Position numbers and translations under genes: made by a program. 64,000 nucleotides of DNA. It comes from an uncultured Planctomycetia bacterium (GTDB taxonomy: Bacteria > Omnitrophota > Gorgyraeia > B26-G9). The first letter of the stretch is position 1. The number at the start of each line of letters is the position of its first letter. Below the pieces are notes generated by a model. That model was not told where the DNA came from, made no database searches, and saw nothing but the letters and a program-made list of their open reading frames with translations. The stretch lies in the NCBI GenBank assembly GCA_964437495.1, contig CAYTGV010000009.1:6983-70982 (forward strand), read 5' to 3'. Positions 1 through 64,000 of the stretch are shown here, piece by piece.

Positions 1-782
1 AACCGCTTAATGTTGCTTTGATCGGCAGGCCGAATGTAGGAAAATCATCATTTTTGAATAAGCTTTTAAGAGAAGAGCGGGTTATTGTAAATAGTCAGCC
101 TGGAACTACCCGCGACAGTGTTGATACTGCCTTGGAATTTGAGGGGCAAAAGTATATTATGATCGATACTGCAGGAATTCGCAGAAAGAAAAAACAGCAG
201 GAGACGATTGATGTTTATTCGCGTTCAAGGACAATTTCGGCGATAAAACGCAGTGATGTATGTATAATGCTGGTTGACGCCATTGAAGGTATTAGGAGGG
301 ATGATCTGCATATTTTCAGCGTGATCAAAGAAGAAGAAAAGTGCTGTGTTATCGCAATAAATAAATGTGATCTGATTAAATTGGACCTTACAGAATGTAT
401 TATGGCGATAGACAGAAAGGCAGCTTTTATGAATTTTGCTCTTTGTGAGATAGTGTCTGCTAAAAACGGCAAAAATGTTCATAATACACTTAAGATGGTT
501 CAGCATGCATATGCTAATGGACAGAAAAAGATCAAAGTAAATAAATTGGCAAAAACACTTGATAGAATAGTTGAGCATTGTAAAAAACAGAGCTCTTTTG
601 CATCACTTAAACTTCAATTTTTGACCCAGCTTAAAACAATGCCTCCGGTTTTTGCTTTTGTGGTTAATCGCCCGGAATTGATAAAGGACTCTTTTATACG
701 CTTTCTTGAAAATAAGTTAAGGAATGAATATGATTTTAAGGGTACTCCAATAAAAATTTTGTTTAGAAAAAAGAAAAGGTAG
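1..782 (+). CDS. der: GTPase Der/EngA, C-terminal half (second GTP-binding domain + KH-like domain); 5' end lies outside the window
   Basis: Frame 3 is open from the window edge. P-loop VALIGRPNVGKSS, DTAGIRR (G3) and NKCD (G4) motifs, then a KH-like C-terminus typical of EngA. Confidence 0.8.
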   Translation, partial: PLNVALIGRPNVGKSSFLNKLLREERVIVNSQPGTTRDSVDTALEFEGQKYIMIDTAGIRRKKKQQETIDVYSRSRTISAIKRSDVCIMLVDAIEGIRRDDLHIFSVIKEEEKCCVIAINKCDLIKLDLTECIMAIDRKAAFMNFALCEIVSAKNGKNVHNTLKMVQHAYANGQKKIKVNKLAKTLDRIVEHCKKQSSFASLKLQFLTQLKTMPPVFAFVVNRPELIKDSFIRFLENKLRNEYDFKGTPIKILFRKKKR

Positions 783-788
783 TGATTC

Positions 789-1406
789 ATGAATATTTTT
801 TGGATAATCGTGGGATCGATTTTAAGTTATCTGCTAGGCGCCATACCCAGTGCCTATCTTATTACCAAACTTCTCTCGGGCAAGGATATTAGAAATATTG
901 GAAGCGGCAATGTCGGAGCGACTAATGCGCTTCGCATATTAGGAAAGCTGCCAGGATTCATCGTCTTATGTGTTGATATTCTCAAGGGGCTGGCTGCGGT
1001 AACGATTCTGGTGGCTTTTATTGCCATGAAAGTTAATATCTCTGTTGAACTGCTCAGGGCCTTATTTGGATTAATAGCTGTAACCGGGCATATATCCAAT
1101 GTATTTCTGAAATTCAAGGGAGGTAAGGGCGTGGCTACAAGCGTGGGTGTAATACTTGGAATTGCCCCCATGAGTTTACTGGGGGCAGCTATATGCTTTG
1201 TTATTATTGTCGCGGCTACAAAGTATGTGTCTTTAGGTTCAATAATCAGTTCTATTCTTATCCCGTTTTTTCTTTTATGGACTAAGGCGCATGCAAGCTA
1301 TGTAGTGCTTAGTGCCCTGTTGTGCATAATAATAGTTGCCAAACATAAAGCTAATATCAAGCGCCTGTTGTGCGGCAGAGAAAGAAAGGCCTTTGAAGAA
1401 AAATGA
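789..1406 (+). CDS. plsY: Glycerol-3-phosphate acyltransferase PlsY
   Basis: 205-aa polytopic membrane protein. N-terminus LLGAIPSAYL...GSGNVGATNALR is the PlsY signature. Conserved plsY-gpsA neighbourhood. Confidence 0.85.
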   Translation: MNIFWIIVGSILSYLLGAIPSAYLITKLLSGKDIRNIGSGNVGATNALRILGKLPGFIVLCVDILKGLAAVTILVAFIAMKVNISVELLRALFGLIAVTGHISNVFLKFKGGKGVATSVGVILGIAPMSLLGAAICFVIIVAATKYVSLGSIISSILIPFFLLWTKAHASYVVLSALLCIIIVAKHKANIKRLLCGRERKAFEEK

Positions 1407-2392
1407 AGATTGCGATAATCGGTGACGGTGGATGGGGAACTGCGCTTGCTGTTCTTTTGAATAATAATAAATATTCTGTAAATCTTTGGGGCGCTTTCCC
1501 GGATTATGTCCAGAAAGTGAAAAAAACTAGAAAAAATAATAAATTTCTCCCGGGGATACTGATCCCAGAATCTATTGTGATTACAGATGCCTTGGAGGAT
1601 GCATTGAAAGACGCAAGACTGATTATACTTGCGGTTCCTTCACAATATATGCGCGGGGTGTTAAAAAAAATCAAAAAGTATAATACTAGGTCTTCGATAT
1701 TTTTAAGTGTAGCTAAGGGGTTGGAATATAAAAGTAATATTATTATGTCCGAGGTTATTAAGCATGAAATCCAAACACAGGAGGTGGCTGTACTTTCCGG
1801 TCCGAATATAGCTTATGAAGTTGCCAGGGGTATTCCTTCAGCGGCTGTATGTGCCAGTTCTAGAAAAAATACCGCAAGCATAGTTCAGAATATTTTAATG
1901 AGCAATAGTTTTCGTGTTTATACAGCTAGTGATGTGCTGGGGGTGGAGCTTGCCGGTGCATTTAAAAATATAATTGCTATAGCCTGCGGCATATCTGACG
2001 GATTAGGTTTTGGAACTAATACCAAGTCAGCTTTGCTGACAAGAGGGCTAGCTGAAATCACACGTCTTGGCATAGCAATGGGCGCAAAGCATAAAACATT
2101 CAGTGGGCTTTCCGGCATGGGAGACCTGGTAACCACATGTATGAGCTCAAGAAGCCGAAATAGAAATTTAGGAGAACAACTCGGAAGTGGAAAACAGCTT
2201 GACCAGGTTTTAAAAAAAACCGAAATGGTTGTTGAGGGAATCATGGCTGCTAAAATCGCCTTAAAGCTAGCTAAGAAATATAAGGTTTATATGCCAATTA
2301 CTTATGAGGTTTGTAGCGTATTGTATAAGCATAAAAAGCCAAAGGCGGCAATGCAGTCTTTAATGCAAAGAGGAAAAAAAAACGAACTATAG
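1403..2392 (+). CDS. gpsA: NAD(P)H-dependent glycerol-3-phosphate dehydrogenase
   Basis: MKIAIIGDGGWGTALA Rossmann N-terminus. 329 aa. Overlaps the plsY stop by 4 nt (coupled). Confidence 0.9.
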   Translation: MKIAIIGDGGWGTALAVLLNNNKYSVNLWGAFPDYVQKVKKTRKNNKFLPGILIPESIVITDALEDALKDARLIILAVPSQYMRGVLKKIKKYNTRSSIFLSVAKGLEYKSNIIMSEVIKHEIQTQEVAVLSGPNIAYEVARGIPSAAVCASSRKNTASIVQNILMSNSFRVYTASDVLGVELAGAFKNIIAIACGISDGLGFGTNTKSALLTRGLAEITRLGIAMGAKHKTFSGLSGMGDLVTTCMSSRSRNRNLGEQLGSGKQLDQVLKKTEMVVEGIMAAKIALKLAKKYKVYMPITYEVCSVLYKHKKPKAAMQSLMQRGKKNEL

Positions 2393-2589
2393 CTTATTTA
2401 TAATCACAGCCTGTTTGATAACTGTTGTAGATAATGTAAGTTAAGTGGATAAATGCGAATATTGTCTTGAATTTCAGGGTGTTTTGTAGTAATCTATGAT
2501 TTATATATTTGTAAGTGAGAATAAAAGCCATTAAACTTTTATTCTGGCTGTAATAAAATCAATAAAAAGTAATCCTTTGTATTGTACTG

Positions 2590-2667
2590 CGGGGCGTGGC
2601 GCAGTTTGGCTAGCGCGCTTGAATGGGGTTCAAGAGGTCGGTGGTTCGAGTCCACTCGCCCCGACCA
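2590..2667 (+). tRNA. tRNA-Pro (anticodon GGG)
   Basis: Cloverleaf folded by hand. Acceptor CGGGGCG/CGCCCCG (7 bp), U8, D-stem GCGC/GCGC, anticodon stem CUUGA/UCAAG with loop AU-GGG-GU, T-stem GGUGG/CCACU with loop UUCGAGU, discriminator A, encoded CCA. Confidence 0.8.
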
Positions 2668-2721
2668 TTATTGCAAGAATTTAAGGCGGTTGCAAACCGG
2701 AAAGAAAATTTAAAAAACAAT

Positions 2722-3126
2722 ATGAGCGATTCTGAAAGAAGAAATTTCGTACGCATTAATGCTAACTTTGTTGTAAGTTATTATGTGTATCCTGGGCATG
2801 TTAACCGAACTGATATGACGCTTACGAGAAATGTCAGTGTGGGAGGAATTTGTTTTACAACTGATAAGCATTTTCCACCGGGTACAATTCTACATATTAC
2901 CTTAAGACTGCCGAAAGTAAAAAATTTGGTTGAAATCCTGGGAGAAGTTATGTATGTTAAGCAAGAGACAAATAAAAAACTTCTTTTCGATATTGGTGTT
3001 AAATTTGTGCAGTGTAAGGATGATGACCTGCATATAATTGATAAGATAATAAGTGTCTGCGCAAGTTCAGAGACTAAACTGGATATGATTTACAAAATTA
3101 AAAAAAATGAAGATAAAAAAAATTAA
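2722..3126 (+). CDS. PilZ-domain protein (c-di-GMP receptor)
   Basis: RRNFVRI (RxxxR) followed by NVSVGGICF (D/NxSxGG) PilZ motifs. The tracked ORF started at 2623 inside the tRNA, so I trimmed to the first ATG downstream (MSDSERRNF...). Confidence 0.6.
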   Translation: MSDSERRNFVRINANFVVSYYVYPGHVNRTDMTLTRNVSVGGICFTTDKHFPPGTILHITLRLPKVKNLVEILGEVMYVKQETNKKLLFDIGVKFVQCKDDDLHIIDKIISVCASSETKLDMIYKIKKNEDKKN

Positions 3127-4408
3127 TTTAGGACTTATTGGTTTTGGGACTATTGGTTCAGGTGTCATAAGCGTATTGCAGAAAAAATCTGCTTTACTTG
3201 AAAATAAGCTGGGAGTAAAAATCAGATTAAAAAGGGTTTGCGAAGTTAATCCCGTGCTTGTAAGAAAACTGAAATCAAAAAAAGTCGATATATGCAAAAA
3301 TGCGGATAAAATCATTGAAGATCCGGATATTGACATAGTCATAGAGCTTATGGGAGGAATTCATCCAGCAAAGGAATATATACTCAAAGCCCTGCGTAAT
3401 AAGAAATATGTAATAACCGCTAATAAAGCACTGCTTGCAGAAGAAGGTGAGGAGATATTCAAAACTGCTAAAGCCAATGGAGTTGATGTTTATTTTGAGG
3501 CAAGTGTTGGCGGAGGCATCCCCATAATTAGAAGCCTGAGAGAGGGACTGATTGCCAATAAGATTGAAAGCATTTATGGTATTATTAACGGAACTAGTAA
3601 TTATATTCTAAGCCGAATGTCAGAATGCGCAGTTGAATTTAAAAGCGCGCTTATTGAGGCGCAAAAAAAAGGCTATGCTGAAAAAAATCCCCATTTTGAT
3701 ATAAGCGGTATTGATTGTGCTCACAAAATTGCGATACTTGCTAGAATTTGTTTCAATCAGAGCGTTAATTTTAAGGATATTTATATCGAGGGCATAAATA
3801 ATATTGAATTAAGTGATCTTAATTATGCCGAAGACCTTGGTTTTTGCGTGAAATTACTGGCAATAGCTAAAAGGGTACCCCACGGATTACAAATCAGAGT
3901 GCATCCGTGTTTAGTGCCTAAAGGTCATTTGCTTGCTAATGTAAAAGGTGTCTATAATGCCGTGTTTATCAAAGCGGATTTAATCGGCAGGGCCCTGCTT
4001 CAGGGCGAGGGAGCCGGAGCATTACCTACGGCCAGCGCGGTGGTAGGAGATATAATTTCAATAGCACAGAAGATTCCGCAGAAAAACCAGATTGATTTCC
4101 TTAATATTAAAGACAGGAAGATAAGTGAAAAAATAATTTCTGTCGATGAGCTGTTAACCAGATATTATTTTCGTTTTACTGCTTTGGATAAACCGGAGGT
4201 TCTGTCTAAAATTTCAAGCATTCTAGGTAAATTTAAAATAAGTATCTATAGTGTTATTCAAAAAGGCAGGCAACAATCACAGGCTGTTCCAATTGTAATG
4301 ATGACACATGAGGCCAGGGAAAAGGATATTCAAAGTGCCCTGGCACAGATAAATAGATTACCTTTTATAAAGAAAAAGACAGTAGCTATACGGGTTGAAA
4401 GGATATAG
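3107..4408 (+). CDS. hom: Homoserine dehydrogenase with C-terminal ACT domain
   Basis: [16 protein letters not shown]-binding N-terminus. 433 aa. ACT-like C-terminal ~80 aa. Sits next to thrC. Confidence 0.85.
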
Positions 4409-4413
4409 ATATA

Positions 4414-5487
4414 ATGAACTCTAATTGGCAGGGATTGATAGAAAAATATAGAGAGTTTCTACCGGTAACAGAAATTACTCCTGTAATTACCTTGCTTGAA
4501 GGAAATACGCCTTTAATATATGCTAAAAAACTTAGTGCAATTGTCGGAACTGATATTTCCATATATATTAAATATGAAGGCCTGAATCCGACCGGTTCGT
4601 TTAAAGACCGCGGTATGACTATGGCGATAACAAAGGCTAAAGAAGTAGGTGCTCAAGCAGTAATGTGTGCATCTACTGGAAACACATCTGCATCTGCGGC
4701 AGCATATAGTGCCAAGGCTGATTTAAAGTGTATTGTTTTGATACCTAAAGGATCCATTGCTTTAGGCAAGCTGGCTCAGTCACTTATTCATGGTGCTCAT
4801 GTCCTGGCAGTTGATGGAAATTTTGATCAGGCACTTGAACTGGTCAGGGAAATCACAGATAGCTATCCTATTACACTGGTCAATTCGCTGAATCCTTTTA
4901 GAATCGAAGGGCAAAAAACTGCAGCTTTTGAGGTCTGTGACACACTAGGCAAGGCTCCGGATTTTTTGGCTATCCCGGTTGGCAATGCGGGAAATATTAC
5001 TGCTTACTGGAAGGGTTTTAATGAGTATTTTCAAAAGACCAAGATATCTTCTCTGCCTAAAATACTTGGCTTTCAGGCCGCAGGATCAGCTCCGATAGTA
5101 TATGGAAAAATAATTAAGGATCCAAAGACAATTGCTACGGCAATTAAGATCGGTAATCCGGCAAGCTGGAAAAAAGCGGAACAGGCTCGTGATGATTCTG
5201 GCGGTTTAATTGATATGGTTAGTGATGATGAGATTTTAAAGGCTTATTTACTTTTAGCTCAAACCGAAGGTATTTTTGTGGAGCCAGCTTCCGCGGCATC
5301 AGTAGCTGGGGTTTTAAAACTGGCGGATTCAGGTTATTTCAAGAATACAGGTCAGGTTACTCTGGTTTGTGTTGTAACAGGACATGGGTTAAAGGATCCT
5401 GATCGGGCGATAAAATGTGTCCAAGAGCCGCAGGTCATTGCCCCAACAATAGAGTCTGTACTGGAGAAAGCAGGAATAAATAAATGA
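4414..5487 (+). CDS. thrC: Threonine synthase
   Basis: PLP-lysine motif GSFKDRGMT. 357 aa. Fold-type II PLP enzyme signature [10 protein letters not shown]. Confidence 0.9.
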
Positions 5488-6698
5488 AAAAAGAAATAAA
5501 ATATATTGTAATTGTGCCGGATGGTATGGCTGACAATTCCTTGGCAGAATTCGGCGGCAAAACTCCTTTAGCAGTAGCCAGAACTCCGAACATGGATTTT
5601 ATGGCTGTGAACGGTAAAATCGGGTTATCTTCTTTTATTCCGCAGGGAATGACGCCGGGAAGTGATGTGGCTAATCTGGCTATTTTCGGTTATGATCCAA
5701 AAAAGTACTTTTCTGGAAGAGCGTCTTTTGAGGCCACAAATTTAGGCATAAAAATCAAGGAGGGTGAAATCGCTTTTCGCTGTAATTTCATTACAGAAGA
5801 AAACGATATTCTTATAGATTATAGTGCTGGGCATATTAAAACAAAAGAGGCGCATGTCTTGATCAAAGTTTTAAATAATAGGTTGGGAAATGATATTTTT
5901 AGATTCTATCCGGGAACAAGCTATAGGCATATATTGGTAATAAAGGATCCAAACCACGCTTATGAGGCGCTGAAATGTTTTCCACCGCATGATATTATGG
6001 GTAAAAGCGTAGCTGAGCACTTGCCGCATTTAAAAGCTGATGATAAATTGCTCATTCTGCTTAAGCAGGCAAAGGAGGTCCTGGATGAACATGAAGTTAA
6101 TATGGTACGCAGAGATTTAAGTGAAAATCCGGCAAATATGATCTGGCTATGGGGACAGGGAAAAAAACATGACCTTCCCTTTTTTAAAAAAAAATATGGG
6201 GCAGGCGGCAGTGTAATTTCTGCGGTTGATTTGATCAAGGGAATAGGAAAATCTATAGGGTTAATGCCGATTGATGTTCCGGGTGCAACCGGATATTATG
6301 ATACAGATTATGCTGCTAAGGCAAAATATGCCTTAATGAGCCTGGAGCGGGAAAATTTTGTTTTTATTCATGTTGAAGCAACTGACGAGGCTGGGCATAA
6401 TGGTGATGCTAGAGCTAAAATAATTGCGATTGAGAACATAGACAGATTGATCATTGGAAAAATCCTTGAAGAATATAAGGATAGAGACGATTTTCGGATC
6501 CTGGTATTGCCTGATCATCCTACACCGGTAGCATTAAAAACACATACAAGTGATCCTGTATGCTTTTTAATGTATGGACACGGAGTTGCGAAAGATGAAT
6601 TTTTATGGTATAATGAATTAGAGGCTGGGAAAAGCGATTTTAGGTTTAAAAATGGCTTTGAGCTTATGGATTGGTTTATGGGAAGGGATAGCTTTTAA
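5484..6698 (+). CDS. Cofactor-independent phosphoglycerate mutase, archaeal-type (ApgM family) homolog; by context a candidate non-orthologous homoserine kinase
   Basis: 404 aa. N-terminus [10 protein letters not shown] and C-terminal metal-binding region [12 protein letters not shown]...PDHPTP, typical of ApgM/metalloenzyme-superfamily mutases. Translationally coupled to thrC. Confidence 0.75.
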
Positions 6699-6826
6699 AA
6701 AATTATAAAAAATATTATACATATTATTTTCAAAATACGCATTCATTAGTCCCGTCCAATCCGCATAAAAAGTAGCAAGCCTAATTATTCACTTTCTAAC
6801 TCATTACGTTACAGTATATTAGAGAT

Positions 6827-6855
6827 TTGACTTAATTGATGTATTGTGATATACT
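6827..6855 (+). promoter_or_regulatory. Sigma70-like promoter (TTGACT-17 nt-TATACT) for the riboswitch-giant gene transcript
   Basis: Near-consensus -35 and -10 hexamers with a 17-nt spacer, read directly. About 80 nt upstream of the aptamer. Confidence 0.35.
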
Positions 6856-6929
6856 TAATGTAGCATTTTTAAAAGCATTTAATTAGTTTATAGTTATATC
6901 CGAAAATCCGTGAATAACGGAACTGCTAA

Positions 6930-7017
6930 ATTTAGCAGGGGCAACTCTAAGGGAAATCTTGGGGACGCAAAGCTACGGGTCTAAAGCATGTGCAAAGATC
7001 GCCGGGCGTACCGACAA
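6930..7017 (+). promoter_or_regulatory. c-di-GMP-I (GEMM) riboswitch aptamer
   Basis: CAGGGGCAACUCUAAGG-GAAA-UCUUGGGGACGCAAAGCUACGGGUCUAAAGC...GCCGGGCGUACCGAC. Nearly co-linear with V. cholerae Vc2 (CAGGGCAAACC...GAAA...GGGACGCAAAGCCUCCGGCCUAAACC...GCGGGGUUACCGAUGG). Its P2-like stem CUAAGG/UCUUGG is capped by a GNRA GAAA tetraloop. It is a GC-rich island inside an AT-rich 520-nt leader. Confidence 0.55.
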
Positions 7018-7097
7018 CGACTTTACACGCTATTGATAGCCGGGCTACCGAGATATAAGCAGTTCGGCTTTTATATTATAAGGAGGAAAGGAGGAAC

Positions 7098-7169
7098 ATG
7101 AGAAAACCTAAAAAAACATTGCACTTATTTATATTTTATACATTCTTAAAAGTTCAGTGTATGCGTTAG
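7098..7169 (+). CDS. Small leader ORF (23 aa, MRKPKKTLHLFIFYTFLKVQCMR) with a tandem Shine-Dalgarno
   Basis: AAGGAGGAAAGGAGG ends 4 nt before the ATG. Located between the riboswitch and the giant gene. Below the ORF-track size cut-off. Confidence 0.3.
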   Translation: MRKPKKTLHLFIFYTFLKVQCMR

Positions 7170-7219
7170 ATATCATTGTTTTATAACTATTTTATTTAAA
7201 TGTTTGAGAGGAGGCAGTT

Positions 7220-10200
7220 ATGTTTAATAGTATCCGCAGTTATACATATATTGTATTAGTAAGTTTTTTAGTAAACGCGTTGACTTTGGGCAATGCATTT
7301 GCATTGGATCTGGAGGCATGGCAAGACATGCTCATGTCTGATGAGGTCATCCAGGGTGTATTCGGAGGCGTAATCAGCTCTCAGAGTGAGTCTGGAGAAA
7401 TGGACACAGCAGTTGCTCCGGCACCTCGCGTGATCGAGCAGTCAAATGGCGATATAGCCATAAGGTTTAGTGATTCCGCACAAGCTAGTGTTTCCACAAC
7501 CACAGAAGGCCTTACAAAAGTAACATATTCAATGAGTGGCGCTAGAGTAAAAGTAAAGGATCTGGAAACTAATGAGGAATTTGAGTTTCAGTATGAGCTT
7601 GAGGGTTCTGTAGTTAAACTGGTTAACTCAAGCGGAGCGGTTGTGCGTCAGGAAACCTATAATAATTTTGGTCAGCTTTTGACAACTAAAGCGCAGGGCA
7701 CAAATACAAATGTGTATTCTTCCGATGGATTAAATACACTTGTTAAATCTATTGACCAGTGGGGCAATGAAACAATCTATGATGACGAGAGCCGTCCTGA
7801 TTTTGCGCAATATATAGAGGTTGACGGTACAGTAGTTGTTTTTAGAAATTATACCTTTGACAACATTGGAATACTTGAAAGCATCGTAGATGAAAACGGT
7901 AATAGCATTACTTTTCTGGCTGACGGAATAAGAGTTGATGAGATAAGAAACTTTGCCGGTACACTTACTAGTTCTTATCAATATGATGACGTCTCAGGTA
8001 ATCTTATAAGCGTTACAGATCATGTGTCTGATTCAATTACGATAGTTGATGGCGGTCAGTATACCCAGACTTATGATATTGTTCCGGTTTTAGATGATAA
8101 CAATAATCCAGTGCTTGATGCAGGCAATGAACCTGTGACAGAATTGGTTTTAAAGGGAACTTATAATTATGATGTAGCCGGGAATGTGTCTGCTATTACC
8201 AATATTGGTGAAGAGGGCTGTGTTACCGGATGGACAGATTATGATGAGTTCGGCCGAATATCCGGAACATATAACCATGAAGGTGCATTGGTACAATCTT
8301 ATATGTATAATGATCATGGTTTTTTACAGCAAACTATGAGCTTAGGCGATGCTCAGACTGTGGTGTCGGTTACGAAGTTTGACCTTAAAGGCCGTCCTAT
8401 GGAAGTTTGGCAGATCGGCAACGGGGGGAATAAAGTAAAAATTCAGGAATATGTCTATAAGGAAAATGGACTCCTTGATACTACTTTCTCATTAGGAATT
8501 CTTAGAGGTACGGATGAAACAAATGAGACAACTTTTAATAAGCCTATAGACACAAATGGAAACCTTGTCACAGACGGCAGATTTACTTACTTTACAACAT
8601 CAACGACTGAGTATGATAAAAAAGGTAGGCCATCGACAGTATATTCAATAGTGCGAAATGACAATGGGGATTATATCTCCGGCTATGATGATAACGGCGA
8701 TGTGATTACAACAGCTGATTCTACTCAGGCATTGCTTGAAAAACAGCAGTCTTACAGCTATGACAAAAGAGGATTTCTTTCTAAAACAACCAGCTATGGC
8801 TTTAACAACCGCGCGACTTCAACAACACAATTTGACCGCTATGGCAGACCTGAGAAGTCTTTTAATGCTCAAGGTGAGCAAACGCAGGAATATGTATATA
8901 ATCTTGATGGTTTTCTTGTCCAGACAAAAAATTTCGGCGAAAATGGTGTGCAAACTGGATATACTAATTACGATGCCAAGGGAAAACCAACAGACGTATA
9001 TAATCATCTAGACACTCTTACCCAAAAATACGTTTACGATGAAAACGGCTTAATGGTTATGAGTTTAAATCTTAACGGTACTGATGGTGTTAATTCTGAA
9101 ATAATATCAACAATGTCTGATGTAGAATTAATCGCAGCTATGTGGGATGATAGTTTTAGCGCTGAAGTATTAGCGGGTATCGGTGCTTATAATGAGATAG
9201 AGGGCGATGGTATCCCGGCATTAAATGAGGCATTAATGACTGCTATTTGGGATGAAAATAATGAACATACTACAGATTTCAAAAAGAAATGCGCAATGAT
9301 GCTTATAAAGACTTTTAGTGATGGCGCAAAGGGCGGCAATCAGTATTTAATTAATGATGTCGGCAGTGCTTATCATATGCTTGGCCAGTTTCTTGAAGAA
9401 GAAGGCAATAATGAAGGAGCAGTTGCGGCTTATAAGATTCAGGCATCTGAATTTACAGGCGCGATGGCTATAGCTGATGGTGTTAGCGTTTCTGTTACAG
9501 CCTGGTCAACAGACAGACTTGTAAATATGACAGATGCCAATGGGGATCCAGTAGCAGTAAATACTGCTGTTGTAACCGGATATACCATTTTTGGCGGAGA
9601 CTCAAAACCAATATCCTCTTATCAATGCTATGATGATGGGGTAAATGGTCTGCAGGTTACCAAGGTACAGGATTATGATTACTCCTATGAAGCAACAAAG
9701 AAAATTATCGTAGGTTATGATACAGATAATAAACCAATATATGAAAAAATAACCTTTACACAATTTTCTAACTTTGTTAGAAAAACTATTAATTACGGTG
9801 ATTATGAAGATACAAATGCAAATGGTACTGTAGGCGATGCCGGTGATGTTCAGGTAACAACAGGATTTACAGTATTTGATAACTACGGCAGACAGCTTGA
9901 AACCTATAATGAAGATGGCAATGTTGTTCAAAAATATTCTTATTCAAAGTCAGGATTTTTGAATTTTACTTACTCTTACGGTAAAGACAAGGCTCTTACC
10001 GGAACAACTGTTTTTGACAATTACTCTAGACCAATTGCCAGTTTTAATGCATACGGAAAAGCAACCAGGATACCGGCTGACCTTATCGCTGCATTAGCTG
10101 ACGGTCTTAGCATAGCAGATATTGAAAATCCGGAATGGCAGCCATTTTTAAAAGGACTGACTCAGACCTTTGAATACGGAACAGACGGCCTACTGGCAAC

Positions 10201-13200
10201 CAGTAAGTCCTGGGGAGAAGCAGTAGTGGTCGATGTCAGTGATTTAAGCGGTTTTGCTGAGGCCCTGGGCAGTGTTAAAGGTGATGAGAACTATGAAGTT
10301 GAGTTTGATTTCAACGAAGATGGCGAAATTAATCAGGCTGATATGGATATTTTAGAGGAAGATTTTACTGGTTCTGAAAATATGGTAAATCAGTTCATTA
10401 ACCTTACTGCAGAAAAATCTGATTTAAAAGATTTCGCTAATACTTTTGAATCAAAGGTACTATATAAGGCAACACAAACCGGATATACTGTATATGACAA
10501 ATACGGAAAAGCATCAGAGGTTTATAATTCTGAGCCTATTATTGTTGATGGAGTTACAGTAGCAGACGGTGTTTTAAATCAGAAATATGTTTACAATGAA
10601 AGAGGCTTCATGACCAGATCCGAGTCATATGGGATCAATATGGATGAATACGGAAATGTGCAAATGCAGGAAGATATCCCTGAGGCCTTACTGACTGGTT
10701 ATACCTTGTTTGATGCCGGTTCAAAGCCTACGGAAACCTATTCAGTTTATAATAGTCAGGAACTTGACGATCAAGGTAATCCTTCTATTGATGTAATGTC
10801 TAAAGTACAGGATTATACATATGAAGACGGTTTTCTGATCCAAACAAACAATTATGCCAGAAACGGCGCAGATGCAGGTTATACAACATTTGATAAATAC
10901 GGACGCCAAGAGGCATCATATAATGAAAATGAAGAGCCCCAGAAAACATCAACATATCAGTATTCTAAACAGGGATTTCTTACACAGACAAACAGCTATG
11001 GTTTAAATGGCGCCTATCTTGGAAAAACATTATTTAACAAAAAAAGCAGACCAATTGAATCCTACAACATGACGGGATCAAAAAATACGGAAAAGGGGCT
11101 GACCCAGAAATTTGTATATAATGATTATGGGTTTTTGACAAACAGCATAAGTTATGGAGAAGACCAGATTTTAACCGGACAGACATTTTATAACGGTTAT
11201 GGAAAAGCAATGTATAGCTCTAATGATGTGGGAATTACCAATTCAGCCTATGTATATGATTCAGCTGGATTTCTTGATCACACTCTGGCTCTGTCTTTTG
11301 AAGTAGGCGCAGGGCCTGATGAGGCAACGCATAATAACTTAAATGATTCAGAAGATACATTAAACACTCAGGTGCCTGAGAGCGGTTATTATGTAATCAC
11401 TGGCTATACAGTCTTCGGTGATACATCCAAGCCTGAGGCTGCTTATCAATGCTGGGGATGGACAGGCGATAATCTGCCGGCATACGGCGATGGTGCTAAA
11501 GTACAGGAATACAACTATACAGATGGTTTTCTTACAAGCACTTCAAATTACGGTAAGGATGAAACATTTATAGGTACAACTGTATTTGATAAATACGGAC
11601 GCCAGGAGGCATCATATAATGAAGTTGATGTTGATGGAGACGGCTTAGGTGAGCTTACGACAAAATTCAAATATTCAAAACAGGGTTTTATGAATACATC
11701 CTACAATTATGGCGCAAAAGGTTCTCTTGTTGGAACTACAACTTTCAATAGCTTGGGTAGACCGGAACAAAGCATTAACCAAAGAAAAGCGGTTACTCAA
11801 ACCTTCCATTACAATGAATTTACTGGAGCATTGGATGAAAGTTATTCCTGGGGTGAACCGACAGAGGTTGACGGTGTATCTACTCCAACCTTAACCGGAA
11901 CAACTGAATATGACACCTGGGGAAAAGCACAGACTCAGTTTAATTCCGAAGGCAGCATTGTTGCTAAATATGACTATGATGTGCATGGATTTATGACCCG
12001 CGCGTTTTCGTTCAGCGGCGGTACTGCTACTGATGTAGGAGTATGTACAGGATTTACAAATTATAACGCAGCCGGAAGACCGGAAGGGGCATATTCGGTA
12101 TTTAATCCGACAACTGCGAGCGGCGACTTAATGGGTAGTTGGTACGATGATTATTTCTATCTCGGGGTTGATGAGAATACCATTGGAGTTACAAAGGTAC
12201 AAGATTTCATCTATAACACAGAGGCTGAAGTTGGCGGAGATATCTTGGGGTATATCGGAACTTCTGATACCGGATTTTTGACAATGACAGTCAGTTATGG
12301 TGATAATTACAATGCGGATAACCCATCTGAATCTTTTATGGGATATACGACATTCAATAGATACGGACAACAGGATTATTCCTATAATGAACTAAATGAA
12401 CAGACAACCAAATTTAATTATTCAAGCTCAGGGTTTTTAAGTGAAACCTATAACTATGGTATAGACAAAACATTGACAGGAAAAACTGTTTTCAATGCTA
12501 CGGGAAGACCGGAAGCCTCATATAATGAGAAAGGCGCTTTACTGCAGACTTTCGAATATGTTGGCGGATTTCTTACAGCCAGTACAAGCTATGGTGATCC
12601 TGGAGATTTAGAAGTAGGCGGAATAACAGGAACTACTTCTTATGATATATACGGCAAACAAGACCAATCGCTCAATGCGGAGGGCACCCTTGTAGGTACA
12701 TTTGAATACTCAGTAAACGGTTTTATGACCAAATCCAATACCTGGGGTTATGGATTGGATAATACTACCGGAGAAACTGGCTCTACGATTACTGGCTTTA
12801 CAAATTACGATAACAAGGTCAGACCTGAAAACAGTTATGCTGTATATGAAAGTTGGCTTGGCTACAATGAATCGCTTTCTCAGGTGTTTTCATATGACAA
12901 CGATGGAGAACAAACAGGGTTTGTAACCGGCGCTCAGACATATGTTGTCAATAATGACCATAATTTTGGAACCGATAATATTGCCAATGATATTGATACT
13001 GGAGAGGTATTGCTATCAGGAACTGTCGAATATAACCACTATGGCAGACCAGAACAGACATACAATAAAGAAGGCGCAATAGTCTCAAAGAATATTTATA
13101 GTTCCAATGGTTTTATTACCAAGACTGATAACTATGGTGAGGATGGAAAAAAAGTCGGGTCTCTGTATTTTAGCGATGTTGGCAGGCCTCTTTATGCAAC

Positions 13201-14104
13201 CAATCATTCTGGTGGTGTTACAACAGAATATGTTTACAATAACGCTGGATTCTTGAATCAGACAATCGGATATATCGGCGGATCGATCAATGAAGAAACC
13301 GGAGATATCGAAGGAGTTATGAGCTCATATACAACATTTGATGTCTATTCTAAAGCTCAGGAAACCTTTCAATTGTGGACAATGAGTGAATCATCTGTTA
13401 ACTCGGAATACTATCAATTTGATGAAAATGGTACGGCTAACTATACTATAAACGGTGATGGATCTATCAGCGATGGCGGATTGACCTCAGTGAATCAGAA
13501 TGCTGATATCAGTCACTACAACGCTTTTGGATCGCTATTACAGACTGATAATAAAGGCCGACAGGGAAGCACTGTCAGTTCAACTATGTATGACTCTTTT
13601 TCTAAGCCGACATCTATCTGGAATGATAAAGGTTCGCTTGTTCAGGTTTACCATTATTCCGCACAGGGATTCCTGGATTACTCTATCAGCTATGCTACGA
13701 TGAAGAGCTATAATGATAGAGGAAACCCGGTTGATGATGGTGACTGGGATACAACAACAGAAACCTCAATAACGTTCTTTAACACGTATGGTCAGCAGAC
13801 AAATGGCTATGTTCTTAGCAATGACAGCAGCAGCGGCCAAGAAGGTTGGGACCTGGTTAACTATGTCCAGAATATTGACAATCAAACAGGCCTGGAATTG
13901 GGCGCAAAGCAGAGCGAGTATAAATATGATAATAACGGCTTCTTGTCCCAGACCAAGAACTATCAGGACAAACAGTATATTGGTTATACAACATTCGATC
14001 TAAGCGGAAGACAAGATGAATCATTTAACCAATCAGGTACATTGACCACCACTTACTTATATGATTTAAACGGCTTCTTGAACAAAAGCGCTTCGCATGG
14101 TTAA
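7220..14104 (+). CDS. Giant secreted repeat protein (2,294 aa) built from ~25 divergent YD-like repeats; likely surface/adhesin-type protein
   Basis: RBS GAGAGGAGG. N-terminal signal peptide (IVLVSFLVNALTLGNAFA). ~38-40-aa periodic unit [YxYxxxGF(L/M)xxTxxYG...GxTx(F/Y)DxxGRPxxSYNxxG] recurring along almost the whole length, with a non-repeat insert at ~9100-9560. Confidence 0.85.
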   Translation: MFNSIRSYTYIVLVSFLVNALTLGNAFALDLEAWQDMLMSDEVIQGVFGGVISSQSESGEMDTAVAPAPRVIEQSNGDIAIRFSDSAQASVSTTTEGLTKVTYSMSGARVKVKDLETNEEFEFQYELEGSVVKLVNSSGAVVRQETYNNFGQLLTTKAQGTNTNVYSSDGLNTLVKSIDQWGNETIYDDESRPDFAQYIEVDGTVVVFRNYTFDNIGILESIVDENGNSITFLADGIRVDEIRNFAGTLTSSYQYDDVSGNLISVTDHVSDSITIVDGGQYTQTYDIVPVLDDNNNPVLDAGNEPVTELVLKGTYNYDVAGNVSAITNIGEEGCVTGWTDYDEFGRISGTYNHEGALVQSYMYNDHGFLQQTMSLGDAQTVVSVTKFDLKGRPMEVWQIGNGGNKVKIQEYVYKENGLLDTTFSLGILRGTDETNETTFNKPIDTNGNLVTDGRFTYFTTSTTEYDKKGRPSTVYSIVRNDNGDYISGYDDNGDVITTADSTQALLEKQQSYSYDKRGFLSKTTSYGFNNRATSTTQFDRYGRPEKSFNAQGEQTQEYVYNLDGFLVQTKNFGENGVQTGYTNYDAKGKPTDVYNHLDTLTQKYVYDENGLMVMSLNLNGTDGVNSEIISTMSDVELIAAMWDDSFSAEVLAGIGAYNEIEGDGIPALNEALMTAIWDENNEHTTDFKKKCAMMLIKTFSDGAKGGNQYLINDVGSAYHMLGQFLEEEGNNEGAVAAYKIQASEFTGAMAIADGVSVSVTAWSTDRLVNMTDANGDPVAVNTAVVTGYTIFGGDSKPISSYQCYDDGVNGLQVTKVQDYDYSYEATKKIIVGYDTDNKPIYEKITFTQFSNFVRKTINYGDYEDTNANGTVGDAGDVQVTTGFTVFDNYGRQLETYNEDGNVVQKYSYSKSGFLNFTYSYGKDKALTGTTVFDNYSRPIASFNAYGKATRIPADLIAALADGLSIADIENPEWQPFLKGLTQTFEYGTDGLLATSKSWGEAVVVDVSDLSGFAEALGSVKGDENYEVEFDFNEDGEINQADMDILEEDFTGSENMVNQFINLTAEKSDLKDFANTFESKVLYKATQTGYTVYDKYGKASEVYNSEPIIVDGVTVADGVLNQKYVYNERGFMTRSESYGINMDEYGNVQMQEDIPEALLTGYTLFDAGSKPTETYSVYNSQELDDQGNPSIDVMSKVQDYTYEDGFLIQTNNYARNGADAGYTTFDKYGRQEASYNENEEPQKTSTYQYSKQGFLTQTNSYGLNGAYLGKTLFNKKSRPIESYNMTGSKNTEKGLTQKFVYNDYGFLTNSISYGEDQILTGQTFYNGYGKAMYSSNDVGITNSAYVYDSAGFLDHTLALSFEVGAGPDEATHNNLNDSEDTLNTQVPESGYYVITGYTVFGDTSKPEAAYQCWGWTGDNLPAYGDGAKVQEYNYTDGFLTSTSNYGKDETFIGTTVFDKYGRQEASYNEVDVDGDGLGELTTKFKYSKQGFMNTSYNYGAKGSLVGTTTFNSLGRPEQSINQRKAVTQTFHYNEFTGALDESYSWGEPTEVDGVSTPTLTGTTEYDTWGKAQTQFNSEGSIVAKYDYDVHGFMTRAFSFSGGTATDVGVCTGFTNYNAAGRPEGAYSVFNPTTASGDLMGSWYDDYFYLGVDENTIGVTKVQDFIYNTEAEVGGDILGYIGTSDTGFLTMTVSYGDNYNADNPSESFMGYTTFNRYGQQDYSYNELNEQTTKFNYSSSGFLSETYNYGIDKTLTGKTVFNATGRPEASYNEKGALLQTFEYVGGFLTASTSYGDPGDLEVGGITGTTSYDIYGKQDQSLNAEGTLVGTFEYSVNGFMTKSNTWGYGLDNTTGETGSTITGFTNYDNKVRPENSYAVYESWLGYNESLSQVFSYDNDGEQTGFVTGAQTYVVNNDHNFGTDNIANDIDTGEVLLSGTVEYNHYGRPEQTYNKEGAIVSKNIYSSNGFITKTDNYGEDGKKVGSLYFSDVGRPLYATNHSGGVTTEYVYNNAGFLNQTIGYIGGSINEETGDIEGVMSSYTTFDVYSKAQETFQLWTMSESSVNSEYYQFDENGTANYTINGDGSISDGGLTSVNQNADISHYNAFGSLLQTDNKGRQGSTVSSTMYDSFSKPTSIWNDKGSLVQVYHYSAQGFLDYSISYATMKSYNDRGNPVDDGDWDTTTETSITFFNTYGQQTNGYVLSNDSSSGQEGWDLVNYVQNIDNQTGLELGAKQSEYKYDNNGFLSQTKNYQDKQYIGYTTFDLSGRQDESFNQSGTLTTTYLYDLNGFLNKSASHG

Positions 14105-14140
14105 TTAAAAGCAGATTGAATGTCCAATATCAATTCTCAC

Positions 14141-14176
14141 AACCCCCTGCCCTTAGGGCAGGGGGTTGTATTTTAT
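14141..14176 (+). terminator. Rho-independent terminator of the giant gene
   Basis: AACCCCCTGCCC-TTA-GGGCAGGGGGTT, a 12-bp GC-rich stem, followed by GTATTTT. Confidence 0.7.
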
Positions 14177-14402
14177 ATATCTTTTGGTTAAGTAAGCTAA
14201 AGGAAGATTGTCTGATGGGAATTCTTAATTGGTTAAAATAATTCATAAATCATTAAGCCATAGAGCCCTATTTAACCTAATTAAGGATGTCCCTCTTTTT
14301 TACTTGAATAAAACCCATTCTTGTTGTAAAATAATGAGTCTGATAGAAAATTTTATATGTTGAATTATTTTTATTGCCTTCCTTGATTTAAGGAAAACTA
14401 AC

Positions 14403-15245
14403 ATGCTAATTTTACAGGTAGTTATGAATTTTAATTTTAGGGATATTTTTTTAGAAAAAAAAAGCCGCAGTAAATTGTTTTTGATCTGTGGGCCTTGTGT
14501 GATTGAATCCGAAAAAATTGCTTTAGAACACGCGGCAATTTTAAAGGATATTTGCACTAAGCTTAATATTCTTTTTATTTTTAAATCCAGCTTTGACAAG
14601 GCTAATCGAACCTCAATTAATTCCTTCCGGGGGCCCGGGATAAAAAAGGGGTTGAGTATTCTCAAGAAAATCAGAACTCAAATCCGTGTGCCTGTTACCA
14701 GCGATGTCCATCAGGTAAGCGAAGTAGCGGCGGCTAAATCTGTTCTGGATATTATACAAATTCCGGCATTACTCTCAAGGCAAACCGATTTATTAGTAGC
14801 TGCGGCTAAAAGCAAAAAAATTGTAAATGTAAAAAAGGGGCAGTTCATGGCTCCGGATGATATGAAAAATGTAATAAAAAAGATTGAATCATCGGGAAAT
14901 AAAAAAATCATTATTACTGAGCGGGGCACAAGCTTCGGCTATCATAATCTGGTTAGCGACATGCGTTCAATAGCGATTATGAACAATTTCGGGTATCCGG
15001 TTGTATTTGACGCAACTCATAGTGTACAGCTGCCAAGTGCAGGTAATGGTATTTCCAGCGGTCAGAGAGAATTTGCGCCGGTTTTGAGCCTGAGTGCTGT
15101 TGCCGCAGGCGCACAGGGATTATTTCTTGAAGTACACAAATCACCTGAAAAAGCCCTATGTGACGGTCCAAATATGCTAACTCCACATGAACTTGAGAGG
15201 CTGCTGGTAAAAGCAATTAAAATACGGGAGATTGTCAATGATTGA
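14403..15245 (+). CDS. kdsA: 2-dehydro-3-deoxyphosphooctonate aldolase (KDO-8-P synthase); the start may be the in-frame ATG at 14424
   Basis: LFLICGPCVIESE...VPVTSDVH...DATHSVQLP motifs of KdsA. Confidence 0.9.
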   Translation: MLILQVVMNFNFRDIFLEKKSRSKLFLICGPCVIESEKIALEHAAILKDICTKLNILFIFKSSFDKANRTSINSFRGPGIKKGLSILKKIRTQIRVPVTSDVHQVSEVAAAKSVLDIIQIPALLSRQTDLLVAAAKSKKIVNVKKGQFMAPDDMKNVIKKIESSGNKKIIITERGTSFGYHNLVSDMRSIAIMNNFGYPVVFDATHSVQLPSAGNGISSGQREFAPVLSLSAVAAGAQGLFLEVHKSPEKALCDGPNMLTPHELERLLVKAIKIREIVND

Positions 15246-16206
15246 GAAAAATTCTTTAAAAATTGCTAAAAATGTCCTGCGCACGGAAGCAAAAGCAATA
15301 ATAGATCTACTGCCTAGTATAAATAAGGATTTTGAAAAAGCAGTTGAGGCAATTGCCAAATGTAGGGGCATGGTAGTTATTACCGGAATGGGGAAACCCG
15401 GACTTATTGGGGGCAAGATCTCTGCTACCCTGGCAAGCCTCGGGGTGCCAAGCCATTTTTTGCATCCTGCCGAGGCAGTCCATGGAGACCTTGGACGTGT
15501 TACCAGTGATGATCTAGTTATCGCAATTTCAAATAGCGGCAAAACAGAAGAAATAACAAGGCTACTGCCTTTAATAAAAAAAATAGGGGCAAAATTAATC
15601 GCCTTGACTGGCAATCTGAAATCTCCTTTGGCAAAATACAGCGATATTGTACTTAATGTCGGCGTAAAAAAAGAGGCATGTCCTTTTAATCTAGCGCCAA
15701 CGGCAAGCACTACAGCAACTTTAGCTATGGGAGATGCTCTTGCCGTAGCTGCCTTAATAAAAAGAGGGTTTAAGGTTGAAGATTATGCCTTTTATCATCC
15801 CGGAGGAAGCCTGGGTAAAAAGCTGCTTAAAGTTAAAGATCTTATGCGCAAAGGCAAACAGAGCCCGATTGTAAATAAAAAGACTACATTGAAAACAGTT
15901 TTGATCCAAATAACTAAGTCCCGCGCCGGCTCTGCAACTGTTGTTAATGATAAAAAACAGCTCTGCGGCATTTTTACAGACGGAGACCTGCGGCGTCATA
16001 TTGAAAACGATGAGCATATATTAAGCCGTCATGTCAATGATGTTATGACGAAAAACCCTGTCTCAATTAATAGGGAACATCTAGCTATTGAAGCTCTTAA
16101 AATTTTAAAAGACAAAAGGATCGATGAGATACCTGTAGTAGATGATAAAATGCGTCCGGTGGGTCTTTTAGATGTGCAGGATTTACTGAAAGCAGGAATT
16201 GTATGA
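15232..16206 (+). CDS. kdsD: Arabinose-5-phosphate isomerase (SIS domain + tandem CBS)
   Basis: SIS motif VVITGMGKPG. C-terminal CBS pair. Coupled to kdsA and kdsC. Confidence 0.9.
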   Translation: MSMIEKNSLKIAKNVLRTEAKAIIDLLPSINKDFEKAVEAIAKCRGMVVITGMGKPGLIGGKISATLASLGVPSHFLHPAEAVHGDLGRVTSDDLVIAISNSGKTEEITRLLPLIKKIGAKLIALTGNLKSPLAKYSDIVLNVGVKKEACPFNLAPTASTTATLAMGDALAVAALIKRGFKVEDYAFYHPGGSLGKKLLKVKDLMRKGKQSPIVNKKTTLKTVLIQITKSRAGSATVVNDKKQLCGIFTDGDLRRHIENDEHILSRHVNDVMTKNPVSINREHLAIEALKILKDKRIDEIPVVDDKMRPVGLLDVQDLLKAGIV

Positions 16207-16730
16207 ATGCATCTATCAAGGATAAGGCAAAAAAAATAAAGGTTGTTATTAGTGATGTTGACGGAGTGCTTACCAACGGCTTAATTGCTTACGGCAATTA
16301 TAAGGACGAATACAGAGAATTTAATGTGCATGATGGATTTGGATTTATACTGCTAAAAAAAACAGGGATAAAAACCGCTATTATAACAAGTAAATCCTCT
16401 AATGCACTAAGCCGGCGGGCAAAAGAGCTCTCGGTTAATATGCTTTGTCAAAACGCTAAGAAAAAATTACCTTTTTTTAAGAAAGTTCTGAAAAAATTAA
16501 AATTAAAACCTGAAGATGCCTGTTATATAGGAGATGATTTGCTTGACTTGGCAACGCTTAAGGCTGCCGGTTTTGCAGTAAGTCTACCGAATGCAAGTAA
16601 GGATGTTAAAAAATGCGCGGATTATATAACGGAAAAAAACGCAGGATGCGGAGCGTTCAGAGAGCTTGTTGAAATTATCTTAAAATCCCAGAATAAATGG
16701 ACAGGGATTGTTGAATATTATAGCAGTTAA
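16203..16730 (+). CDS. kdsC: KDO-8-phosphate phosphatase (HAD family)
   Basis: VVISDVDGVLTNG HAD motif I. 175 aa. Confidence 0.85.
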   Translation: MNASIKDKAKKIKVVISDVDGVLTNGLIAYGNYKDEYREFNVHDGFGFILLKKTGIKTAIITSKSSNALSRRAKELSVNMLCQNAKKKLPFFKKVLKKLKLKPEDACYIGDDLLDLATLKAAGFAVSLPNASKDVKKCADYITEKNAGCGAFRELVEIILKSQNKWTGIVEYYSS

Positions 16731-16756
16731 TCAAGATTTTAGGAATAGGATATATA

Positions 16757-17485
16757 ATGGAAAATCACTTGCTTCGTACTGAACAAATCGCAAAAGCATA
16801 TAAAAAGAAGCAGATTGTTAGAGAAGTAGATATCTCCATTGGCAGGGCTGAGGTTGTGGGGCTTTTAGGCCCAAATGGGGCCGGCAAAACAACTACGTTT
16901 TATATGATCGTAGGCTTAATCACTCCGGATAAGGGTAAAATATTTTTTGATAATCGCGAAATTACACATATGGCCATGTATAAGCGCGCGCGTTACGGGA
17001 TCGGCTACCTTTCTCAAGAGCCTTCAATCTTCAGAAAACTTTCTGTGGAAGAAAATATTATGTCTGTATTGGAAACCCTGCCTATTCGAAAAGCAGAACG
17101 AAAAAAACGCCTTGAACAGCTTTTAGAAGAATTACACATGAGCCAATTAGCAAAAAGCAAGGCCTATACATTATCCGGCGGTGAAAGAAGACGCCTAGAG
17201 ATCACCAGATGCCTGGTTACAAACCCTTCTTTTATTTTGCTTGATGAGCCTTTCAGCGGAGTGGATCCGATCGCTGTATTTGAAGTGCAACAAATCATTG
17301 CCGATCTAAAGAAAAAAGGATTAGGCATTTTACTTACAGACCATAATGTCAGGGAAACCCTAAGTATCACAGACCGGAGCTATATTATGCATGAAGGAAA
17401 AATACTTCTTTCCGGGACTGCACAGGAATTGATAGACAATCCTGAAGCTAAGAAAATTTATTTGGGTGAAAAATTTGCTATGTAG
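16757..17485 (+). CDS. lptB: LPS export ABC transporter ATP-binding protein
   Basis: Matches E. coli LptB along its length (GLLGPNGAGKTTTFYM...ARYGIGYLSQEPSIFRKLSVEEN...LSGGERRRLEI). Confidence 0.9.
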   Translation: MENHLLRTEQIAKAYKKKQIVREVDISIGRAEVVGLLGPNGAGKTTTFYMIVGLITPDKGKIFFDNREITHMAMYKRARYGIGYLSQEPSIFRKLSVEENIMSVLETLPIRKAERKKRLEQLLEELHMSQLAKSKAYTLSGGERRRLEITRCLVTNPSFILLDEPFSGVDPIAVFEVQQIIADLKKKGLGILLTDHNVRETLSITDRSYIMHEGKILLSGTAQELIDNPEAKKIYLGEKFAM

Positions 17486-17556
17486 CACTCTTCTTGACGA
17501 ATAAATAGAAAGATGCTATGATTGCAACAATGTTTAGTAAAAAAGGAGGGAATGCA

Positions 17557-17913
17557 GTGGAACTTAGAATCAGTGGAAGACATTTTGAAATAACAGATAA
17601 TTTAAAAGAGCATGTGCGGAAAAAGACAGAAGGCTTCGAAAAATACCTGCATAATATTATTGATGTGCATGCTATTTTAAGTGTGGAAAAATACAGAAAA
17701 ACCGCTGAAATATCTGTGTTAGGAAAAAAGCTCAAGATCACGGAAAAAAGTATGGATACAGATATGTTTGCTTCAATTGATAAGGTTTGTACACGTATTG
17801 AAAAAACTCTGCGCAGGCATAAAGAAAAAACCAAGACGCATCGAATAAAAAATAATATCAAATCTTCCGACTTTGTCTCTGATGAGACAAACGAAGAAAG
17901 GGGTGAATCATGA
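17557..17913 (+). CDS. hpf: Ribosome hibernation promoting factor (HPF/RaiA), short form
   Basis: ELRISGRHFEITDNLKEHV matches the Hpf N-terminus. I chose the GTG start 7 nt after AAGGAGG. The tracked ORF begins at 17518. Confidence 0.8.
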   Translation: MELRISGRHFEITDNLKEHVRKKTEGFEKYLHNIIDVHAILSVEKYRKTAEISVLGKKLKITEKSMDTDMFASIDKVCTRIEKTLRRHKEKTKTHRIKNNIKSSDFVSDETNEERGES

Positions 17914-18371
17914 AAATAATGGATTTTTTAAACGAAAATGCAGTTTGTGCTAATGTTAAAGCAACAACAAAGGACGAAGTAATTGAAGAATTACTTGAGC
18001 TGCTTTTAAAAGCGCATGTTATAAAAGACAAGAAAAAATTAATCAAGATACTTCTTGACCGCGAAGCATTAGGATCAACAGGGATCGGTCAGGGTGTAGC
18101 TATTCCTCATGGTAAATCCTCAAGCGTTAAACAGCTAGTCGCTGCCTTTGGGATTTCGGAAAAAGGAGTCGACTTTGATTCTCTTGACGGTGAAAAGGTT
18201 TATATTTTCTTTTTACTGGTTGCTCCAGAGGATTCAGCCGGACCTCATCTTAAGGCCTTGGCAAGGATTTCGCGTCTTTTGAAAGATAGGTACTTTAGAG
18301 ATACTTTAAAACTAGCAAAAGATGAAAAGACTTTGCTTAAGATACTTAAAGAGGAAGACTCTAAAAAGTAG
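17910..18371 (+). CDS. ptsN: PTS IIA-Ntr (nitrogen regulatory EIIA)
   Basis: EIIA type-2 fold with active-site GQGVAIPHGK. Conserved hpf-ptsN order. Confidence 0.8.
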   Translation: MKIMDFLNENAVCANVKATTKDEVIEELLELLLKAHVIKDKKKLIKILLDREALGSTGIGQGVAIPHGKSSSVKQLVAAFGISEKGVDFDSLDGEKVYIFFLLVAPEDSAGPHLKALARISRLLKDRYFRDTLKLAKDEKTLLKILKEEDSKK

Positions 18372-18378
18372 GCCTAAA

Positions 18379-19629
18379 ATGCGAATGCTAAAGTGGTTAT
18401 ATCCTGGAATGGGGGTTAAACGCTGGATAATCCTGAGTACTTTGGGGATTATGTTAGTCGTTTTAGGCACAATTGACAGTGTTAATGAGTTTAAAAATCA
18501 AAGTATTCCGGTTATAGGAATACTGTTGGTGATTTTCGGAATAATACTAATATTTACCGGCATTAAAAGAATGGTTAAATCATTTGTAGGAATTTTCATG
18601 CCGGTTCATAAAGAAAATGAACTAGTTGATCTGATTTATAAAAAAAGACAGCTAAGCCGAGGCCCAAAAATCGTTGTTATGGGCGGCGGTACCGGGCTAT
18701 CTGTTCTTTTACATGGATTAAAGGAGTACACATCAAACCTGACTGCAATTGTCACTGTTTCTGATGATGGCGGAAGTTCCGGACGATTAAGGCAGCAATT
18801 TAATATTTTACCGCCTGGGGATATTCGAAACTGCCTGGTAGCGCTTGCTGATGCTGAGCCATTAATGCGAGATTTATTTCAGTTCCGGTTTCAGGAAGGA
18901 ACAGAATTAGCCGGACACAATTTTGGTAACCTATTTATTACTGTTATGACCCAGGTTATCGGTGACTTTGACAAGGCAATAAAAGAATCCAGCAAGGTTT
19001 TGGCTATCAGGGGACAGGTAATACCTTCAACTTTAAAAAGAATAATCTTAATGGCAAAGCATGTTGATGGTACCAAGACCTATGGGGAAACCAAGATATC
19101 AAAAAGTACCAGCCCGATTAAAAGAGTACATCTTATGCCAGAGAATTGTCTGCCTACAGATGATGCTCTGAATGCTATAGCAGATGCTGAGGCAATTATT
19201 CTCGGCCCCGGTAGCCTATATACAAGTGTTTTACCGAATCTGCTGGTTAGAAACATCCCTGATGCCATAGCGGCATCAAGTGCTGTAAAGGTTTATATTT
19301 GTAATGTAATGACTCAGTCCGGTGAAACAGATAGTTTTACGGCCTATGACCATGTTAAAGCTATTCAAGAGCACACGGAAAAGAATATTATAGATTATTG
19401 TATTGTAAATAAGGGAGTTGTGCCGAACAGATTTCTCGAAAAATACAAAAGAGAGAATGCAGTTCCTGTGAAACCGGATATTGAAAAGATCAGAAGTGCC
19501 GGCATTAAGGTGCTTGCGGATAATGTTATCAACACCGAAGATCATGTGCGCCATGACGCGGAAAAAATTGCCAAAAATATAATTAAATTAATATTGGAGC
19601 TCAAAGAAAAAGGCTCTGTATTTGTATAA
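18379..19629 (+). CDS. YvcK/CofD-like gluconeogenesis-factor family protein (UPF0052) with an N-terminal two-helix membrane anchor
   Basis: KIVVMGGGTGLSVLLHGLK...VSDDGGSSGRLR core, preceded by ~90 aa with two hydrophobic helices. Start trimmed to the ATG after the ptsN stop. Confidence 0.75.
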   Translation: MRMLKWLYPGMGVKRWIILSTLGIMLVVLGTIDSVNEFKNQSIPVIGILLVIFGIILIFTGIKRMVKSFVGIFMPVHKENELVDLIYKKRQLSRGPKIVVMGGGTGLSVLLHGLKEYTSNLTAIVTVSDDGGSSGRLRQQFNILPPGDIRNCLVALADAEPLMRDLFQFRFQEGTELAGHNFGNLFITVMTQVIGDFDKAIKESSKVLAIRGQVIPSTLKRIILMAKHVDGTKTYGETKISKSTSPIKRVHLMPENCLPTDDALNAIADAEAIILGPGSLYTSVLPNLLVRNIPDAIAASSAVKVYICNVMTQSGETDSFTAYDHVKAIQEHTEKNIIDYCIVNKGVVPNRFLEKYKRENAVPVKPDIEKIRSAGIKVLADNVINTEDHVRHDAEKIAKNIIKLILELKEKGSVFV

Positions 19630-19653
19630 AAGAAAGGGATTGATTTAATAATA

Positions 19654-19932
19654 ATGAGTAACCCTATCCAAAAAGTCGAAAGAAAAGTCACAATATTAAA
19701 TAAAACAGGACTGCATGCAAGACCCGCGGCTGTTTTTGTACAGATAGCGAATAAATTTGATTCTGAGGTTTCTGTAAAAAAAGGGAAACAAAAAGTTAAC
19801 GGAAAATCAATAATGGGAATTTTGATGCTGGCCGCAGGCCAGGGACAGCAAGTTACAATTTCAGCGGTTGGTATTGATGCCGAGCAGACGGTTAACGAAC
19901 TGGAGAAACTTTTATTAAGCAATGAAAAGTAA
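19654..19932 (+). CDS. ptsH: Phosphocarrier protein HPr/NPr
   Basis: Active-site His in GLHARPA. 92 aa. Confidence 0.85.
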   Translation: MSNPIQKVERKVTILNKTGLHARPAAVFVQIANKFDSEVSVKKGKQKVNGKSIMGILMLAAGQGQQVTISAVGIDAEQTVNELEKLLLSNEK

Positions 19933-21694
19933 AGAATATACAAAAAATCCTAAGAAATTGATCAATGGAATAGCTGCTTCACCTGGTATTGCCATAGGTA
20001 GAGTTTTTATCTGGGATAGCGAAGAATATACCATAAGCAAGCATATTGTTTCTGAAAACAAGCTCGCAGTAGAAATCAGCCGCTTTGAAGATGCACTGAT
20101 AAAAACTCGATCAGAGATACTAGAAATCCAAAAACAGATTTCCAAAGAAATGGGTGTAGAACACGCGGAAATTTTTAATGCTCATTTGCTTGTGCTTGAA
20201 GACCGCATGCTGATCGAGGAAGTTATAAATAAGATCAGAAAGGAAAAAGTTAATGTCGAACATGCTTTTGTCGTTGTAATAAAAAAATATGCGGATATAT
20301 TTTCGAAGATGGACGATGAATATCTAAGAGAGCGTCTTGCTGATATACAGGATGTCGGCAAAAGGATAATCCGGAATTTATTAGGCAAACAAAAGCAGGG
20401 ATTAGCTGATGTTACAGAGAAAGTTATAGTTGTCGCTACTAATCTTTCCCCCTCTGATACGGCTTTGATGCATAAAGAAAAGGTTGTTGGCTTTGCGACC
20501 GATATGGGAGGCAGGACCTCTCATACGGCAATTTTGGCCAGGTCCGGCGAAATACCCGCAGTTGTCGGGCTCAAAACCATTACGCCATTTGTAAAAAATG
20601 GCGATATTATCATTATCGATGGAAATAATGGCAATGTAATAATTAATCCGCAAAGATCGGTAATAAAAAAATACCAAAAAGAAAAAAAGAAATTTAAGGA
20701 TTTTGAAAAAGGACTTTCCCGCTATAAATCCCTGCCGGCAGTAACTAAAGACGGCCGCAGTATTGTAATCGGAGCTAATATAGAATTTCCTGATGAGCTG
20801 CTATCTGTTATTGCTCATGGAGCTCAGGGAATAGGGCTTTACCGGACAGAATATATGTATCTTAACCGTACGGATATTCCTTCGGAAGAAGAACATTTCC
20901 AGGCTTACAAGAAGGTTGCTCAAACATTAAAAAAGAACCCAGCTGTTATTAGAACTATGGATATCGGGGGTGATAAATTTGTTTCCCATTTAGAGATACC
21001 CAGAGAAATGAATCCGCTTATGGGCAGAAGGGCGATACGTTTTTGTCTGGCCAGGCCTGAAATCTTTAAAACACAGCTTAGAGGAATCCTAAGAGCAAGT
21101 ATTTATGGTAATCTAAAGATCATGTATCCTATGATTTCAGGTTTAGAGGAGCTACGTCAGGCAAATGAAATCCTAAAAGAAGTAATGCATGAACTTAGCC
21201 AAAAACACATTCCCTTTGATAGGGATATTGAAGTCGGGATTATGATCGAGGTGCCCTCAGCGGCATTGATCGCGGATATTCTGGCCAAAGAAGTGTCTTT
21301 TTTTAGTATTGGAACTAATGATCTGATCCAATACTCACTGGCAGTAGACAGAATCAATGAAAAAATCGCTTATCTGTATGAGCCGGCGCATCCGGCTGTC
21401 CTTAGACTTATAAAATATATAATCGATGCCGGACATAATCAGGGTATCTGGGTAGGTATGTGCGGAGAGATGGCAGCAGAGCCTGTTTTTACGCTTGTGT
21501 TATTGGGATTAGGCCTTGATGAATTTAGCGCCAGCGCAGTAGCCGTGCCGGAAATCAAGAAGATCATCCGGTCTGTTAATTTTGAACAAGCTCAGGAAAT
21601 CGCAACAAAGATTCTCACACTTGAATCTGCTGAAGAAATCCAAAAATTCGCAAGTACCAGATTGCACAAGCTGATCGATAATAGTAAAAATTAG
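19922..21694 (+). CDS. ptsI: Phosphoenolpyruvate-protein phosphotransferase (PTS Enzyme I), no GAF domain
   Basis: 590 aa. GGRTSHTAILAR phospho-His region. PEP-utilising C-terminal TIM barrel. Confidence 0.85.
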   Translation: MKSKEYTKNPKKLINGIAASPGIAIGRVFIWDSEEYTISKHIVSENKLAVEISRFEDALIKTRSEILEIQKQISKEMGVEHAEIFNAHLLVLEDRMLIEEVINKIRKEKVNVEHAFVVVIKKYADIFSKMDDEYLRERLADIQDVGKRIIRNLLGKQKQGLADVTEKVIVVATNLSPSDTALMHKEKVVGFATDMGGRTSHTAILARSGEIPAVVGLKTITPFVKNGDIIIIDGNNGNVIINPQRSVIKKYQKEKKKFKDFEKGLSRYKSLPAVTKDGRSIVIGANIEFPDELLSVIAHGAQGIGLYRTEYMYLNRTDIPSEEEHFQAYKKVAQTLKKNPAVIRTMDIGGDKFVSHLEIPREMNPLMGRRAIRFCLARPEIFKTQLRGILRASIYGNLKIMYPMISGLEELRQANEILKEVMHELSQKHIPFDRDIEVGIMIEVPSAALIADILAKEVSFFSIGTNDLIQYSLAVDRINEKIAYLYEPAHPAVLRLIKYIIDAGHNQGIWVGMCGEMAAEPVFTLVLLGLGLDEFSASAVAVPEIKKIIRSVNFEQAQEIATKILTLESAEEIQKFASTRLHKLIDNSKN

Positions 21695-21705
21695 AAGTAA
21701 TACAT

Positions 21706-22443
21706 ATGAAAACACTTATTTTAGCTGCAGGATATGCAACAAGACTCTATCCGCTGACAAAGCATTGGCCTAAGCCTTTATTGGTTGTGAAAGAGAAACC
21801 GATAATTAATTATATAATTGAGAAAGTTGATATATTAGATAAAAACAATGAAATTATTGTTATAACTAATGAAAAGTTCTTTGATCAGTTTTCATACTGG
21901 GCTGAAAAAACTCAGATCAAAACTAAATTAACCGTAATTAGTGATAAGACAAGCTCGGCTGAAGACAGGCTGGGAGCAATTGGCGACATAAATTTTGCCT
22001 TAAATAAGCAGTCAATAGATGATGATTTGCTTGTGATCGGCGGAGACAACCTTTTTGCTTTTGATCTAAATGCTTTTATAAAAACTATACGCCAGGAGAA
22101 ATTAGCTGCCGCTGTGGGTCTTTATGATATTAAAGATCCGGCAATGGTTAGGCATTACGGGGTTGTGAGTATTGATAATAAGAACAAAATCATTGATTTT
22201 CAAGAGAAACCGGATAAGAGTACATCTACTCTTATCTCAATGTGTATTTATTATTTTGCTAAAGAAAATATTAAATTAATAAAAAAATATATAAATAGTA
22301 AGGATTCCCATGACACATCAGGCGATTACATAAAGTGGCTCTCAAAAGAGCTTGATGTATGCGGATATACTTTTGATGGAACATGGTATGACATTGGGGA
22401 TATAATTACTTTTTATCATGCCAGTGTCGCGTTTAACGGTTAG
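21706..22443 (+). CDS. Sugar-phosphate nucleotidyltransferase (NTP_transferase family)
   Basis: LILAAGYATRLYPLT...KPLL N-terminal nucleotide-binding signature. Confidence 0.6.
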   Translation: MKTLILAAGYATRLYPLTKHWPKPLLVVKEKPIINYIIEKVDILDKNNEIIVITNEKFFDQFSYWAEKTQIKTKLTVISDKTSSAEDRLGAIGDINFALNKQSIDDDLLVIGGDNLFAFDLNAFIKTIRQEKLAAAVGLYDIKDPAMVRHYGVVSIDNKNKIIDFQEKPDKSTSTLISMCIYYFAKENIKLIKKYINSKDSHDTSGDYIKWLSKELDVCGYTFDGTWYDIGDIITFYHASVAFNG

Positions 22444-22458
22444 AAAGGAGTAGGGTGA

Positions 22459-23619
22459 ATGGAAAAGAATTATTTAATGACATCAGAATCTGTTGCTTGC
22501 GGACATCCTGACAAATTATGTGATCAGGTTTCTGATGGTGTTCTTGATGATTTGCTGCGCCAGGATAAATACAGCAGGGTTGCATGTGAAACGTATGTAA
22601 CAATGGGCATGATTATTGTCGGTGGGGAAATCACAACAAAAGGTTTTGTCAATATCCATAATATAGTAAGAAGGGTCGTTAAAGAAATCGGCTATAATAA
22701 CCCGGCATTTGGGTTTGATTATAATACATGCGCTATTTTGAATGCGATAAATACACAATCACCTGATATCGCCATGGGTGTGGATACTGGCGGAGCAGGA
22801 GACCAGGGGATGATGACTGGTTTTGCCACAAACGAAACTCCTGAACTTATGCCATTACCTTTAATGCTCGCTCAAAAGCTGGTACGCAGGATGAAGGAAG
22901 TTAGAGAAAAAAAAATATTAAAATATCTTGCGCCTGATGGTAAGGCCCAGGTAACGGTTGCCTATGTTAACGGAAAACCGAAAAAGGTAACAGCCGTTGT
23001 ACTAGCCGTTCAACATACTGAGACAATACTCAACAAGGCCAAAACCCATATAACCGATAAATCCCGTAAAGAAATGATTGATAAAATTGCTAAGCCGATT
23101 TTAGGCAAATGGGTAGATAAGAATACGGAATACTTTGTAAACCAAACCGGAAAATTTTTAGTCGGCGGACCTCAGTCTGATACTGGTATGACAGGAAGAA
23201 AAATTGTCGTTGATACTTACGGCGGATTTGCTCCGGTTGGCGGGGGCGCTTTTTCCGGTAAAGATCCTACCAAAGTTGACCGCTCAGCTGCTTATATGGG
23301 CAGATATATTGCTAAGAATATCGTTGCGGCAGGGCTTGCAGATGTTTGTCATCTTCAAGTAGCCTATTGTATCGGTAAAAAAGAACCTGTATCTGTGGTT
23401 ATCGATACTCGGGGAACCGGAAAAATATCAGATGAGAAGATCGCTAAACTGGTAAAGAAATATTTTCCTTTATATCCTCAGGCGATTATTAAGAAGCTTG
23501 ATCTGCTTAAACCTATTTATCAAAAAACTGCCTGTCACGGACATTTTGGCAGAAATGAATTTACTTGGGAAAAAACTGATATGGCCGCAACATTGAAAAA
23601 AGCAGCAAAGTCATTATGA
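22459..23619 (+). CDS. metK: S-adenosylmethionine synthetase
   Basis: [17 protein letters not shown]...GAGDQGMM...[19 protein letters not shown]. Confidence 0.95.
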
Positions 23620-25049
23620 ATAAGGAGAGTGTGATGCCAAAACTGGATAATGATTATAAGGTGAACGATTTAGGCCTTGCTGATTTCGGCAGAAAAGAGA
23701 TTGAAATCGCCGAGCACGAGATGCCGGGGCTTATGTCGGTTCGGAAGAAATATGCCGCGTCCCTACCGCTTAAAGGCGTTAGAATTATGGGATCCTTGCA
23801 TATGACTATTCAGACTGCGGTATTGATCGAGACCTTAGTTGATTTAGGAGCTGATGTACGCTGGGCCAGCTGCAATATATTCTCCACCCAGGATCACGCG
23901 GCAGCCGCGATCGCAAAAAGCGGTGTGCCTGTTTTTGCCTGGAAAGGTGAGACACTCGAGGAGTTCTGGTGGTGCACTGAGCAGGCATTGACATTTCCCG
24001 GTGATTTAGGACCGCAATTGATTGTTGATGACGGCGGAGATGCTACATTGATGATGCAGCTGGGATATAAGGCGGAAAAAGATCCCTTAATTCTCAATAA
24101 GCAGCCCGGCGGAGAAGATGAGGCATTTCTACTTGCTTTACTTAAAGCGCGTCAGAGTGATAGGCCGCAAAAGTGGACGGCTATGGTTAGGCAATGGAAG
24201 GGTGTTTCTGAGGAAACAACAACCGGCGTGAATAGACTTTACCAAATGGTAGAAAAAGGAGAACTGCTGGTTCCTGCGATAAATGTCAATGACTCGGTAA
24301 CAAAGTCAAAATTTGACAATCTCTATGGGTGCCGTGAATCCCTTAATGATGGAATAAAACGCGCTACAGATGTAATGATTGCCGGAAAAGTTGCTGTTGT
24401 CTGCGGATATGGTGATGTTGGCAAGGGCTCTTCAGCATCTCTGCGCGGTTTAGGCGCAAGAGTTATTGTAACTGAGATCGATCCTATCTGCGCCTTGCAG
24501 GCTGCGATGGAAGGCTATGAGGTTAAGCCAATTGAGGATACGCTGGGAATCGGAGATATCTATGTAACGGCTACTGGTAACCGCGATGTACTAAGGGTTG
24601 AACATATAGAAAAAATGAAAAATCAGGCGATAATATGCAATATCGGTCATTTTGATAATGAAATTCAGGTTGCGGGACTTGAAAGCTATAAGGGAATTAA
24701 AAAGGTAAATATAAAGCCTCAGGTTGATAAGTTTGTTTTTCCGGATGGAAAGGAGGTTTATTTATTAGCTGAGGGCAGATTAGTAAATCTGGGCTGTGCT
24801 ACCGGGCATCCTTCATTTGTGATGTCAAATTCTTTTACAAATCAAGTTTTGGCTCAGCTAGACCTTTGGAAAAATAAAGACAGTTATGAAGTAAAGGTAT
24901 ATTGCCTGCCTAAGGATCTTGATGAAGAAGTTGCCCGATTGCATCTTGAGCGTATAGGAGTTAAGCTGACTAAATTGACTAAGGAGCAATCAGAATATCT
25001 TGGAATACCGATAGAAGGTCCTTATAAGCCGGGCCATTATCGATATTAA
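23616..25049 (+). CDS. ahcY: Adenosylhomocysteinase (start possibly at 23634)
   Basis: DYKVNDL...[21 protein letters not shown]...[13 protein letters not shown] motif. Confidence 0.95.
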
Positions 25050-25180
25050 ACAGCCTATATTAATTAGTAAAATTACAAGTTATAAGTGACAAAATATTTA
25101 TTCTATGTGATTGTTTGTAACCACTAGTAACTAATTGTAACTTTCAATAACCAATTAAAAAAATAAAAGGAGAAAAACTT

Positions 25181-26188
25181 ATGGTTTCGTATAAGGATCT
25201 GGGATTAGTAGATACAAAGGAAATGTTTAAAAAGGCAATGGAAGGTAAATATGCCGTCCCTGCTTATAATTTTAATAATATGGAGCAGATTCAGGCAATA
25301 GTAATCGCCTGTGTGGAAACGCAATCACCAGTAATTTTACAGGTCTCAAGCGGAGCACGTAAATACGCCAACCAGACCCTGCTGCAATATCTCGGACAAG
25401 GAGCAGTAGCGATGATGCAGGATCTGGCCAGAGAAAAGGGCCTGAAAAATATTCCAATAGCTTTGCATCTTGATCACGGCGATACTTTTGAGCTTGCCAA
25501 GTCATGTGTTGATTCTGGATTTTCCTCGATAATGATCGACGGTTCACATCACTCCTTTGAAAAGAATATTGCCTTGACTAAACAGGTGGTTGAATATGCA
25601 CATGTTAAAGATGTGACTGTAGAAGGTGAACTGGGCGTACTTGCCGGGATTGAAGATGATGTTGTAGCTGAAAAATCAACATATACTCAGCCGAAAGATG
25701 TTATAGAATTCGTAAATAAAACCGGAGTCGATTCCCTGGCAATCTCGATTGGAACTTCACATGGTGCAAATAAATTTAAACCTGAGCAATGCACGAAAAA
25801 TGAACAGGGCGTTTATATTCCGCCTGCACTCCGATTTGATATTTTGGAGGAGATAGAAAAGAAAATATCTGGATTTCCGATTGTTCTCCATGGCTCTTCT
25901 TCCGTACCAGTAGAAGCAGTTAAGATAATTAATGCAAACGGTGGCGCATTAAAGGATACTGTGGGGATTCCTGAAGAGCAGCTAAGAAAAGCAACTAAAT
26001 CAGCTGTATGTAAAGTAAATATTGATTCAGACGGAAGACTGTGGATGACAGCAGCGATAAGAAAGCATATGGCCGAAAAGCCTGCTGATTTTGATCCGCG
26101 TCAATATTTAGGGCCTGCGAGAATTGCCTTGATAAAAATGTACAAGCATAAGAATGAACATGTACTTGGCTCAAACAACAGGGTTTAA
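25181..26188 (+). CDS. fba: Fructose-bisphosphate aldolase, class II
   Basis: YAVPAYNFNNMEQ...LHLDHG...HGSSSVP motifs. Confidence 0.85.
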   Translation: MVSYKDLGLVDTKEMFKKAMEGKYAVPAYNFNNMEQIQAIVIACVETQSPVILQVSSGARKYANQTLLQYLGQGAVAMMQDLAREKGLKNIPIALHLDHGDTFELAKSCVDSGFSSIMIDGSHHSFEKNIALTKQVVEYAHVKDVTVEGELGVLAGIEDDVVAEKSTYTQPKDVIEFVNKTGVDSLAISIGTSHGANKFKPEQCTKNEQGVYIPPALRFDILEEIEKKISGFPIVLHGSSSVPVEAVKIINANGGALKDTVGIPEEQLRKATKSAVCKVNIDSDGRLWMTAAIRKHMAEKPADFDPRQYLGPARIALIKMYKHKNEHVLGSNNRV

Positions 26189-26209
26189 TATTTAAGGCAT
26201 TAAAAAACA

Positions 26210-26250
26210 AAATAACTCCTCTGCATATTCAGTAGCGGAGTTATTTTTTG
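26210..26250 (+). terminator. Intrinsic terminator after fba
   Basis: AAATAACTCC...GGAGTTATTT stem followed by TTTTTTG. Confidence 0.45.
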
Positions 26251-26312
26251 GGCCATTCTTGATTAATTTAAAGTGGCTTATATAATTTAATGCTTTGTAA
26301 GTTATTGAAATA

Positions 26313-26356
26313 AGGTTCTTTCAATCAACTTAAAATAAGAAAGAACCTTATTTTTT
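26313..26356. terminator. Probable bidirectional terminator between convergent fba and lptG (overlaps the lptG stop)
   Basis: Perfect 11-bp stem AAGGTTCTTTC/GAAAGAACCTT, flanked by A/T runs on both sides. Confidence 0.45.
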
Positions 26357-27436
26357 AACTGATTCTATAAGCCAGATACCTATAAAAAGAAATACAATAT
26401 TGGTTATCCAGGCAGACAGGAGGGGGGGGATAAAGCCGATTTTACCCAAGGATAGACTCACCGCATTAAGCCCCCAGTAACTGAAACTTATAGCAATACT
26501 TGTTGCCACCCCAAGAAAAAGGCTTTCACTTCTACTTCGAGTTAAGGTGAAGGGAACGGCAAAGAAAATAATAATAAAATTAGCCAGGGGAAAAGCAATT
26601 TTACTATAAAGAATCACCAGCTCTTTATTCGCCTTAAAGCCTCCGCGCTTTAAACGCCTTACATATTTTTTGAGCTGCCAATAACTCATTAAATCCGGCT
26701 GAAGATTTGCCCTCTGGATATCTTCTGGTTTTTCATCGATTTTAATTACCTTTTCCGCAAAGTTCTGCGGTGCGAACTGTATCTTGCCATCAGCATAATC
26801 GGTAATAATGCAATCATAGAATATCCAGAACCCTTCAATCCATTGCGCACGTTTTGCTACGATCAATCGGGTTAATTCATTTAACTTATTACTTTCAGAT
26901 ATTGTTATATTTGTCATCTGCTGCCGTTTTACATCATAGCTATTAATAATAAATATTCGGTTATGTGTTCCATGTAAAGCAATATCGTTCATTATATGGT
27001 TTTCTTCTTTATTGGCATGGGGTTTAAAATATTGCTCTTTAAGCTCTATTGAATGCAAATATGAATTAGGCTTTACCAGCTCATTTACACTGAAACTGGC
27101 AATGCTCATAAGAATACCAAAGCCTAGGAATATCCATATAATAGACCAGAGATTAACCCCAATAGCTTTTATCGCCATTATCTCATTGTTGCGATTAAGG
27201 GTTCCAAGAGTGAAAATCGTTGCCAGGATTATTATGATCGGAGAGATGTTTACAAAGATGAAAGGAGTCAGAGAGAAATAATAATCACAAAGTACAAAAA
27301 GCGGCACCTTAGCTTTCATGATCTCATCGAGTGAGTCAAAAAGATCAATTATCCAGGAAAGACTGATAAAAAGTATGAAACAGCCGATAAAAGGTTTTAA
27401 AAATTCACCTAATATATATTCTCTTATAATTCTCAT
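26348..27436 (-). CDS. lptG: LPS export permease (LptF/LptG, YjgP/YjgQ family), second of a pair
   Basis: 362 aa. Three N-terminal TM helices, a periplasmic beta-jellyroll region, three C-terminal TM helices. Adjacent paralog. Confidence 0.7.
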   Translation of the reverse strand: MRIIREYILGEFLKPFIGCFILFISLSWIIDLFDSLDEIMKAKVPLFVLCDYYFSLTPFIFVNISPIIIILATIFTLGTLNRNNEIMAIKAIGVNLWSIIWIFLGFGILMSIASFSVNELVKPNSYLHSIELKEQYFKPHANKEENHIMNDIALHGTHNRIFIINSYDVKRQQMTNITISESNKLNELTRLIVAKRAQWIEGFWIFYDCIITDYADGKIQFAPQNFAEKVIKIDEKPEDIQRANLQPDLMSYWQLKKYVRRLKRGGFKANKELVILYSKIAFPLANFIIIFFAVPFTLTRSRSESLFLGVATSIAISFSYWGLNAVSLSLGKIGFIPPLLSAWITNIVFLFIGIWLIESVKK

Positions 27437-27439
27437 GGT

Positions 27440-28534
27440 TTATTCTTCCAGAACCTTGTAACTCAAACACAATCCTATAGTTAAAAATATCATATTCGGC
27501 AACCAGACACCGACCACAGGTAAGATCTTATTGCGCAAAGCCAGGCTTTCACCAAAAGCCATAAGTAAATAGTATAACAGGCAAATCCCTATACTCAAAG
27601 CAAAACCTAGAGATCGTTCACGGCTTTTGACTCGTATCGCAAGGGGAGTTCCAATAAAGATAAATATCAGACTGCTGAATGCGAGTGAATACTTTCTATA
27701 TAAACCGACCTGCAAAGGGCGATAATCGATTTTAAGTCCTTTCATTTTCTTTATATCAGACTCAATTTCCTTAATCGTCATGTCAGAAACTTTTTTATCA
27801 AGTTTGCTAAGTGCTTGCTTTTCCTTTAAATCCAGGGTTATATGATAATTTTTAAAGTTTAGTTTATAAAATACCCCAGAATCTGCAAAACTTGGTTCAT
27901 CAGCCGAACCGTTTTTAAGCACAAGTTTTACTGCGCTTTTTTCAGGAATGAAGATAAATTCACCCCGCTCGGCAATAATAGTCCTGGTCGGTTTATCGGT
28001 TTGCGGCTGATATATACGAATATCCTCAAGATATTCACCCCTAATCTTGTAAATGAACATAATGTGATCCTTAAAAGCTTTTATAAATGTTTTTTCTTCC
28101 AAATAGGCCGTTGGTTTTTTAATGCCAATTTCCTGCAATGTAGTGCGCATTAAATAATGTGCTTTTGGAATAATAGAGTCATTAAAATAAAGACAAAGCA
28201 GGCTGAACATAATGCCAATAAGTAAAATAATCCCAACTATGGGGTACAAGCTTATACCGCTTGATCGCATAGCCGTGATTTCATTATCATATGCCATGCG
28301 TCCAAAACAGAGCAGGCTGGCACACAGAATAGATATCGGGATAGAGAAAACAAACAGGCTGGGTAAAAGATACATGAACAGCCGCAAAACAACAAGTATA
28401 TTAACGCCCTTAGCTATGACCATATCAACCATCTTAACCATATTGCCAACCACAAGTATAAAACTGATAATAACAAGCGCCAACGCAAAAACAGTTAACC
28501 ACTCAGAAAGCACATATTTTTTCAAAATCCGCAT
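27440..28534 (-). CDS. lptF: LPS export permease (LptF/LptG family), first of a pair
   Basis: 364 aa with the same architecture. 3-nt gap to the paralog. Confidence 0.7.
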   Translation of the reverse strand: MRILKKYVLSEWLTVFALALVIISFILVVGNMVKMVDMVIAKGVNILVVLRLFMYLLPSLFVFSIPISILCASLLCFGRMAYDNEITAMRSSGISLYPIVGIILLIGIMFSLLCLYFNDSIIPKAHYLMRTTLQEIGIKKPTAYLEEKTFIKAFKDHIMFIYKIRGEYLEDIRIYQPQTDKPTRTIIAERGEFIFIPEKSAVKLVLKNGSADEPSFADSGVFYKLNFKNYHITLDLKEKQALSKLDKKVSDMTIKEIESDIKKMKGLKIDYRPLQVGLYRKYSLAFSSLIFIFIGTPLAIRVKSRERSLGFALSIGICLLYYLLMAFGESLALRNKILPVVGVWLPNMIFLTIGLCLSYKVLEE

Positions 28535-28541
28535 TATTTTT

Positions 28542-29276
28542 TTACCTTGCCATTGTTAGAGTATAGACTTTTTTTGCTCCTGCATTTTTTAGCACGCGTG
28601 AGCATTCGTTTAGAGTAGCTCCAGTAGTGAATATATCATCGACAATCAGTACTGATTTATTTTTAAAAAAGGACTTATCATTACAGTCAAAGGCGTCTTT
28701 TATATTTAGCTGTCTTTTCTCAAGCGAGAGCTGATACTGCGACAGAGTATTTCTCACGCGCCTAAGGTTATTGAATGATGCTGGTAAATTTAAATTCAAT
28801 CTGATAAAATCCGCAAACAATTCGGATTGATTGAATCCGCGTTCCTTTAATTTCGTTTTATGCAACGGAACCGCCGTAATCAGATCAATACTAGCGATGT
28901 TAAAATGTGCCTTTAGAAATTCCAGCATAATTCTCGAAAGATTTTTACCGATTTTCAATTTTCTTTTATATTTTAACAATTGGATGCACTTTTTTGTAAT
29001 CCCACTATACTCAGAGACACTCAATGCTCTATCAAAATAATATAACTTATTGCGACATTTACTACAGGAACCGTTTTTTGCACTAACGCCTTTTAGGGGA
29101 AATCCGCATTTATTACACAATGGTGATACATTTATACAAATCTTTTCCAAACAGGCTTTGCAGGCGCTCTCATATGAACTATCAATAATAGCTTCAGAGC
29201 ATATCAGGCAATGCTGGGGATAAAGTAGATCAACAAGAGATTGGAAAAACAGCTTTAATTTTAATAAATCAAGCAT
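28542..29276 (-). CDS. ComF family protein (ComFC-like phosphoribosyltransferase-fold, N-terminal Cys4 zinc finger)
   Basis: CLICSE...CKAC...CNKCG...CSKC zinc ribbon. C-terminal PRT motif VLIVDDIFTTGATL. Confidence 0.7.
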   Translation of the reverse strand: MLDLLKLKLFFQSLVDLLYPQHCLICSEAIIDSSYESACKACLEKICINVSPLCNKCGFPLKGVSAKNGSCSKCRNKLYYFDRALSVSEYSGITKKCIQLLKYKRKLKIGKNLSRIMLEFLKAHFNIASIDLITAVPLHKTKLKERGFNQSELFADFIRLNLNLPASFNNLRRVRNTLSQYQLSLEKRQLNIKDAFDCNDKSFFKNKSVLIVDDIFTTGATLNECSRVLKNAGAKKVYTLTMAR

Positions 29277-29511
29277 TTTTTTTACCTCTTATCAGCAGAT
29301 ATTTACCATTTTAGAAAAACATATATGCATATACTACTCGCTTCTTTGAATATTTTACTCAAACGGACTAAAAGATAAATATCCCTAATGTGCTTTACTA
29401 TACCATAAATAATCAGGATTTACAAAATAAACCCCTCAAGGGTACCGCTTTAAACCAATTAAATTGTTTAAAGGATAATGGACTGGAGACTTGCTTTTGT
29501 TTAAGCTGTGT

Positions 29512-30669
29512 TTAAAAGCTCGGCTCAATGCAGAAGGTCTTAAACTCCTTTGAACGCTTTAAACCGCCGATAATAAACATTAGATTTGTCATATATTTCA
29601 TCTTACACCAGGTAAAAAAGTGTTTATGCGGCTTCATCAAAAAACAAACATCAAAGTATTTTCTCATAAAATACAGAGTAAACATGCTCATTATAACCGT
29701 TAATCCGATAACAAAACCGCCAATTATTCCACTAAGCATTAGAATTAGACCAATCAGGGCGATAAGCGCACTCAAATGCATCATCTGAAAATTGCCGATA
29801 TAGATAAATCCTTTAACAGGGGAATTTATACTTATTAAAGGCAGCTTAGGCCAGGCACCAAAAATCTGAAAAACAATATCAAGTTTTTGGCTGGCATGTT
29901 TCACCAGCAAAGGCCCATGAGCCATGCCGTAGGTAACCCACACCTTTTTAAGTGCAGGGAAGTCTGCGCGGTGCATATGGTCGACTTTAGCATTGGGTTC
30001 AAAATAAAGCTTCCAGCCTTTTTGCTGTACTTGAAGTCCAAATTCCATATCTTCACCAGTTTTTTCATTCCAAAAGCGAGCATTTGCCTGATCTATAGCT
30101 ACTTTCCTGTATGCTGCATTAGCTGTAACAAAGAAATATGCTCGATGCCCGGCAATCTGAGTTGGGGATTTATCGCTCAAAGCAGGAAAATATCCGTCTT
30201 TAATTGTAAATCCATAACGCGGAGCAACCATATTAAAACGGAAATGTTCGCAATATAACTCAGTAAGATTATCCGGTTCAACCATAAGCGTATAAATTTC
30301 CCCGCCGACAATGCCAACATCAGCGTATTTGTCAAAGACAGCAAGCATATCTGTTATCCAGGTTTTACAGGGAGCACAGTCACCATCAGTAAAGAAAATA
30401 TATTCGCCTTTAACGACATCCAAGGCCTTATTTCTGGCAAATCCCGGCGATGGGCAATCCGGCACTTCTACAAGTTTTATAAAAGAATGTTTTTGTTGCC
30501 ATTTCTTAATCAATTCCAATGTAGAATCAGTGCTGCCGCCATCGGCAATCACCATTTCCATTTTCTCTCTAGGATAATCAACATTAAGTATATATTCAAA
30601 TGTCTTTTCAAGTGTACGTTCAGCGTTACGAACTGGAATGATAAGTGAAATAAATGGATTAATAGCCAA
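29512..30669 (-). CDS. Family 2 glycosyltransferase with C-terminal membrane helices
   Basis: SLIIPVRN...DGGSTD...FTDGDC (DXD-type GT-A motifs). ~4 hydrophobic helices in the last 100 aa. Confidence 0.7.
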   Translation of the reverse strand: MAINPFISLIIPVRNAERTLEKTFEYILNVDYPREKMEMVIADGGSTDSTLELIKKWQQKHSFIKLVEVPDCPSPGFARNKALDVVKGEYIFFTDGDCAPCKTWITDMLAVFDKYADVGIVGGEIYTLMVEPDNLTELYCEHFRFNMVAPRYGFTIKDGYFPALSDKSPTQIAGHRAYFFVTANAAYRKVAIDQANARFWNEKTGEDMEFGLQVQQKGWKLYFEPNAKVDHMHRADFPALKKVWVTYGMAHGPLLVKHASQKLDIVFQIFGAWPKLPLISINSPVKGFIYIGNFQMMHLSALIALIGLILMLSGIIGGFVIGLTVIMSMFTLYFMRKYFDVCFLMKPHKHFFTWCKMKYMTNLMFIIGGLKRSKEFKTFCIEPSF

Positions 30670-30943
30670 CGTGTCCTCCTTGTTTTAAGTTTAAATTGTG
30701 AACATATATTATAAAATAATTAGCAGGCGAATGTCAATAAAAAACAGCAATTACTTTTAAAATAGAGCATATACCCATGGTTAGCCTGAAAATATGGACT
30801 CAAAGTATTGCGTCATATATTGAGAAATTTCAAAAATATAATAAGGGTTTTATAGGTCAAGACAGTGGCCCAAATATGCTAATTTAACTATTGACTTGGT
30901 AAGAGCTTAGAGGTATACTTTTATTTAAGGAGTAAACTCAAGG

Positions 30944-31630
30944 ATGGGATCCACAAGTAACTTATTCAAAATTACTTTTTTATTTTCTTTGCTAGTGCAT
31001 GCTATTTTTTTCTTACCAATGCCTGAGCTAAAAAAACCAAAACAGTCTCAAATAAAAGAGCTCAAATTATCTTATTTAAGAGTGGATGCACCCCTTAAGA
31101 AAAGAACCGCTAAATTCCGGTATAAGAAGATCAAGCCTGAAGATAAACAGTCTCTAATTAAAAAACAACTTAATGCTAAATTGCCGAAAAATAAAGCTAT
31201 CAAAAAAAAATCCCTAAATAAAATCACTTCTAAAAAAGTAGAAAAAATCATCACGAAGCCGGATAATATTGTAAAGATTCAGTCCAATAATCAGCTATTA
31301 GCAAGCAAAGACGAGCTTGAGAAAAAAGATCTTTTTAAGAACAAAAGCTATATCAGTTATTATAAATTGATTAATGAACAACTGCGCCAGTCAGTGATTT
31401 ACCCATCTCATTTTTCTGAAGGAGAAATCGGCTTGAGTTTTGTGCTTGGCTCTGATGGAAAATTAAAAAATGTGCAGGTTATCAATAGCACTTCAAAAGA
31501 AAGTGAAATTCTTAAAGAAACCGCAATGCAAATTGTCAAAAGAGCATCGCCTTTTCCGCCATTTCCAAAAAATCTGCAACAAACACAGCTGACGTTTAAT
31601 ATTGTTTTTTGTTTTAAAGAGAACAGCTAA
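30944..31630 (+). CDS. TonB-like energy-transducer protein (N-terminal TM anchor, Lys-rich linker, TonB_C domain)
   Basis: TM helix TFLFSLLVHAIFFLP. K-rich linker. C-terminal YPSHFSEGEIGLSFVLGSDGKLKNVQVINSTS TonB_C-like. Confidence 0.55.
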   Translation: MGSTSNLFKITFLFSLLVHAIFFLPMPELKKPKQSQIKELKLSYLRVDAPLKKRTAKFRYKKIKPEDKQSLIKKQLNAKLPKNKAIKKKSLNKITSKKVEKIITKPDNIVKIQSNNQLLASKDELEKKDLFKNKSYISYYKLINEQLRQSVIYPSHFSEGEIGLSFVLGSDGKLKNVQVINSTSKESEILKETAMQIVKRASPFPPFPKNLQQTQLTFNIVFCFKENS

Positions 31631-31665
31631 TTAAAATCTAAATCACGCATTTTAAAAATTAGATC

Positions 31666-32388
31666 ATGTACAAAAAAAGATTTTACCGTACCCAAAATGT
31701 TGACCTGATTACTTTCAAGATAGAACATTTTGAAAGTAATCTGCAAATCTGCGCACAAACTGATCTAAGTAAAATTTCTCTTAAATATCTGCGAGGCTTT
31801 CATAAACAGGTAAGGAATTATTGTCAAGCCTATCCTGAGTTTGGAAAATCGCTCCAGCCGCTCAAGCTTAAAAGAGACGCGCCTGAAATTATTAGGACAA
31901 TGCATAAAGCCTCAAAGCTGGCAGCTGTCGGACCTATGGCTACTGTTGCCGGTGCAATAGCTGAAGCATTGGGTAGAAAACTCCTGAAACACAGCAGCGA
32001 AATAATTATTGAAAATGGCGGAGATCTTTTTATTGCTAGTGCAAAGGCAAGGAAAATAGGTATTTTTGCAGGCATAGGTAATGTTTATAACCAATTGGTA
32101 ATAAACATTAATCCTAAACAAAGTCCATGCGGCATATGCACATCAAGCGGTAAATTCGGGCACTCATTAAGCCTCGGGCAAAGTTGCGCAACAATAATTG
32201 TCTCAAAGTCATCGGCATTAGCTGATGGCTATGCAACAGCCTTTGGCAATATGGTAAAAACAGATGCTGATATTGCTTTTGCTTTAAAATCTGCGCGTAA
32301 TGAAAAAGATATTGATGGCATTATTATCATAACTAACTCAAAAATGGCAGCTTATGGTGATTTGGACTTTGATGTTCTTGACAAGTAG
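31666..32388 (+). CDS. UPF0280/ApbE-like family protein (assignment tentative)
   Basis: 240 aa. Recognised only by overall resemblance to UPF0280 proteins; no catalytic motif identified. Confidence 0.35.
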   Translation: MYKKRFYRTQNVDLITFKIEHFESNLQICAQTDLSKISLKYLRGFHKQVRNYCQAYPEFGKSLQPLKLKRDAPEIIRTMHKASKLAAVGPMATVAGAIAEALGRKLLKHSSEIIIENGGDLFIASAKARKIGIFAGIGNVYNQLVININPKQSPCGICTSSGKFGHSLSLGQSCATIIVSKSSALADGYATAFGNMVKTDADIAFALKSARNEKDIDGIIIITNSKMAAYGDLDFDVLDK

Positions 32389-32468
32389 GCTTTTAATTGT
32401 TATAATCAAGAAACTTGTGTTTTTTCATTAAATATTTACTGATAAATATTTAAAATAAATAAAAAGGG

Positions 32469-32651
32469 GTGAGCAAATTGGCAAAAGTAAGAGTTTCTAA
32501 AGGAGAACCGCTTGAAAAAGCGCTGAGGATCTTTAAGAAAAAGCTGGATAGGGAAGGCACACTCAAAGAGATGAGAGCCAAAAAACATTATGAAAAACCC
32601 AGCGAAAAGAAAAAAAGAAAAGCAAAAAATGCTAGAAGTGGACGAAGATAA
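32469..32651 (+). CDS. rpsU: 30S ribosomal protein S21 (may start at TTG 32478)
   Basis: AKVRVSKGEPLEKALRIFKKKLDREGTLKEMRAKKHYEKPSEKKKRKAK matches S21 (VKVxENEP...ALRRFKR...REFYEKPT). Confidence 0.85.
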   Translation: MSKLAKVRVSKGEPLEKALRIFKKKLDREGTLKEMRAKKHYEKPSEKKKRKAKNARSGRR

Positions 32652-32668
32652 CAACCTCAACTGCAAAT

Positions 32669-35299
32669 ATGTACAAAAAAAATAAATCCTACAGCTGCGC
32701 ACTTTTCCTGAGTATATTTTTAAGTCTTTATACCACCTCAGGGAATTGTGCGCAAAATTCTCTCTTTAATGTTGAAGCATCTGTTCCTGAAATACATGAA
32801 TATAATCTGAAAAATGGTTTGAATGTTTTAATGCAGGAAAAAGATGAAAACAATCTAGTTGCATTTGAAATTATTGTTAAAACCGGCAGCTTGTTTGAAG
32901 CAAATAAGCAGGGTTCCGGATTAGCCCATTTGCTTGAGCATATGGTCTTTAAAGGCACACACACTCGCGATGCGCTTGAAATAGATAATGATATCAAGGC
33001 ACTCGGCGGCTCAATTAATGGCTACACTTCATATCAGTTCACGGGTTTTACGCTGATACTTCCATCTGAAAACTTTGAGGCTGGTCTTGAGATATTAAGT
33101 GATATGCTAAAGGATCCGGTTTTTGATGAAAATGAGCTTAAAAAAGAAAAAGATGTGATCTTAAGCGAAATTAAGATGAACCGTGATAATCCACAAAGGT
33201 ATTTTCAAAGAGAATTCTGGAAACACGCATTCCCGATTTCTCCCTACAATTTGCCGGTTATCGGATTTAAACCATTATTTGCAGCGCTTACCAGGCAGGA
33301 TTTAGTAGAGTTTCACAATAAATGGTATATTCCTAACAATATGATTATTGCTGTTGCTGGAAATATTGACCCTGATGATGCTTTTATCAAAATAAAAGAG
33401 CATTTCAATGATCTCCCCATGGGAAATTTTCCGCAAATAACGCTACCGCAGATTCCACCTTTAAAATTAAGACAAAATTTTGAGATTGAATATAATGTTA
33501 CAATCGCACGTTTAATGCTTGGCTTTGCCAGTGTAGAACTTACTCACAAGGATTCCGCTGCACTTGATATAATAGCGACGCTTTTAGGCGCAGGCGAGAG
33601 TTCGCGTCTTTATACCCCTATTGTAAAACAAAAACAATTGGCTTATTCCATAAATGCTTTTAATTATACGCCCGGATTCCGAGGGGTTTTCGCCATAAAT
33701 TCAATACTAGATTTCAAAAACAAAGATATAGCCATAAAAGAGATTTTTAAAATCATAAATGACCTTAAAAGTAAACCAGTTACAAAATACGAACTGGAAA
33801 AAGCTAAAAATATCTATATTAGCGACTATGTATATTCCCAGGAGACAGTCGCCTCATTAGCCGGAACTCTAGCCAGCGATAAGGCCTATAGTAATAATGC
33901 CAATTTTTCGCAGAATTATTTAAAAGACCTCGCATCCATTACTCCAGAGGATATAAAGAGGTGCGCAAAAAAATATTTAACCGAGAGCGATTTTATTACG
34001 GTTATTTTAAAACCGCTTTCTACTAAAGCAATTGATCCACCCCCACAGATTAAAGAAAAAGCAACTGGGAAGGTAAGAAAAATAAAATTGGCGAACGGCC
34101 TGAGAGTTCTATTGAAAAAGGATAGCTCAATCCCGGCATTTTCTATGCAGGCAAGCTTCGGCGGCGGGACAAGATGGGAAAACAATTCAACAAACGGACT
34201 ATTTAATCTTCTGAGTGAAATGCTCTTAAGGGGCACAAAAAAACGAACGGCTGATAAGATTGCGCAGGAATTCGAGCAAATGGGTGCAGATATTTCCTCT
34301 TTTAGCGGATATAATAGTTTTGGCCTAAACATAAAAGCACTTAGTAAAGATATGACTATTGCCTTTGATGTTTTTTCCGACCTGATCTTGAATTCAAATT
34401 TTCCTGTTTCTGAGTTTGAAAATCAAAAACGATTGGCAGTCAAAGGCCTTGCACTTGAAGCTGATGATATTTTCCAAAACACTTTCAATTTACTAAAGGC
34501 TAATTTGTTTAATAATTACCCTTATCGATTAAGTTCCCTTGGCAATGCACAGGCAATAGAGGAGCTAAACACAACCGATCTTGAACTTGCTTATCAAAAA
34601 TTTGTTAATCCCGAAAATCTTATCCTGAGTATTTTTGGTGATTTTGATGAGAAAATAGTTGAAGAAATGATAAGACATAGGTTTTCAAAATTTAAATCAG
34701 TTTCCCTTCCAGAGACTCCTGTATTCAATGAAAAAACAATGCCAGGCCGTAAAATCGTCAACAATAAGCAGGCTAAAAAACAGGCCATATTAATGCTCGC
34801 ATTTCCAGGCTGCGATTTAAAGAGTCCTGATCGAGTACGCCTTGAATTCCTCAGTTCTCTGCTTAGCGACCCAGCATCTATCCTTTATGAAAATATTAGA
34901 GAAAAATATGGTTTTTCCTATACGCTTGGCGGAAGCACAATCTCAGGGTTAGATACCGGTTTTTTTTACATCTATGTGGCCACAAAACCTGACCTTATTG
35001 AGAAAGTAAATAAAATTGTTCTTGAGGAAATAGACAAGATCAAAAACGGAAACATTGATGAGGCGGATATCGCTTCAACAAAAGATTTTCTAATAGCTAG
35101 AAAAAGAATTGCGTCTGAATCAAATTTTGCATTAGGTTTCACTGTCTCTTTAAATGAACTTTACGGTTTAGGTATAGATTATCATGAAAGATACGAAGAA
35201 TTTATAAAAGAAATTGATAAAAACATGCTTATTGATACCGCTAACAAATACCTGGATATTAAAAAAAGTGTGACGATTATTACAAAGGATGAATTCTGA
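32669..35299 (+). CDS. Secreted M16-family zinc peptidase with two tandem M16 units (first active, second inactive)
   Basis: Signal peptide. Inverted zinc motif HLLEHMVFKGT in unit 1. Unit 2 (from ~aa 460) lacks HxxEH. 876 aa. Confidence 0.8.
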   Translation: MYKKNKSYSCALFLSIFLSLYTTSGNCAQNSLFNVEASVPEIHEYNLKNGLNVLMQEKDENNLVAFEIIVKTGSLFEANKQGSGLAHLLEHMVFKGTHTRDALEIDNDIKALGGSINGYTSYQFTGFTLILPSENFEAGLEILSDMLKDPVFDENELKKEKDVILSEIKMNRDNPQRYFQREFWKHAFPISPYNLPVIGFKPLFAALTRQDLVEFHNKWYIPNNMIIAVAGNIDPDDAFIKIKEHFNDLPMGNFPQITLPQIPPLKLRQNFEIEYNVTIARLMLGFASVELTHKDSAALDIIATLLGAGESSRLYTPIVKQKQLAYSINAFNYTPGFRGVFAINSILDFKNKDIAIKEIFKIINDLKSKPVTKYELEKAKNIYISDYVYSQETVASLAGTLASDKAYSNNANFSQNYLKDLASITPEDIKRCAKKYLTESDFITVILKPLSTKAIDPPPQIKEKATGKVRKIKLANGLRVLLKKDSSIPAFSMQASFGGGTRWENNSTNGLFNLLSEMLLRGTKKRTADKIAQEFEQMGADISSFSGYNSFGLNIKALSKDMTIAFDVFSDLILNSNFPVSEFENQKRLAVKGLALEADDIFQNTFNLLKANLFNNYPYRLSSLGNAQAIEELNTTDLELAYQKFVNPENLILSIFGDFDEKIVEEMIRHRFSKFKSVSLPETPVFNEKTMPGRKIVNNKQAKKQAILMLAFPGCDLKSPDRVRLEFLSSLLSDPASILYENIREKYGFSYTLGGSTISGLDTGFFYIYVATKPDLIEKVNKIVLEEIDKIKNGNIDEADIASTKDFLIARKRIASESNFALGFTVSLNELYGLGIDYHERYEEFIKEIDKNMLIDTANKYLDIKKSVTIITKDEF

Positions 35300-36228
35300 T
35301 GTTTAGCCTGTCTACATCATGGAACTGGGCCCAGTATAAAAACGGCCGTCAGCTTTTAGAAGAAATCAAAGGCCTTGGTTTTAAAAGTTTAGAGCTGGGT
35401 TATTCATTGTCAGAAGATATCATCGATGAAGTTATACGCATCAGGTCAGACAGTTCATTGAAAGTGTCCAGTATTCATAATTTTTGTCCAGTCCCCAAAG
35501 GCTATGTGCCTGGAAAATTCCTTCCAGATACTTTTTCTTTGTCAAGCCCGGATGATATACAGAGAAAAAAAGCCGTTGATCTAACTCTTAATTCTATGGA
35601 AACAGCAAAAAAGCTCCAGACCAAGGCGCTTATCATTCATGCCGGACGAGTAGAAATACCTTCGCGGACTAAAGACCTTATTACTCTTTATAAACAAGGG
35701 GCTTGGGGCCAACCGGTTTATGATGAACTGCTTAATGATATTAAAGCTCAAAGGGAGCAAAAGAAGTCAGTATATATCTGTGCAATAAAGCGGTCGCTTG
35801 AAACTTTATTAAAAAGAGCTAGTATCATGGATCTAATGCTTTGTATTGAAAACCGCTATTATTGGAGGGAAATACCATTATTAAGTGAAATCGGGGAATT
35901 ACTGGATGAATTCTCCACAAGCTCGAATCTTGGCTATTGGCATGATGTCGGACATGCTCAAGTAAATGATAATCTCGGCCTTGAAAGACATTTTGATTTT
36001 TTGGATAAATACCATACCTTTATGGTCGGCATGCATTTGCACGATATTCAAGGGGCTCAGGATCATCTGCCCCCGGGTACAGGAGTTTTTGATTTTACTC
36101 ACTTGAAACCTTACATAAAAAATAATACAATAAAGGTGCTCGAGATCCATCAACCGGCTACAGCCGCACAGGTCAAGGCATCATTAGGTTTTTTAAACGA
36201 TTTAGGGCTTGATATTACTGAAAAATGA
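35299..36228 (+). CDS. Sugar-phosphate isomerase/epimerase-like TIM-barrel protein (xylose isomerase-like fold)
   Basis: Overall resemblance (LELGYSL...IIHAG...IENRYYW...HLHD metal-ligand pattern). Coupled to the M16 gene (TGATG overlap). Confidence 0.55.
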   Translation: MFSLSTSWNWAQYKNGRQLLEEIKGLGFKSLELGYSLSEDIIDEVIRIRSDSSLKVSSIHNFCPVPKGYVPGKFLPDTFSLSSPDDIQRKKAVDLTLNSMETAKKLQTKALIIHAGRVEIPSRTKDLITLYKQGAWGQPVYDELLNDIKAQREQKKSVYICAIKRSLETLLKRASIMDLMLCIENRYYWREIPLLSEIGELLDEFSTSSNLGYWHDVGHAQVNDNLGLERHFDFLDKYHTFMVGMHLHDIQGAQDHLPPGTGVFDFTHLKPYIKNNTIKVLEIHQPATAAQVKASLGFLNDLGLDITEK

Positions 36229-36236
36229 GACTTTAG

Positions 36237-37049
36237 ATGATTAGAAAAACTGTTTGGGCAGGACCAAGAAATTTTTATCCAGACAACCCTGAGTTCCTTA
36301 AAAAAACTATTCAAGAGTTGATTGACCCGAACCAAAAAAAAGAAGATTGTCTGGCTGTTTTAATGCCGCATGCAGGCTATATTTATTCAGGTAATGTTGC
36401 CGGCAAGACTATATCGGCTGTAAATATTCCGGATACAATAATCGTTTTAGCCCCGAATCATACGGGGCTGGGATTGCCTTACAGCCTACTTAGTAAAGGA
36501 TCCTGGCAGACTCCATTTGGGGATTTAAGCATACAAGAAGAATTAGCAGGCTTGATACTGGAAAACTCCGCATATTTCAGGTATGAAAAAGCTCCGCATA
36601 TAAAAGAACATGCAATTGAAGTGGAGATTCCTTTTCTGCAGTTCTTTAATAAAAATATTTCTATAGTACCGATCATTATTTCCGACTTTATATTGAGTAA
36701 CTATAAAAAGGCCGGACAGGAAATAGCAAATGCAATAAAAAAATTCGGCAAGCCGGTTCTGATTGTTATCAGTTCTGACCTAACGCATTATGAAACACAG
36801 GAGAATGCAAAAGAAAAAGATGCACAGGTTATTGAGGCCATCAAAGAGCTCGATGAAGATAAATTGTATAAAAGAGTAAATGCAAATAATATCTCTATGT
36901 GCGGATGCGCTCCGGCATGCGTGGGTATATATGCGGCTAAAAAACTCGGAGCAACACAGGCAGATTTAATCGATTATAAGACCAGCGGTGATGTAACTGG
37001 TGATTTTTCAAGTGTTGTTGGATATGCAGGCTTAATTATTAAACAGTAA
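36237..37049 (+). CDS. MEMO1-family protein (AmmeMemoRadiSam system protein B)
   Basis: AGPRNFYPDNPEFL...LMPHAGYIYSG...SSDLTHYE motifs of MEMO1/Mho1. Confidence 0.75.
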   Translation: MIRKTVWAGPRNFYPDNPEFLKKTIQELIDPNQKKEDCLAVLMPHAGYIYSGNVAGKTISAVNIPDTIIVLAPNHTGLGLPYSLLSKGSWQTPFGDLSIQEELAGLILENSAYFRYEKAPHIKEHAIEVEIPFLQFFNKNISIVPIIISDFILSNYKKAGQEIANAIKKFGKPVLIVISSDLTHYETQENAKEKDAQVIEAIKELDEDKLYKRVNANNISMCGCAPACVGIYAAKKLGATQADLIDYKTSGDVTGDFSSVVGYAGLIIKQ

Positions 37050-37167
37050 TAAAATGCTTCATGTTAAATACATAAAACATTGAAAACTTCATTCAATAAT
37101 TTCTATTAAACCATGTCTTTAATTTTACGTATTAGGCGTGATATTAAAGGCGACTAAGGAGGATTTC

Positions 37168-37554
37168 ATGAGCGGAAAAAAGGTAGACGAAAGCTGGAAA
37201 GAGAAAGTGATACAGGAACAATCTACAGCACATCCGGAAGATGCCCCAACCAGCACAGAAAAAAATACGCAAGAGCCAAAAAAAGAAAATGATAATTTTG
37301 AGATGCCTCCGGTGGATTTTAATTTATTTATCAGCAGCTTGGGAATGCAGGCCTTAATGGCCCTGGGAGAAATTGAAAATCCTATGGACGGCAAGAAGGA
37401 TATTCAGCTACCGCAGGGAAAATACCTGGTCGATACACTGGAAATGCTGCAAGTAAAAACTAAGGGGAATCTTAGTCCACAAGAAGCTAATATGATCGAG
37501 AGTATGTTGTATGAGATACGCATGAAGTATCTCTCTCTTTCTAAGGATAAATAA
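37168..37554 (+). CDS. DUF1844-like small acidic protein
   Basis: PPVDFNLFISSLGMQALMALGEIENP core resembles DUF1844. Start trimmed to the ATG 5 nt after AAGGAGGA. Confidence 0.4.
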   Translation: MSGKKVDESWKEKVIQEQSTAHPEDAPTSTEKNTQEPKKENDNFEMPPVDFNLFISSLGMQALMALGEIENPMDGKKDIQLPQGKYLVDTLEMLQVKTKGNLSPQEANMIESMLYEIRMKYLSLSKDK

Positions 37555-37609
37555 ATAATTGTAAAATAAGGATGTTATAGATATAATAATGAAAACTACG
37601 GAGGGGAAA

Positions 37610-38641
37610 ATGCAGAAAAAAAATAAAAAAACAGAGGCTCAGAATAATAGCACAGAAAACTCAGCTAAAGCAAAGGCTCTAGAGCTAGCGCTTAGTCATA
37701 TTGAAAAGCAATTTGGTAAAGGCTCAATAATGAAGCTTGGCCAAAATACTAAATTGGATATTGGAGTGATTCCCTCAGGAGCCTTAGGTCTAGATATTGC
37801 ACTAGGTGTCGGCGGCCTTCCTCGCGGCCGGGTAATTGAAATATATGGACCTGAAGCAAGCGGAAAAACTACCCTTTGTTTAAGCGCAGCGGCGGAGGCA
37901 CAAAAAACAGGCGGAGTTGCCGCGATTATTGATGCCGAACATGCTTTTGATCCAACCTATGCTAAAAAAATTGGATTAAATCTTGATGAATTACTTATTT
38001 CACAACCTGATACAGGAGAGCAGGCGTTGGAGATAGCTGAAACCCTGGTAAGAAGTAATGCCGTTGATATAATTATTATTGATTCTGTGGCAGCTTTAAC
38101 CCCAAGAGCGGAGATCGAAGGTGATATGGGAGATTCCCATATGGGATTACATGCCCGATTAATGTCACAGGCACTTCGGAAATTAACCGGGGCTATTTCT
38201 AAATCTAAAACCTGCGTAGTTTTCATTAATCAACTTAGAATGAAAATCGGTGTAATGTTTGGAAATCCGGAAACAACGACCGGGGGAAATGCCTTAAAAT
38301 TTTACGCATCAGTTCGTTTGGACATAAGAAGAATAGAAACGTTAAAGACACAAGACAGTGTTATCGGTTCACGTGTGAGGGTAAAAGTAGTCAAAAATAA
38401 GGTTGCTGCACCTTTTAAACAAGCTGAATTTGATATTATGTATTCTGAGGGAATATCCAAGGAATCAAATTTGCTTGATTTGGGGATCCGTAATGGGATG
38501 ATTCTTAAATCCGGCGCATGGTTTACAAGCGGCGAAGAAAAACTCGGACAAGGCAAGGAGAATGCTAAGGATTTTATAAGGGAAAATAAAAAGTTCGCTG
38601 CTGATCTCGAGAAAAAAATCAAACAGGCAGTTAAACTTTAA
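37610..38641 (+). CDS. recA: Recombinase RecA
   Basis: [10 protein letters not shown] Walker A...IIIDSVAAL...[31 protein letters not shown]. Start chosen after GGAGGGG. The tracked ORF begins at 37589. Confidence 0.95.
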
Positions 38642-38665
38642 TACCTCTTAAAAACAGGAGAAAAC

Positions 38666-40183
38666 TTGTTAAAGAAATCTAATAAATCAATCAGTTTATT
38701 CCTAATATTTGTTATTTATGTTTTTTTCACAGCTGTTGCACCGGCATACCCCCAGCAGCAAGACAAAAAAACTCTTACTGCTATGCAACAGTTAGAAGAT
38801 GCGGTTTCTAATGTGGCTGAAAACGCAGGCAACACAGTTGTGGGCATCAGTACACAAAGGAATAGACATGTAATATCATATTTCAGGAATCATGGTCATG
38901 AATTCCTTAATGATTTTTTCCGTACTTTCTTTTTTGGAGATTCCTCCAGTCCTGAGTATAAACAATTCGGCCTTGGATCCGGAGTGATCATAAGCCATGA
39001 TGGATATATAATAACAAATGAGCATGTTATATCCGGAGCTGATAAGATCATTGTAATCCTGGCTGACGGGCGTGAGTTTCAAGCAAAATTAAAGGGAGCT
39101 GAGTACCGAACGGATATTGCATTATTAAAAATAGATGTGTCTGATCTGCCTTATGCTGAGCTTGGGGATTCAAAGACTCTCAGAAGCGGTCAATGGGCTA
39201 TAGCAATCGGCAATCCTTATAGTTATGAAGTCTCCAGCTATAAGCCTGTGGCTACCTTTGGTATTATAAGCGCCTTAGGCAGAACTTTGCCCAAGTCTAA
39301 CAATTTAACCCGGGGATATCTTGACCTGATCCAAACTGACGCAGCTATAAACCCGGGAAATTCAGGGGGCCCATTGCTAAACATCCTGGGTGAAGTCATT
39401 GGAATTAATGTAGCTATTTCAAACAGTAATTCCTCTGGGATTGGTTTTGCCATTCCTATAAATGATGCCAAATCAGTTATTGAGAAGCTTTTACAAGGAG
39501 AAAAAATCCTCGGGGGATCACTTGGCATAGGCATTAGAGACATTAACTATATTATGGCAGAGCTCTTTGACCTGAAAAGAGCACAAGGTGCCTTAGTCCT
39601 AAAGGTATTAAAAGGCAGTCTAGCTGATAGCGCTGGATTGCGCTCACAGGATATAATCCTAAAATTTAACTCTGAGAAAGTTGAGAATACAATAGATTTT
39701 ATGAAAAAAATCAGCCGCGCAAAACAAGGAGATGAGATCAGACTTAAGATTCTTCGCAACTCCTTGCCCCGTCTAATAAGGATAAAACTCAGCGAAATAC
39801 CTAAAGAAATAGCCTCAGAACAAAGCCATGAGCTCTTGAGGGTCAAAAAGAAAAAAGCAGCGCCATCCAGAACTCTCAGGAATGATCAAAACAACAAAGA
39901 AACTTCCAAGACTCCGCTTAAAACCTGGAGGGGTATGAAAGTCGCTGAAATAACTAAGGAATTTGCTAATAATTTTGAAATCGATACAGATATTGGAGTT
40001 ATTGTAACTAAAGTGATTGAGGGCACTCCGGCAGAGCAGGCAGGAATAAAAGTAAAGGATATTATTACCCAAATAAATACTTTTAATATACAAACACTGG
40101 AAGATTACCTGTTTGCCACTTCAAAGGCTTTGGGCAAAGTGCTGATTAAAACTAATAGAGCATATTTAATGATACACGACTAA
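38666..40183 (+). CDS. htrA: Periplasmic serine endoprotease DegP/HtrA family (trypsin domain + two PDZ domains), TTG start
   Basis: Signal peptide. Catalytic triad contexts ITNEHV, RTDIALLK, GNSGGPL. Two PDZ-like regions. Confidence 0.85.
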   Translation: MLKKSNKSISLFLIFVIYVFFTAVAPAYPQQQDKKTLTAMQQLEDAVSNVAENAGNTVVGISTQRNRHVISYFRNHGHEFLNDFFRTFFFGDSSSPEYKQFGLGSGVIISHDGYIITNEHVISGADKIIVILADGREFQAKLKGAEYRTDIALLKIDVSDLPYAELGDSKTLRSGQWAIAIGNPYSYEVSSYKPVATFGIISALGRTLPKSNNLTRGYLDLIQTDAAINPGNSGGPLLNILGEVIGINVAISNSNSSGIGFAIPINDAKSVIEKLLQGEKILGGSLGIGIRDINYIMAELFDLKRAQGALVLKVLKGSLADSAGLRSQDIILKFNSEKVENTIDFMKKISRAKQGDEIRLKILRNSLPRLIRIKLSEIPKEIASEQSHELLRVKKKKAAPSRTLRNDQNNKETSKTPLKTWRGMKVAEITKEFANNFEIDTDIGVIVTKVIEGTPAEQAGIKVKDIITQINTFNIQTLEDYLFATSKALGKVLIKTNRAYLMIHD

Positions 40184-40276
40184 CAAAGCAGTTCGTGATC
40201 TTGCGATGCACGACTAACAAAGCAGTTCATGATTTTGCGATGCACGACTAACAAAGCAGTTCGTGATCTTGCGATG
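40175..40276 (+). repeat. Three tandem 34-bp direct repeats (CACGACTAACAAAGCAGTTCGTGATCTTGCGATG), each able to form a 7-bp hairpin
   Basis: Read directly. Copies 1 and 3 are identical; copy 2 has 3 substitutions. Copy 1 supplies the htrA stop codon. Confidence 0.9.
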
Positions 40277-40307
40277 CATAAGCAATAGGAAAGGTTTATC
40301 GCATCAT

Positions 40308-40766
40308 ATGCCAAATGAATTAGAGTCTGCTAAAAATTTTGCTTTGAGACTGATAAAGTTTCGGATGCGCTCAAAGCATGAACTCCAAAGCCGCTTAAAA
40401 AGAAAACAGTTTTCAGAAAAGATAATAAAACAAGTTCTTGATTTTTTAAGCGATTTAGGGTATGTTAATGACTTAACCTTTGCCAAGACATGGGTTAATG
40501 ACAGATTGCAATTTAACCCCCGCAGTAGAAAACTGTTGGTTTATGAACTAAAGAATAAGGGCATAGATGAGACTATAATTAAACAATCAATTGCCGGGCT
40601 AAGCTCTGAAATCGAAGAGCAAATGGCCAGGGAGCTAGTATTAAAAAGACTGCCAAAATTAAAGGGATTATCCAGAGAAATTAAACAAAGACGTTTGAGC
40701 GGATATTTAAACAGACGCGGATTTTCAGCTGGAATTTTGTTTAAAATTATAAAGGAATTGGAATAA
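40308..40766 (+). CDS. recX: Recombination regulator RecX
   Basis: AKNFALRLIKFRMRSKHELQSRLKRK...LGYVNDLTFAKTWVNDRL three-repeat RecX pattern. The tracked ORF started inside the repeat array; I trimmed to the ATG at 40308. Confidence 0.8.
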   Translation: MPNELESAKNFALRLIKFRMRSKHELQSRLKRKQFSEKIIKQVLDFLSDLGYVNDLTFAKTWVNDRLQFNPRSRKLLVYELKNKGIDETIIKQSIAGLSSEIEEQMARELVLKRLPKLKGLSREIKQRRLSGYLNRRGFSAGILFKIIKELE

Positions 40767-40768
40767 CT

Positions 40769-43429
40769 GTGAACAGCGATACAATCAGAAAAAATTTTTT
40801 AGATTTTTTTGCCAACTATGGTCATAAAATAGTTGAAAGCGACTCTATTGCACCTGCAAATGATAAATCAGTTTTGTTCACATCCGCTGGTATGAATCAG
40901 TTTAAAGAACAATTTATGGGGAATATCACTGATTTCAGAAGAGCCGCAAGTTCACAAAAGTGTATGCGAACTGCTGATCTGATAAATGTAGGGAAAAGCC
41001 CGACGCATCATACTTTTTTTGAAATGCTCGGTAATTTTTCTTTTGGAGATTATTTTAAAAAAGAGGCAATCCAGTGGGCATGGGAATTTATTACAGAGAT
41101 ATTATCTCTGCCTAAAGACAGACTGTGGGTTTCTGTGCATAAGGCTGATACAGAGGCTTATAATATCTGGATTGACATTATAAAAATTGCGCCAAAGCGA
41201 ATCGTTAAGCTTGGCGACATCGATAATTTCTGGCCGGCTGATGCGCCCAAACAGGGCCCGAATGGCCCTTGCGGCCCGTGTTCTGAAATATTTTATGACT
41301 GGGGTGAGGATGCCGGATGCAAAAGGCCTGGCTGCAACCCTGCCTGTGATTGCAAAAGATTCACAGAAATTTGGAATTTGGTTTTTACCCAATATGACCG
41401 CCAGTCAGACGGAACACTTAATGCGCTTCCCAGTAAGAATATAGATACGGGCATGGGGCTTGAACGTATTGTAAGTGTAATGCAAAATAAACGCAGCAAT
41501 TACGAGACAGATCTATTCATGCCTATATTGGAATCTCTTGAAAAAATATTAGCTAAAGAAAATATATCAGCTGATAATATGTGGTTAACTACTAAGGCAC
41601 GCGCAATCGCAGATCATATCAGAGCAGCATCATTTGCGATTGCTGATGGTATTGTACCGTCTAATGAAGCACGGGGTTATGTAATCAGAAAGCTTATTAG
41701 ACGCTCAATAATGTACCTGAAGCAAATCGGTGTAAATAGGCCGCTTTGCTTTGGCCTTGTTTACAGTATCGGTAAGGTCATGAAAAATGCCTACCCGGAA
41801 ATAATACGCAGACATGAAACAATTGCCGGCATTATAAAAAAAGAGGAAGAAATGTTCTGGACTATTCTTAGAGAAAGAGCTCAGGAGAATGAATCTAAAT
41901 TCAAGGAGCTATCTATGAATACAAGTGATAACATTACAACAGCGCAAATTGCTTTTAATCAGTACGATACCTATGGCGTACCGCTTGAGATAAGCAAAGA
42001 AAATGCACAAAAGTTCGGATTGGCTATAAACGACGAGGAATTTGAAAAGCTAATGGAAAAACAGAGAGAACGATCAAGAAGCTCAACTCAGATTTCCTCT
42101 AATATTTTTTCTAAAAGTATCGGCCATTTGTTAAAGAATATGCGCAGCGAATTTATCGGATATGATAATCTAGAGGCAAAAGCCAAGGTATTAGCTATTA
42201 TAAATAAAGATGTATTAGTTGAATCCGCCAATAAAGATGATCAGATAGACATTGCACTTGATATCACGCCTTTTTATGCTGAGGCTGGCGGTCAAATAGG
42301 TGACACAGGTCTTATTAAAACTGAATCTGGTGCATACATAAGCGTAGAGCAAACAATAAAGACAGACAATGCGATCCTACATAGATGCCGGATAGTTAAG
42401 GGAGAAATAAACAAAGGCGATGAAGTAATCGCACAGGTTACAACACAAGAGCGAAGATCCACAGCGAGAAATCACACGGCAACACATCTGCTGCAATATG
42501 CCCTGAGAAAGGTTTTGGGAACTGATGTTGAGCAATCCGGGTCTTTTGTTTCGAGCATTAAACTTCGCTTTGATTTCAACCATTTAAACCAGATAAATTC
42601 ACAGAGTTTAAATGAGATTGAGGATATTGTTAATGCCTGCATCCTGGACAATATTTCCGTCAAGACTAAGATAATGGGAATTAATGAGGCAAAAAATAGC
42701 GGCGCGCTGGCTTTCTTTGGTGAGAAATACTCTCAATCTGTGCGCGTTCTTTCAATTGGTGATAAGTCAAAAGAGCTTTGCGGAGGTACGCATGTCAGCG
42801 CCACAGGAGAAATAGGGTGCTTTAAGATAATCTCTGAGAGCTCTGTGGCCCAGGGTATCCGAAGAATAGAAGCTATTACCGGAATTGAGGCTTTAAGAGC
42901 TATGAAGGCCAATGAAAGATATTTATCAGATTTATGTCAGACATTTAAAGTCTCAAAAGAAAAGATAGTGAGTACGGCGCAAAAAACACTAAGTCAGATA
43001 AAGTCATTTGAAAAAGAAATCGCAAAATTAAAATCAGGCAATATTGCTGGGGAATCTGATACACTGATCAAGCAGGCACAAAGCGTGAACAATGTCTGCA
43101 TTGTAATAAAAGAGTTCAGGAATTATGACATGGTAGCCTTGCGTAAAATGAGCGACTTGTTACGATTAAAAAAGGATCCGATCATCTGTGTATTAGGAGC
43201 TGTGGGAGGAAACAAGCCATTACTGCTTGTTGGAATAAGTAAAACTCTTACACAAAGAGGATTGGATGCAGTTAGTATAATTAAGGAAATAACCGCAATC
43301 TGCGGAGGCGGTGGTGGAGGGAAAAAGGAACTTGCCCAGGCAGGGGCAAAGGATGATGCTCTCCTGCTAAAGGCAATAAAGGGAGCTGAAAAAATAATAA
43401 ACGATCATTTAAAGAACATTCAAATATGA
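40769..43429 (+). CDS. alaS: Alanine--tRNA ligase (GTG start)
   Basis: IRKNFLDFFANYGHKIVESDSI...FTSAGMNQFK...HHTFFEMLGNFSFGDYFK. Editing-domain HTATHLL. C-terminal DHHA1 GGGGGG. Confidence 0.95.
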   Translation: MNSDTIRKNFLDFFANYGHKIVESDSIAPANDKSVLFTSAGMNQFKEQFMGNITDFRRAASSQKCMRTADLINVGKSPTHHTFFEMLGNFSFGDYFKKEAIQWAWEFITEILSLPKDRLWVSVHKADTEAYNIWIDIIKIAPKRIVKLGDIDNFWPADAPKQGPNGPCGPCSEIFYDWGEDAGCKRPGCNPACDCKRFTEIWNLVFTQYDRQSDGTLNALPSKNIDTGMGLERIVSVMQNKRSNYETDLFMPILESLEKILAKENISADNMWLTTKARAIADHIRAASFAIADGIVPSNEARGYVIRKLIRRSIMYLKQIGVNRPLCFGLVYSIGKVMKNAYPEIIRRHETIAGIIKKEEEMFWTILRERAQENESKFKELSMNTSDNITTAQIAFNQYDTYGVPLEISKENAQKFGLAINDEEFEKLMEKQRERSRSSTQISSNIFSKSIGHLLKNMRSEFIGYDNLEAKAKVLAIINKDVLVESANKDDQIDIALDITPFYAEAGGQIGDTGLIKTESGAYISVEQTIKTDNAILHRCRIVKGEINKGDEVIAQVTTQERRSTARNHTATHLLQYALRKVLGTDVEQSGSFVSSIKLRFDFNHLNQINSQSLNEIEDIVNACILDNISVKTKIMGINEAKNSGALAFFGEKYSQSVRVLSIGDKSKELCGGTHVSATGEIGCFKIISESSVAQGIRRIEAITGIEALRAMKANERYLSDLCQTFKVSKEKIVSTAQKTLSQIKSFEKEIAKLKSGNIAGESDTLIKQAQSVNNVCIVIKEFRNYDMVALRKMSDLLRLKKDPIICVLGAVGGNKPLLLVGISKTLTQRGLDAVSIIKEITAICGGGGGGKKELAQAGAKDDALLLKAIKGAEKIINDHLKNIQI

Positions 43430-43441
43430 ACAATGAGGTAA

Positions 43442-44665
43442 ATGATGAAAGTCATAAAGTTTTCAGGCAAAACATTGGAGAAAGTCTACAGCAGACTTGC
43501 TAAGCGCAAAGTACGGGTAAAGAAAAAAGTTGAAAAGATTCTTCAAGATGTAAGAACCAAGGGAGATGAGGCGCTGATTTATTACTCTAAAAAACTTGAT
43601 AAGGCAACCTTAACACCTCGACAGTTAAAGGTCAGTGAATCAGAGACCAGCGAAGCTTATCAGAATATTGATGCGGCATTTATCTCCAGTCTAAAGCTGG
43701 CAATCAATAATGTTACCCGTTTTTATAAAAACCAAATAAAAAAATCCTGGAAAATCAAGGGGGAGGACGGCATTACCCTAGGGGAAATCATACGTCCTTT
43801 AGAAAAAGTCGGGGTATATGTACCAAGCGGAACCGCACCGCTGGTTTCCTCTGTTTATATGAGTGTTCTGCCGGCTAAGATCGCTGGAGTAGAGGAAATA
43901 TATTTAGCCACGCCGCCTAATGCTAACGGTGAAGTGAATCCATATATACTGGCTGTGGCTAATTTGCTTAAAGTCAAGGCGGTTTATAAACTGGGTGGAG
44001 CGCAGGCAATAGGGGCTATGGCCTTTGGCACAAAAACCGTACCAAAAGTAGATAAGATCGTAGGTCCGGGAAATGATTATGTTACCGAGGCAAAAAGACA
44101 GGTATTCGGATATTGTGCTATTGATATGCTTGCCGGTCCCAGCGAGGTAGTTATCATTGCTAATAATTTTGCAAATCCCGCACATGTAATAGCTGATTTG
44201 CATGCTCAAGCTGAACATAAAAACGGAATTGCGATTTTGATAACTACATCAAAAAAACTTGCGTTTATAGTGAGAAAGGAAGTTGCCAACGGTTTTGTCA
44301 TAATGGTCAAAAACCTCGAGGAAGCGATAAGCGTTTCTAACCGAATTGCTCCGGAACATCTAGAAATAATGGTAAAACAGCCGGAAAAAATACTTAAAAA
44401 AATAAAGAATGCGGGAGCTGTATTTGTCGGGGCATATTCACCTGTGGTCCTAGGAGATTATATTTCAGGTCCAAGCCATGTATTGCCGACATCAGGCACA
44501 GCCAGATTTTTCTCTGGGCTTGGAACATCTGATTTCATGAAAAGTACCCATGTGATTAGCTACACAAAAAAAGCGCTTGAAAAAGTAGCTCCGGCAGTTG
44601 AGAAAATAGCTTCACTTGAGGGGATGAAAAAACATATGCAGTCTTTAAAATCAAGATTGGAATAG
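43442..44665 (+). CDS. hisD: Histidinol dehydrogenase
   Basis: 407 aa. GVYVPSGTAPL...GPSEVV...HAQAEH zinc/NAD motifs. Confidence 0.9.
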   Translation: MMKVIKFSGKTLEKVYSRLAKRKVRVKKKVEKILQDVRTKGDEALIYYSKKLDKATLTPRQLKVSESETSEAYQNIDAAFISSLKLAINNVTRFYKNQIKKSWKIKGEDGITLGEIIRPLEKVGVYVPSGTAPLVSSVYMSVLPAKIAGVEEIYLATPPNANGEVNPYILAVANLLKVKAVYKLGGAQAIGAMAFGTKTVPKVDKIVGPGNDYVTEAKRQVFGYCAIDMLAGPSEVVIIANNFANPAHVIADLHAQAEHKNGIAILITTSKKLAFIVRKEVANGFVIMVKNLEEAISVSNRIAPEHLEIMVKQPEKILKKIKNAGAVFVGAYSPVVLGDYISGPSHVLPTSGTARFFSGLGTSDFMKSTHVISYTKKALEKVAPAVEKIASLEGMKKHMQSLKSRLE

Positions 44666-44676
44666 GAGAGCTTATT

Positions 44677-45303
44677 ATGGCAAATCAAAGATCAAGCCTT
44701 ATTAAAAGAAAAACCAATGAAGTTGATATCAATGGCAATCTAAACATTGATGGAATAGGAAAAACTGACATAAAAACCGGTTTTGAGCCGCTGAACCATC
44801 TTTTAACCCTATTTTCTTTCCATGGATTTTTTGATCTTGAAATAAACGCTCAGGGGGATCTCCCACATCATATTATTGAGGATCTCGGAATTGCCATTGG
44901 CAAGGCCCTTAAACAGGCTTTAGGAGAAAAAGAAGGCATAAAGCGATACGGTTGTTTTACGGTTGCCATGGATAAGGTGGCAGTTGAAGCTGTAATTGAT
45001 ATTAGCGGCAGGCCGTCTCTGCAGGGGGTAAATATTGAATCTACAGGTTCCAAAATAGCCAATAAGCTAAATAATGATACCTTTGACAATACGAAGTTTA
45101 CTTTTAAGCACGCAGAGGAATTTCTGGAATCATTTTTACAGCATGCCGGTATCAGCCTGGTATATATAATTAAATCAGGCGAGGGAGACCTGCACCATAT
45201 ATTAGAGGCACTTTTTAAAGCCATGGGCAAGGCCCTTGATCAGGCAACATCTATAGATATTCGGCGCAAAGGCATACCATCGACTAAAGGAATAATTGAT
45301 TAA
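44677..45303 (+). CDS. hisB: Imidazoleglycerol-phosphate dehydratase
   Basis: DINGNLNIDGIGKTDIKTGF...HHIIEDLGIALG motifs. Confidence 0.9.
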   Translation: MANQRSSLIKRKTNEVDINGNLNIDGIGKTDIKTGFEPLNHLLTLFSFHGFFDLEINAQGDLPHHIIEDLGIAIGKALKQALGEKEGIKRYGCFTVAMDKVAVEAVIDISGRPSLQGVNIESTGSKIANKLNNDTFDNTKFTFKHAEEFLESFLQHAGISLVYIIKSGEGDLHHILEALFKAMGKALDQATSIDIRRKGIPSTKGIID

Positions 45304-46039
45304 TAATATGTTAACAGTCAACCCGGCAATAGATCTGAGAAACGGTAATGTAGTTCGATTATATAAAGGACTTTATAATCAAGAGACAATTTATTCTGAT
45401 GATCCTCTTAAGATTGCTGAAAAATGGATGGATGCCGGGGCGCAAACCCTTCATATTATTGATTTGGATGGAGCGCGGACTGGCAAATTAGTAAATCTTA
45501 ACATAGTAAAGAAAATTATAAATGCCTGCGACTTAAAGATTCAGCTTGGCGGAGGTATCCGCTCTAAAGAAGCAATCGAAGAAGCGATTAATGCCGGTGT
45601 TCACAGAGTTATTATGAGCACGCGGATATTTCAGGATAACAATTTTCTGGCAAGTCTAAGCCATGAATTAAAAAAACGGATCATTGTAAGCATTGACTGC
45701 AAAGACGGGATAGTAATGGACAAGGGCTGGAGTAGGCAAACAAGCCTAAGCGTCCTGCAGGCAATTAAAATAGTGGAGGACTCGGGTATCAAGACATGCG
45801 TTGTAACAGATGTAGCTCAGGACGGAACCTTAAAAGGCCCTAATGTAGAATTGATTAAAAATATCCTCAGCTCAACCAAGATGGATATAATAGCTGCGGG
45901 GGGAATGTCAACAATAGATGATGTTAAAACGATGACCGCGATTGGAAATAAATATGTTAATTTAAACGGAGTAATTATCGGGAAAGCCCTATATGAGGGA
46001 AAAATAGATCTAAAGGAGGCAATTAATTGTGCAAGTTAA
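45296..46039 (+). CDS. hisA: ProFAR isomerase HisA (start possibly 45308)
   Basis: [14 protein letters not shown]...LHIIDLDGA...GGGIRS. The IPAIDL-type N-terminus distinguishes it from HisF. Confidence 0.8.
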
Positions 46040-46394
46040 AAGACCTAAATTAAAATCTTTAAAATTAAAAAATTTAAAATCAATTAATGATTTAAAATTC
46101 GATGATAAAGGACTAATACCAGCCATTGTCCAAGATGTGAAGAATAAGGAAATTTTAATGGTAGCTTATATGAATGCGGTATCATTAAAAAAAACTCTCT
46201 CAACCGGACTAGCTACATATTGGTCACGCTCGAGAAAATGCCTTTGGCTAAAAGGTGATACTTCCGGACATTTTCAAATAGTAAAGAAAATTCACTTCGA
46301 TTGCGATAAGGACACTCTACTTCTTGAGGTCAGGCAAATCGGAGTCGCCTGTCATACCGGGGCACGATCTTGTTTTTACACTCGGATGATATAG
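46029..46394 (+). CDS. hisI: Phosphoribosyl-AMP cyclohydrolase (HisI only, GTG start)
   Basis: LIPAIVQD...YWSRSR..LW.KG.TSGH...D.D.DTLLL.V...G.ACHTG..SCFY. Confidence 0.85.
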
Positions 46395-46557
46395 ACATAT
46401 ATAAAAGCGCTGTTGCAAAATATGCAGAAATACCACCCCTCGGGGCACAGACAAGACATTCGAGGCAAACGCGCAGGCGTACAATTCAAGTGAGCAACCG
46501 AATAACAACAAAATGTGCGTTTTTTAGCAGTGATTTAAAAGAAAAAGGTATACAGCT

Positions 46558-48066
46558 ATGTATAAACCAAGTAGAGCAGAGTTCAAAAAATTAAGCAAAA
46601 AAGGCAATTTAATCCCTGTTTACAGAGAACTGCTCGCGGATCTGGAAACACCTGTATCCGCATTTATGAAAATTGATAACAGCCCATATTCCTATCTGCT
46701 TGAATCTGTCGAAGGAGGAGAAAAGATAGCGCGCTATTCTTTTCTCGGTTCTAATCCCTCTTTAATATTTCAAAGCAAGGCAGACCGAATTGAAATTTTG
46801 CAAAAAAACGGCTCAAGATTCAAAAAAAAATCTTATGAGATAAAAACTGATCCCCTGGAAGAAATAAAAAAAATAATAAACGCGTATGAATTTGTCAGCG
46901 TAGATGGCCTGCCGCGTTTTTGCGGCGGCCTTGTGGGTTATATGAGTTATGATTCAATAAGATTTTTTGAAGATATCCCCGATAAAAACCCTGATGACTT
47001 AAAGCTTAATGATTGTATTTTCGTTCTAACAGATACAATACTGATATTTGACCATATTGCGCACAAAATCAAGGTTGTTTCCAATGTCCATCTTGACTCA
47101 AAGCATGGCAGGCTTACATCCGCTGCCCTTGATAAAATCTATAACGTGGCTCTTAAAAAAATAGATTCTCTTGTTGAAATGATGCAAAAACCGCTTAAGT
47201 TAGCTAAAAGGGCAGGGAAATCCAAGCCCTTTAAAGTCACCTCAAATATAAGTAAAGCAGCTTTTAAAAAGTCAGTCACCCGTGCAAAGGAATATATAAA
47301 AGCAGGGGATATAATCCAAACCGTGCTTTCGCAGCGATTTAAGACAGATATTCATGTCGAGGAATTTGATATTTATCGAGCCCTGCGCATGGTAAACCCA
47401 TCGCCGTACATGTATTATTTAAAATTTGGAGATACAAAGCTTATAGGATCATCTCCGGAAGTAATGTTGCGATGTGAAAAAAATATTGCTGAAGTCAGAC
47501 CGATAGCAGGCACGCGTATAAGAGGCAGGGATGAAAAAGCCGATATGGCATTAGCTAAGGATTTGCTTACTGATCCAAAAGAGCGGGCTGAACATATAAT
47601 GCTGCTTGATTTGGGCCGTAATGATCTGGGGAGAGTATGCGACTATGGAAGTGTCAAAGTAAGTGAACTGATGAAAATTGAAAAATACTCCCATGTAATG
47701 CATATTGTCAGTGATATTCAGGGTAAGATCAAGCTTGGAATAGAAAATCTAGATGTGCTCAAAGCCACTTTTCCTGCGGGCACGGTTTCGGGCGCGCCTA
47801 AGATAAGGGCCATGGAAATCATTGATGAACTAGAAACTGTGCGCAGAGGACCCTATGCAGGTTGTGTTGGATACCTTAGTTTTTCCGGAAACCTTGATTC
47901 TTGTATTACGATACGAACTATTATTGTAAAAGGAAAAACCGCTTATGTTCAGGCAGGCGCAGGAATTGTCGCTGACTCAAAACCGGAAAAAGAGTATCAG
48001 GAGACTGTAAATAAGGCCATGGCTCTTTTAAAAGCCATAGAGCTCTCACAAAAGGGGATGTTATGA
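46558..48066 (+). CDS. trpE: Anthranilate synthase component I
   Basis: 502 aa. LLESVEGGE...GAGIVADS chorismate-binding C-terminus. Confidence 0.9.
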   Translation: MYKPSRAEFKKLSKKGNLIPVYRELLADLETPVSAFMKIDNSPYSYLLESVEGGEKIARYSFLGSNPSLIFQSKADRIEILQKNGSRFKKKSYEIKTDPLEEIKKIINAYEFVSVDGLPRFCGGLVGYMSYDSIRFFEDIPDKNPDDLKLNDCIFVLTDTILIFDHIAHKIKVVSNVHLDSKHGRLTSAALDKIYNVALKKIDSLVEMMQKPLKLAKRAGKSKPFKVTSNISKAAFKKSVTRAKEYIKAGDIIQTVLSQRFKTDIHVEEFDIYRALRMVNPSPYMYYLKFGDTKLIGSSPEVMLRCEKNIAEVRPIAGTRIRGRDEKADMALAKDLLTDPKERAEHIMLLDLGRNDLGRVCDYGSVKVSELMKIEKYSHVMHIVSDIQGKIKLGIENLDVLKATFPAGTVSGAPKIRAMEIIDELETVRRGPYAGCVGYLSFSGNLDSCITIRTIIVKGKTAYVQAGAGIVADSKPEKEYQETVNKAMALLKAIELSQKGML

Positions 48067-48638
48067 TTCTGGTTATTGATAATTACGATTCTTTTACCTA
48101 TAATCTGGTTCAGTATTTTGGGGAATTAAATCAGAAAGTTGAGGTTATCAGAAACGATAAAATCAGTATTGCTCAAATTAAAAAATTAAGACCAAGGCAG
48201 ATCGTGATTTCACCCGGACCATGTACACCTAAGAAAGCCGGGATCTCGGTAGAAGTAATTTTAAATTTTTATAAAAAACTACCGCTGCTTGGAGTTTGTC
48301 TAGGACATCAATGCCTGGGCTATGCATTTGGGGCGAATATTGTACAGGCAAAAACATTAATGCACGGCAAAACATCAAAAATATTCCATGACCGTCAAAA
48401 AATTTTTAAAGGTATTCCCAACCCATTTGTGGCTACACGATATCACTCTCTTTCCATTGAAGAGCGCAGTCTACCAAAAACATTTAAGATAACCGCAAGA
48501 GCTGATGACGGAGAAATAATGGCTATAGAGCATTTACATCTGCCTGTTTTTGGTGTACAGTTCCATCCGGAATCAATACTCACTAAAGAGGGAAAAAATA
48601 TATTGGAAAATTTTTTAAAACAAAGGCGAAAAAAATGA
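48063..48638 (+). CDS. trpG: Anthranilate synthase component II (class I glutamine amidotransferase)
   Basis: MILVIDNYDSFTYNLVQYF...GVCLGHQ...FHPES triad. Confidence 0.85.
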   Translation: MILVIDNYDSFTYNLVQYFGELNQKVEVIRNDKISIAQIKKLRPRQIVISPGPCTPKKAGISVEVILNFYKKLPLLGVCLGHQCLGYAFGANIVQAKTLMHGKTSKIFHDRQKIFKGIPNPFVATRYHSLSIEERSLPKTFKITARADDGEIMAIEHLHLPVFGVQFHPESILTKEGKNILENFLKQRRKK

Positions 48639-49654
48639 TTTCTGAATCTATGAAAAAAATAATCCTGTCTCAGAACTTAAGCCGCCAGGAAACAGAGGAC
48701 GCATTTAGCCAGATTATGCAAGGCAATACTACTGATGCCCAGATTGCTGCATTTTTAACAGCCCTGATGATAAAAGGCGAAACCGTTGATGAAATTACCG
48801 GAGCCGCAACGATTATGCGTAAATTGGCTACTGCGATACATGTAAAGAATAAGGTCATTTTGGATACCTGCGGCACAGGAGGATCTCAGAAACACGGATT
48901 TAATGTCTCTACATTAACCGCATTAGTCGTTAGCGCCGTAGGAGTCACAGTGGCTAAACATGGAAACCGCAGCATGACCAGTAAATCGGGAAGCGCAGAT
49001 CTGCTTGAGGCTTTAGGCGTTAATATAAATGTTGAACCCCGGATTACAGAAAAGTGCATTAATGAAATCGGCATTGGATTTATGTTTGCCCCGCTTTTTC
49101 ATAAGGCCATGAAATATGCTATCGGAGTGCGCAGGGAATTAGGCTTTAGAACGATTTTTAACATTCTCGGGCCTTTAACCAACCCAGCGCACACAACACA
49201 TCAATTATTGGGTGTTTTTAATCCTGCTCTGTGTAAACCCATGTCAATGGTGCTGGGAAATCTTGGTCTAAAGCGGGCACTTGTTGTCCATGGAAACGAC
49301 GGACTTGATGAAGTTACCTTATCAGATTCAACGATTGTTTATGAAATGAACAATGGGAAAACAGATAATTACACTATAACACCTGAGCAATTTGGATTAA
49401 AAAGAGTACAGCTTGAAGACATTCAGATCAGCGGCCTTGAAGAAAGCAAAAAAGTTTCCCTTGAAATACTTAATGGTATTAGCAGCCCCAAATATGATTT
49501 TGTTGTACTTAATTCAGCCTTTGCTTTGTATGCCGCAGAATATGTTTCTTCGATCAATGCCGGCATTGAAATTGCTATTGAAATGCTTAAAAAAAAGAAA
49601 GCATTAGACAAACTTGAACTTTTAAAGAAAATGACAAATGCAGACAATACTTAA
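48635..49654 (+). CDS. trpD: Anthranilate phosphoribosyltransferase
   Basis: LDTCGTGGSQKHGFNVST...KHGNRSMTSKSGSADLLEALG. Confidence 0.9.
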   Translation: MISESMKKIILSQNLSRQETEDAFSQIMQGNTTDAQIAAFLTALMIKGETVDEITGAATIMRKLATAIHVKNKVILDTCGTGGSQKHGFNVSTLTALVVSAVGVTVAKHGNRSMTSKSGSADLLEALGVNINVEPRITEKCINEIGIGFMFAPLFHKAMKYAIGVRRELGFRTIFNILGPLTNPAHTTHQLLGVFNPALCKPMSMVLGNLGLKRALVVHGNDGLDEVTLSDSTIVYEMNNGKTDNYTITPEQFGLKRVQLEDIQISGLEESKKVSLEILNGISSPKYDFVVLNSAFALYAAEYVSSINAGIEIAIEMLKKKKALDKLELLKKMTNADNT

Positions 49655-50429
49655 AAAAATAATAGAGGTAAAAAAAATTGAAATACGCAAAGCAAAGAGC
49701 ATTCTTTCTCTTAAAGATCTAAAGCAAAAGGTAAACAACCAAAAAATCGTCACCAGAGATTTTAAAAGCGCGTTAACAAAAAAGGGACAGATCACATGCA
49801 TTGGTGAGCTTAAGATAGCCTCGCCTTCAAAAGGTTTTTTAAATAAGAATTTAAACCTGGCTAAAACAGCAAAGATTTATGAAAAAGAAGGTATCAACGC
49901 AATATCAGTATTAACAGACATGCATTTTAAGGGCAAGCTATCTGATTTGAGACTTGTAAAGGACCAAGTAAATATTCCTATCTTGCGCAAGGATTTCATA
50001 ATTGAAGATTATCAGGTATATGAGTCTTTATTTCATGGAGCTGATGCTATTTTACTGATTGGCGCTGTTTTAAGCAAGAAACTACTTGGTGAGCTGCTGG
50101 GGCTAACACATCAATTAAAGATGAATGCAATTATTGAAGTTCATACTCCGGATGATCTTGAGAAAATTGATTTCTCCGCAGCACGGATCATAGGTATAAA
50201 TAACAGGAATCTAAAAGATTTTTCTGTAGACCTTAAAAGGACAAAGCAGCTATGTTTAAGTATTCCGGCAAGGATAAGAACGATCAGTGAAAGCGGGATC
50301 AATTGCAGAGCGGACATGCTCTATTTAAAAAAGCTAAAAATTAACTCTGTACTTATTGGGGAAGGAATTGTTCGGGCAAAAAACATTCCTTTAAAAATCA
50401 GAGAATTATTAGGTAAAAAAATATGCTGA
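49638..50429 (+). CDS. trpC: Indole-3-glycerol-phosphate synthase
   Basis: IGELKIASPSKG...ILRKDFIIEDYQV...EVHT. Confidence 0.85.
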   Translation: MQTILKKIIEVKKIEIRKAKSILSLKDLKQKVNNQKIVTRDFKSALTKKGQITCIGELKIASPSKGFLNKNLNLAKTAKIYEKEGINAISVLTDMHFKGKLSDLRLVKDQVNIPILRKDFIIEDYQVYESLFHGADAILLIGAVLSKKLLGELLGLTHQLKMNAIIEVHTPDDLEKIDFSAARIIGINNRNLKDFSVDLKRTKQLCLSIPARIRTISESGINCRADMLYLKKLKINSVLIGEGIVRAKNIPLKIRELLGKKIC

Positions 50430-51049
50430 AAATTAAAATCTGCGGCATTACCAACGCTGAAGATGCTCAAAGAGCCTGTGAATACGGTGCGGATGCCCTA
50501 GGATTTGTTTTTGCCAAGAGTCCGCGCATGATTAACCCGGAAAATGCGAGCAGAATAACCAGGCAAATTCCGCCTTTCATAGCCAAAGTCGGGGTTTTTG
50601 TCGATGCGGATAAAGCATTTGTGATCAAAGCTATAAAAAAATGCAAACTTGATACCTTGCAGTTTCACGGGCATGAATCTGATAAGTATTGTTCTTTTTT
50701 TCGAAAATATTGTAAAATAATAAAGGCGTTTAGAATAAAGGAGTCATCTGACATGGAATCAATTGAAAAATATATCCATGTGAACGCTTATTTATTTGAT
50801 TCCTATTCAAGGGATATATACGGCGGGACAGGGATTGCTTTTGCGCATGGTCTATTGAAGAACAGGAATTTTAAAAGACCGATAATAATCGCCGGAGGAA
50901 TCAATGAAAAAAATTGCGGTCAAATAGCAGCTTTGCTGCGTCCGTTTGCGTTTGATGTTTCAAGCTCTATAGAGTCAAATCCAGGCAAGAAAGATTTAGG
51001 GAAAATGAAAAATATAATTAAAAAAGTAAAATTGATTAAAAATTCTTAA
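50423..51049 (+). CDS. trpF: Phosphoribosylanthranilate isomerase
   Basis: LKIKICGITNAEDAQRACEYGADALGFVF. Confidence 0.8.
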   Translation: MLKIKICGITNAEDAQRACEYGADALGFVFAKSPRMINPENASRITRQIPPFIAKVGVFVDADKAFVIKAIKKCKLDTLQFHGHESDKYCSFFRKYCKIIKAFRIKESSDMESIEKYIHVNAYLFDSYSRDIYGGTGIAFAHGLLKNRNFKRPIIIAGGINEKNCGQIAALLRPFAFDVSSSIESNPGKKDLGKMKNIIKKVKLIKNS

Positions 51050-51067
51050 TAACTAAAAAGGGAAATC

Positions 51068-51940
51068 ATGAAAAAAAGAAACAAAAAAAGGAATCAGATA
51101 AGTATCTCAGAAAAAGATATCAAGAATAAGCTTTATGGTGCGTCTCCAGAATCGGTACAAAAAGAGACCGTTCAAGAATCTATGATCACAGAAAAAGATA
51201 TAATAAAGAAGCTTTATCCGGCTAAGATAAGTTCTGATATAAAACCAGCCGCTAAATCTAAGGCCAGCCTTGAACCTAAAGAAAAAACAGCTGATTTATT
51301 CGAACATATAAAACCTATGCAGCCGGGAATTCATGAAGAAATAGAAATCCTGAGGAAATCAATCCAGAGCCTGGAAGATAAACTAAAGGCCTCAATTGAT
51401 CAAAAAGAACGCCTGAAAGTAAAATTAGTGCAAAAAAGAAAGTTAATAAATATTAGAGAAAGGCTGGCCGATCTAATCCTAAACCGTATGCCTGAAAAGT
51501 TCATTATACTCTTGATCGTTTTTCTGATCTTAGGCATATTCATAGTAATGAAAGGCTTAAAACCTGAGTCAGGTAAAAAGGTTAAACAAGTGAGTATTGT
51601 TGAACAAGTTATCGAACCTGAGGTTGAAAACGCTACTGTTGAGATAGAGAAAAAAAGCATCCCAGTCATTCAACCTGCCACCACAGTAAACAAGCGATAT
51701 ACTATTCAGGCTGCGGAATATGCTGATGAACAGGCAGCGCAGCGTTTTATAGACACTTTAAAAACGCAGGGCTATATTGTGAACATAGATACTATTTACC
51801 GGGATAAGAATAAAACTAAGGCATATTTTAAGATCAATGTCGGAGCATATGAAACTTTAAATGAAGCAAAGAAATTTAATAAAATATTCAGAAAAAAAAC
51901 CAATATCAATGATTCCTTCATTAAGGAGCTAAAACAATAA
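51068..51940 (+). CDS. SPOR-domain membrane protein (single TM, C-terminal peptidoglycan-binding SPOR domain) inserted in the trp operon
   Basis: TM helix [17 protein letters not shown]-terminal [18 protein letters not shown]...[22 protein letters not shown]-like. Confidence 0.55.
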
Positions 51941-53118
51941 TGAATTTAAAACCAAATAAAAAAGGTTATTTCGGTGATTTTGGCGGTAAATATGTACCGG
52001 AAACCCTTATCGGCGCGCTTAAAGAATTAGAAACTGTTTATACTAATGCAAAAAAAAGCATCGAGTTTAAACGTGAATTAAATTATTATTTAAGGGAATT
52101 TGCCGGCAGAGCTACCCCTTTATACTTTGCTTCCAGATTGAGTAAAATGCTGGGTGTTAAAATTTATCTTAAAAGAGAAGATCTACTGCATACCGGTGCT
52201 CACAAAATAAATAATACGATCGGCCAGGCGCTGTTATGCCTTAAGATGAAAAAGAAAAGGGTAATTGCCGAGACCGGAGCTGGACAACATGGAGTGGCCA
52301 CAGCCGTTGCCGCAGCCCAGTTTGGACTTAAATGTGAAGTATTCATGGGGCAGGAGGATATCGACAGACAGGGATTGAATGTATTCAGAATGCGTTTACT
52401 GGGAGCTAAAGTAACTCCTGTAAATTCCGGAAGCAGAACTTTGAAAGACGCCACGAACGAAGCCATGCGCAATTGGGTAAGCACTGTTAGAGACACGCAT
52501 TATATTATTGGTTCTGTAGTAGGACCGCATCCTTTTCCGATGATCGTGCGTGATTTTCAAACAGTCATCGGTAATGAAGCCAAAAGGCAAATATTAAAAA
52601 AAGAAAAGCGACTGCCTGATTATCTTATAGCCTGTGTTGGCGGAGGAAGTAATGCAATTGGTCTTTTCCATTGTTTTTACAATGATAAAAAAGTAAAGTT
52701 TATCGGAGTAGAGGCGGGCGGATACGGCATTAAAACAAATAAACACGGTGCCGCCCTTTGCACCGGAACGCCGGGAATACTACATGGCAGTAAAAGCTAT
52801 TTACTTCAAAATAATGATGGTCAAATAAAAATCGCCCATTCCATATCCGCAGGGCTTGATTATCCGGGGGTAGGCCCTGAACATGCGTTTTACAAGAAAA
52901 CAAAAAGAGCCCAATATGTCTCTGTTACTGATACCGAGGCAGTGGAGGCCTTAAAGCTTTTAAGTAAAACAGAGGGTATTATTCCGGCGCTTGAATCAGC
53001 GCATGCGATTGCTTATATTAAAAAAGCAGCAAAAAAAATGAAACCAAATGCGCTTGTCGTATTATGCCTCTCCGGACGCGGAGACAAAGATATGAATTTG
53101 ATCTCGGAGCTTATTTAA
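51940..53118 (+). CDS. trpB: Tryptophan synthase beta chain
   Basis: GGKYVPETL...[10 protein letters not shown] (PLP lysine)...GGGSNAIG. Confidence 0.95.
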
Positions 53119-53120
53119 AA

Positions 53121-53915
53121 ATGATTAATAATAGAATTAGCCGCAAAAACGAGCAACTGTCTAAGGAAAAAAAGAAAGCCTTTGTGGCTTACCTTAGCGC
53201 TGGATTTCCTGATATAAGTCTAACCCGTGAATTAGTAGATATACTCCAGCAAAACAATGTTGATTACATAGAGTTGGGTATGCCTTTTTCTGATCCTGTT
53301 GCTGACGGGGCGATAATCCAGCAATCTTCTGCAATAGCTTTGCAAAAAGGCATGGATATGATTGAGTACCTCAAACTGATTAAAACTTTGAGGAAAAAGA
53401 CCGATATTCCGTTAATAATGATGAGTTATTTTAATCCAATCTTCAAATACGGCATTAAAAAATTTGCCAAAGATGCCTCTTTGGCCGGACTCGATGGAGT
53501 AATTGTTCCTGATTTACCTCCTGAAGAATCTGTTCAGTTAAACAAAACGCTAATAGATCACTCTATTTCACAAATTTTCTTAATTTCTCCTTTAACCGCT
53601 ACCCAAAGAATCAAGAAGATTTGCCGGATGTCCAGCGGGTTTATTTACTATGTAAGCCTCACCGGAGTTACCGGAACACGAAATACTATGGATGCAGATT
53701 TATCAAAACAAATACGGATAATAAAGAAATACTCTAAAATCCCTGTGTTTATCGGTTTTGGGATTTCAAAGCCTGAGCATGTTAAAAAAGTCAATAACCT
53801 AGCTGATGGAGTGATTGTCGGCAGCGCTATTATAAAAATTATAAATAATTGCATTAACAAAAAACAGCTCCGGGCAAAAATAAGTCAGTTTATCCGTTCA
53901 ATGCAAGGCAACTAA
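53121..53915 (+). CDS. trpA: Tryptophan synthase alpha chain
   Basis: AFVAYLSAGFPD...IELGMPFSDPVADG...GFGIS. Start trimmed from the overlapping tracked ORF. Confidence 0.85.
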   Translation: MINNRISRKNEQLSKEKKKAFVAYLSAGFPDISLTRELVDILQQNNVDYIELGMPFSDPVADGAIIQQSSAIALQKGMDMIEYLKLIKTLRKKTDIPLIMMSYFNPIFKYGIKKFAKDASLAGLDGVIVPDLPPEESVQLNKTLIDHSISQIFLISPLTATQRIKKICRMSSGFIYYVSLTGVTGTRNTMDADLSKQIRIIKKYSKIPVFIGFGISKPEHVKKVNNLADGVIVGSAIIKIINNCINKKQLRAKISQFIRSMQGN

Positions 53916-53934
53916 TACAAGTTGGAGGACTCTT

Positions 53935-55644
53935 ATGGCGAGCAATCAAAAACTGGGCGAATTACTGGTGCAAAAAAAAATAATCACCCAGGAACAGCTC
54001 AACAGCGCGCTTATTAGACAAAAAAAAACAAATCTGCGGATAGGAGAAGAGCTGATCCGCAGCGGAATTGTCAGCGAAGAAAGCATTATTTCTACTCTTG
54101 CGGAATTAATGGATATTCCTTTTATTAGAATTCGTACCGCTAATATCGATCAACAAGTTATCAATAAAGTGCCCGCTAGGTTTGTAACTCATTACAATTT
54201 TTTCCCCCTGCGTGAAGACGAGGGAATTCTGGGCATTGCCGTAAGCGATCCTCTGGATCTTTATTCACTGGACGAAATAAAGCTTATGCTTAAGCAGCCT
54301 ATAAAAATATCTCTGGCGACTTCCCTTGAAATTAACGAAGCAATAAAAAGATATTACGGTGTCGGCGCTAAAACCATGGCCCAAATGGTTGATGATACAC
54401 CTCATTTACAAATACTTTCAAAAGCAAATGAGAATAATGAGGAGATTCAGATGGAAGCAGCAACTGATGACCCTTCGGTAATTAAATTTCTAGATCAGAT
54501 AATTCAGCAGGCTGTAAGAGAAAGAGCTACGGATATACATATTGAGCCATTTGAGGATAATCTCAGAGTGCGTTACCGTATTGACGGACTACTTTACGAA
54601 GTGCCTGTACCGGCCGCTATTGCCCACTTTCAGTCATCAATTATTGTGCGCATGAAAATAATGGCTGAGCTTGATATTGCAGAAAAGCGGCTGCCTCAGG
54701 ATGGCAGAATACAGATTAGAATTAATAATGAAGATTTTGATTTTAGAATTTCAATTCTGCCGACTGCTTTCGGAGAAAGCATAGAAATAAGAATATTATC
54801 CAGAAAGCAGATATTTTTTACTCTTTCTGACTTGGGATTAGACACTAAAGGTATGGATATTCTGAATTCTATGCTCAAAAAACCGCATGGCATTATTCTG
54901 GTCACCGGGCCGACCGGAAGCGGAAAAACAACCACACTTTATTCGTGCCTAAACAGAATTAATGCTATGGAAAGAAAAATTATCACTATTGAAGACCCGA
55001 TCGAATATAAACTGCACGGTATTACTCAGGTTCAAGTTCATCCCAAGATTAATTTAACTTTCGCAAACGGCCTGCGTTCCATGCTTCGCCATGACCCTGA
55101 TATCATGATGGTCGGAGAAATCAGGGATCTTGAAACTGCTGAGCTTTCTATCAGAACGGCCTTGACCGGGCATCTTGTTTTCAGCACCTTACATACAAAT
55201 GACGCGCCTGGGGCTATAGCTAGATTGCTTGACATGGGTATTGAACCTTATCTAGTCGCCAGCTCCCTAAACTGCGTTATTGCGCAGCGCCTAGTGCGGG
55301 TCATTTGCCCGGCCTGCAAACAACCTTATGAAGGACATGAGGAATTAATGGATGAATTCGGTATACATAAAAACAGATTTCAGGGAAAAACTCTGTACAA
55401 GGGAGCAGGCTGTGAAAATTGTAAGTTCACTGGATATTTAGGCCGAACAGCTATATTTGAGATATTGAATATTAATGATATTATTAAGGAAATGATCCTT
55501 GATCACAGCCCTTCTAACCTGATCAAGCAAAAAGCTATAACTCAGGGTATGCAGACATTGCGCTTAAGCGGCTGGGAAAAAGTTGTCAGCGGAATAACTA
55601 CACCTGAAGAAGTAATCCGGGTAACTCAACAGGATTCAGAATAG
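53935..55644 (+). CDS. GspE/PilB/MshE-family secretion ATPase with an N-terminal MshEN (c-di-GMP-binding T2SSE_N) domain
   Basis: Two tandem 24-aa MshEN motifs (KLGELLVQKKIITQEQLNSALIRQ and RIGEELIRSGIVSEESIISTLAEL) with a 5-aa spacer. Walker A GPTGSGKTTT. Asp box. Tetracysteine CPACK...CENCK. Confidence 0.85.
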   Translation: MASNQKLGELLVQKKIITQEQLNSALIRQKKTNLRIGEELIRSGIVSEESIISTLAELMDIPFIRIRTANIDQQVINKVPARFVTHYNFFPLREDEGILGIAVSDPLDLYSLDEIKLMLKQPIKISLATSLEINEAIKRYYGVGAKTMAQMVDDTPHLQILSKANENNEEIQMEAATDDPSVIKFLDQIIQQAVRERATDIHIEPFEDNLRVRYRIDGLLYEVPVPAAIAHFQSSIIVRMKIMAELDIAEKRLPQDGRIQIRINNEDFDFRISILPTAFGESIEIRILSRKQIFFTLSDLGLDTKGMDILNSMLKKPHGIILVTGPTGSGKTTTLYSCLNRINAMERKIITIEDPIEYKLHGITQVQVHPKINLTFANGLRSMLRHDPDIMMVGEIRDLETAELSIRTALTGHLVFSTLHTNDAPGAIARLLDMGIEPYLVASSLNCVIAQRLVRVICPACKQPYEGHEELMDEFGIHKNRFQGKTLYKGAGCENCKFTGYLGRTAIFEILNINDIIKEMILDHSPSNLIKQKAITQGMQTLRLSGWEKVVSGITTPEEVIRVTQQDSE

Positions 55645-55742
55645 CGCAGAAACAAAAAAATTATGAATGACGAATTATAGGTTACGAGTGAAGAGAAAAG
55701 AAAGAATTAATAAATATCAATTCAGGGATTTTCCTTCTAAAC

Positions 55743-55897
55743 AATAACTTGTGATTCATAACTAATAACTCATGACTCGTAATTTTTAACTATCGACCAT
55801 GGACTATTGACCATTGACCGTTTTTGTTCTTTTATCTTTTAACTTGTAACTTGTAACTTGTAATTCATAACTCGTAACCCATAACTCATAACTAAAT
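55743..55897 (+). repeat. Degenerate heptanucleotide tandem-repeat tract (ACTTGTA-like units, ~19 units in two blocks) ending at the pilC start codon
   Basis: Read directly. 55842-55897 = ACTTGTA x3, then ATTCATA, ACTCGTA, ACCCATA, ACTCATA, ACTAAAT, then ATG. 55743-55819 holds 11 further 7-nt units ending in ACT/ACC. Confidence 0.7.
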
Positions 55898-57103
55898 ATG
55901 CCTATATATAAATATAAAGCTAAGGTTAAGCCAGACACTTTCCGCAACGGAACCATAGAGGCAGAAAGTGAAAAAGCAGCTATAAATAAGCTTTTACTGC
56001 TTAATTATCATCCGGTATCCTTAAAAATAAAAACAGAGGATACCGAGAGAAAATTTTCTTTTTCTAAAAAGATTACATCTAAAGATATTTATATTTTTTT
56101 GCGACAGCTTGCAAATCTAAATATTGCCGGACTTCCAATAGTAAAATCCCTAGCCAATATCAGTTCACAGTCACATAATCCAAGATTGCGCTTGATTGTT
56201 CTGGATTTAAAAGAAAAGCTTCAGAAGGGAAATACATTTTCTGAAGCGCTGACATTTTATCCACATGTATTTGGCCAATTTGAAATCAATATGATAAAGG
56301 CCGCGGAAAACACAGGAACACTTCCTGAGGTAATAGAAAAAATTGCTGATCTTAAGGAGCATGATATAGCTTTTAATCAAAGAGTACGCTCGGCACTTGC
56401 TTATCCGGTTTTACTTTTAAGCGTAGGAGTGATTACACTGCTGATATTAACAACATTTGTTCTGCCGAAATTTATAACTCTTTTCAATGACTTAGACCAG
56501 CAATTGCCGATTTTGACCCAGATGCTCATAAATACAAGTATATTTTTGAAAAATTACTGGATAATTTTAAGTGCAATAATCGGCTTTATTGTTTTCTTTG
56601 CCCAAAGGCAGTTAAGAACACAAAAGGGACGTTTTATTTTTGACGATTTAAAATTAAAAATCCCTTTACTTAAAGACATTGTTTTAAAAATTCAAATCGC
56701 CCGGTTTGCCAGAACCCTGGCAAGCCTGATTGAAAATGGAGTACCTATTATAAACTCATTGAAAATAACTGCAGAAATAGCTACTAACCTTGTTTTTTCT
56801 GCTGAAATAAAGCATGTGCATACTCAGGTTACCAAAGGACAGCATATAAGTGCGGCTTTGAAAGACAGCACTATATTTGATAAAAATACGCTTGATTTGA
56901 TCAGTGTTGGGGAGGAAAGCGGAAGACTTGATGAAATGCTTTTCCGTATTGCCAAAATGAACGAAAACGAATCTTCCGGATTAATTGAAACCCTGTTATT
57001 TCTTATCGAACCGGCTTTGATTCTTATTTTAGGTATTGTTGTTGCGATTATAGTAATGGCAATTTTACTACCGATTTTTCAGATGAATTTTTTGGTTCAG
57101 TAA
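55898..57103 (+). CDS. Type IV pilus/T2SS platform protein (PilC/GspF family)
   Basis: 401 aa. Two GspF repeats, three TM helices. N-terminus MPIYKYKA..DTFRNGTIEAESEKAAINKL is PilC-like. Confidence 0.85.
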   Translation: MPIYKYKAKVKPDTFRNGTIEAESEKAAINKLLLLNYHPVSLKIKTEDTERKFSFSKKITSKDIYIFLRQLANLNIAGLPIVKSLANISSQSHNPRLRLIVLDLKEKLQKGNTFSEALTFYPHVFGQFEINMIKAAENTGTLPEVIEKIADLKEHDIAFNQRVRSALAYPVLLLSVGVITLLILTTFVLPKFITLFNDLDQQLPILTQMLINTSIFLKNYWIILSAIIGFIVFFAQRQLRTQKGRFIFDDLKLKIPLLKDIVLKIQIARFARTLASLIENGVPIINSLKITAEIATNLVFSAEIKHVHTQVTKGQHISAALKDSTIFDKNTLDLISVGEESGRLDEMLFRIAKMNENESSGLIETLLFLIEPALILILGIVVAIIVMAILLPIFQMNFLVQ

Positions 57104-57120
57104 AAACATAAAGGAGAAAA

Positions 57121-57666
57121 ATGAAAAATAAATTCTTTATCCCGTTTAGTACTTACAAAGATGAGAAGGAATGTGTATCCCCGAGCATGGAAAAAAAGAC
57201 AAAACACTTTCAGGATAAAAACCGTAGATTAATTCTGCCAAGGATCAGGCTATCTCTAAGGGGGTTTACCTTGATCGAATTAATGCTTGTGGTAATAATT
57301 ATCGGCACTCTTGCTGCTTTAGTTATTCCCCGCTTAGCCGGCCGAGCTGAACAGGCGCGTAATACAGCTGTCAAAGCTGATATATTATCAAACATTCCTC
57401 TAGCTCTTGACCTTTATGAGCTTGATAACGGTTTCTATCCCTCAAGTCAGCAGGGACTAGAGGCATTGATTGAAAAACCGACAACCCAGCCTTTAGCAAA
57501 AAACTGGAACGGTCCTTATCTTAAAAAAAAGCCGGTTGATCCCTGGGGTAATCAATACCGATACATATGTCCCGGGGTTCATAATACTGCGGATTATGAT
57601 CTTTTCTCGGTTGGTAAAGACGGATCTGAAGGCGGTAATGATGATATTGGCAATTGGGAGGACTAA
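57121..57666 (+). CDS. GspG-like major pseudopilin/pilin with an unusually long (~48-aa) leader before the G|FTLIEL processing site
   Basis: Strong RBS AAGGAG. ...RLILPRIRLSLRG|FTLIELMLVVIIIGTLAALVIPR, then a GspG-like body (NWNGPYL...DPWGNQYRY). Confidence 0.75.
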   Translation: MKNKFFIPFSTYKDEKECVSPSMEKKTKHFQDKNRRLILPRIRLSLRGFTLIELMLVVIIIGTLAALVIPRLAGRAEQARNTAVKADILSNIPLALDLYELDNGFYPSSQQGLEALIEKPTTQPLAKNWNGPYLKKKPVDPWGNQYRYICPGVHNTADYDLFSVGKDGSEGGNDDIGNWED

Positions 57667-57673
57667 TCTGCCA

Positions 57674-58207
57674 ATGAAAAATAAAACAAAACGCTTTGCG
57701 GATAAAAAGCTTAGATTAGTTCTGCCAAAAGGCAGGCTATCACTAAGGGGGTTTACCCTTATAGAGCTACTGTGCGTAATTGTCATAATAGCTGTATTTT
57801 TTTCAATGAGTATCCCCAAATTATCTAAAACAGCCGGGAATTTTTATCTTAGAAGTAAAGCAGCTAAAATCCGGGCTTTGTGTGAATTAATAAAAAGAAC
57901 TGCAATCACTGAAAACAAGACCTATAAGTTGTTAATTGATTATTCAAACAACTCCTATTCAGTTCTTCAGAACTCTATTGATGCTATTGATGAGTTTTCG
58001 CCTGCAAGTGACTCCTTACTAAGAAAACATACTCTTCCTGAGAGCTTGTCCTTTTTTTCCCCTGAGATTCAAACCGGTATCCATGAAATAATTTTCTCAC
58101 AAAGCGGGAGTATATCTTCAGCTGCTTTTTTTATTACTAACAACAAAGACACTCCGGCCAAATTATCAACAACTTTAAGCGGAGAGATCATTTTAGAATA
58201 TATATGA
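57674..58207 (+). CDS. Minor pseudopilin (GspH-like) with a 26-aa leader homologous to the preceding gene's leader
   Basis: MKNKTKRFADKKLRLVLPKGRLSLRG|FTLIELLCVIVIIAV. Start trimmed to the ATG at 57674 (the tracked ORF starts at 57536, inside the previous gene). Confidence 0.6.
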   Translation: MKNKTKRFADKKLRLVLPKGRLSLRGFTLIELLCVIVIIAVFFSMSIPKLSKTAGNFYLRSKAAKIRALCELIKRTAITENKTYKLLIDYSNNSYSVLQNSIDAIDEFSPASDSLLRKHTLPESLSFFSPEIQTGIHEIIFSQSGSISSAAFFITNNKDTPAKLSTTLSGEIILEYI

Positions 58208-58569
58208 AAAATAAAACAAAAAATACCCCAGGATTCATTTTAATCGAAATACTTGTATCACTGTTATTGATGACTACCGGAATTCTTTTTTTGATCAATT
58301 CTCTGTCTACAATTACAAAAAGCAACCATAAGATACGAAACAACCGCCTTGCCTATACTTTGCTGGATAATGTTTTTAATCAGCTCTATTCCGGAGAGGC
58401 CATTATTCCAGGTAAAGTTGTTTTAAATAATAAAGAGTTTTTTTGGGACTTTGCAGAAAATAAAACAGATGATGGATTGAGCCATATCCTCATCAATGTT
58501 AGCTGGGGCAAAAATAATTCCGCCTCAACTGCCAGCCTATCTCATACTACAATTGACTTAAACCGATAA
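58204..58569 (+). CDS. Minor pseudopilin (GspI-like), conventional short prepilin leader
   Basis: MKNKTKNTPG|FILIEILVSLLLMTTG. 121 aa. Confidence 0.6.
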   Translation: MKNKTKNTPGFILIEILVSLLLMTTGILFLINSLSTITKSNHKIRNNRLAYTLLDNVFNQLYSGEAIIPGKVVLNNKEFFWDFAENKTDDGLSHILINVSWGKNNSASTASLSHTTIDLNR

Positions 58570-58633
58570 TGAATTCAGAATTCTTCGATAACCTAGTTGA
58601 CTTTTTACCTGAGTGGCTATAAACTAAGAAGCT

Positions 58634-59824
58634 ATGGCGATATCAGTAGGGGTGGGAACTAGTAAAGAATTTGAATCTTTTGCAGCGGGTACATTAGCTG
58701 CAAAGAATGCTTTGGATAAATTAGGAAGCAATGATCCTGATATATTATTTTGCTTTGCGTCCTCGCGTTTTGATCATATACAGCTAATACGCGGCATTAA
58801 AAGTATTCTGCCGAACGCACCGCTTATCGGGTGCACAACAGCTGGCGAAATCACCAGTGCCGGCACAGAAAAAAAATCTGTAAGTATATTGGCCATAAAG
58901 TCAAACAGCCTGCATGCTGCTATAGGCATTGGTAAGAACGTGAGTAAGAACTCCCGCGGAGCCGGCCAAGAGGTAGCCCGAGATACGATAATAAAAACGA
59001 AAAAAGGGGCTATTCGCCATGCCTTTATGATGCTTCCGGACGGACTCAATGGAAACGGAGTAGAGATCATCAGGGGAGTTCAGGAAGTACTGGGTACAAG
59101 TTTCCCCATAGTCGGCGGATCTTCAGCTGACGAATTTATGTTTAAAAAAACTTTTCAGTATTATGAGGAAAGTGTATTAACTGACTGTGTCGGAGGGATT
59201 CTTTTCTCCGGAGACATTAGTGTTGGCATCGGAGCTCGGCACGGCTGGTACCCCCTTGGCAAACCGAGAATCGTAACTGAGGCAGATCACAACATAATTA
59301 AAAAACTTGACGGGAAGCCGGCAGCAAGAATTTATGAGGATTATTTCGGCAAAAGAGCCGCTGATCTAAATAATGAGCCTCTGGCCAGAATGTCTGTAAT
59401 GTATCCGCTTGGCATGTCGATACCAGAAGAAGAAGAGTGTATTATCCGTAACGCACTCAGCGTTGACAAAAACGGAGCTTTGATTTGCGCAGGTGAGGTT
59501 TCCTGCGGTTCAGAAATTAGAATAATGATGGGATCTAAGGAAGCCGCATTAAAAGCTGCTAAAAAAGCGGCAGAAATAGCCCTTAGCGGTCTCAGAAAAC
59601 AAAAAGCTGATATTGTATTTGTATTTGATTCCGTCTCACGGGAAAGACTCTTTGGACGCAAAAGTGAAGAAGAAATAGAGGTTATCAAAAGTATATTCGG
59701 CAAAGACACTCCGATAATTGGTTTTTATACATACGGAGAACAGGCTCCTCTGGGTGCAACGATAAACCTCGGACAAACATTTTTTCATAATGAAACAATA
59801 GTAGTTTTCGCAATTGGAGAATAG
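58634..59824 (+). CDS. FIST-domain sensory protein (FIST_N + FIST_C)
   Basis: 396-aa soluble protein. Recognised by overall FIST pattern (ILFCFASSRFD...GCTTAGEI...); no TM helices. Confidence 0.6.
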   Translation: MAISVGVGTSKEFESFAAGTLAAKNALDKLGSNDPDILFCFASSRFDHIQLIRGIKSILPNAPLIGCTTAGEITSAGTEKKSVSILAIKSNSLHAAIGIGKNVSKNSRGAGQEVARDTIIKTKKGAIRHAFMMLPDGLNGNGVEIIRGVQEVLGTSFPIVGGSSADEFMFKKTFQYYEESVLTDCVGGILFSGDISVGIGARHGWYPLGKPRIVTEADHNIIKKLDGKPAARIYEDYFGKRAADLNNEPLARMSVMYPLGMSIPEEEECIIRNALSVDKNGALICAGEVSCGSEIRIMMGSKEAALKAAKKAAEIALSGLRKQKADIVFVFDSVSRERLFGRKSEEEIEVIKSIFGKDTPIIGFYTYGEQAPLGATINLGQTFFHNETIVVFAIGE

Positions 59825-59830
59825 TATAGT

Positions 59831-61411
59831 ATGAAAATTAATATATGGCTGATACTCATCATCGGAGCAGCGGTATTGAGTGTTGTTGTTATTGTTGACA
59901 ATATGGTCGCTAAGCTTATGGGCGGTTTTATCCTGCTTGTTCTGCTTGCTTATCTTGCTGAAATATCGCGTGAGGAGCGGGAACAAATTGATAAAATGCA
60001 GCATGCCTTGGATAAACTGAGAAATGCTTATGGCGAACTTGATGAACAGGCAAAAATTATTATTCGTACTGATTTAGAGTTAAATCGGACGCAAGAACAG
60101 CTTGATAAAAAAATCAATGGGCTTTACACTTTACACGAACTAGGTAAATTGATAAGTGCTACCCTAGATACAGAGAAGCTTTTTTCTCAAATCACGGAAC
60201 CGCTTATTCTTAAGCTTGGATTTGAAAAAACAATAATATTTCTAAAAAATGAATCAAAACAAAATCTTGAATGTAAAGCAGCTATCGGACTTTCCTCATT
60301 GCAAATAGACAAGATAGAACAGGCAAATATAGAGCAAGACTTTCTTCAAACTGTTCTAAAAAATGGTTCTTCTGTATGGGTTAAAAATTCTGAAGCTGCT
60401 ACAGAGGAGCAAAAAGCTTGGCTGAATTTATTTGAAGTCTCTTCATTTGTAATTGTGCCTATGGTTGTCAAGGAGTCTGTTGAGGGATATATTTTTGTTG
60501 GTAATCAGACAAATTATAATTCTGTCTCTGAAGGAGATATAGATTCTCTTTTTATACTTTCTAATCAGTTGGGCATTGCCCTTGATAATGCCCAACTTTA
60601 TGCCCAGTTAAAGCGTTCGCATGATCAATTAGAGATTCGTGTAGAAGAACGCACAAGAGAATTAGCCGCGGCAAACAAAAAGCTGATCGAGCTTGATCAA
60701 ATGAAATCCGACTTTGTTTCTGCAGTTTCTCATGAATTGCGAACACCGCTGACATCAATTAAAGGCTATGCGGCAATTCTAAGTGCAGGCCGTTTAGGTG
60801 AGGTCAGTACGGTTCAGGCAGAGAAGCTTAATAAAATAAATATTCACAGTGATGAATTGATAAAACTTGTAAATGACCTTTTAGATATTGCCCGCATTGA
60901 ATCTGGCAAGATCAGTATGAGTATTAAGCATGCTTCTCTTAATGAGATCGTCAAGAGTATCGCAGATCTATTCTTCCCGCAAACTGATGAAAAGAATATT
61001 GATCTCAAACTTGATATACCGGAACAAGATATTGCTGTATGGATGGACCCCAGCCAGATATCACGTGTATTCATAAATCTTATCGGTAATGCAATGAAAT
61101 TCACCCCTGAAAAAGGCATAATAACAATAGTGTTAAAACCTGCTGAAAAATTTATTAATGTCGAAATCATTGACTCTGGTATCGGCATAAGCGAAGAGGA
61201 TATACCTCGTTTATTTAATGAATTCTATCGTGTAGACAATGCCATTAATGCTGAGAAAAAAGGTACCGGACTGGGACTGCCGCTTGTTAAAAAGATCATT
61301 GAGGCGCATAAAGGTCAGATCTGGGTCACAAGTGAAGTCGGCAAGGGAACTACTTTCCATTTCACTTTATCTGTTGAACAAATTGATGATTCGCAAATAG
61401 CCATAAACTGA
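59831..61411 (+). CDS. Sensor histidine kinase (2 TM helices, coiled coil, GAF, HisKA, HATPase_c)
   Basis: H-box SAVSHELRTPLTSIKGYA. N, G1 and G2 boxes (GNAMKFT, DSGIGI, GTGLGL). Confidence 0.85.
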   Translation: MKINIWLILIIGAAVLSVVVIVDNMVAKLMGGFILLVLLAYLAEISREEREQIDKMQHALDKLRNAYGELDEQAKIIIRTDLELNRTQEQLDKKINGLYTLHELGKLISATLDTEKLFSQITEPLILKLGFEKTIIFLKNESKQNLECKAAIGLSSLQIDKIEQANIEQDFLQTVLKNGSSVWVKNSEAATEEQKAWLNLFEVSSFVIVPMVVKESVEGYIFVGNQTNYNSVSEGDIDSLFILSNQLGIALDNAQLYAQLKRSHDQLEIRVEERTRELAAANKKLIELDQMKSDFVSAVSHELRTPLTSIKGYAAILSAGRLGEVSTVQAEKLNKINIHSDELIKLVNDLLDIARIESGKISMSIKHASLNEIVKSIADLFFPQTDEKNIDLKLDIPEQDIAVWMDPSQISRVFINLIGNAMKFTPEKGIITIVLKPAEKFINVEIIDSGIGISEEDIPRLFNEFYRVDNAINAEKKGTGLGLPLVKKIIEAHKGQIWVTSEVGKGTTFHFTLSVEQIDDSQIAIN

Positions 61412-61429
61412 ACATAGGCAAGGAGCATA

Positions 61430-62359
61430 ATGACAAAACCTAAGATATTAATAGTTGATGATGAACCTGATATAAGAGATGTCTTAAAGATCACTTTAGA
61501 ATGCGAAGGGTTTGAGGTTCATGAGGCAAAAGACGGAGTAGAAGGACTTGAAAAGGTGCATAAAACCTCGCCGGATCTTGTTATCCTTGATTATAAAATG
61601 CCGAAAATGGATGGGCACGAAGTTTGTCAAATACTAAAAAAGGATATTCTATTGCGCCATATGCCGATCATTATGCTTACTGGCAAAGGAGAGACACAGG
61701 ATAAGATAAAAGGTATAAATGCAGGAGCAGATGATTATCTTGTAAAGCCATTTGATCCTCAAGAGCTTGTAGCACGTATAAAAATGATTGTCAGACGCAG
61801 CACACGTGATCTTGATGCCAATCCACTCAGCCGCTTACCAGGCAATGTAACGATAATGACGGAACTTGACGCGGCAATCAAAGGCACTTCGCCATTTGCC
61901 ATTTGCTATGTAGATCTGGATAAGTTTAAGGCCTTTAACGATACCTATGGATTCGAACACGGTGATGAGGTTATTCGTGAGACAGCACGTATTATTTTAA
62001 ATGGTGTCCATGAGCTTGGCAATAGAGAGGATTTTGTCGGACATATCGGTGGAGATGATTTTGTTTTTCTTACAACTACCAATCTGTCTGAGACAATCTG
62101 TAATAAGATAATCAATGACTTTGACAAGATTGCTCCTTCTTTTTACAATCAGGTTGACCGGGAACGAGGTTATACTGTGGCTAAAGACAGGCAGGGTAAT
62201 GAGCAGCATATTAAACTGCTGTCAGTTTCTATAGGTATTGTAACCAACGAATTCCGTCAAATAAATCATGTTGTGGAAATCGGTGAGATCGGGGCTGAAT
62301 TGAAAAAACTCGCCAAAGCAACTGAGGGCAGCAACTTTGTCAAAGACAGCAGAAAGTAA
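61430..62359 (+). CDS. Response regulator (REC) fused to a GGDEF-type diguanylate-cyclase domain with a variant GGDDF motif
   Basis: REC (ILIVDDEPD...LDYKMP...phospho-Asp D54 context). GGDEF fold landmarks NPLSRLPGN, YVDLDKFKAFNDTYGFEHGDEV, HIGGDDFVFL. Confidence 0.8.
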   Translation: MTKPKILIVDDEPDIRDVLKITLECEGFEVHEAKDGVEGLEKVHKTSPDLVILDYKMPKMDGHEVCQILKKDILLRHMPIIMLTGKGETQDKIKGINAGADDYLVKPFDPQELVARIKMIVRRSTRDLDANPLSRLPGNVTIMTELDAAIKGTSPFAICYVDLDKFKAFNDTYGFEHGDEVIRETARIILNGVHELGNREDFVGHIGGDDFVFLTTTNLSETICNKIINDFDKIAPSFYNQVDRERGYTVAKDRQGNEQHIKLLSVSIGIVTNEFRQINHVVEIGEIGAELKKLAKATEGSNFVKDSRK

Positions 62360-62380
62360 GAATAGTATCAAAACTATATT

Positions 62381-63421
62381 TCAAGCAAAAGCATGCTTTT
62401 CAAAGGCATATTTCCTGGCAGTGCGCTGATCGATCTTATTACTTTTCATTAAAAAATTCAGCGATTGGTCCATTGTCTGCATTCCCTCTTTACCGCAGGA
62501 TTCAATTATATTCTTTATCTGAAATGTTTTACTTTCCCGAATAAGATTCCTAATAGCCGTATTGTTAACCATGACCTCTGTAGCAAGATGATTGCTCGAA
62601 CCATCACGCGAAGGAATAAGGGTTTGAGAAACCACTACTGCAACTGCCTCGGCAAATTGCACTCTTATCTGTGCCTGTTGTTCTGCTGGGAAAACATCAA
62701 TAATACGGCTTACAGATTGAGAAGCATTACGGGTATGTAAAGTAGCAAATACAAGGTGTCCGGTCTCAGCCGCAGTTACAGCATTAGAAATAGTATCCAG
62801 ATCTCTCATTTCACCTACGAGAATGATATCCGGGTCTTCTCTTAAAGCGGCACGCAGACCGCTAGAAAAACTTTTGGTCTCTGAACCTACTTCACGCTGA
62901 TTGATTATACAGCGTTTATGCTCATGCAAATATTCAATTGGATCTTCAAGCGTAATAATATGAGCGCTTCTTTCCAAATTTATTTTATTAATGATCGAAG
63001 CCAGGGTGGTGGATTTTCCGCTTCCAGTCGGACCGGTAACTAATACAAGACCTCTTTGCAAGTTACAGACATTTTTTACTGCCGCAGGAAGCCCCAGGGA
63101 ATCAAGCGGTTTTATTCTTTGCGGCACCAATCTAAAGGCAGCGCATATTCCTTTTCTGTCTTTATAAATATTAATCCTAAACCTTGCAAAATTTCCTATA
63201 TTAATCCCCATATCTATTTCTTTGCCCTTATCTATAGAACTCAATCTTTCTTCCGGCATAATATCCAAAAGAATTTTTCTAATATCAGCATCTTGTAAAG
63301 CAATGTCCGTCAGCGGCTGCATCTCTGTAGGTCGTCTTATCATCGGAGGTAATCCAACACAAAGATGCATATCTGAAATATCTCTGGTAACAATCTCTTG
63401 AAAAAGCTTTTCTGAATCCAT
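62381..63421 (-). CDS. pilT: Twitching-motility retraction ATPase PilT
   Basis: Aligns with P. aeruginosa PilT (ISDMHLCVGLPPMIR...GLVLVTGPTGSGKSTTLAS...REDPDIILVGEMRDLDT...AETGHLVFATLHT). Confidence 0.9.
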   Translation of the reverse strand: MDSEKLFQEIVTRDISDMHLCVGLPPMIRRPTEMQPLTDIALQDADIRKILLDIMPEERLSSIDKGKEIDMGINIGNFARFRINIYKDRKGICAAFRLVPQRIKPLDSLGLPAAVKNVCNLQRGLVLVTGPTGSGKSTTLASIINKINLERSAHIITLEDPIEYLHEHKRCIINQREVGSETKSFSSGLRAALREDPDIILVGEMRDLDTISNAVTAAETGHLVFATLHTRNASQSVSRIIDVFPAEQQAQIRVQFAEAVAVVVSQTLIPSRDGSSNHLATEVMVNNTAIRNLIRESKTFQIKNIIESCGKEGMQTMDQSLNFLMKSNKIDQRTARKYAFEKHAFA

Positions 63422-63562
63422 TATACTTCCCCCAGTTAATAGTTTATAATTACTATGCTAAATATTTTATATTAAATGAGTTATGAAGTCAAATATTTTC
63501 ATTTTATTGACTTTTAAAGTCTTAGAATCTATACTATTAGCTCATCTTAAAAAGAGGGGAAT

Positions 63563-64000
63563 TTGAAGAAAATTAAAACAATATCTCTAGTGATAGCTTT
63601 TTTATGTTTGTATTGCAACGCCTTATCCTATGCTATGGATTGGAAATCGCTGCATGAAAAAGCCAATAATATATCTATAGAACAGGCCGCAGCACAGCCA
63701 AATGTCCAGAAAAATAAAGAAGGCCTTTATATACTGGCTATTGCATATTTCAACAATCATATGGATAAGAAGGCATTGGATTGCTTTGAGCGCATACTTG
63801 AACTTGATCCTGATTCTATTAGTGCAAAATGGGGAATTGCCGAGTTTCAAAGAAGAATTTATAAATATGATATTGCTGAGGAGTCACTTAAAAAGATCAT
63901 AAACGACAGGCCTGATTTTTGCCCAGCCTACATCAGCCTGGCTTATATTAAATACATACAAACTGACTTTGAAGAAGTGGTCAAGCTAATGGCTACTGTT
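63563..64000 (+). CDS. TPR-repeat protein with signal peptide; TTG start, 3' end outside the window
   Basis: Frame hand-translated with no stop through the window end. RBS AGAGGGGA. Signal-like TISLVIAFLCLYCNALSYA. TPR-like helices (YILAIAYFNNHMDKKALDCFERILELDP). Confidence 0.45.
   Translation, partial: MKKIKTISLVIAFLCLYCNALSYAMDWKSLHEKANNISIEQAAAQPNVQKNKEGLYILAIAYFNNHMDKKALDCFERILELDPDSISAKWGIAEFQRRIYKYDIAEESLKKIINDRPDFCPAYISLAYIKYIQTDFEEVVKLMATV

Follow-up and report, generated by a model that had tools for sequence, protein, structure and literature searches.

The spacer between pilB and pilC in an uncultured member of Candidatus Omnitrophota, the host lineage of the tract, consists almost entirely of 7-nt units that share a conserved core, and this heptad tract is real and far beyond chance. 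The right reading of it is that of a slipped-strand product with a recurring motif, and neither a rapid phase switch nor a promoter element is supported. As for a possible role, a post-transcriptional reading of the tract as a whole, in which its transcript would act on pilC expression, stands in our estimate about evenly between right and wrong.

Genomic setting

The spacer measures 253 nt in the window (the whole 64,000-nt stretch of DNA that was analyzed) and lies between a gene for a secretion ATPase, which has a good SD (GGAGG) and a TAG stop codon at 55642-55644, and a gene for a platform protein, whose homologues are full length from residue 1 (Table 1). Further downstream of pilC follow genes for a GspG-like pseudopilin, two proteins with the N-methyl motif and a FIST sensor, and the same run also includes a GAF histidine kinase and a response-regulator-GGDEF protein. 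In the syntenic relatives a PilT-like ATPase is encoded on the opposite strand at the place of the window ORF 62381-63421. The gene named pilC in the preliminary description is more precisely a platform gene of the T2SS-F/PilC family, adjoined by the genes for the GspE/MshE-like ATPase and the GspG-like pseudopilin.

Table 1. Coordinates of the genes and sequence elements discussed in the text, counted from the first letter of the window
Feature	Coordinates	Strand	Basis or remark
Upstream gene, PilB/GspE/MshE-like secretion ATPase, 569 aa	53935-55644	+	Pfam T2SSE 1.3e-135, MshEN 1.1e-19
Purine-rich left arm, antisense heptads, predicted helix 5' strand	55661-55705	+	inverted repeats, MFE fold, duplex
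Block 1, 11 heptads in register TRACYNN	55745-55821	+	inside the predicted long hairpin; absent from relatives (alignment with L082/L001)
T-rich spacer, three heptads GTTTTTG, TTCTTTT, ATCTTTT (21 nt)	55820-55840	+	part of the predicted helix 3' strand
Predicted helix 3' strand: T-rich heptads, three perfect TAACTTG and TAATTCATAA	55828-55870	+	pair list
Block 2, 8 TAACTNN heptads	55840-55895	+	ends 2 nt before the ATG
Open, G-poor, SD-less leader CGTAACCCATAACTCATAACTAAAT	55872-55897	+	unpaired in MFE and centroid folds
Downstream gene, PilC/GspF-family platform protein, 401 aa	55898-57103	+	Pfam T2SSF 8.7e-56
Related lineage-specific array upstream of fba	25070-25152	+	antisense units, period-10 units, then normal SD

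Units and periodicity of the tract

Read from 55743, the tract starts with eleven units (AATAACT, TGTGATT, CATAACT, AATAACT, CATGACT, CGTAATT, TTTAACT, ATCGACC, ATGGACT, ATTGACC and ATTGACC), nine of which end with ACT or ACC and two with ATT; the number of eleven given in the preliminary description is correct, while the ACT/ACC ending which it attributed to the whole block fails in 2 of the 11. The T-rich stretch is followed by three copies of ACTTGTA and then by ATTCATA, ACTCGTA, ACCCATA, ACTCATA and ACTAAAT, the last of which abuts the ATG at 55898, exactly as it had been described (three ACTTGTA and five degenerate copies up to the ATG).

The self-identity of the sequence 55743-55897 reaches 0.68 at lag 7, 0.62 at lag 14 and 0.56 at lag 21, and stays between 0.19 and 0.32 at the remaining lags from 1 to 21. 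In 2000 dinucleotide-preserving shuffles the value never exceeded 0.43 at lags 4 to 14, which confirmed the heptad tract upstream of pilC. With the thresholds applied (lags 5-11 and 14) it was the sole periodic stretch of the 64-kb window, being flagged at lags 7 and 14, and TRF likewise reported it.

The natural register of the units is TAACTNN, that is, a T-R-A-C-Y core and two free positions, in which the two blocks are offset by 4 nt. In this register block 1 reads TAACTTG, TGATTCA, TAACTAA, TAACTCA, TGACTCG, TAATTTT, TAACTAT, CGACCAT, GGACTAT, TGACCAT and TGACCGT, and block 2 consists of three perfect TAACTTG (55840-55860) followed by TAATTCA, TAACTCG, TAACCCA, TAACTCA and TAACTAA. Over all 19 units the first position is T in 17, the second is a purine (A in 13, G in 6), the third is A in all 19, the fourth is C in 16 and the fifth is a pyrimidine (T in 15, C in 4), corresponding to 1.1-2.0 bits of information at positions 1-5 against 0.2-0.4 bits at positions 6-7. 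The most frequent units of the tract are TAACTTG (four), TAACTCA and TAACTAA (two each), next to TAACTCG, TGACTCG, TGACCAT and others; the exact heptamer TAACTGA is present in none of the 19.

All three forward frames of the spacer are rich in stop codons (8-9 each), and small plus-strand uORFs were rejected, since none of them ends near the pilC ATG. A minus-strand ORF of 50 aa running through block 2 (55804-55956) was also dismissed, because it is not conserved and has stops in three of the relatives (L082, L042 and L083). A search of 55500-56000 against Rfam gave no match at E<=1, and the promoter and terminator scan of the tract produced neither a terminator-like nor a sigma-70-like promoter site.

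Predicted RNA hairpin and open leader

The left arm of the spacer consists of purine-rich units (TTATGAA, TGACGAA, TTATAGG, TTACGAG, TGAAGAG and AAAAGAA), which are predicted to pair with the 3' strand given in Table 1 in a helix of 39 bp (33 Watson-Crick and 6 G-U pairs) with single-nt mismatches. The calculated duplex energy of the two arms was -37.4 compared to -15.4 +/- 3.2 in shuffled arms (z -6.97; 0 of 300 shuffles), and it was considerably different for the two strands: -37.4 kcal/mol for the sense RNA and -23.6 kcal/mol for the antisense RNA. According to these models, the strand asymmetry favors a structure of the sense-strand RNA. The whole spacer folded as sense RNA likewise gave a long-range stem, with an MFE of -48.8 kcal/mol and a z of -2.96.

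Among the relatives, the complementarity between spacer halves was significant in L083 (z -3.0), with lower values in L047 (-1.6), L043 (-1.2), L082 (-0.9) and L080 (-0.4); z was negative in every other single-copy spacer tested arm versus arm. This suggests a clade-wide tendency to arm complementarity, which is seen in the arm-against-arm test only: the whole-spacer folds were not significant for L042 (z -0.26), L082 (z -0.09) and the spacer upstream of fba (z +0.25). By these calculations, the predicted hairpin is energetically significant in the window lineage and L083 only.

The helix begins 17 nt past the pilB stop codon, probably outside the ribosome footprint. That a terminating pilB ribosome might open the helix, thereby coupling the two genes, is an unproven idea.

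The last ~26 nt before the AUG, comprising four TAAC units, are unpaired in the predicted fold. A comparison of 40 plus-strand ATG gene starts of the window gave a median of 6 G in the last 30 nt; pilC, with a single G, has the lowest number. Block 2 together with the first 18 nt of pilC (55840-55915) has a calculated RNA MFE of only -0.3 kcal/mol (z +1.88), and 197 of 200 shuffles of this sequence fold at least as well. The last 20 nt before pilC are free of GGAG, GAGG, AGGA and AAGG in all eight lineages (8/8), and in seven of the eight TAAC is present at -9 to -24. An SD was found in 31 of the 55 window genes (~56%), including both neighbors of pilC, i.e. pilB (GGAGG) and the gspG pseudopilin gene (AAGGAG).

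Sister lineages and growth of the array

The loci used for comparison encode PilC proteins 79-86% identical to that of the window and have an identical gene order. Their pilB-pilC spacers are profoundly different in length: 54 nt in L001, 76 nt in L045/L046, 124 nt in L080/L081, 132 nt in L047/L048, 161 nt in L083, 290 nt in L082 and at least 490 nt in L042. Such a range at this level of PilC identity identifies the tract as a lineage-specific amplification in place. The relatives have in common the ~30 nt that follow the pilB stop codon and a TAACT near the ATG (the first ~30 nt of the left arm are common to the window, L001 and L082), and since both ends of the spacer are shared, the tract has grown in place; it is not a conserved element of ancient origin. 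Most of the long spacers begin with purine-rich heptads at the 5' side, represented by AAAAGTA in most lineages and by TGACGAA/TTACGAG in the window, and continue with pyrimidine-rich sense heptads leading into the ATG. The TAAC motif recurs with period 7/14 in L082 and five times with an exact period of 10 in L080/L081, and other heptad families (GGACGAG/AGACGAA and GCTGATA in three copies) are present in L042. Altogether, period-7 arrays were the commonest class among the fetched loci (8 versus 0-2 for other periods).

Direct evidence of slippage in 7-nt steps comes from the P0002 sister lineage, in which four near-identical assemblies differ by one AGTAAAA unit (one versus two copies) and in the length of poly-A; the indel is located in the distal A-rich block, away from the ATG. 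The series of spacer lengths and this indel bear out the slipped-strand, unit-wise amplification that had been suspected from the repeats. The comparison supports a scenario in which a TAACT "seed" already present close to the start codon was multiplied by tandem 7-nt duplications, with subsequent point-mutational decay and preservation of the core.

In a MAFFT alignment, block 2 of the window could be matched unit by unit with that of L082, each having eight units and the same degenerate fourth unit (TAAT). The core positions differ in 6 out of 40 and the free positions in 9 out of 16 cases (Fisher p=0.0055, for one pairwise comparison of eight units). This unit-wise orthology means that the ATG-proximal array predates the split of the two species, whose PilC are 84% identical. 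In block 2 the number of units has been kept and the core evolves more slowly than the free positions, which speaks against rapid phase variation as well as against purely neutral decay. As the variable positions are mostly TG/CG/CA, a CpG mutational hotspot instead of selection on the core could be a partial explanation of the difference. The 54-76 nt spacers of the close relatives are free of arrays, therefore the expansion is dispensable for pilC expression.

Clusters of at least four TAAC per 60 nt, searched on both strands of the window and ~125 kb of close-relative loci, were found exclusively upstream of pilC (window, L080 and L082) and of fba (window), all in sense orientation upstream of starts. 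No such cluster beyond the pilC spacer was detected in ~100 kb of the relatives' loci, and the full set of 84 loci (~605 kb) contained a handful more, in unrelated MAGs and on either strand. Two TAAC arrays in ~190 kb of the clade make a genome-wide regulon more than the count can support. The scans of IMG/VR gave at least 120 matches each for TAACT with period 7, for a permuted 5-mer with period 7 and for TAACT with period 8, and are thus uninformative as to whether TAACT or period 7 is special; with 125 viral arrays, a crude test of orientation showed no bias to downstream ORF starts (62 forward versus 76 reverse). A scan of JGI metagenomes with PilC retrieved only relatives with <=35% identity, hence no strain variants.

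Another possibility is that the tract is a functionless by-product, that is, an insertion-tolerant spacer filled by replication slippage, for which many bacteria show a preference for 7-nt units, and now decaying, with the hairpin and the open leader as side effects of composition. We consider this unlikely, although it is the most probable of the alternatives: it would account for the absence of the tract from close relatives and the hypervariable spacer length, for the non-TAAC heptad families of L042, for the prevalence of period 7 among the fetched loci and for a second expansion at fba in the same genome, and it agrees with a survey of long SSRs of 5-11 nt in non-pathogens, among which heptanucleotides were most abundant (Mrazek et al. 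2007, summarised in PMC4679880). On the other hand, simple decay is difficult to reconcile with a core that, inside the array as well as from one species to another, is much better conserved than the free positions, with the unit count and order retained between the window and L082, and with an arm complementarity which is strand-asymmetric and far above that of composition-matched shuffles.

Comparison with known heptad systems

The nearest likeness to the tract was found in Candidatus Maribeggiatoa, where 169 sets of TAACTGA heptamer direct repeats and one inverted repeat have been described (MacGregor 2015, PMC4679880). These repeats are mostly forward, stop ~1 nt short of the start codon, take the place of the SD, with which they overlap, have stops in all forward frames and no predicted RNA structure, and are mixed with related heptamers; they are also known from other Beggiatoaceae, some Cyanobacteria and some Bacteroidetes, and in Bacteroidetes and Cyanothece there are relatives with shorter spacers, indels in 7-nt increments and contigs ending in the repeats (PMC4679880). 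S1, cold-shock proteins and CsrA have been proposed as binders (PMC4679880). The window tract resembles them in its TAACT core, in its forward 7-nt units ending within 1-2 nt of the start codon, in the lack of an SD, in the direct repeats predicted to be free of structure, in the stops in three forward frames, in the admixture of related heptamers, and in the shorter repeat-free spacers of relatives, the 7-nt indels and the contig breaks. It is different in having TAACTTG, TAACTCA, TAACTCG and TAACTAA together with TGAC variants instead of exact TAACTGA, in being longer and more degenerate (19 units plus three T-rich ones), in possessing a complementary antisense arm predicted to form a long hairpin, and in its host, the Omnitrophota being outside that survey; furthermore, that class has many sets per genome, and two loci (pilC and fba) were seen in the 64 kb covered here. 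Judged by these sequence features, the tract belongs with the TAACTGA-type heptamer arrays located just upstream of SD-less start codons.

The second relevant system is the (ATCTTTC)n heptad SSR of hmw1A/hmw2A in Haemophilus influenzae, where phase variation is measurable; the constructs tested had 13-24 copies, and the natural strains seen by the authors all had eleven or more (PMC8262952, PMC12721329). In the hmw 5' UTR ten repeats make up one arm of a long imperfect hairpin, and its cleavage by RNase III raises expression (PMC12721329). Similarly, the window has heptads upstream of a surface-structure gene and a heptad arm and a purine-rich arm in a predicted long imperfect hairpin, the paired arm even including the units ATCTTTT and TTCTTTT. 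The regulatory logic of hmw is post-transcriptional. The two sequences are non-homologous and the order of the arms is opposite, the repeats being on the left with a G-rich partner in hmw and on the right with an A/G-rich partner in the window.

This precedent is one of several features recalling a phase-variable contingency locus, in which copy changes of ACTTGTA/TAACTTG would switch or grade pilC within populations. The three perfect copies are placed directly before a gene for a surface appendage, the near-identical strains of the sister lineage differ in one 7-nt unit and in poly-A, the 12 contigs of the P0002 lineage are without exception short, and both Logan SRR8862237 contigs break at the perfect TAACTTG repeat with an overlap of 28 nt. 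We nevertheless regard such a switch as improbable. The three perfect copies compare with at least eleven in hmw; no variation was seen among the assemblies, as the window, ENA ERZ27316756 and the two SRR8862237 contigs all carry one and the same tract allele, these assemblies being perhaps not independent (identical PilC and PilB are encoded on seven contigs, two of which entered the spacer comparison). The number of units in block 2 has stayed the same between lineages whose PilC are 84% identical, the polymorphic unit of the sister lineage is placed in the distal A-rich block and not beside the ATG, and the tract is located neither in an ORF nor between recognizable -35/-10 boxes. Moreover, PilC is a platform protein of the cytoplasmic membrane and not an exposed antigen. 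The phase-variable pilus-expression switch put forward in the preliminary description is not supported, given the three perfect copies, the one allele in three assemblies and a block 2 count equal to that of L082.

With respect to potential binders of the tract, each monomer of the CspB of B. subtilis covers one heptamer, with GTCTTTG/T as the optimum (PMC1904285); each of the T-rich heptads in the window is one mismatch away from it, which is a resemblance only. A further similarity exists to the long SSRs including the cyanobacterial STRR, as these are also intergenic heptamer arrays with several families side by side, lineage-specific and proposed to arise by slippage. The STRR are highly abundant genome-wide and have the consensus sequences CCCCAGT, TTGGTCA and CAACAGT. 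These are not the units of the window, and the host is different (Omnitrophota); only the TGACCAT units resemble STRR2, in reverse complement.

The array upstream of fba

A related array is present upstream of fba in the same genome, with antisense units TTACAAGTTATAAGT (25072-25086) followed by TTGTAAC, TAGTAAC, TTGTAAC and CAATAAC. The GTAAC motifs start at 25117, 25127 and 25137 and ATAAC at 25147; hence, what had been taken for in-phase GTAAC heptads has a period of 10 and not 7. A blastn match of 22 nt with 91% identity connects 25071-25092 with the pilC tract in inverted orientation. The ahcY-fba spacer measures 131 nt in the window versus 52, 47 and 27 nt in L084, L085 and L086, respectively, all three of which lack the array and have the SD only, with a single TTGTAAC "seed" kept before the SD in L085. 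The fba array is a second in-place amplification from a seed and not a conserved operator. From the recurring lineage-specific promoter element of the preliminary description the recurrence could be retained, on account of the 22-nt inverted match and the GTAAC array at fba, and the promoter role could not: no sigma-70-like site was found in the tract, three relatives lack the fba array, and the period of this array is 10.

An array of binding sites at the DNA level, for instance for an OmpR/PhoB-type response regulator acting on TGTAAC direct repeats in a promoter or operator common to pilC and fba, would fit the exact 10-nt period of GTAAC/TAAC upstream of fba and, in L080/L081, upstream of pilC, as well as a core motif conserved between variable spacers; we also take TGTAAC N4 TGTAAC to be the reverse complement of the OmpR/RpaB-type direct repeats. 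We give this reading little credence, because sites repeated every 7 nt, as in the window tract, cannot be bound in tandem from one side of the helix, the absence of the fba array from three relatives speaks against an ancestral operator, no promoter-like site is present within the tract, the arrays extend to -3 of the ATG, within the expected 5' UTR, and the strand asymmetry of the predicted helix points to RNA.

The Correia/CREE MITEs of Neisseria are intergenic elements of ~100-200 nt which form long hairpins, undergo transcription and RNase III cleavage, and alter the expression of their neighbors. The window tract resembles them in being intergenic and in its predicted folding into a long hairpin, and differs in the lack of a second copy in the available sequence, of a target-site duplication and of a clean empty site, and in its tandem heptads. 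Insertion of such a miniature inverted-repeat mobile element between pilB and pilC is very improbable and was rejected for want of copies, despite the ~200 nt extra relative to L001 that are predicted to form the long inverted-repeat hairpin and the short inverted related piece upstream of fba: blastn of the 64-kb window and ~125 kb of close-relative loci (12 loci) revealed only the 22-nt match, the short-spacer relatives retain both ends and the TAACT seed, and the interior has tandem heptads in place of a unique core.

A proposed post-transcriptional model for the tract

In the post-transcriptional reading, we infer that the spacer would be transcribed together with pilC and thus be part of its mRNA. 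The purine-rich 5' arm would pair with the T-rich heptads and the three TAACTTG units into a long imperfect hairpin, whose basal helix of 39 bp represents the type of dsRNA cut by RNase III in the Haemophilus hmw heptad 5' UTR, and the helix would be processed by an RNase III-like enzyme. The last ~26 nt would stay single-stranded, G-poor and free of structure up to the AUG. With such a hairpin and open leader the element would set pilC expression after transcription: the TAAC leader would permit SD-independent initiation, possibly by means of a single-strand-binding OB-fold protein (S1 or a cold-shock protein), and the element could uncouple or process pilC relative to pilB. Its copy number would shift over evolutionary time and not as a rapid switch. 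The helix with its strand asymmetry and the open leader enter this model as predictions.

A much broader version of the model, which seems to us distinctly unlikely, would regard the T-R-A-C-Y heptad as a selected cis-code on single-stranded mRNA, for which an OB-fold protein (such as a cold-shock-domain protein or S1) with a footprint of 7 nt would be the reader, and which would stand in for the SD at certain cistrons. This code, in the form of TAACTGA and its relatives, would then be shared by Beggiatoaceae, Cyanobacteria, Bacteroidetes and Omnitrophota, and the amplified units together with the complementary masking arm would constitute an evolutionary rheostat for translation inside operons.

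Significance

In many free-living bacteria no class of long simple repeats is commoner than heptanucleotide arrays, whose function has been unexplained since the finding of the cyanobacterial STRR and of TAACTGA in Beggiatoa. The pilC tract adds to these known, functionally unexplained heptamer arrays a case from an uncultured phylum, joined to a predicted hairpin of the hmw type. The locus is useful in several respects: sister species allow the growth of the array out of one seed to be followed, constraint on the core of the unit is plain to see, a complementary arm accompanies the array as it does in hmw, the only heptad system dissected by experiment, and pilC is a single SD-less cistron flanked by two SD-bearing neighbors. 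Although a new mechanism is not thereby established, the pilC locus of this Omnitrophota lineage gives a concrete hypothesis on SD-independent translation or RNase III processing, according to which the heptad array would act on the expression of a platform gene through its mRNA.

Upstream region of pilC in sister lineages

In the sister lineage with the long pilC spacer, mixed heptad families, including GGACGAG/AGACGAA, GCTGATA (three copies), AAAGCAG and AAGTAAA, extended over at least 490 nt 5' of pilC (positions 1–493 in locus L042; also found in L041, L043 and L044) together with a direct duplication of about 110 nt. All 12 contigs of this lineage were only 2–5 kb long, and the four that were read started inside the heptad region, 179–493 nt 5' of pilC. 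The TAAC array of another sister lineage (L080 and L081) had the sequence TAACtattag TAACccatat TAACtgtttg TAACtgctgg TAACc, the conservation across its units being limited to TAAC. A poly-A run differed in length between the two assemblies (7 vs. 8).

The split pilB homologue in L080 may reflect a frameshift or an assembly error. A 508-aa gene call from another assembly, P0121 (ENA), matches Fba (335 aa) at 816 bits and may carry an N-terminal extension or result from a fusion.

Period-7 arrays in unrelated MAGs

Unrelated MAGs also had period-7 arrays in the spacers next to pilC or pilin genes, with AGAATAT, AAAGCTA, TCAATTT and TAACNNN as examples of the units. AAAGCTA was repeated at least six vs. 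four times at two paralogous loci within one MAG, and in one case a TAACNNN array was accompanied by an inverted GTTA array 5' of the pilin Shine-Dalgarno sequence. Among periods 4–12 compared in L001–L048 plus the window (n = 49 sequences), period 7 gave eight hits and the others 0–2 each, as raw counts.

Repeats and RNA features of the window and the comparison loci
Feature	Sequence	Position	Strand	Details
Period-7 array	L010	2310–2387
Period-7 array	L016	3318–3373
Period-7 array	L019	1952–2007
Period-7 array	L038	8738–8805
Period-7 arrays	L050	4760–4960		several families
Period-7 array	L057	4771–4892
Five TAAC upstream of pilC	L080 / L081	4937–4980 / 1270–1313		exact 10-nt spacing
pilB homologue, two ORFs	L080	3171–4876		180 aa MshEN + 381 aa T2SSE
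tRNA-Pro (GGG)	window	2590–2667	+
c-di-GMP-I riboswitch (RF01051)	window	6930–7052	+	50 bits, gathering score 35
34-nt tandem repeat	window	40171–40278		3.2 copies, 93% matches; GATGCACGACTAACAAAGCAGTTCGTGATCTTGC
31-nt unit	window	63460–63521		two copies, 78% matches

Other features of the window

The riboswitch is located in the 521-nt spacer 5' of ORF 7220–14104 (2294 aa). A mechanically listed ORF start at 2623 falls within the tRNA-Pro gene and is probably wrong because of this overlap. The 34-nt repeat covers the 3' end of ORF 38666–40183 and the spacer 5' of ORF 40263–40766, and the 31-nt repeat lies in the upstream region of the PilT-like gene on the minus strand.

Pilus gene cluster

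This putative PilT-like ATPase (ORF 62381–63421) was assigned by synteny with relatives. The cluster at 53935–63421 appears to encode an MSHA/T2SS-like pilus system with a link to c-di-GMP. It includes minor pilins and a GspG-like pseudopilin along with a platform protein and an MshEN-domain ATPase, and also a FIST sensor, a response-regulator-GGDEF protein and a GAF histidine kinase.

Follow-up and report, generated by a model that had tools for sequence, protein, structure and literature searches.

The window, that is, the whole 64-kb stretch of DNA analysed here, carries a five-gene operon of gspE, gspF, gspG, gspH-like and gspI-like genes at positions 53935-58569 (Table 1; a slash marks a predicted cleavage site or an element junction). 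We refer to the three pseudopilin genes as genes 1 to 3. The assignment of gene 1 as gspG is firm: its product matches TIGR01710 with 162.1 bits (cut-off 88.85), PF08334 with 116 bits, N_methyl and TIGR02532, and it combines Gly-1, Phe+1 and Glu+5 with a hydrophobic helix of ~20 residues (...SLRG/FTLIELMLVVIIIGTLAALVIP). Cleavage is predicted after Gly48 (57262-57264), with the Phe+1 codon starting at 57265. No secretin was seen in the window. As the earlier note had stated, no prepilin peptidase was found there either, by a six-frame motif scan and by Pfam searches of ten 240-290-aa ORFs, a partial coverage of the window.

Table 1. Genes, repeats and element relics of the pseudopilin locus, in window coordinates
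Feature	Position	Strand	Basis or sequence
gspE-type assembly ATPase, first gene of the operon	53935-55644	+	PF00437 T2SSE (452 bits), MshEN domain; syntenic in L001
gspF-type platform protein	55898-57103	+	PF00482 T2SSF, two copies, 188 bits
Shine-Dalgarno AAGGAG of gspG	57111-57116	+	four bases 5' of ATG 57121
gspG major pseudopilin (gene 1), 181 aa	57121-57666	+	TIGR01710, PF08334, N_methyl
Left TTTA of flanking direct repeat, in remnant G-F-T codons (now F-F-I)	57136-57139	+	alignment with intact L125, L126, L003, L004 and empty L001
gspG relic of palindromic element, 125 nt	57140-57264	+	right arm; collinear full-length match to intact L125 element at 57137-57264
gspG relic, left arm	57140-57151		TCCCGTTTAGTA, decayed
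Direct repeat copy 1 (family D1)	57187-57285	+	gene 1 internal ATG into FTLIEL codons; 80% identity
gspG relic, right arm	57253-57264		TCTCTAAGGGGG, one mismatch
Right TTTAC, regenerated Phe+1/Thr+2 codons	57265-57269	+	junction GGGG/TTTAC as in 134 copies elsewhere
gspH-like minor pseudopilin (gene 2)	57674-58207	+	N_methyl 26 bits; TIGR01708 gspH 41 bits, below cut-off
Direct repeat copy 2 (family D1)	57674-57772	+	begins at gene 2 ATG
Gene 2 relic	57699-57751, left limit uncertain	+	right arm; resembles short forms in L039, L125
Gene 2 relic, left arm	57709-57719		GCTTAGATTAG, decayed
Gene 2 subterminal hairpin	57722-57726 and 57731-57735		CTGCC, loop AAAA, GGCAG
Gene 2 relic, right arm	57740-57751		TCACTAAGGGGG
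gspI-like minor pseudopilin (gene 3)	58204-58569	+	10-residue leader MKNKTKNTPG/F; TIGR01707 33.5 bits, below cut-off

The leaders of genes 1 and 2 are far longer than those of usual GspG-type pseudopilins, as had been noted, and that of gene 3 is indeed short. In gspG, 48 residues precede G/FTLIEL, so that the protein lacks the short leader (<10 residues) that is typical, but not defining, of type IVa pilins and pseudopilins. The start of gene 2 is ATG 57674 (57675 is wrong), which gives a 26-residue leader, MKNKTKRFADKKLRLVLPKGRLSLRG/FTLIEL; with the other in-frame ATGs, 57638 and 57641, the leader would have 38 and 37 residues. The estimated net charges of the two leaders are ~+8 and ~+9. 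Downstream of 57187 in gene 1 and of 57674 in gene 2, there is no further ATG, GTG or TTG before the Gly codon. Because no start codon is nearer than 26 codons to either cleavage site, both leaders have at least 26 residues and an internal start, the refuting case named in the earlier note, cannot yield a short leader. The AAGGAG-ATG arrangement upstream of gspG also occurs in L001, L003 and L004, which identifies ATG 57121 as the ancestral start of a short-leader gene.

The DNA duplication between the two leaders is real and longer than first noted, extending over 99 nt at 80% identity. It includes the 21-mer CTATCNCTAAGGGGGTTTACC, which is found only at 57250 and 57737 (0 expected from shuffles). 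Since the repeat starts precisely at ATGs 57187 and 57674, it could be proposed that gspG starts mainly at ATG 57187, the homologue of the gene 2 ATG, in which case both leaders would have 26 residues and 57121-57186 would be a remnant, untranslated or separately translated. We consider this unlikely: a good AAGGAG, kept in all orthologues, lies four bases 5' of ATG 57121, whereas ATG 57187 has no recognisable Shine-Dalgarno sequence, and the frame is open from 57121 on. Even if gspG did start internally, its leader would have 26 residues and derive from the mobile element described below.

Comparison with orthologues, all of them from metagenome assemblies, places an insertion at the cleavage codons. 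L001, the closest orthologue, shares the operon and has a mature part ~90% identical to that of the window, but its gspG leader has only five residues (MKNKG/FTLIEL). Its site is empty and reads AAAGGATTTACACTAATTGAA, with TTTA present once. At the same point, L003 and L004 are filled and read GGATTTA[CC(T/C)CGTTAGAG...CTCTAACGGGG]TTTAC, with TTTA present twice. The insert thus ends in a perfect inverted repeat, CCCCGTTAGAGA...TCTCTAACGGGG, and is flanked by a TTTA direct repeat. L125 and L126 also carry intact elements in gspG, collinear with window positions 57137-57264. In gene 2, the orthologues of L001, L003, L004 and L125 each hold an intact element at the same site as in the window, and no empty-site orthologue was found among those examined. 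The cleavage site of gene 3 is GGA TTC ATT and therefore lacks TTTA. Among the best 120 GspG homologues, at least 11 have leaders of the form GFTPLE...SLTG/FT, and most others have leaders of 3-12 residues. The orthologues with an extension differ in its sequence and length.

The two relics in genes 1 and 2 are the only copies of the element in the window. The gspG relic together with one TTTA accounts for 129 added nt, or 43 codons. In both relics the right arm carries one or two mismatches and the left arm has decayed. The outer stem of the gspG relic no longer folds (z = +1.3), and the gene 2 hairpin still does (z = -2.3); intact gene 2 copies give z values of -3.6 (L125), -5.6 (L004) and -1.1 (L003). 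Comparison of the window relics with an intact relative by nhmmer returned marginal E-values of 0.22 and 0.021. With E-values this marginal and copies this degenerate, homology is supported mainly by position, collinearity and the near-perfect right arms. Rfam 15 gave no relevant match for the window region or for seven loci with intact elements. The window copies are old, with their palindromes decayed and the open frame alone kept, and the copies in genes 1 and 2 read as related through fairly recent copying or gene conversion. The block that the earlier note described as conserved is indeed shared by the two leaders, but its end, ...LSL(R/T)G, corresponds to the terminal inverted repeat of a mobile element that occurs across many phyla, and the part preceding this end corresponds to the element's subterminal hairpin.

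Overall, both long leaders are very probably what remains, in frame but decayed, of a short palindromic mobile element that inserted at prepilin cleavage codons and rebuilt the site. The pilin target site has the sequence GGNTTTACCCTNATHGAR, and we propose that the element landed on the TTTA within GGN-TTT-ACN. The element end, ...ACG GGG, followed by the duplicated TTT AC, would create a new G/FT cleavage site at its 3' edge; read in frame as GFT-PLE...SLTG/FT, the element supplies the new Gly-1 from its last codons. The original start codon and Shine-Dalgarno sequence would then drive translation across the element, and the copies surviving in pilin genes would be those whose length is a multiple of three and whose frame has no stop. 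We predict a prepilin whose leader is long, basic and cytoplasmic and would be cut by an ordinary prepilin peptidase at the regenerated Gly. Removal at this residue would leave the mature pseudopilin unchanged and the insertion nearly silent; because the element rebuilds the cleavage site, the insert should go with the leader. We read the leaders, then, as a selfish insertion rendered harmless by leader cleavage and not as type IVb-like leaders.

The element belongs to a widespread family. Its terminal inverted repeat is perfect over 12-13 nt, CCCCGTTAGAGA(A) with (T)TCTCTAACGGGG, its interior ranges from 5 to >250 nt, and the flanking direct repeat is the 4-nt TTTA. At least 120 genome stretches contain the 17-mer TCTCTAACGGGGTTTAC; they come from Omnitrophota, Patescibacteria, Planctomycetota, Nitrospirota and other groups. 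Among the 132 matches listed, ~110 have a complementary arm within 330 nt. In 134 copies the left flank reads NTTTA and the right flank TTTAC. Several MAGs hold at least 4-6 exact copies of the 17-mer each, and near-identical copies are present inside single genomes (e.g. L029, L034, L068 and L116). Several copies of the element lie at contig ends. Viral contigs gave no match to the 17-mer and hence no sign of a phage vector. Our literature search, whose coverage was incomplete, found no description of the element, and the family does not seem to have been described. We also searched for large gene-carrying copies through distant left arms upstream of matches that lack a nearby arm, and rejected the candidates, which proved to have degenerate arms, to lie at contig ends or to be probable chance matches.

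Copies lie in intergenic DNA and, far over expectation, at the G-F-T codons of pilin genes. At the same loci, 37 of 67 pilin G-F-T sites are occupied against ~95 of 2,775 intergenic TTTA sites, a per-site occupancy ~15-20 times higher. Of 30 copies within pilin genes, 27 are open throughout, and 27 are a multiple of three nucleotides long. The orientation of non-pilin copies is unbiased relative to neighbouring genes (27 vs 30; 28 vs 32). As a separate and suggestive observation, the pilin frame is open in 34 of 58 non-pilin copies and the other forward frames in 4-6; family structure and palindrome symmetry confound this excess, as one reverse frame is equally open.

The pilin excess could also mean that the element has been co-opted, either as a hairpin just 3' of the start codon that tunes translation or mRNA stability, or as a phase switch operated by excision and insertion. 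Consistent with this idea, the stems of intact copies are very stable (-24 to -45 kcal/mol), and compensatory changes are seen in helices of the 110-113-nt form. In the window, however, the structure has decayed and the genes are still conserved, while elsewhere the non-pilin copies are random in orientation and the element interiors are highly variable. The excess at pilin genes is equally explicable by target preference, given the likeness of the pilin site to a junction between two elements, or by gene conversion among pilin paralogues. We therefore regard co-option as improbable.

Substitution patterns separate the leader from the mature protein. Mature GspG is under strong purifying selection (pN 0.047, pS 0.71) in lineages with and without the insert. 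In the leader, pN is 0.44 and pS 0.40 between the window and L125, and the two repeat copies in the window give pN 0.18 and pS 0.17. The leader thus evolves neutrally, while mature GspG is strongly conserved.

These data bear on the proposal of the earlier note that the leader is conserved and functional, closer to type IVb or Tad prepilins, with a role in targeting or regulation or a distinct peptidase. Both leaders are strongly basic, have at least 26 residues and are common to two adjacent genes, the partial scan of the window detected no peptidase gene, and the 48 residues of gspG exceed the published range of 6-26 (PMC4471445). Like type IVb and Tad/Flp prepilins, the window proteins have a long hydrophilic leader that ends in Gly and is followed by a hydrophobic helix, but their leaders of 26-48 residues resemble the 15-30 residues of that class (PMC4471445) in length only. 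The body is of the GspG type (PF08334) with Phe+1 and Glu+5 and not a type IVb or Flp pilin body, and it is encoded in a gspE-F-G-H-I operon rather than beside Tad or Bfp/Tcp-type genes. Moreover, the extension is absent in L001, variable in other orthologues and neutral, and its supposedly conserved block is an element terminus and hairpin that also occur intergenically in many phyla. A functional leader of this kind is thus very unlikely. That the insertions, lying within signal-peptide coding sequence, turned both pseudopilin genes into pseudogenes is scarcely credible, given their intact ORFs, the strong purifying selection on mature GspG with and without the insert, and the frame kept open in 27 of 30 independent pilin-context copies.

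The insertion reading finds parallels in several known systems. Rickettsia palindromic elements (RPE) reportedly insert in frame into protein-coding genes. Like RPE and MITE-like repeats, the element is a selfish DNA, short and palindromic, that has many copies in coding and intergenic positions and is translated in frame and tolerated. It differs from RPE in its unrelated sequence, in its preference for one coding position, the class III signal-peptide cleavage codons, and in its spread across many phyla rather than one genus; the extra peptide is kept in the mature protein in RPE, whereas here it is expected to be cleaved off. With MITEs it shares terminal inverted repeats, a short direct repeat, near-identical copies, presence and absence at orthologous sites, and perhaps larger gene-carrying forms with the same ends. 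In contrast to MITEs, the gene between these ends encodes an 86-aa GIY-YIG nuclease and not a DDE transposase, and the interiors of short copies are mostly unrelated. The element also recalls IS200/IS605 and REP/RAYT systems in placing hairpin repeats beside a short fixed sequence (cf. TTAC, IS608), and its 110-113-nt form was seen in a single orientation with respect to it. Its flanks, however, resemble a duplicated TTTA, and the GIY-YIG cassettes lie either way round beside this flank. A phmmer search with an approximate IS608 TnpA query, a weak test, found no Y1 transposase in six-frame translations of ~0.8 Mb of loci and the window.

The nuclease gene is bracketed by the same ends as the short elements, and its product ends in ...FLSLTG. 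An SLTG-type motif (S[LF][TRAN]G) lies at or near the C-terminus in 92 of the best 120 homologues, 55 of which end exactly in KRFLSLTG. The left arm lies 19-25 nt upstream of the ATG in all six distinct loci examined; the last four codons (SLTG) form an intact right arm in five of them, and this arm is degenerate in L141. The stop codon sits in the flanking TAAA or TGAA, and the L132 cassette is flanked by TGAA on both sides. The GIY-YIG genes in L051 and L026 were rejected as hairpin-linked, since the arms do not bracket them. The protein has the PF01541 catalytic domain, with sub-threshold matches to TIGR01453 (group I intron endonuclease family) and PDB 1zg2 (a UPF0213 protein). It shares this domain with GIY-YIG homing endonucleases (I-TevI, Seg) and UPF0213/YhbQ-type proteins, but it has no DNA-binding domain and no association with an intron or intein, and it is bracketed by a 12-nt inverted repeat.

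The GIY-YIG nuclease is a candidate for the mobilising enzyme; this putative link rests on shared ends, flanks and host range. To our knowledge, no transposon family in bacteria is built on a GIY-YIG enzyme. We also considered the short elements as deletion derivatives of the cassette and came to disfavour this origin, as only one of 109 shares more than 22 nt with a cassette beyond the arms (L083, 25 nt with L088).

Joining these lines, it is possible, though short of probable, that the window relics come from an undescribed cross-phylum family whose gene-carrying form is a ~290-nt cassette in which 12-nt inverted repeats enclose the gene of an 86-aa GIY-YIG nuclease and nothing else, the stop codon being taken from the target TTTA/TTCA. 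Short derivatives would prefer the Gly-Phe-Thr codons of prepilins, and the host peptidase would perform a kind of protein-level splicing that hides the insertion. In some genomes the prepilin leader is itself a whole GIY-YIG nuclease (fusions P0126, P0142 and L088), and such nuclease leaders may be released into the cytoplasm by cleavage.

Insertion at the cleavage codons would account for the puzzling prepilins with long leaders that form a class in Omnitrophota, Patescibacteria and further uncultured phyla. For annotation, such N-termini would be neither start-codon errors nor new pilin classes. The model predicts that prepilin peptidases accept leaders of at least 50 residues of arbitrary sequence, including a folded nuclease of 85 residues. 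For mobile elements, a leader that is cut off by the host may offer a safe harbour within coding sequence. Finally, the GIY-YIG cassette, very small, very widespread and with inverted-repeat ends, could be a new transposable or homing unit, and its gene is tightly wedged between housekeeping genes, like a selfish gene.

The first two pseudopilin genes of the type II secretion/type IV filament operon at 53935-58569 encode long, strongly basic leaders. Gene 1 (gspG) encodes 48 residues ahead of G|FTLIEL, counted from an ATG with AAGGAG four bases upstream. Gene 2 encodes 26 residues from the ATG at 57674, or 37-38 if translation begins at one of the in-frame ATGs that lie within gene 1, near its end, and gene 3 has an ordinary leader of 10 residues. 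These lengths agree with those of the earlier note, and the duplication it described in the leader DNA proves to be a 99-nt direct repeat (57187-57285 and 57674-57772; 80% identity), whose 21-mer core has no further copy in the window, with none expected by chance. We found no ATG, GTG or TTG fewer than 26 codons from either Gly in gene 1 or gene 2; the internal start that the earlier note had raised, which would give a short leader, is thus ruled out, and the long leaders stand. The charges, about +8 and +9 by manual count, fit the positive-inside rule. Gene 2 has more than one plausible start codon (57638-57676): the ATG at 57674 follows a GGAGG at the long spacing of ~12-13 nt, and the alternative ATGs within the last part of gspG, at 57638 and 57641, follow a GAAGG by 5 nt and match the starts assigned to this gene in L003 and L004, two loci from other genomes.

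Positions of the operon genes in the window, and of GIY-YIG cassettes in other genomes whose bracketing 12-nt inverted repeat is that of the short elements
Feature	Position	Remarks
gspE	53935-55644	
gspF	55898-57103	
Gene 1, bona fide GspG	57121-57666	TIGR01710, 162 bits (cut-off 88.85); PF08334
Gene 2, gspH-like	57674-58207	score under curated cut-off
Gene 3, gspI-like	58204-58569	score under curated cut-off
GIY-YIG cassette	L127:159-441	
GIY-YIG cassette	L132:1480-1764	
GIY-YIG cassette	L139:~966-1265	
GIY-YIG cassette	L140:~966-1265	
GIY-YIG cassette	L141	
GIY-YIG cassette	L088 (-)	

Among the 120 best GspG homologues, leaders are mostly 3-12 residues long, and the closest (P0002; 90% identical) starts MKNKG|FTLIEL. 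At least 11 of the 120 are long-leadered, reading MKNK-GFTPLE...(20-45 residues)...SLTG|FTLIEL. Locus L001 shares the window's gene order (trpB-trpA-gspE-gspF-gspG-gene 2-gene 3-FIST-kinase), and its gspG starts with AAAGGATTTACACTAATTGAA, an empty site. At exactly this point, L003 and L004 read GGATTTA[CC(T/C)CGTTAGAG...CTCTAACGGGG]TTTAC: the ends of the bracketed insert form a perfect 12-13-nt inverted repeat, and a TTTA present once in the empty site flanks it as a direct repeat. Comparison of filled and empty sites therefore reveals an insert bounded by an inverted repeat. The gspG inserts of L125 and L126 are intact and collinear with window positions 57137-57264, and the matching site of gene 2 holds an intact insert in L001, L003, L004 and L125. 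The two L125 inserts (genes 1 and 2) seem identical across ~80 nt, the portion of the gene 2 copy that lies on the contig. Translated in frame with the pilin, the left arm gives (G)FT-PLE, one base off the genuine pilin N-terminus FTLLE; the right arm gives SLTG, and the second copy of TTT AC behind it encodes FT. A new Gly-1 thus comes from the element, whose last codons, upon insertion into a prepilin leader, would restore the G|FT cleavage site. We infer that the long leader is processed normally.

Relics of this element are present in both window leaders. The right arm is found as TCTCTAAGGGGG at 57253 in gene 1 (one mismatch) and TCACTAAGGGGG at 57740 in gene 2 (two mismatches); both left arms have decayed (TTTATCCCGTTTAGTA at 57136 and GCTTAGATTAG at 57709). 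The gene 1 insertion measures 125 + 4 = 129 nt, or 43 codons, exactly the gap between the 48-residue window leader and the 5-residue leader of L001. Very probably, then, the long leaders arose when a palindromic mobile element inserted in frame at the codons of the prepilin cleavage site, and are fossils of these insertions. The earlier note had likened them to type IVb or Tad leaders, which they resemble in length only; body, operon and +1/+5 residues are GspG-type, so they are not members of those classes.

Mature GspG is under strong purifying selection (window versus L001: pN 0.047, pS 0.71), indicating that the insert-bearing genes are functional. The values for the leader (window versus L125: pN 0.44, pS 0.40) and for the two window copies (57187-57264 versus 57674-57751: pN 0.18, pS 0.17) indicate a peptide sequence free to drift, with the open frame alone kept; fossil insertion is better supported than the extra function that the earlier note had proposed. 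The low divergence between the copies further indicates that they split much more recently than the species. In gene 1 the outer stem is lost (fold z = +1.3) and in gene 2 a small hairpin alone is left (z = -2.3), compared with z = -3.6 and -5.6 for the intact gene 2 copies of L125 and L004, so that an RNA-structure role for the window relics is unlikely. The window copies are old and inert, and their interest lies in the element family that they reveal.

The repeat is probably mobile and is not pilin-specific. The exact 17-mer TCTCTAACGGGGTTTAC occurs in at least 120 genome stretches, against about 70 expected by chance under a uniform model across all 596 Gb of the collection; a complementary arm lies within 330 nt in ~110 of the 132 matches listed (chance level roughly 1%). 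By manual count from record titles, hosts among these matches include Omnitrophota (~49), Patescibacteria (~23), Planctomycetota (~11), Nitrospirota (~8), Deltaproteobacteria-type (~8) and Elusimicrobiota (~7), with single loci from Riflebacteria, Ratteibacteria, Auribacterota and others. Intragenomic copies among them are near-identical, several at contig ends. Elements range from a bare 29-31-nt hairpin (CCCCGTTAGAGAACGAAGTTCTCTAACGGGG) to >200 nt, tandem arrays occur, and the flanks are NTTTA (left) and TTTAC (right). Compensatory changes (9 pairs altered on both sides) occur in the two inner helices of a recurrent 110-113-nt form, in which 90% of cells are paired versus 30-48% in slid controls. 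This form (L008, L010, L044, L086, L099, L115 and others; alignment A3) is conserved across MAGs of Omnitrophota, Planctomycetota, Nitrospirota, Elusimicrobiota and Deltaproteobacteria-type groups, and all 22 copies seen point the same way with respect to the TTTA flank. Relative to neighbouring genes, non-pilin copies face either way about equally (27 versus 30; 28 versus 32), which fits selfish DNA and argues against a cis-regulator. The element has no Rfam match, its 17-mer has zero matches in viral contigs, and we found no description of it in the searchable literature, whose coverage is incomplete.

In 37 of the 132 matches listed, the copy lies directly 5' of a pilin N-terminus. Element-bearing loci contain ~67 pilin G-F-T sites, set against ~2,775 intergenic TTTA sites and ~14,555 TTTA sites in all; per-site occupancy is roughly 15-20 times higher at pilin sites than at intergenic TTTA, a rough ratio given that the loci were picked for carrying an element. 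Among 30 pilin-context copies, 27 have no in-frame stop and 27 lengthen the gene by a multiple of three; in stop-bearing copies (such as L030 and L045), a start codon within the element takes over. The pilin site GG-TTTA-CCCTNATHGAG is similar to the element-element junction GGGG-TTTA-CCCCGTTAGAG; target preference and better survival at pilin sites are both plausible sources of the excess. Pilin paralogues of one genome usually carry the same element sub-type (L007, L016, L061, L117, L125 and the window), which suggests local copying or gene conversion via the conserved N-terminal coding sequence.

A 280-nt element copy on the minus strand of L088 contains a GIY-YIG nuclease ORF in frame with a prepilin. 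With this nuclease as query, we recovered >4,500 protein clusters; its relatives are 86-aa GIY-YIG proteins, 74-80% identical across phyla (Omnitrophota, Planctomycetota, Elusimicrobiota, Patescibacteria and WOR-3). Among the best 120 of these clusters, 92 have an SLTG-type motif at the C-terminus or close to it, and the last residues of 55 are exactly ...KRFLSLTG. We examined six distinct loci: in each of them the nuclease ATG follows the left arm by 19-25 nt, and in five the right arm survives intact as the nuclease's last four codons (SLTG), whereas the L141 arm is degenerate. Nuclease genes with an intact right arm and no pilin fusion have their stop codon (TAA/TGA) within the flanking TAAA/TGAA. 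Housekeeping genes closely flank the cassettes (lepA|lepB in L139, yidC|jag in L140). Since the right arm encodes the nuclease C-terminus, the ...LSL(R/T)G at the end of both window leaders and the 3' end of the nuclease gene are one sequence. From its sequence context, the nuclease is a candidate mobilising enzyme, but only 1 of the 109 short copies has sequence in common with a cassette beyond the arms. Nuclease-prepilin fusions also occur in proteins P0126 and P0142. In these and in L088 (minus strand, ~5180-5914, reverse-complement), the whole nuclease precedes the cleavage site (...RSLSLTG|FTLIELL...), and judging from sequence this "leader" could be released into the cytoplasm by prepilin peptidase. 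More distant GIY-YIG genes at L051:5944-6279 and in L026 (minus strand, two genes) lack bracketing arms. They have tRNA-like fragments (GGTTAGCTCAGCTGGTCTACGACTCGTAGAG) on their flanks instead, suggesting that small GIY-YIG cassettes come in a second form.

The nearest known systems in their working are the palindromic elements of Rickettsia and those other MITE-like repeats whose insertions into genes are in frame. Unlike these, the family described here has one defined coding target, restores a protease site, which should lead to loss of the extra peptide, crosses phyla and is linked to a GIY-YIG gene.

Top protein matches are to Candidatus Omnitrophota. Downstream of gene 3 and adjoining the pseudopilin genes are a FIST-domain protein, a GAF histidine kinase and a REC-GGDEF response regulator, with a convergent PilT-like T2SSE ATPase (58634-62359 (+) and 62381-63421 (-)). 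Synteny of the FIST-kinase-GGDEF block is kept in L001 and L004, and the genes may couple signalling to the pseudopilus. The window also contains a giant ORF of 2,294 aa (7220-14104 (+)) with no Pfam match; large ORFs are a noted trait of Omnitrophota (PMC10066038).
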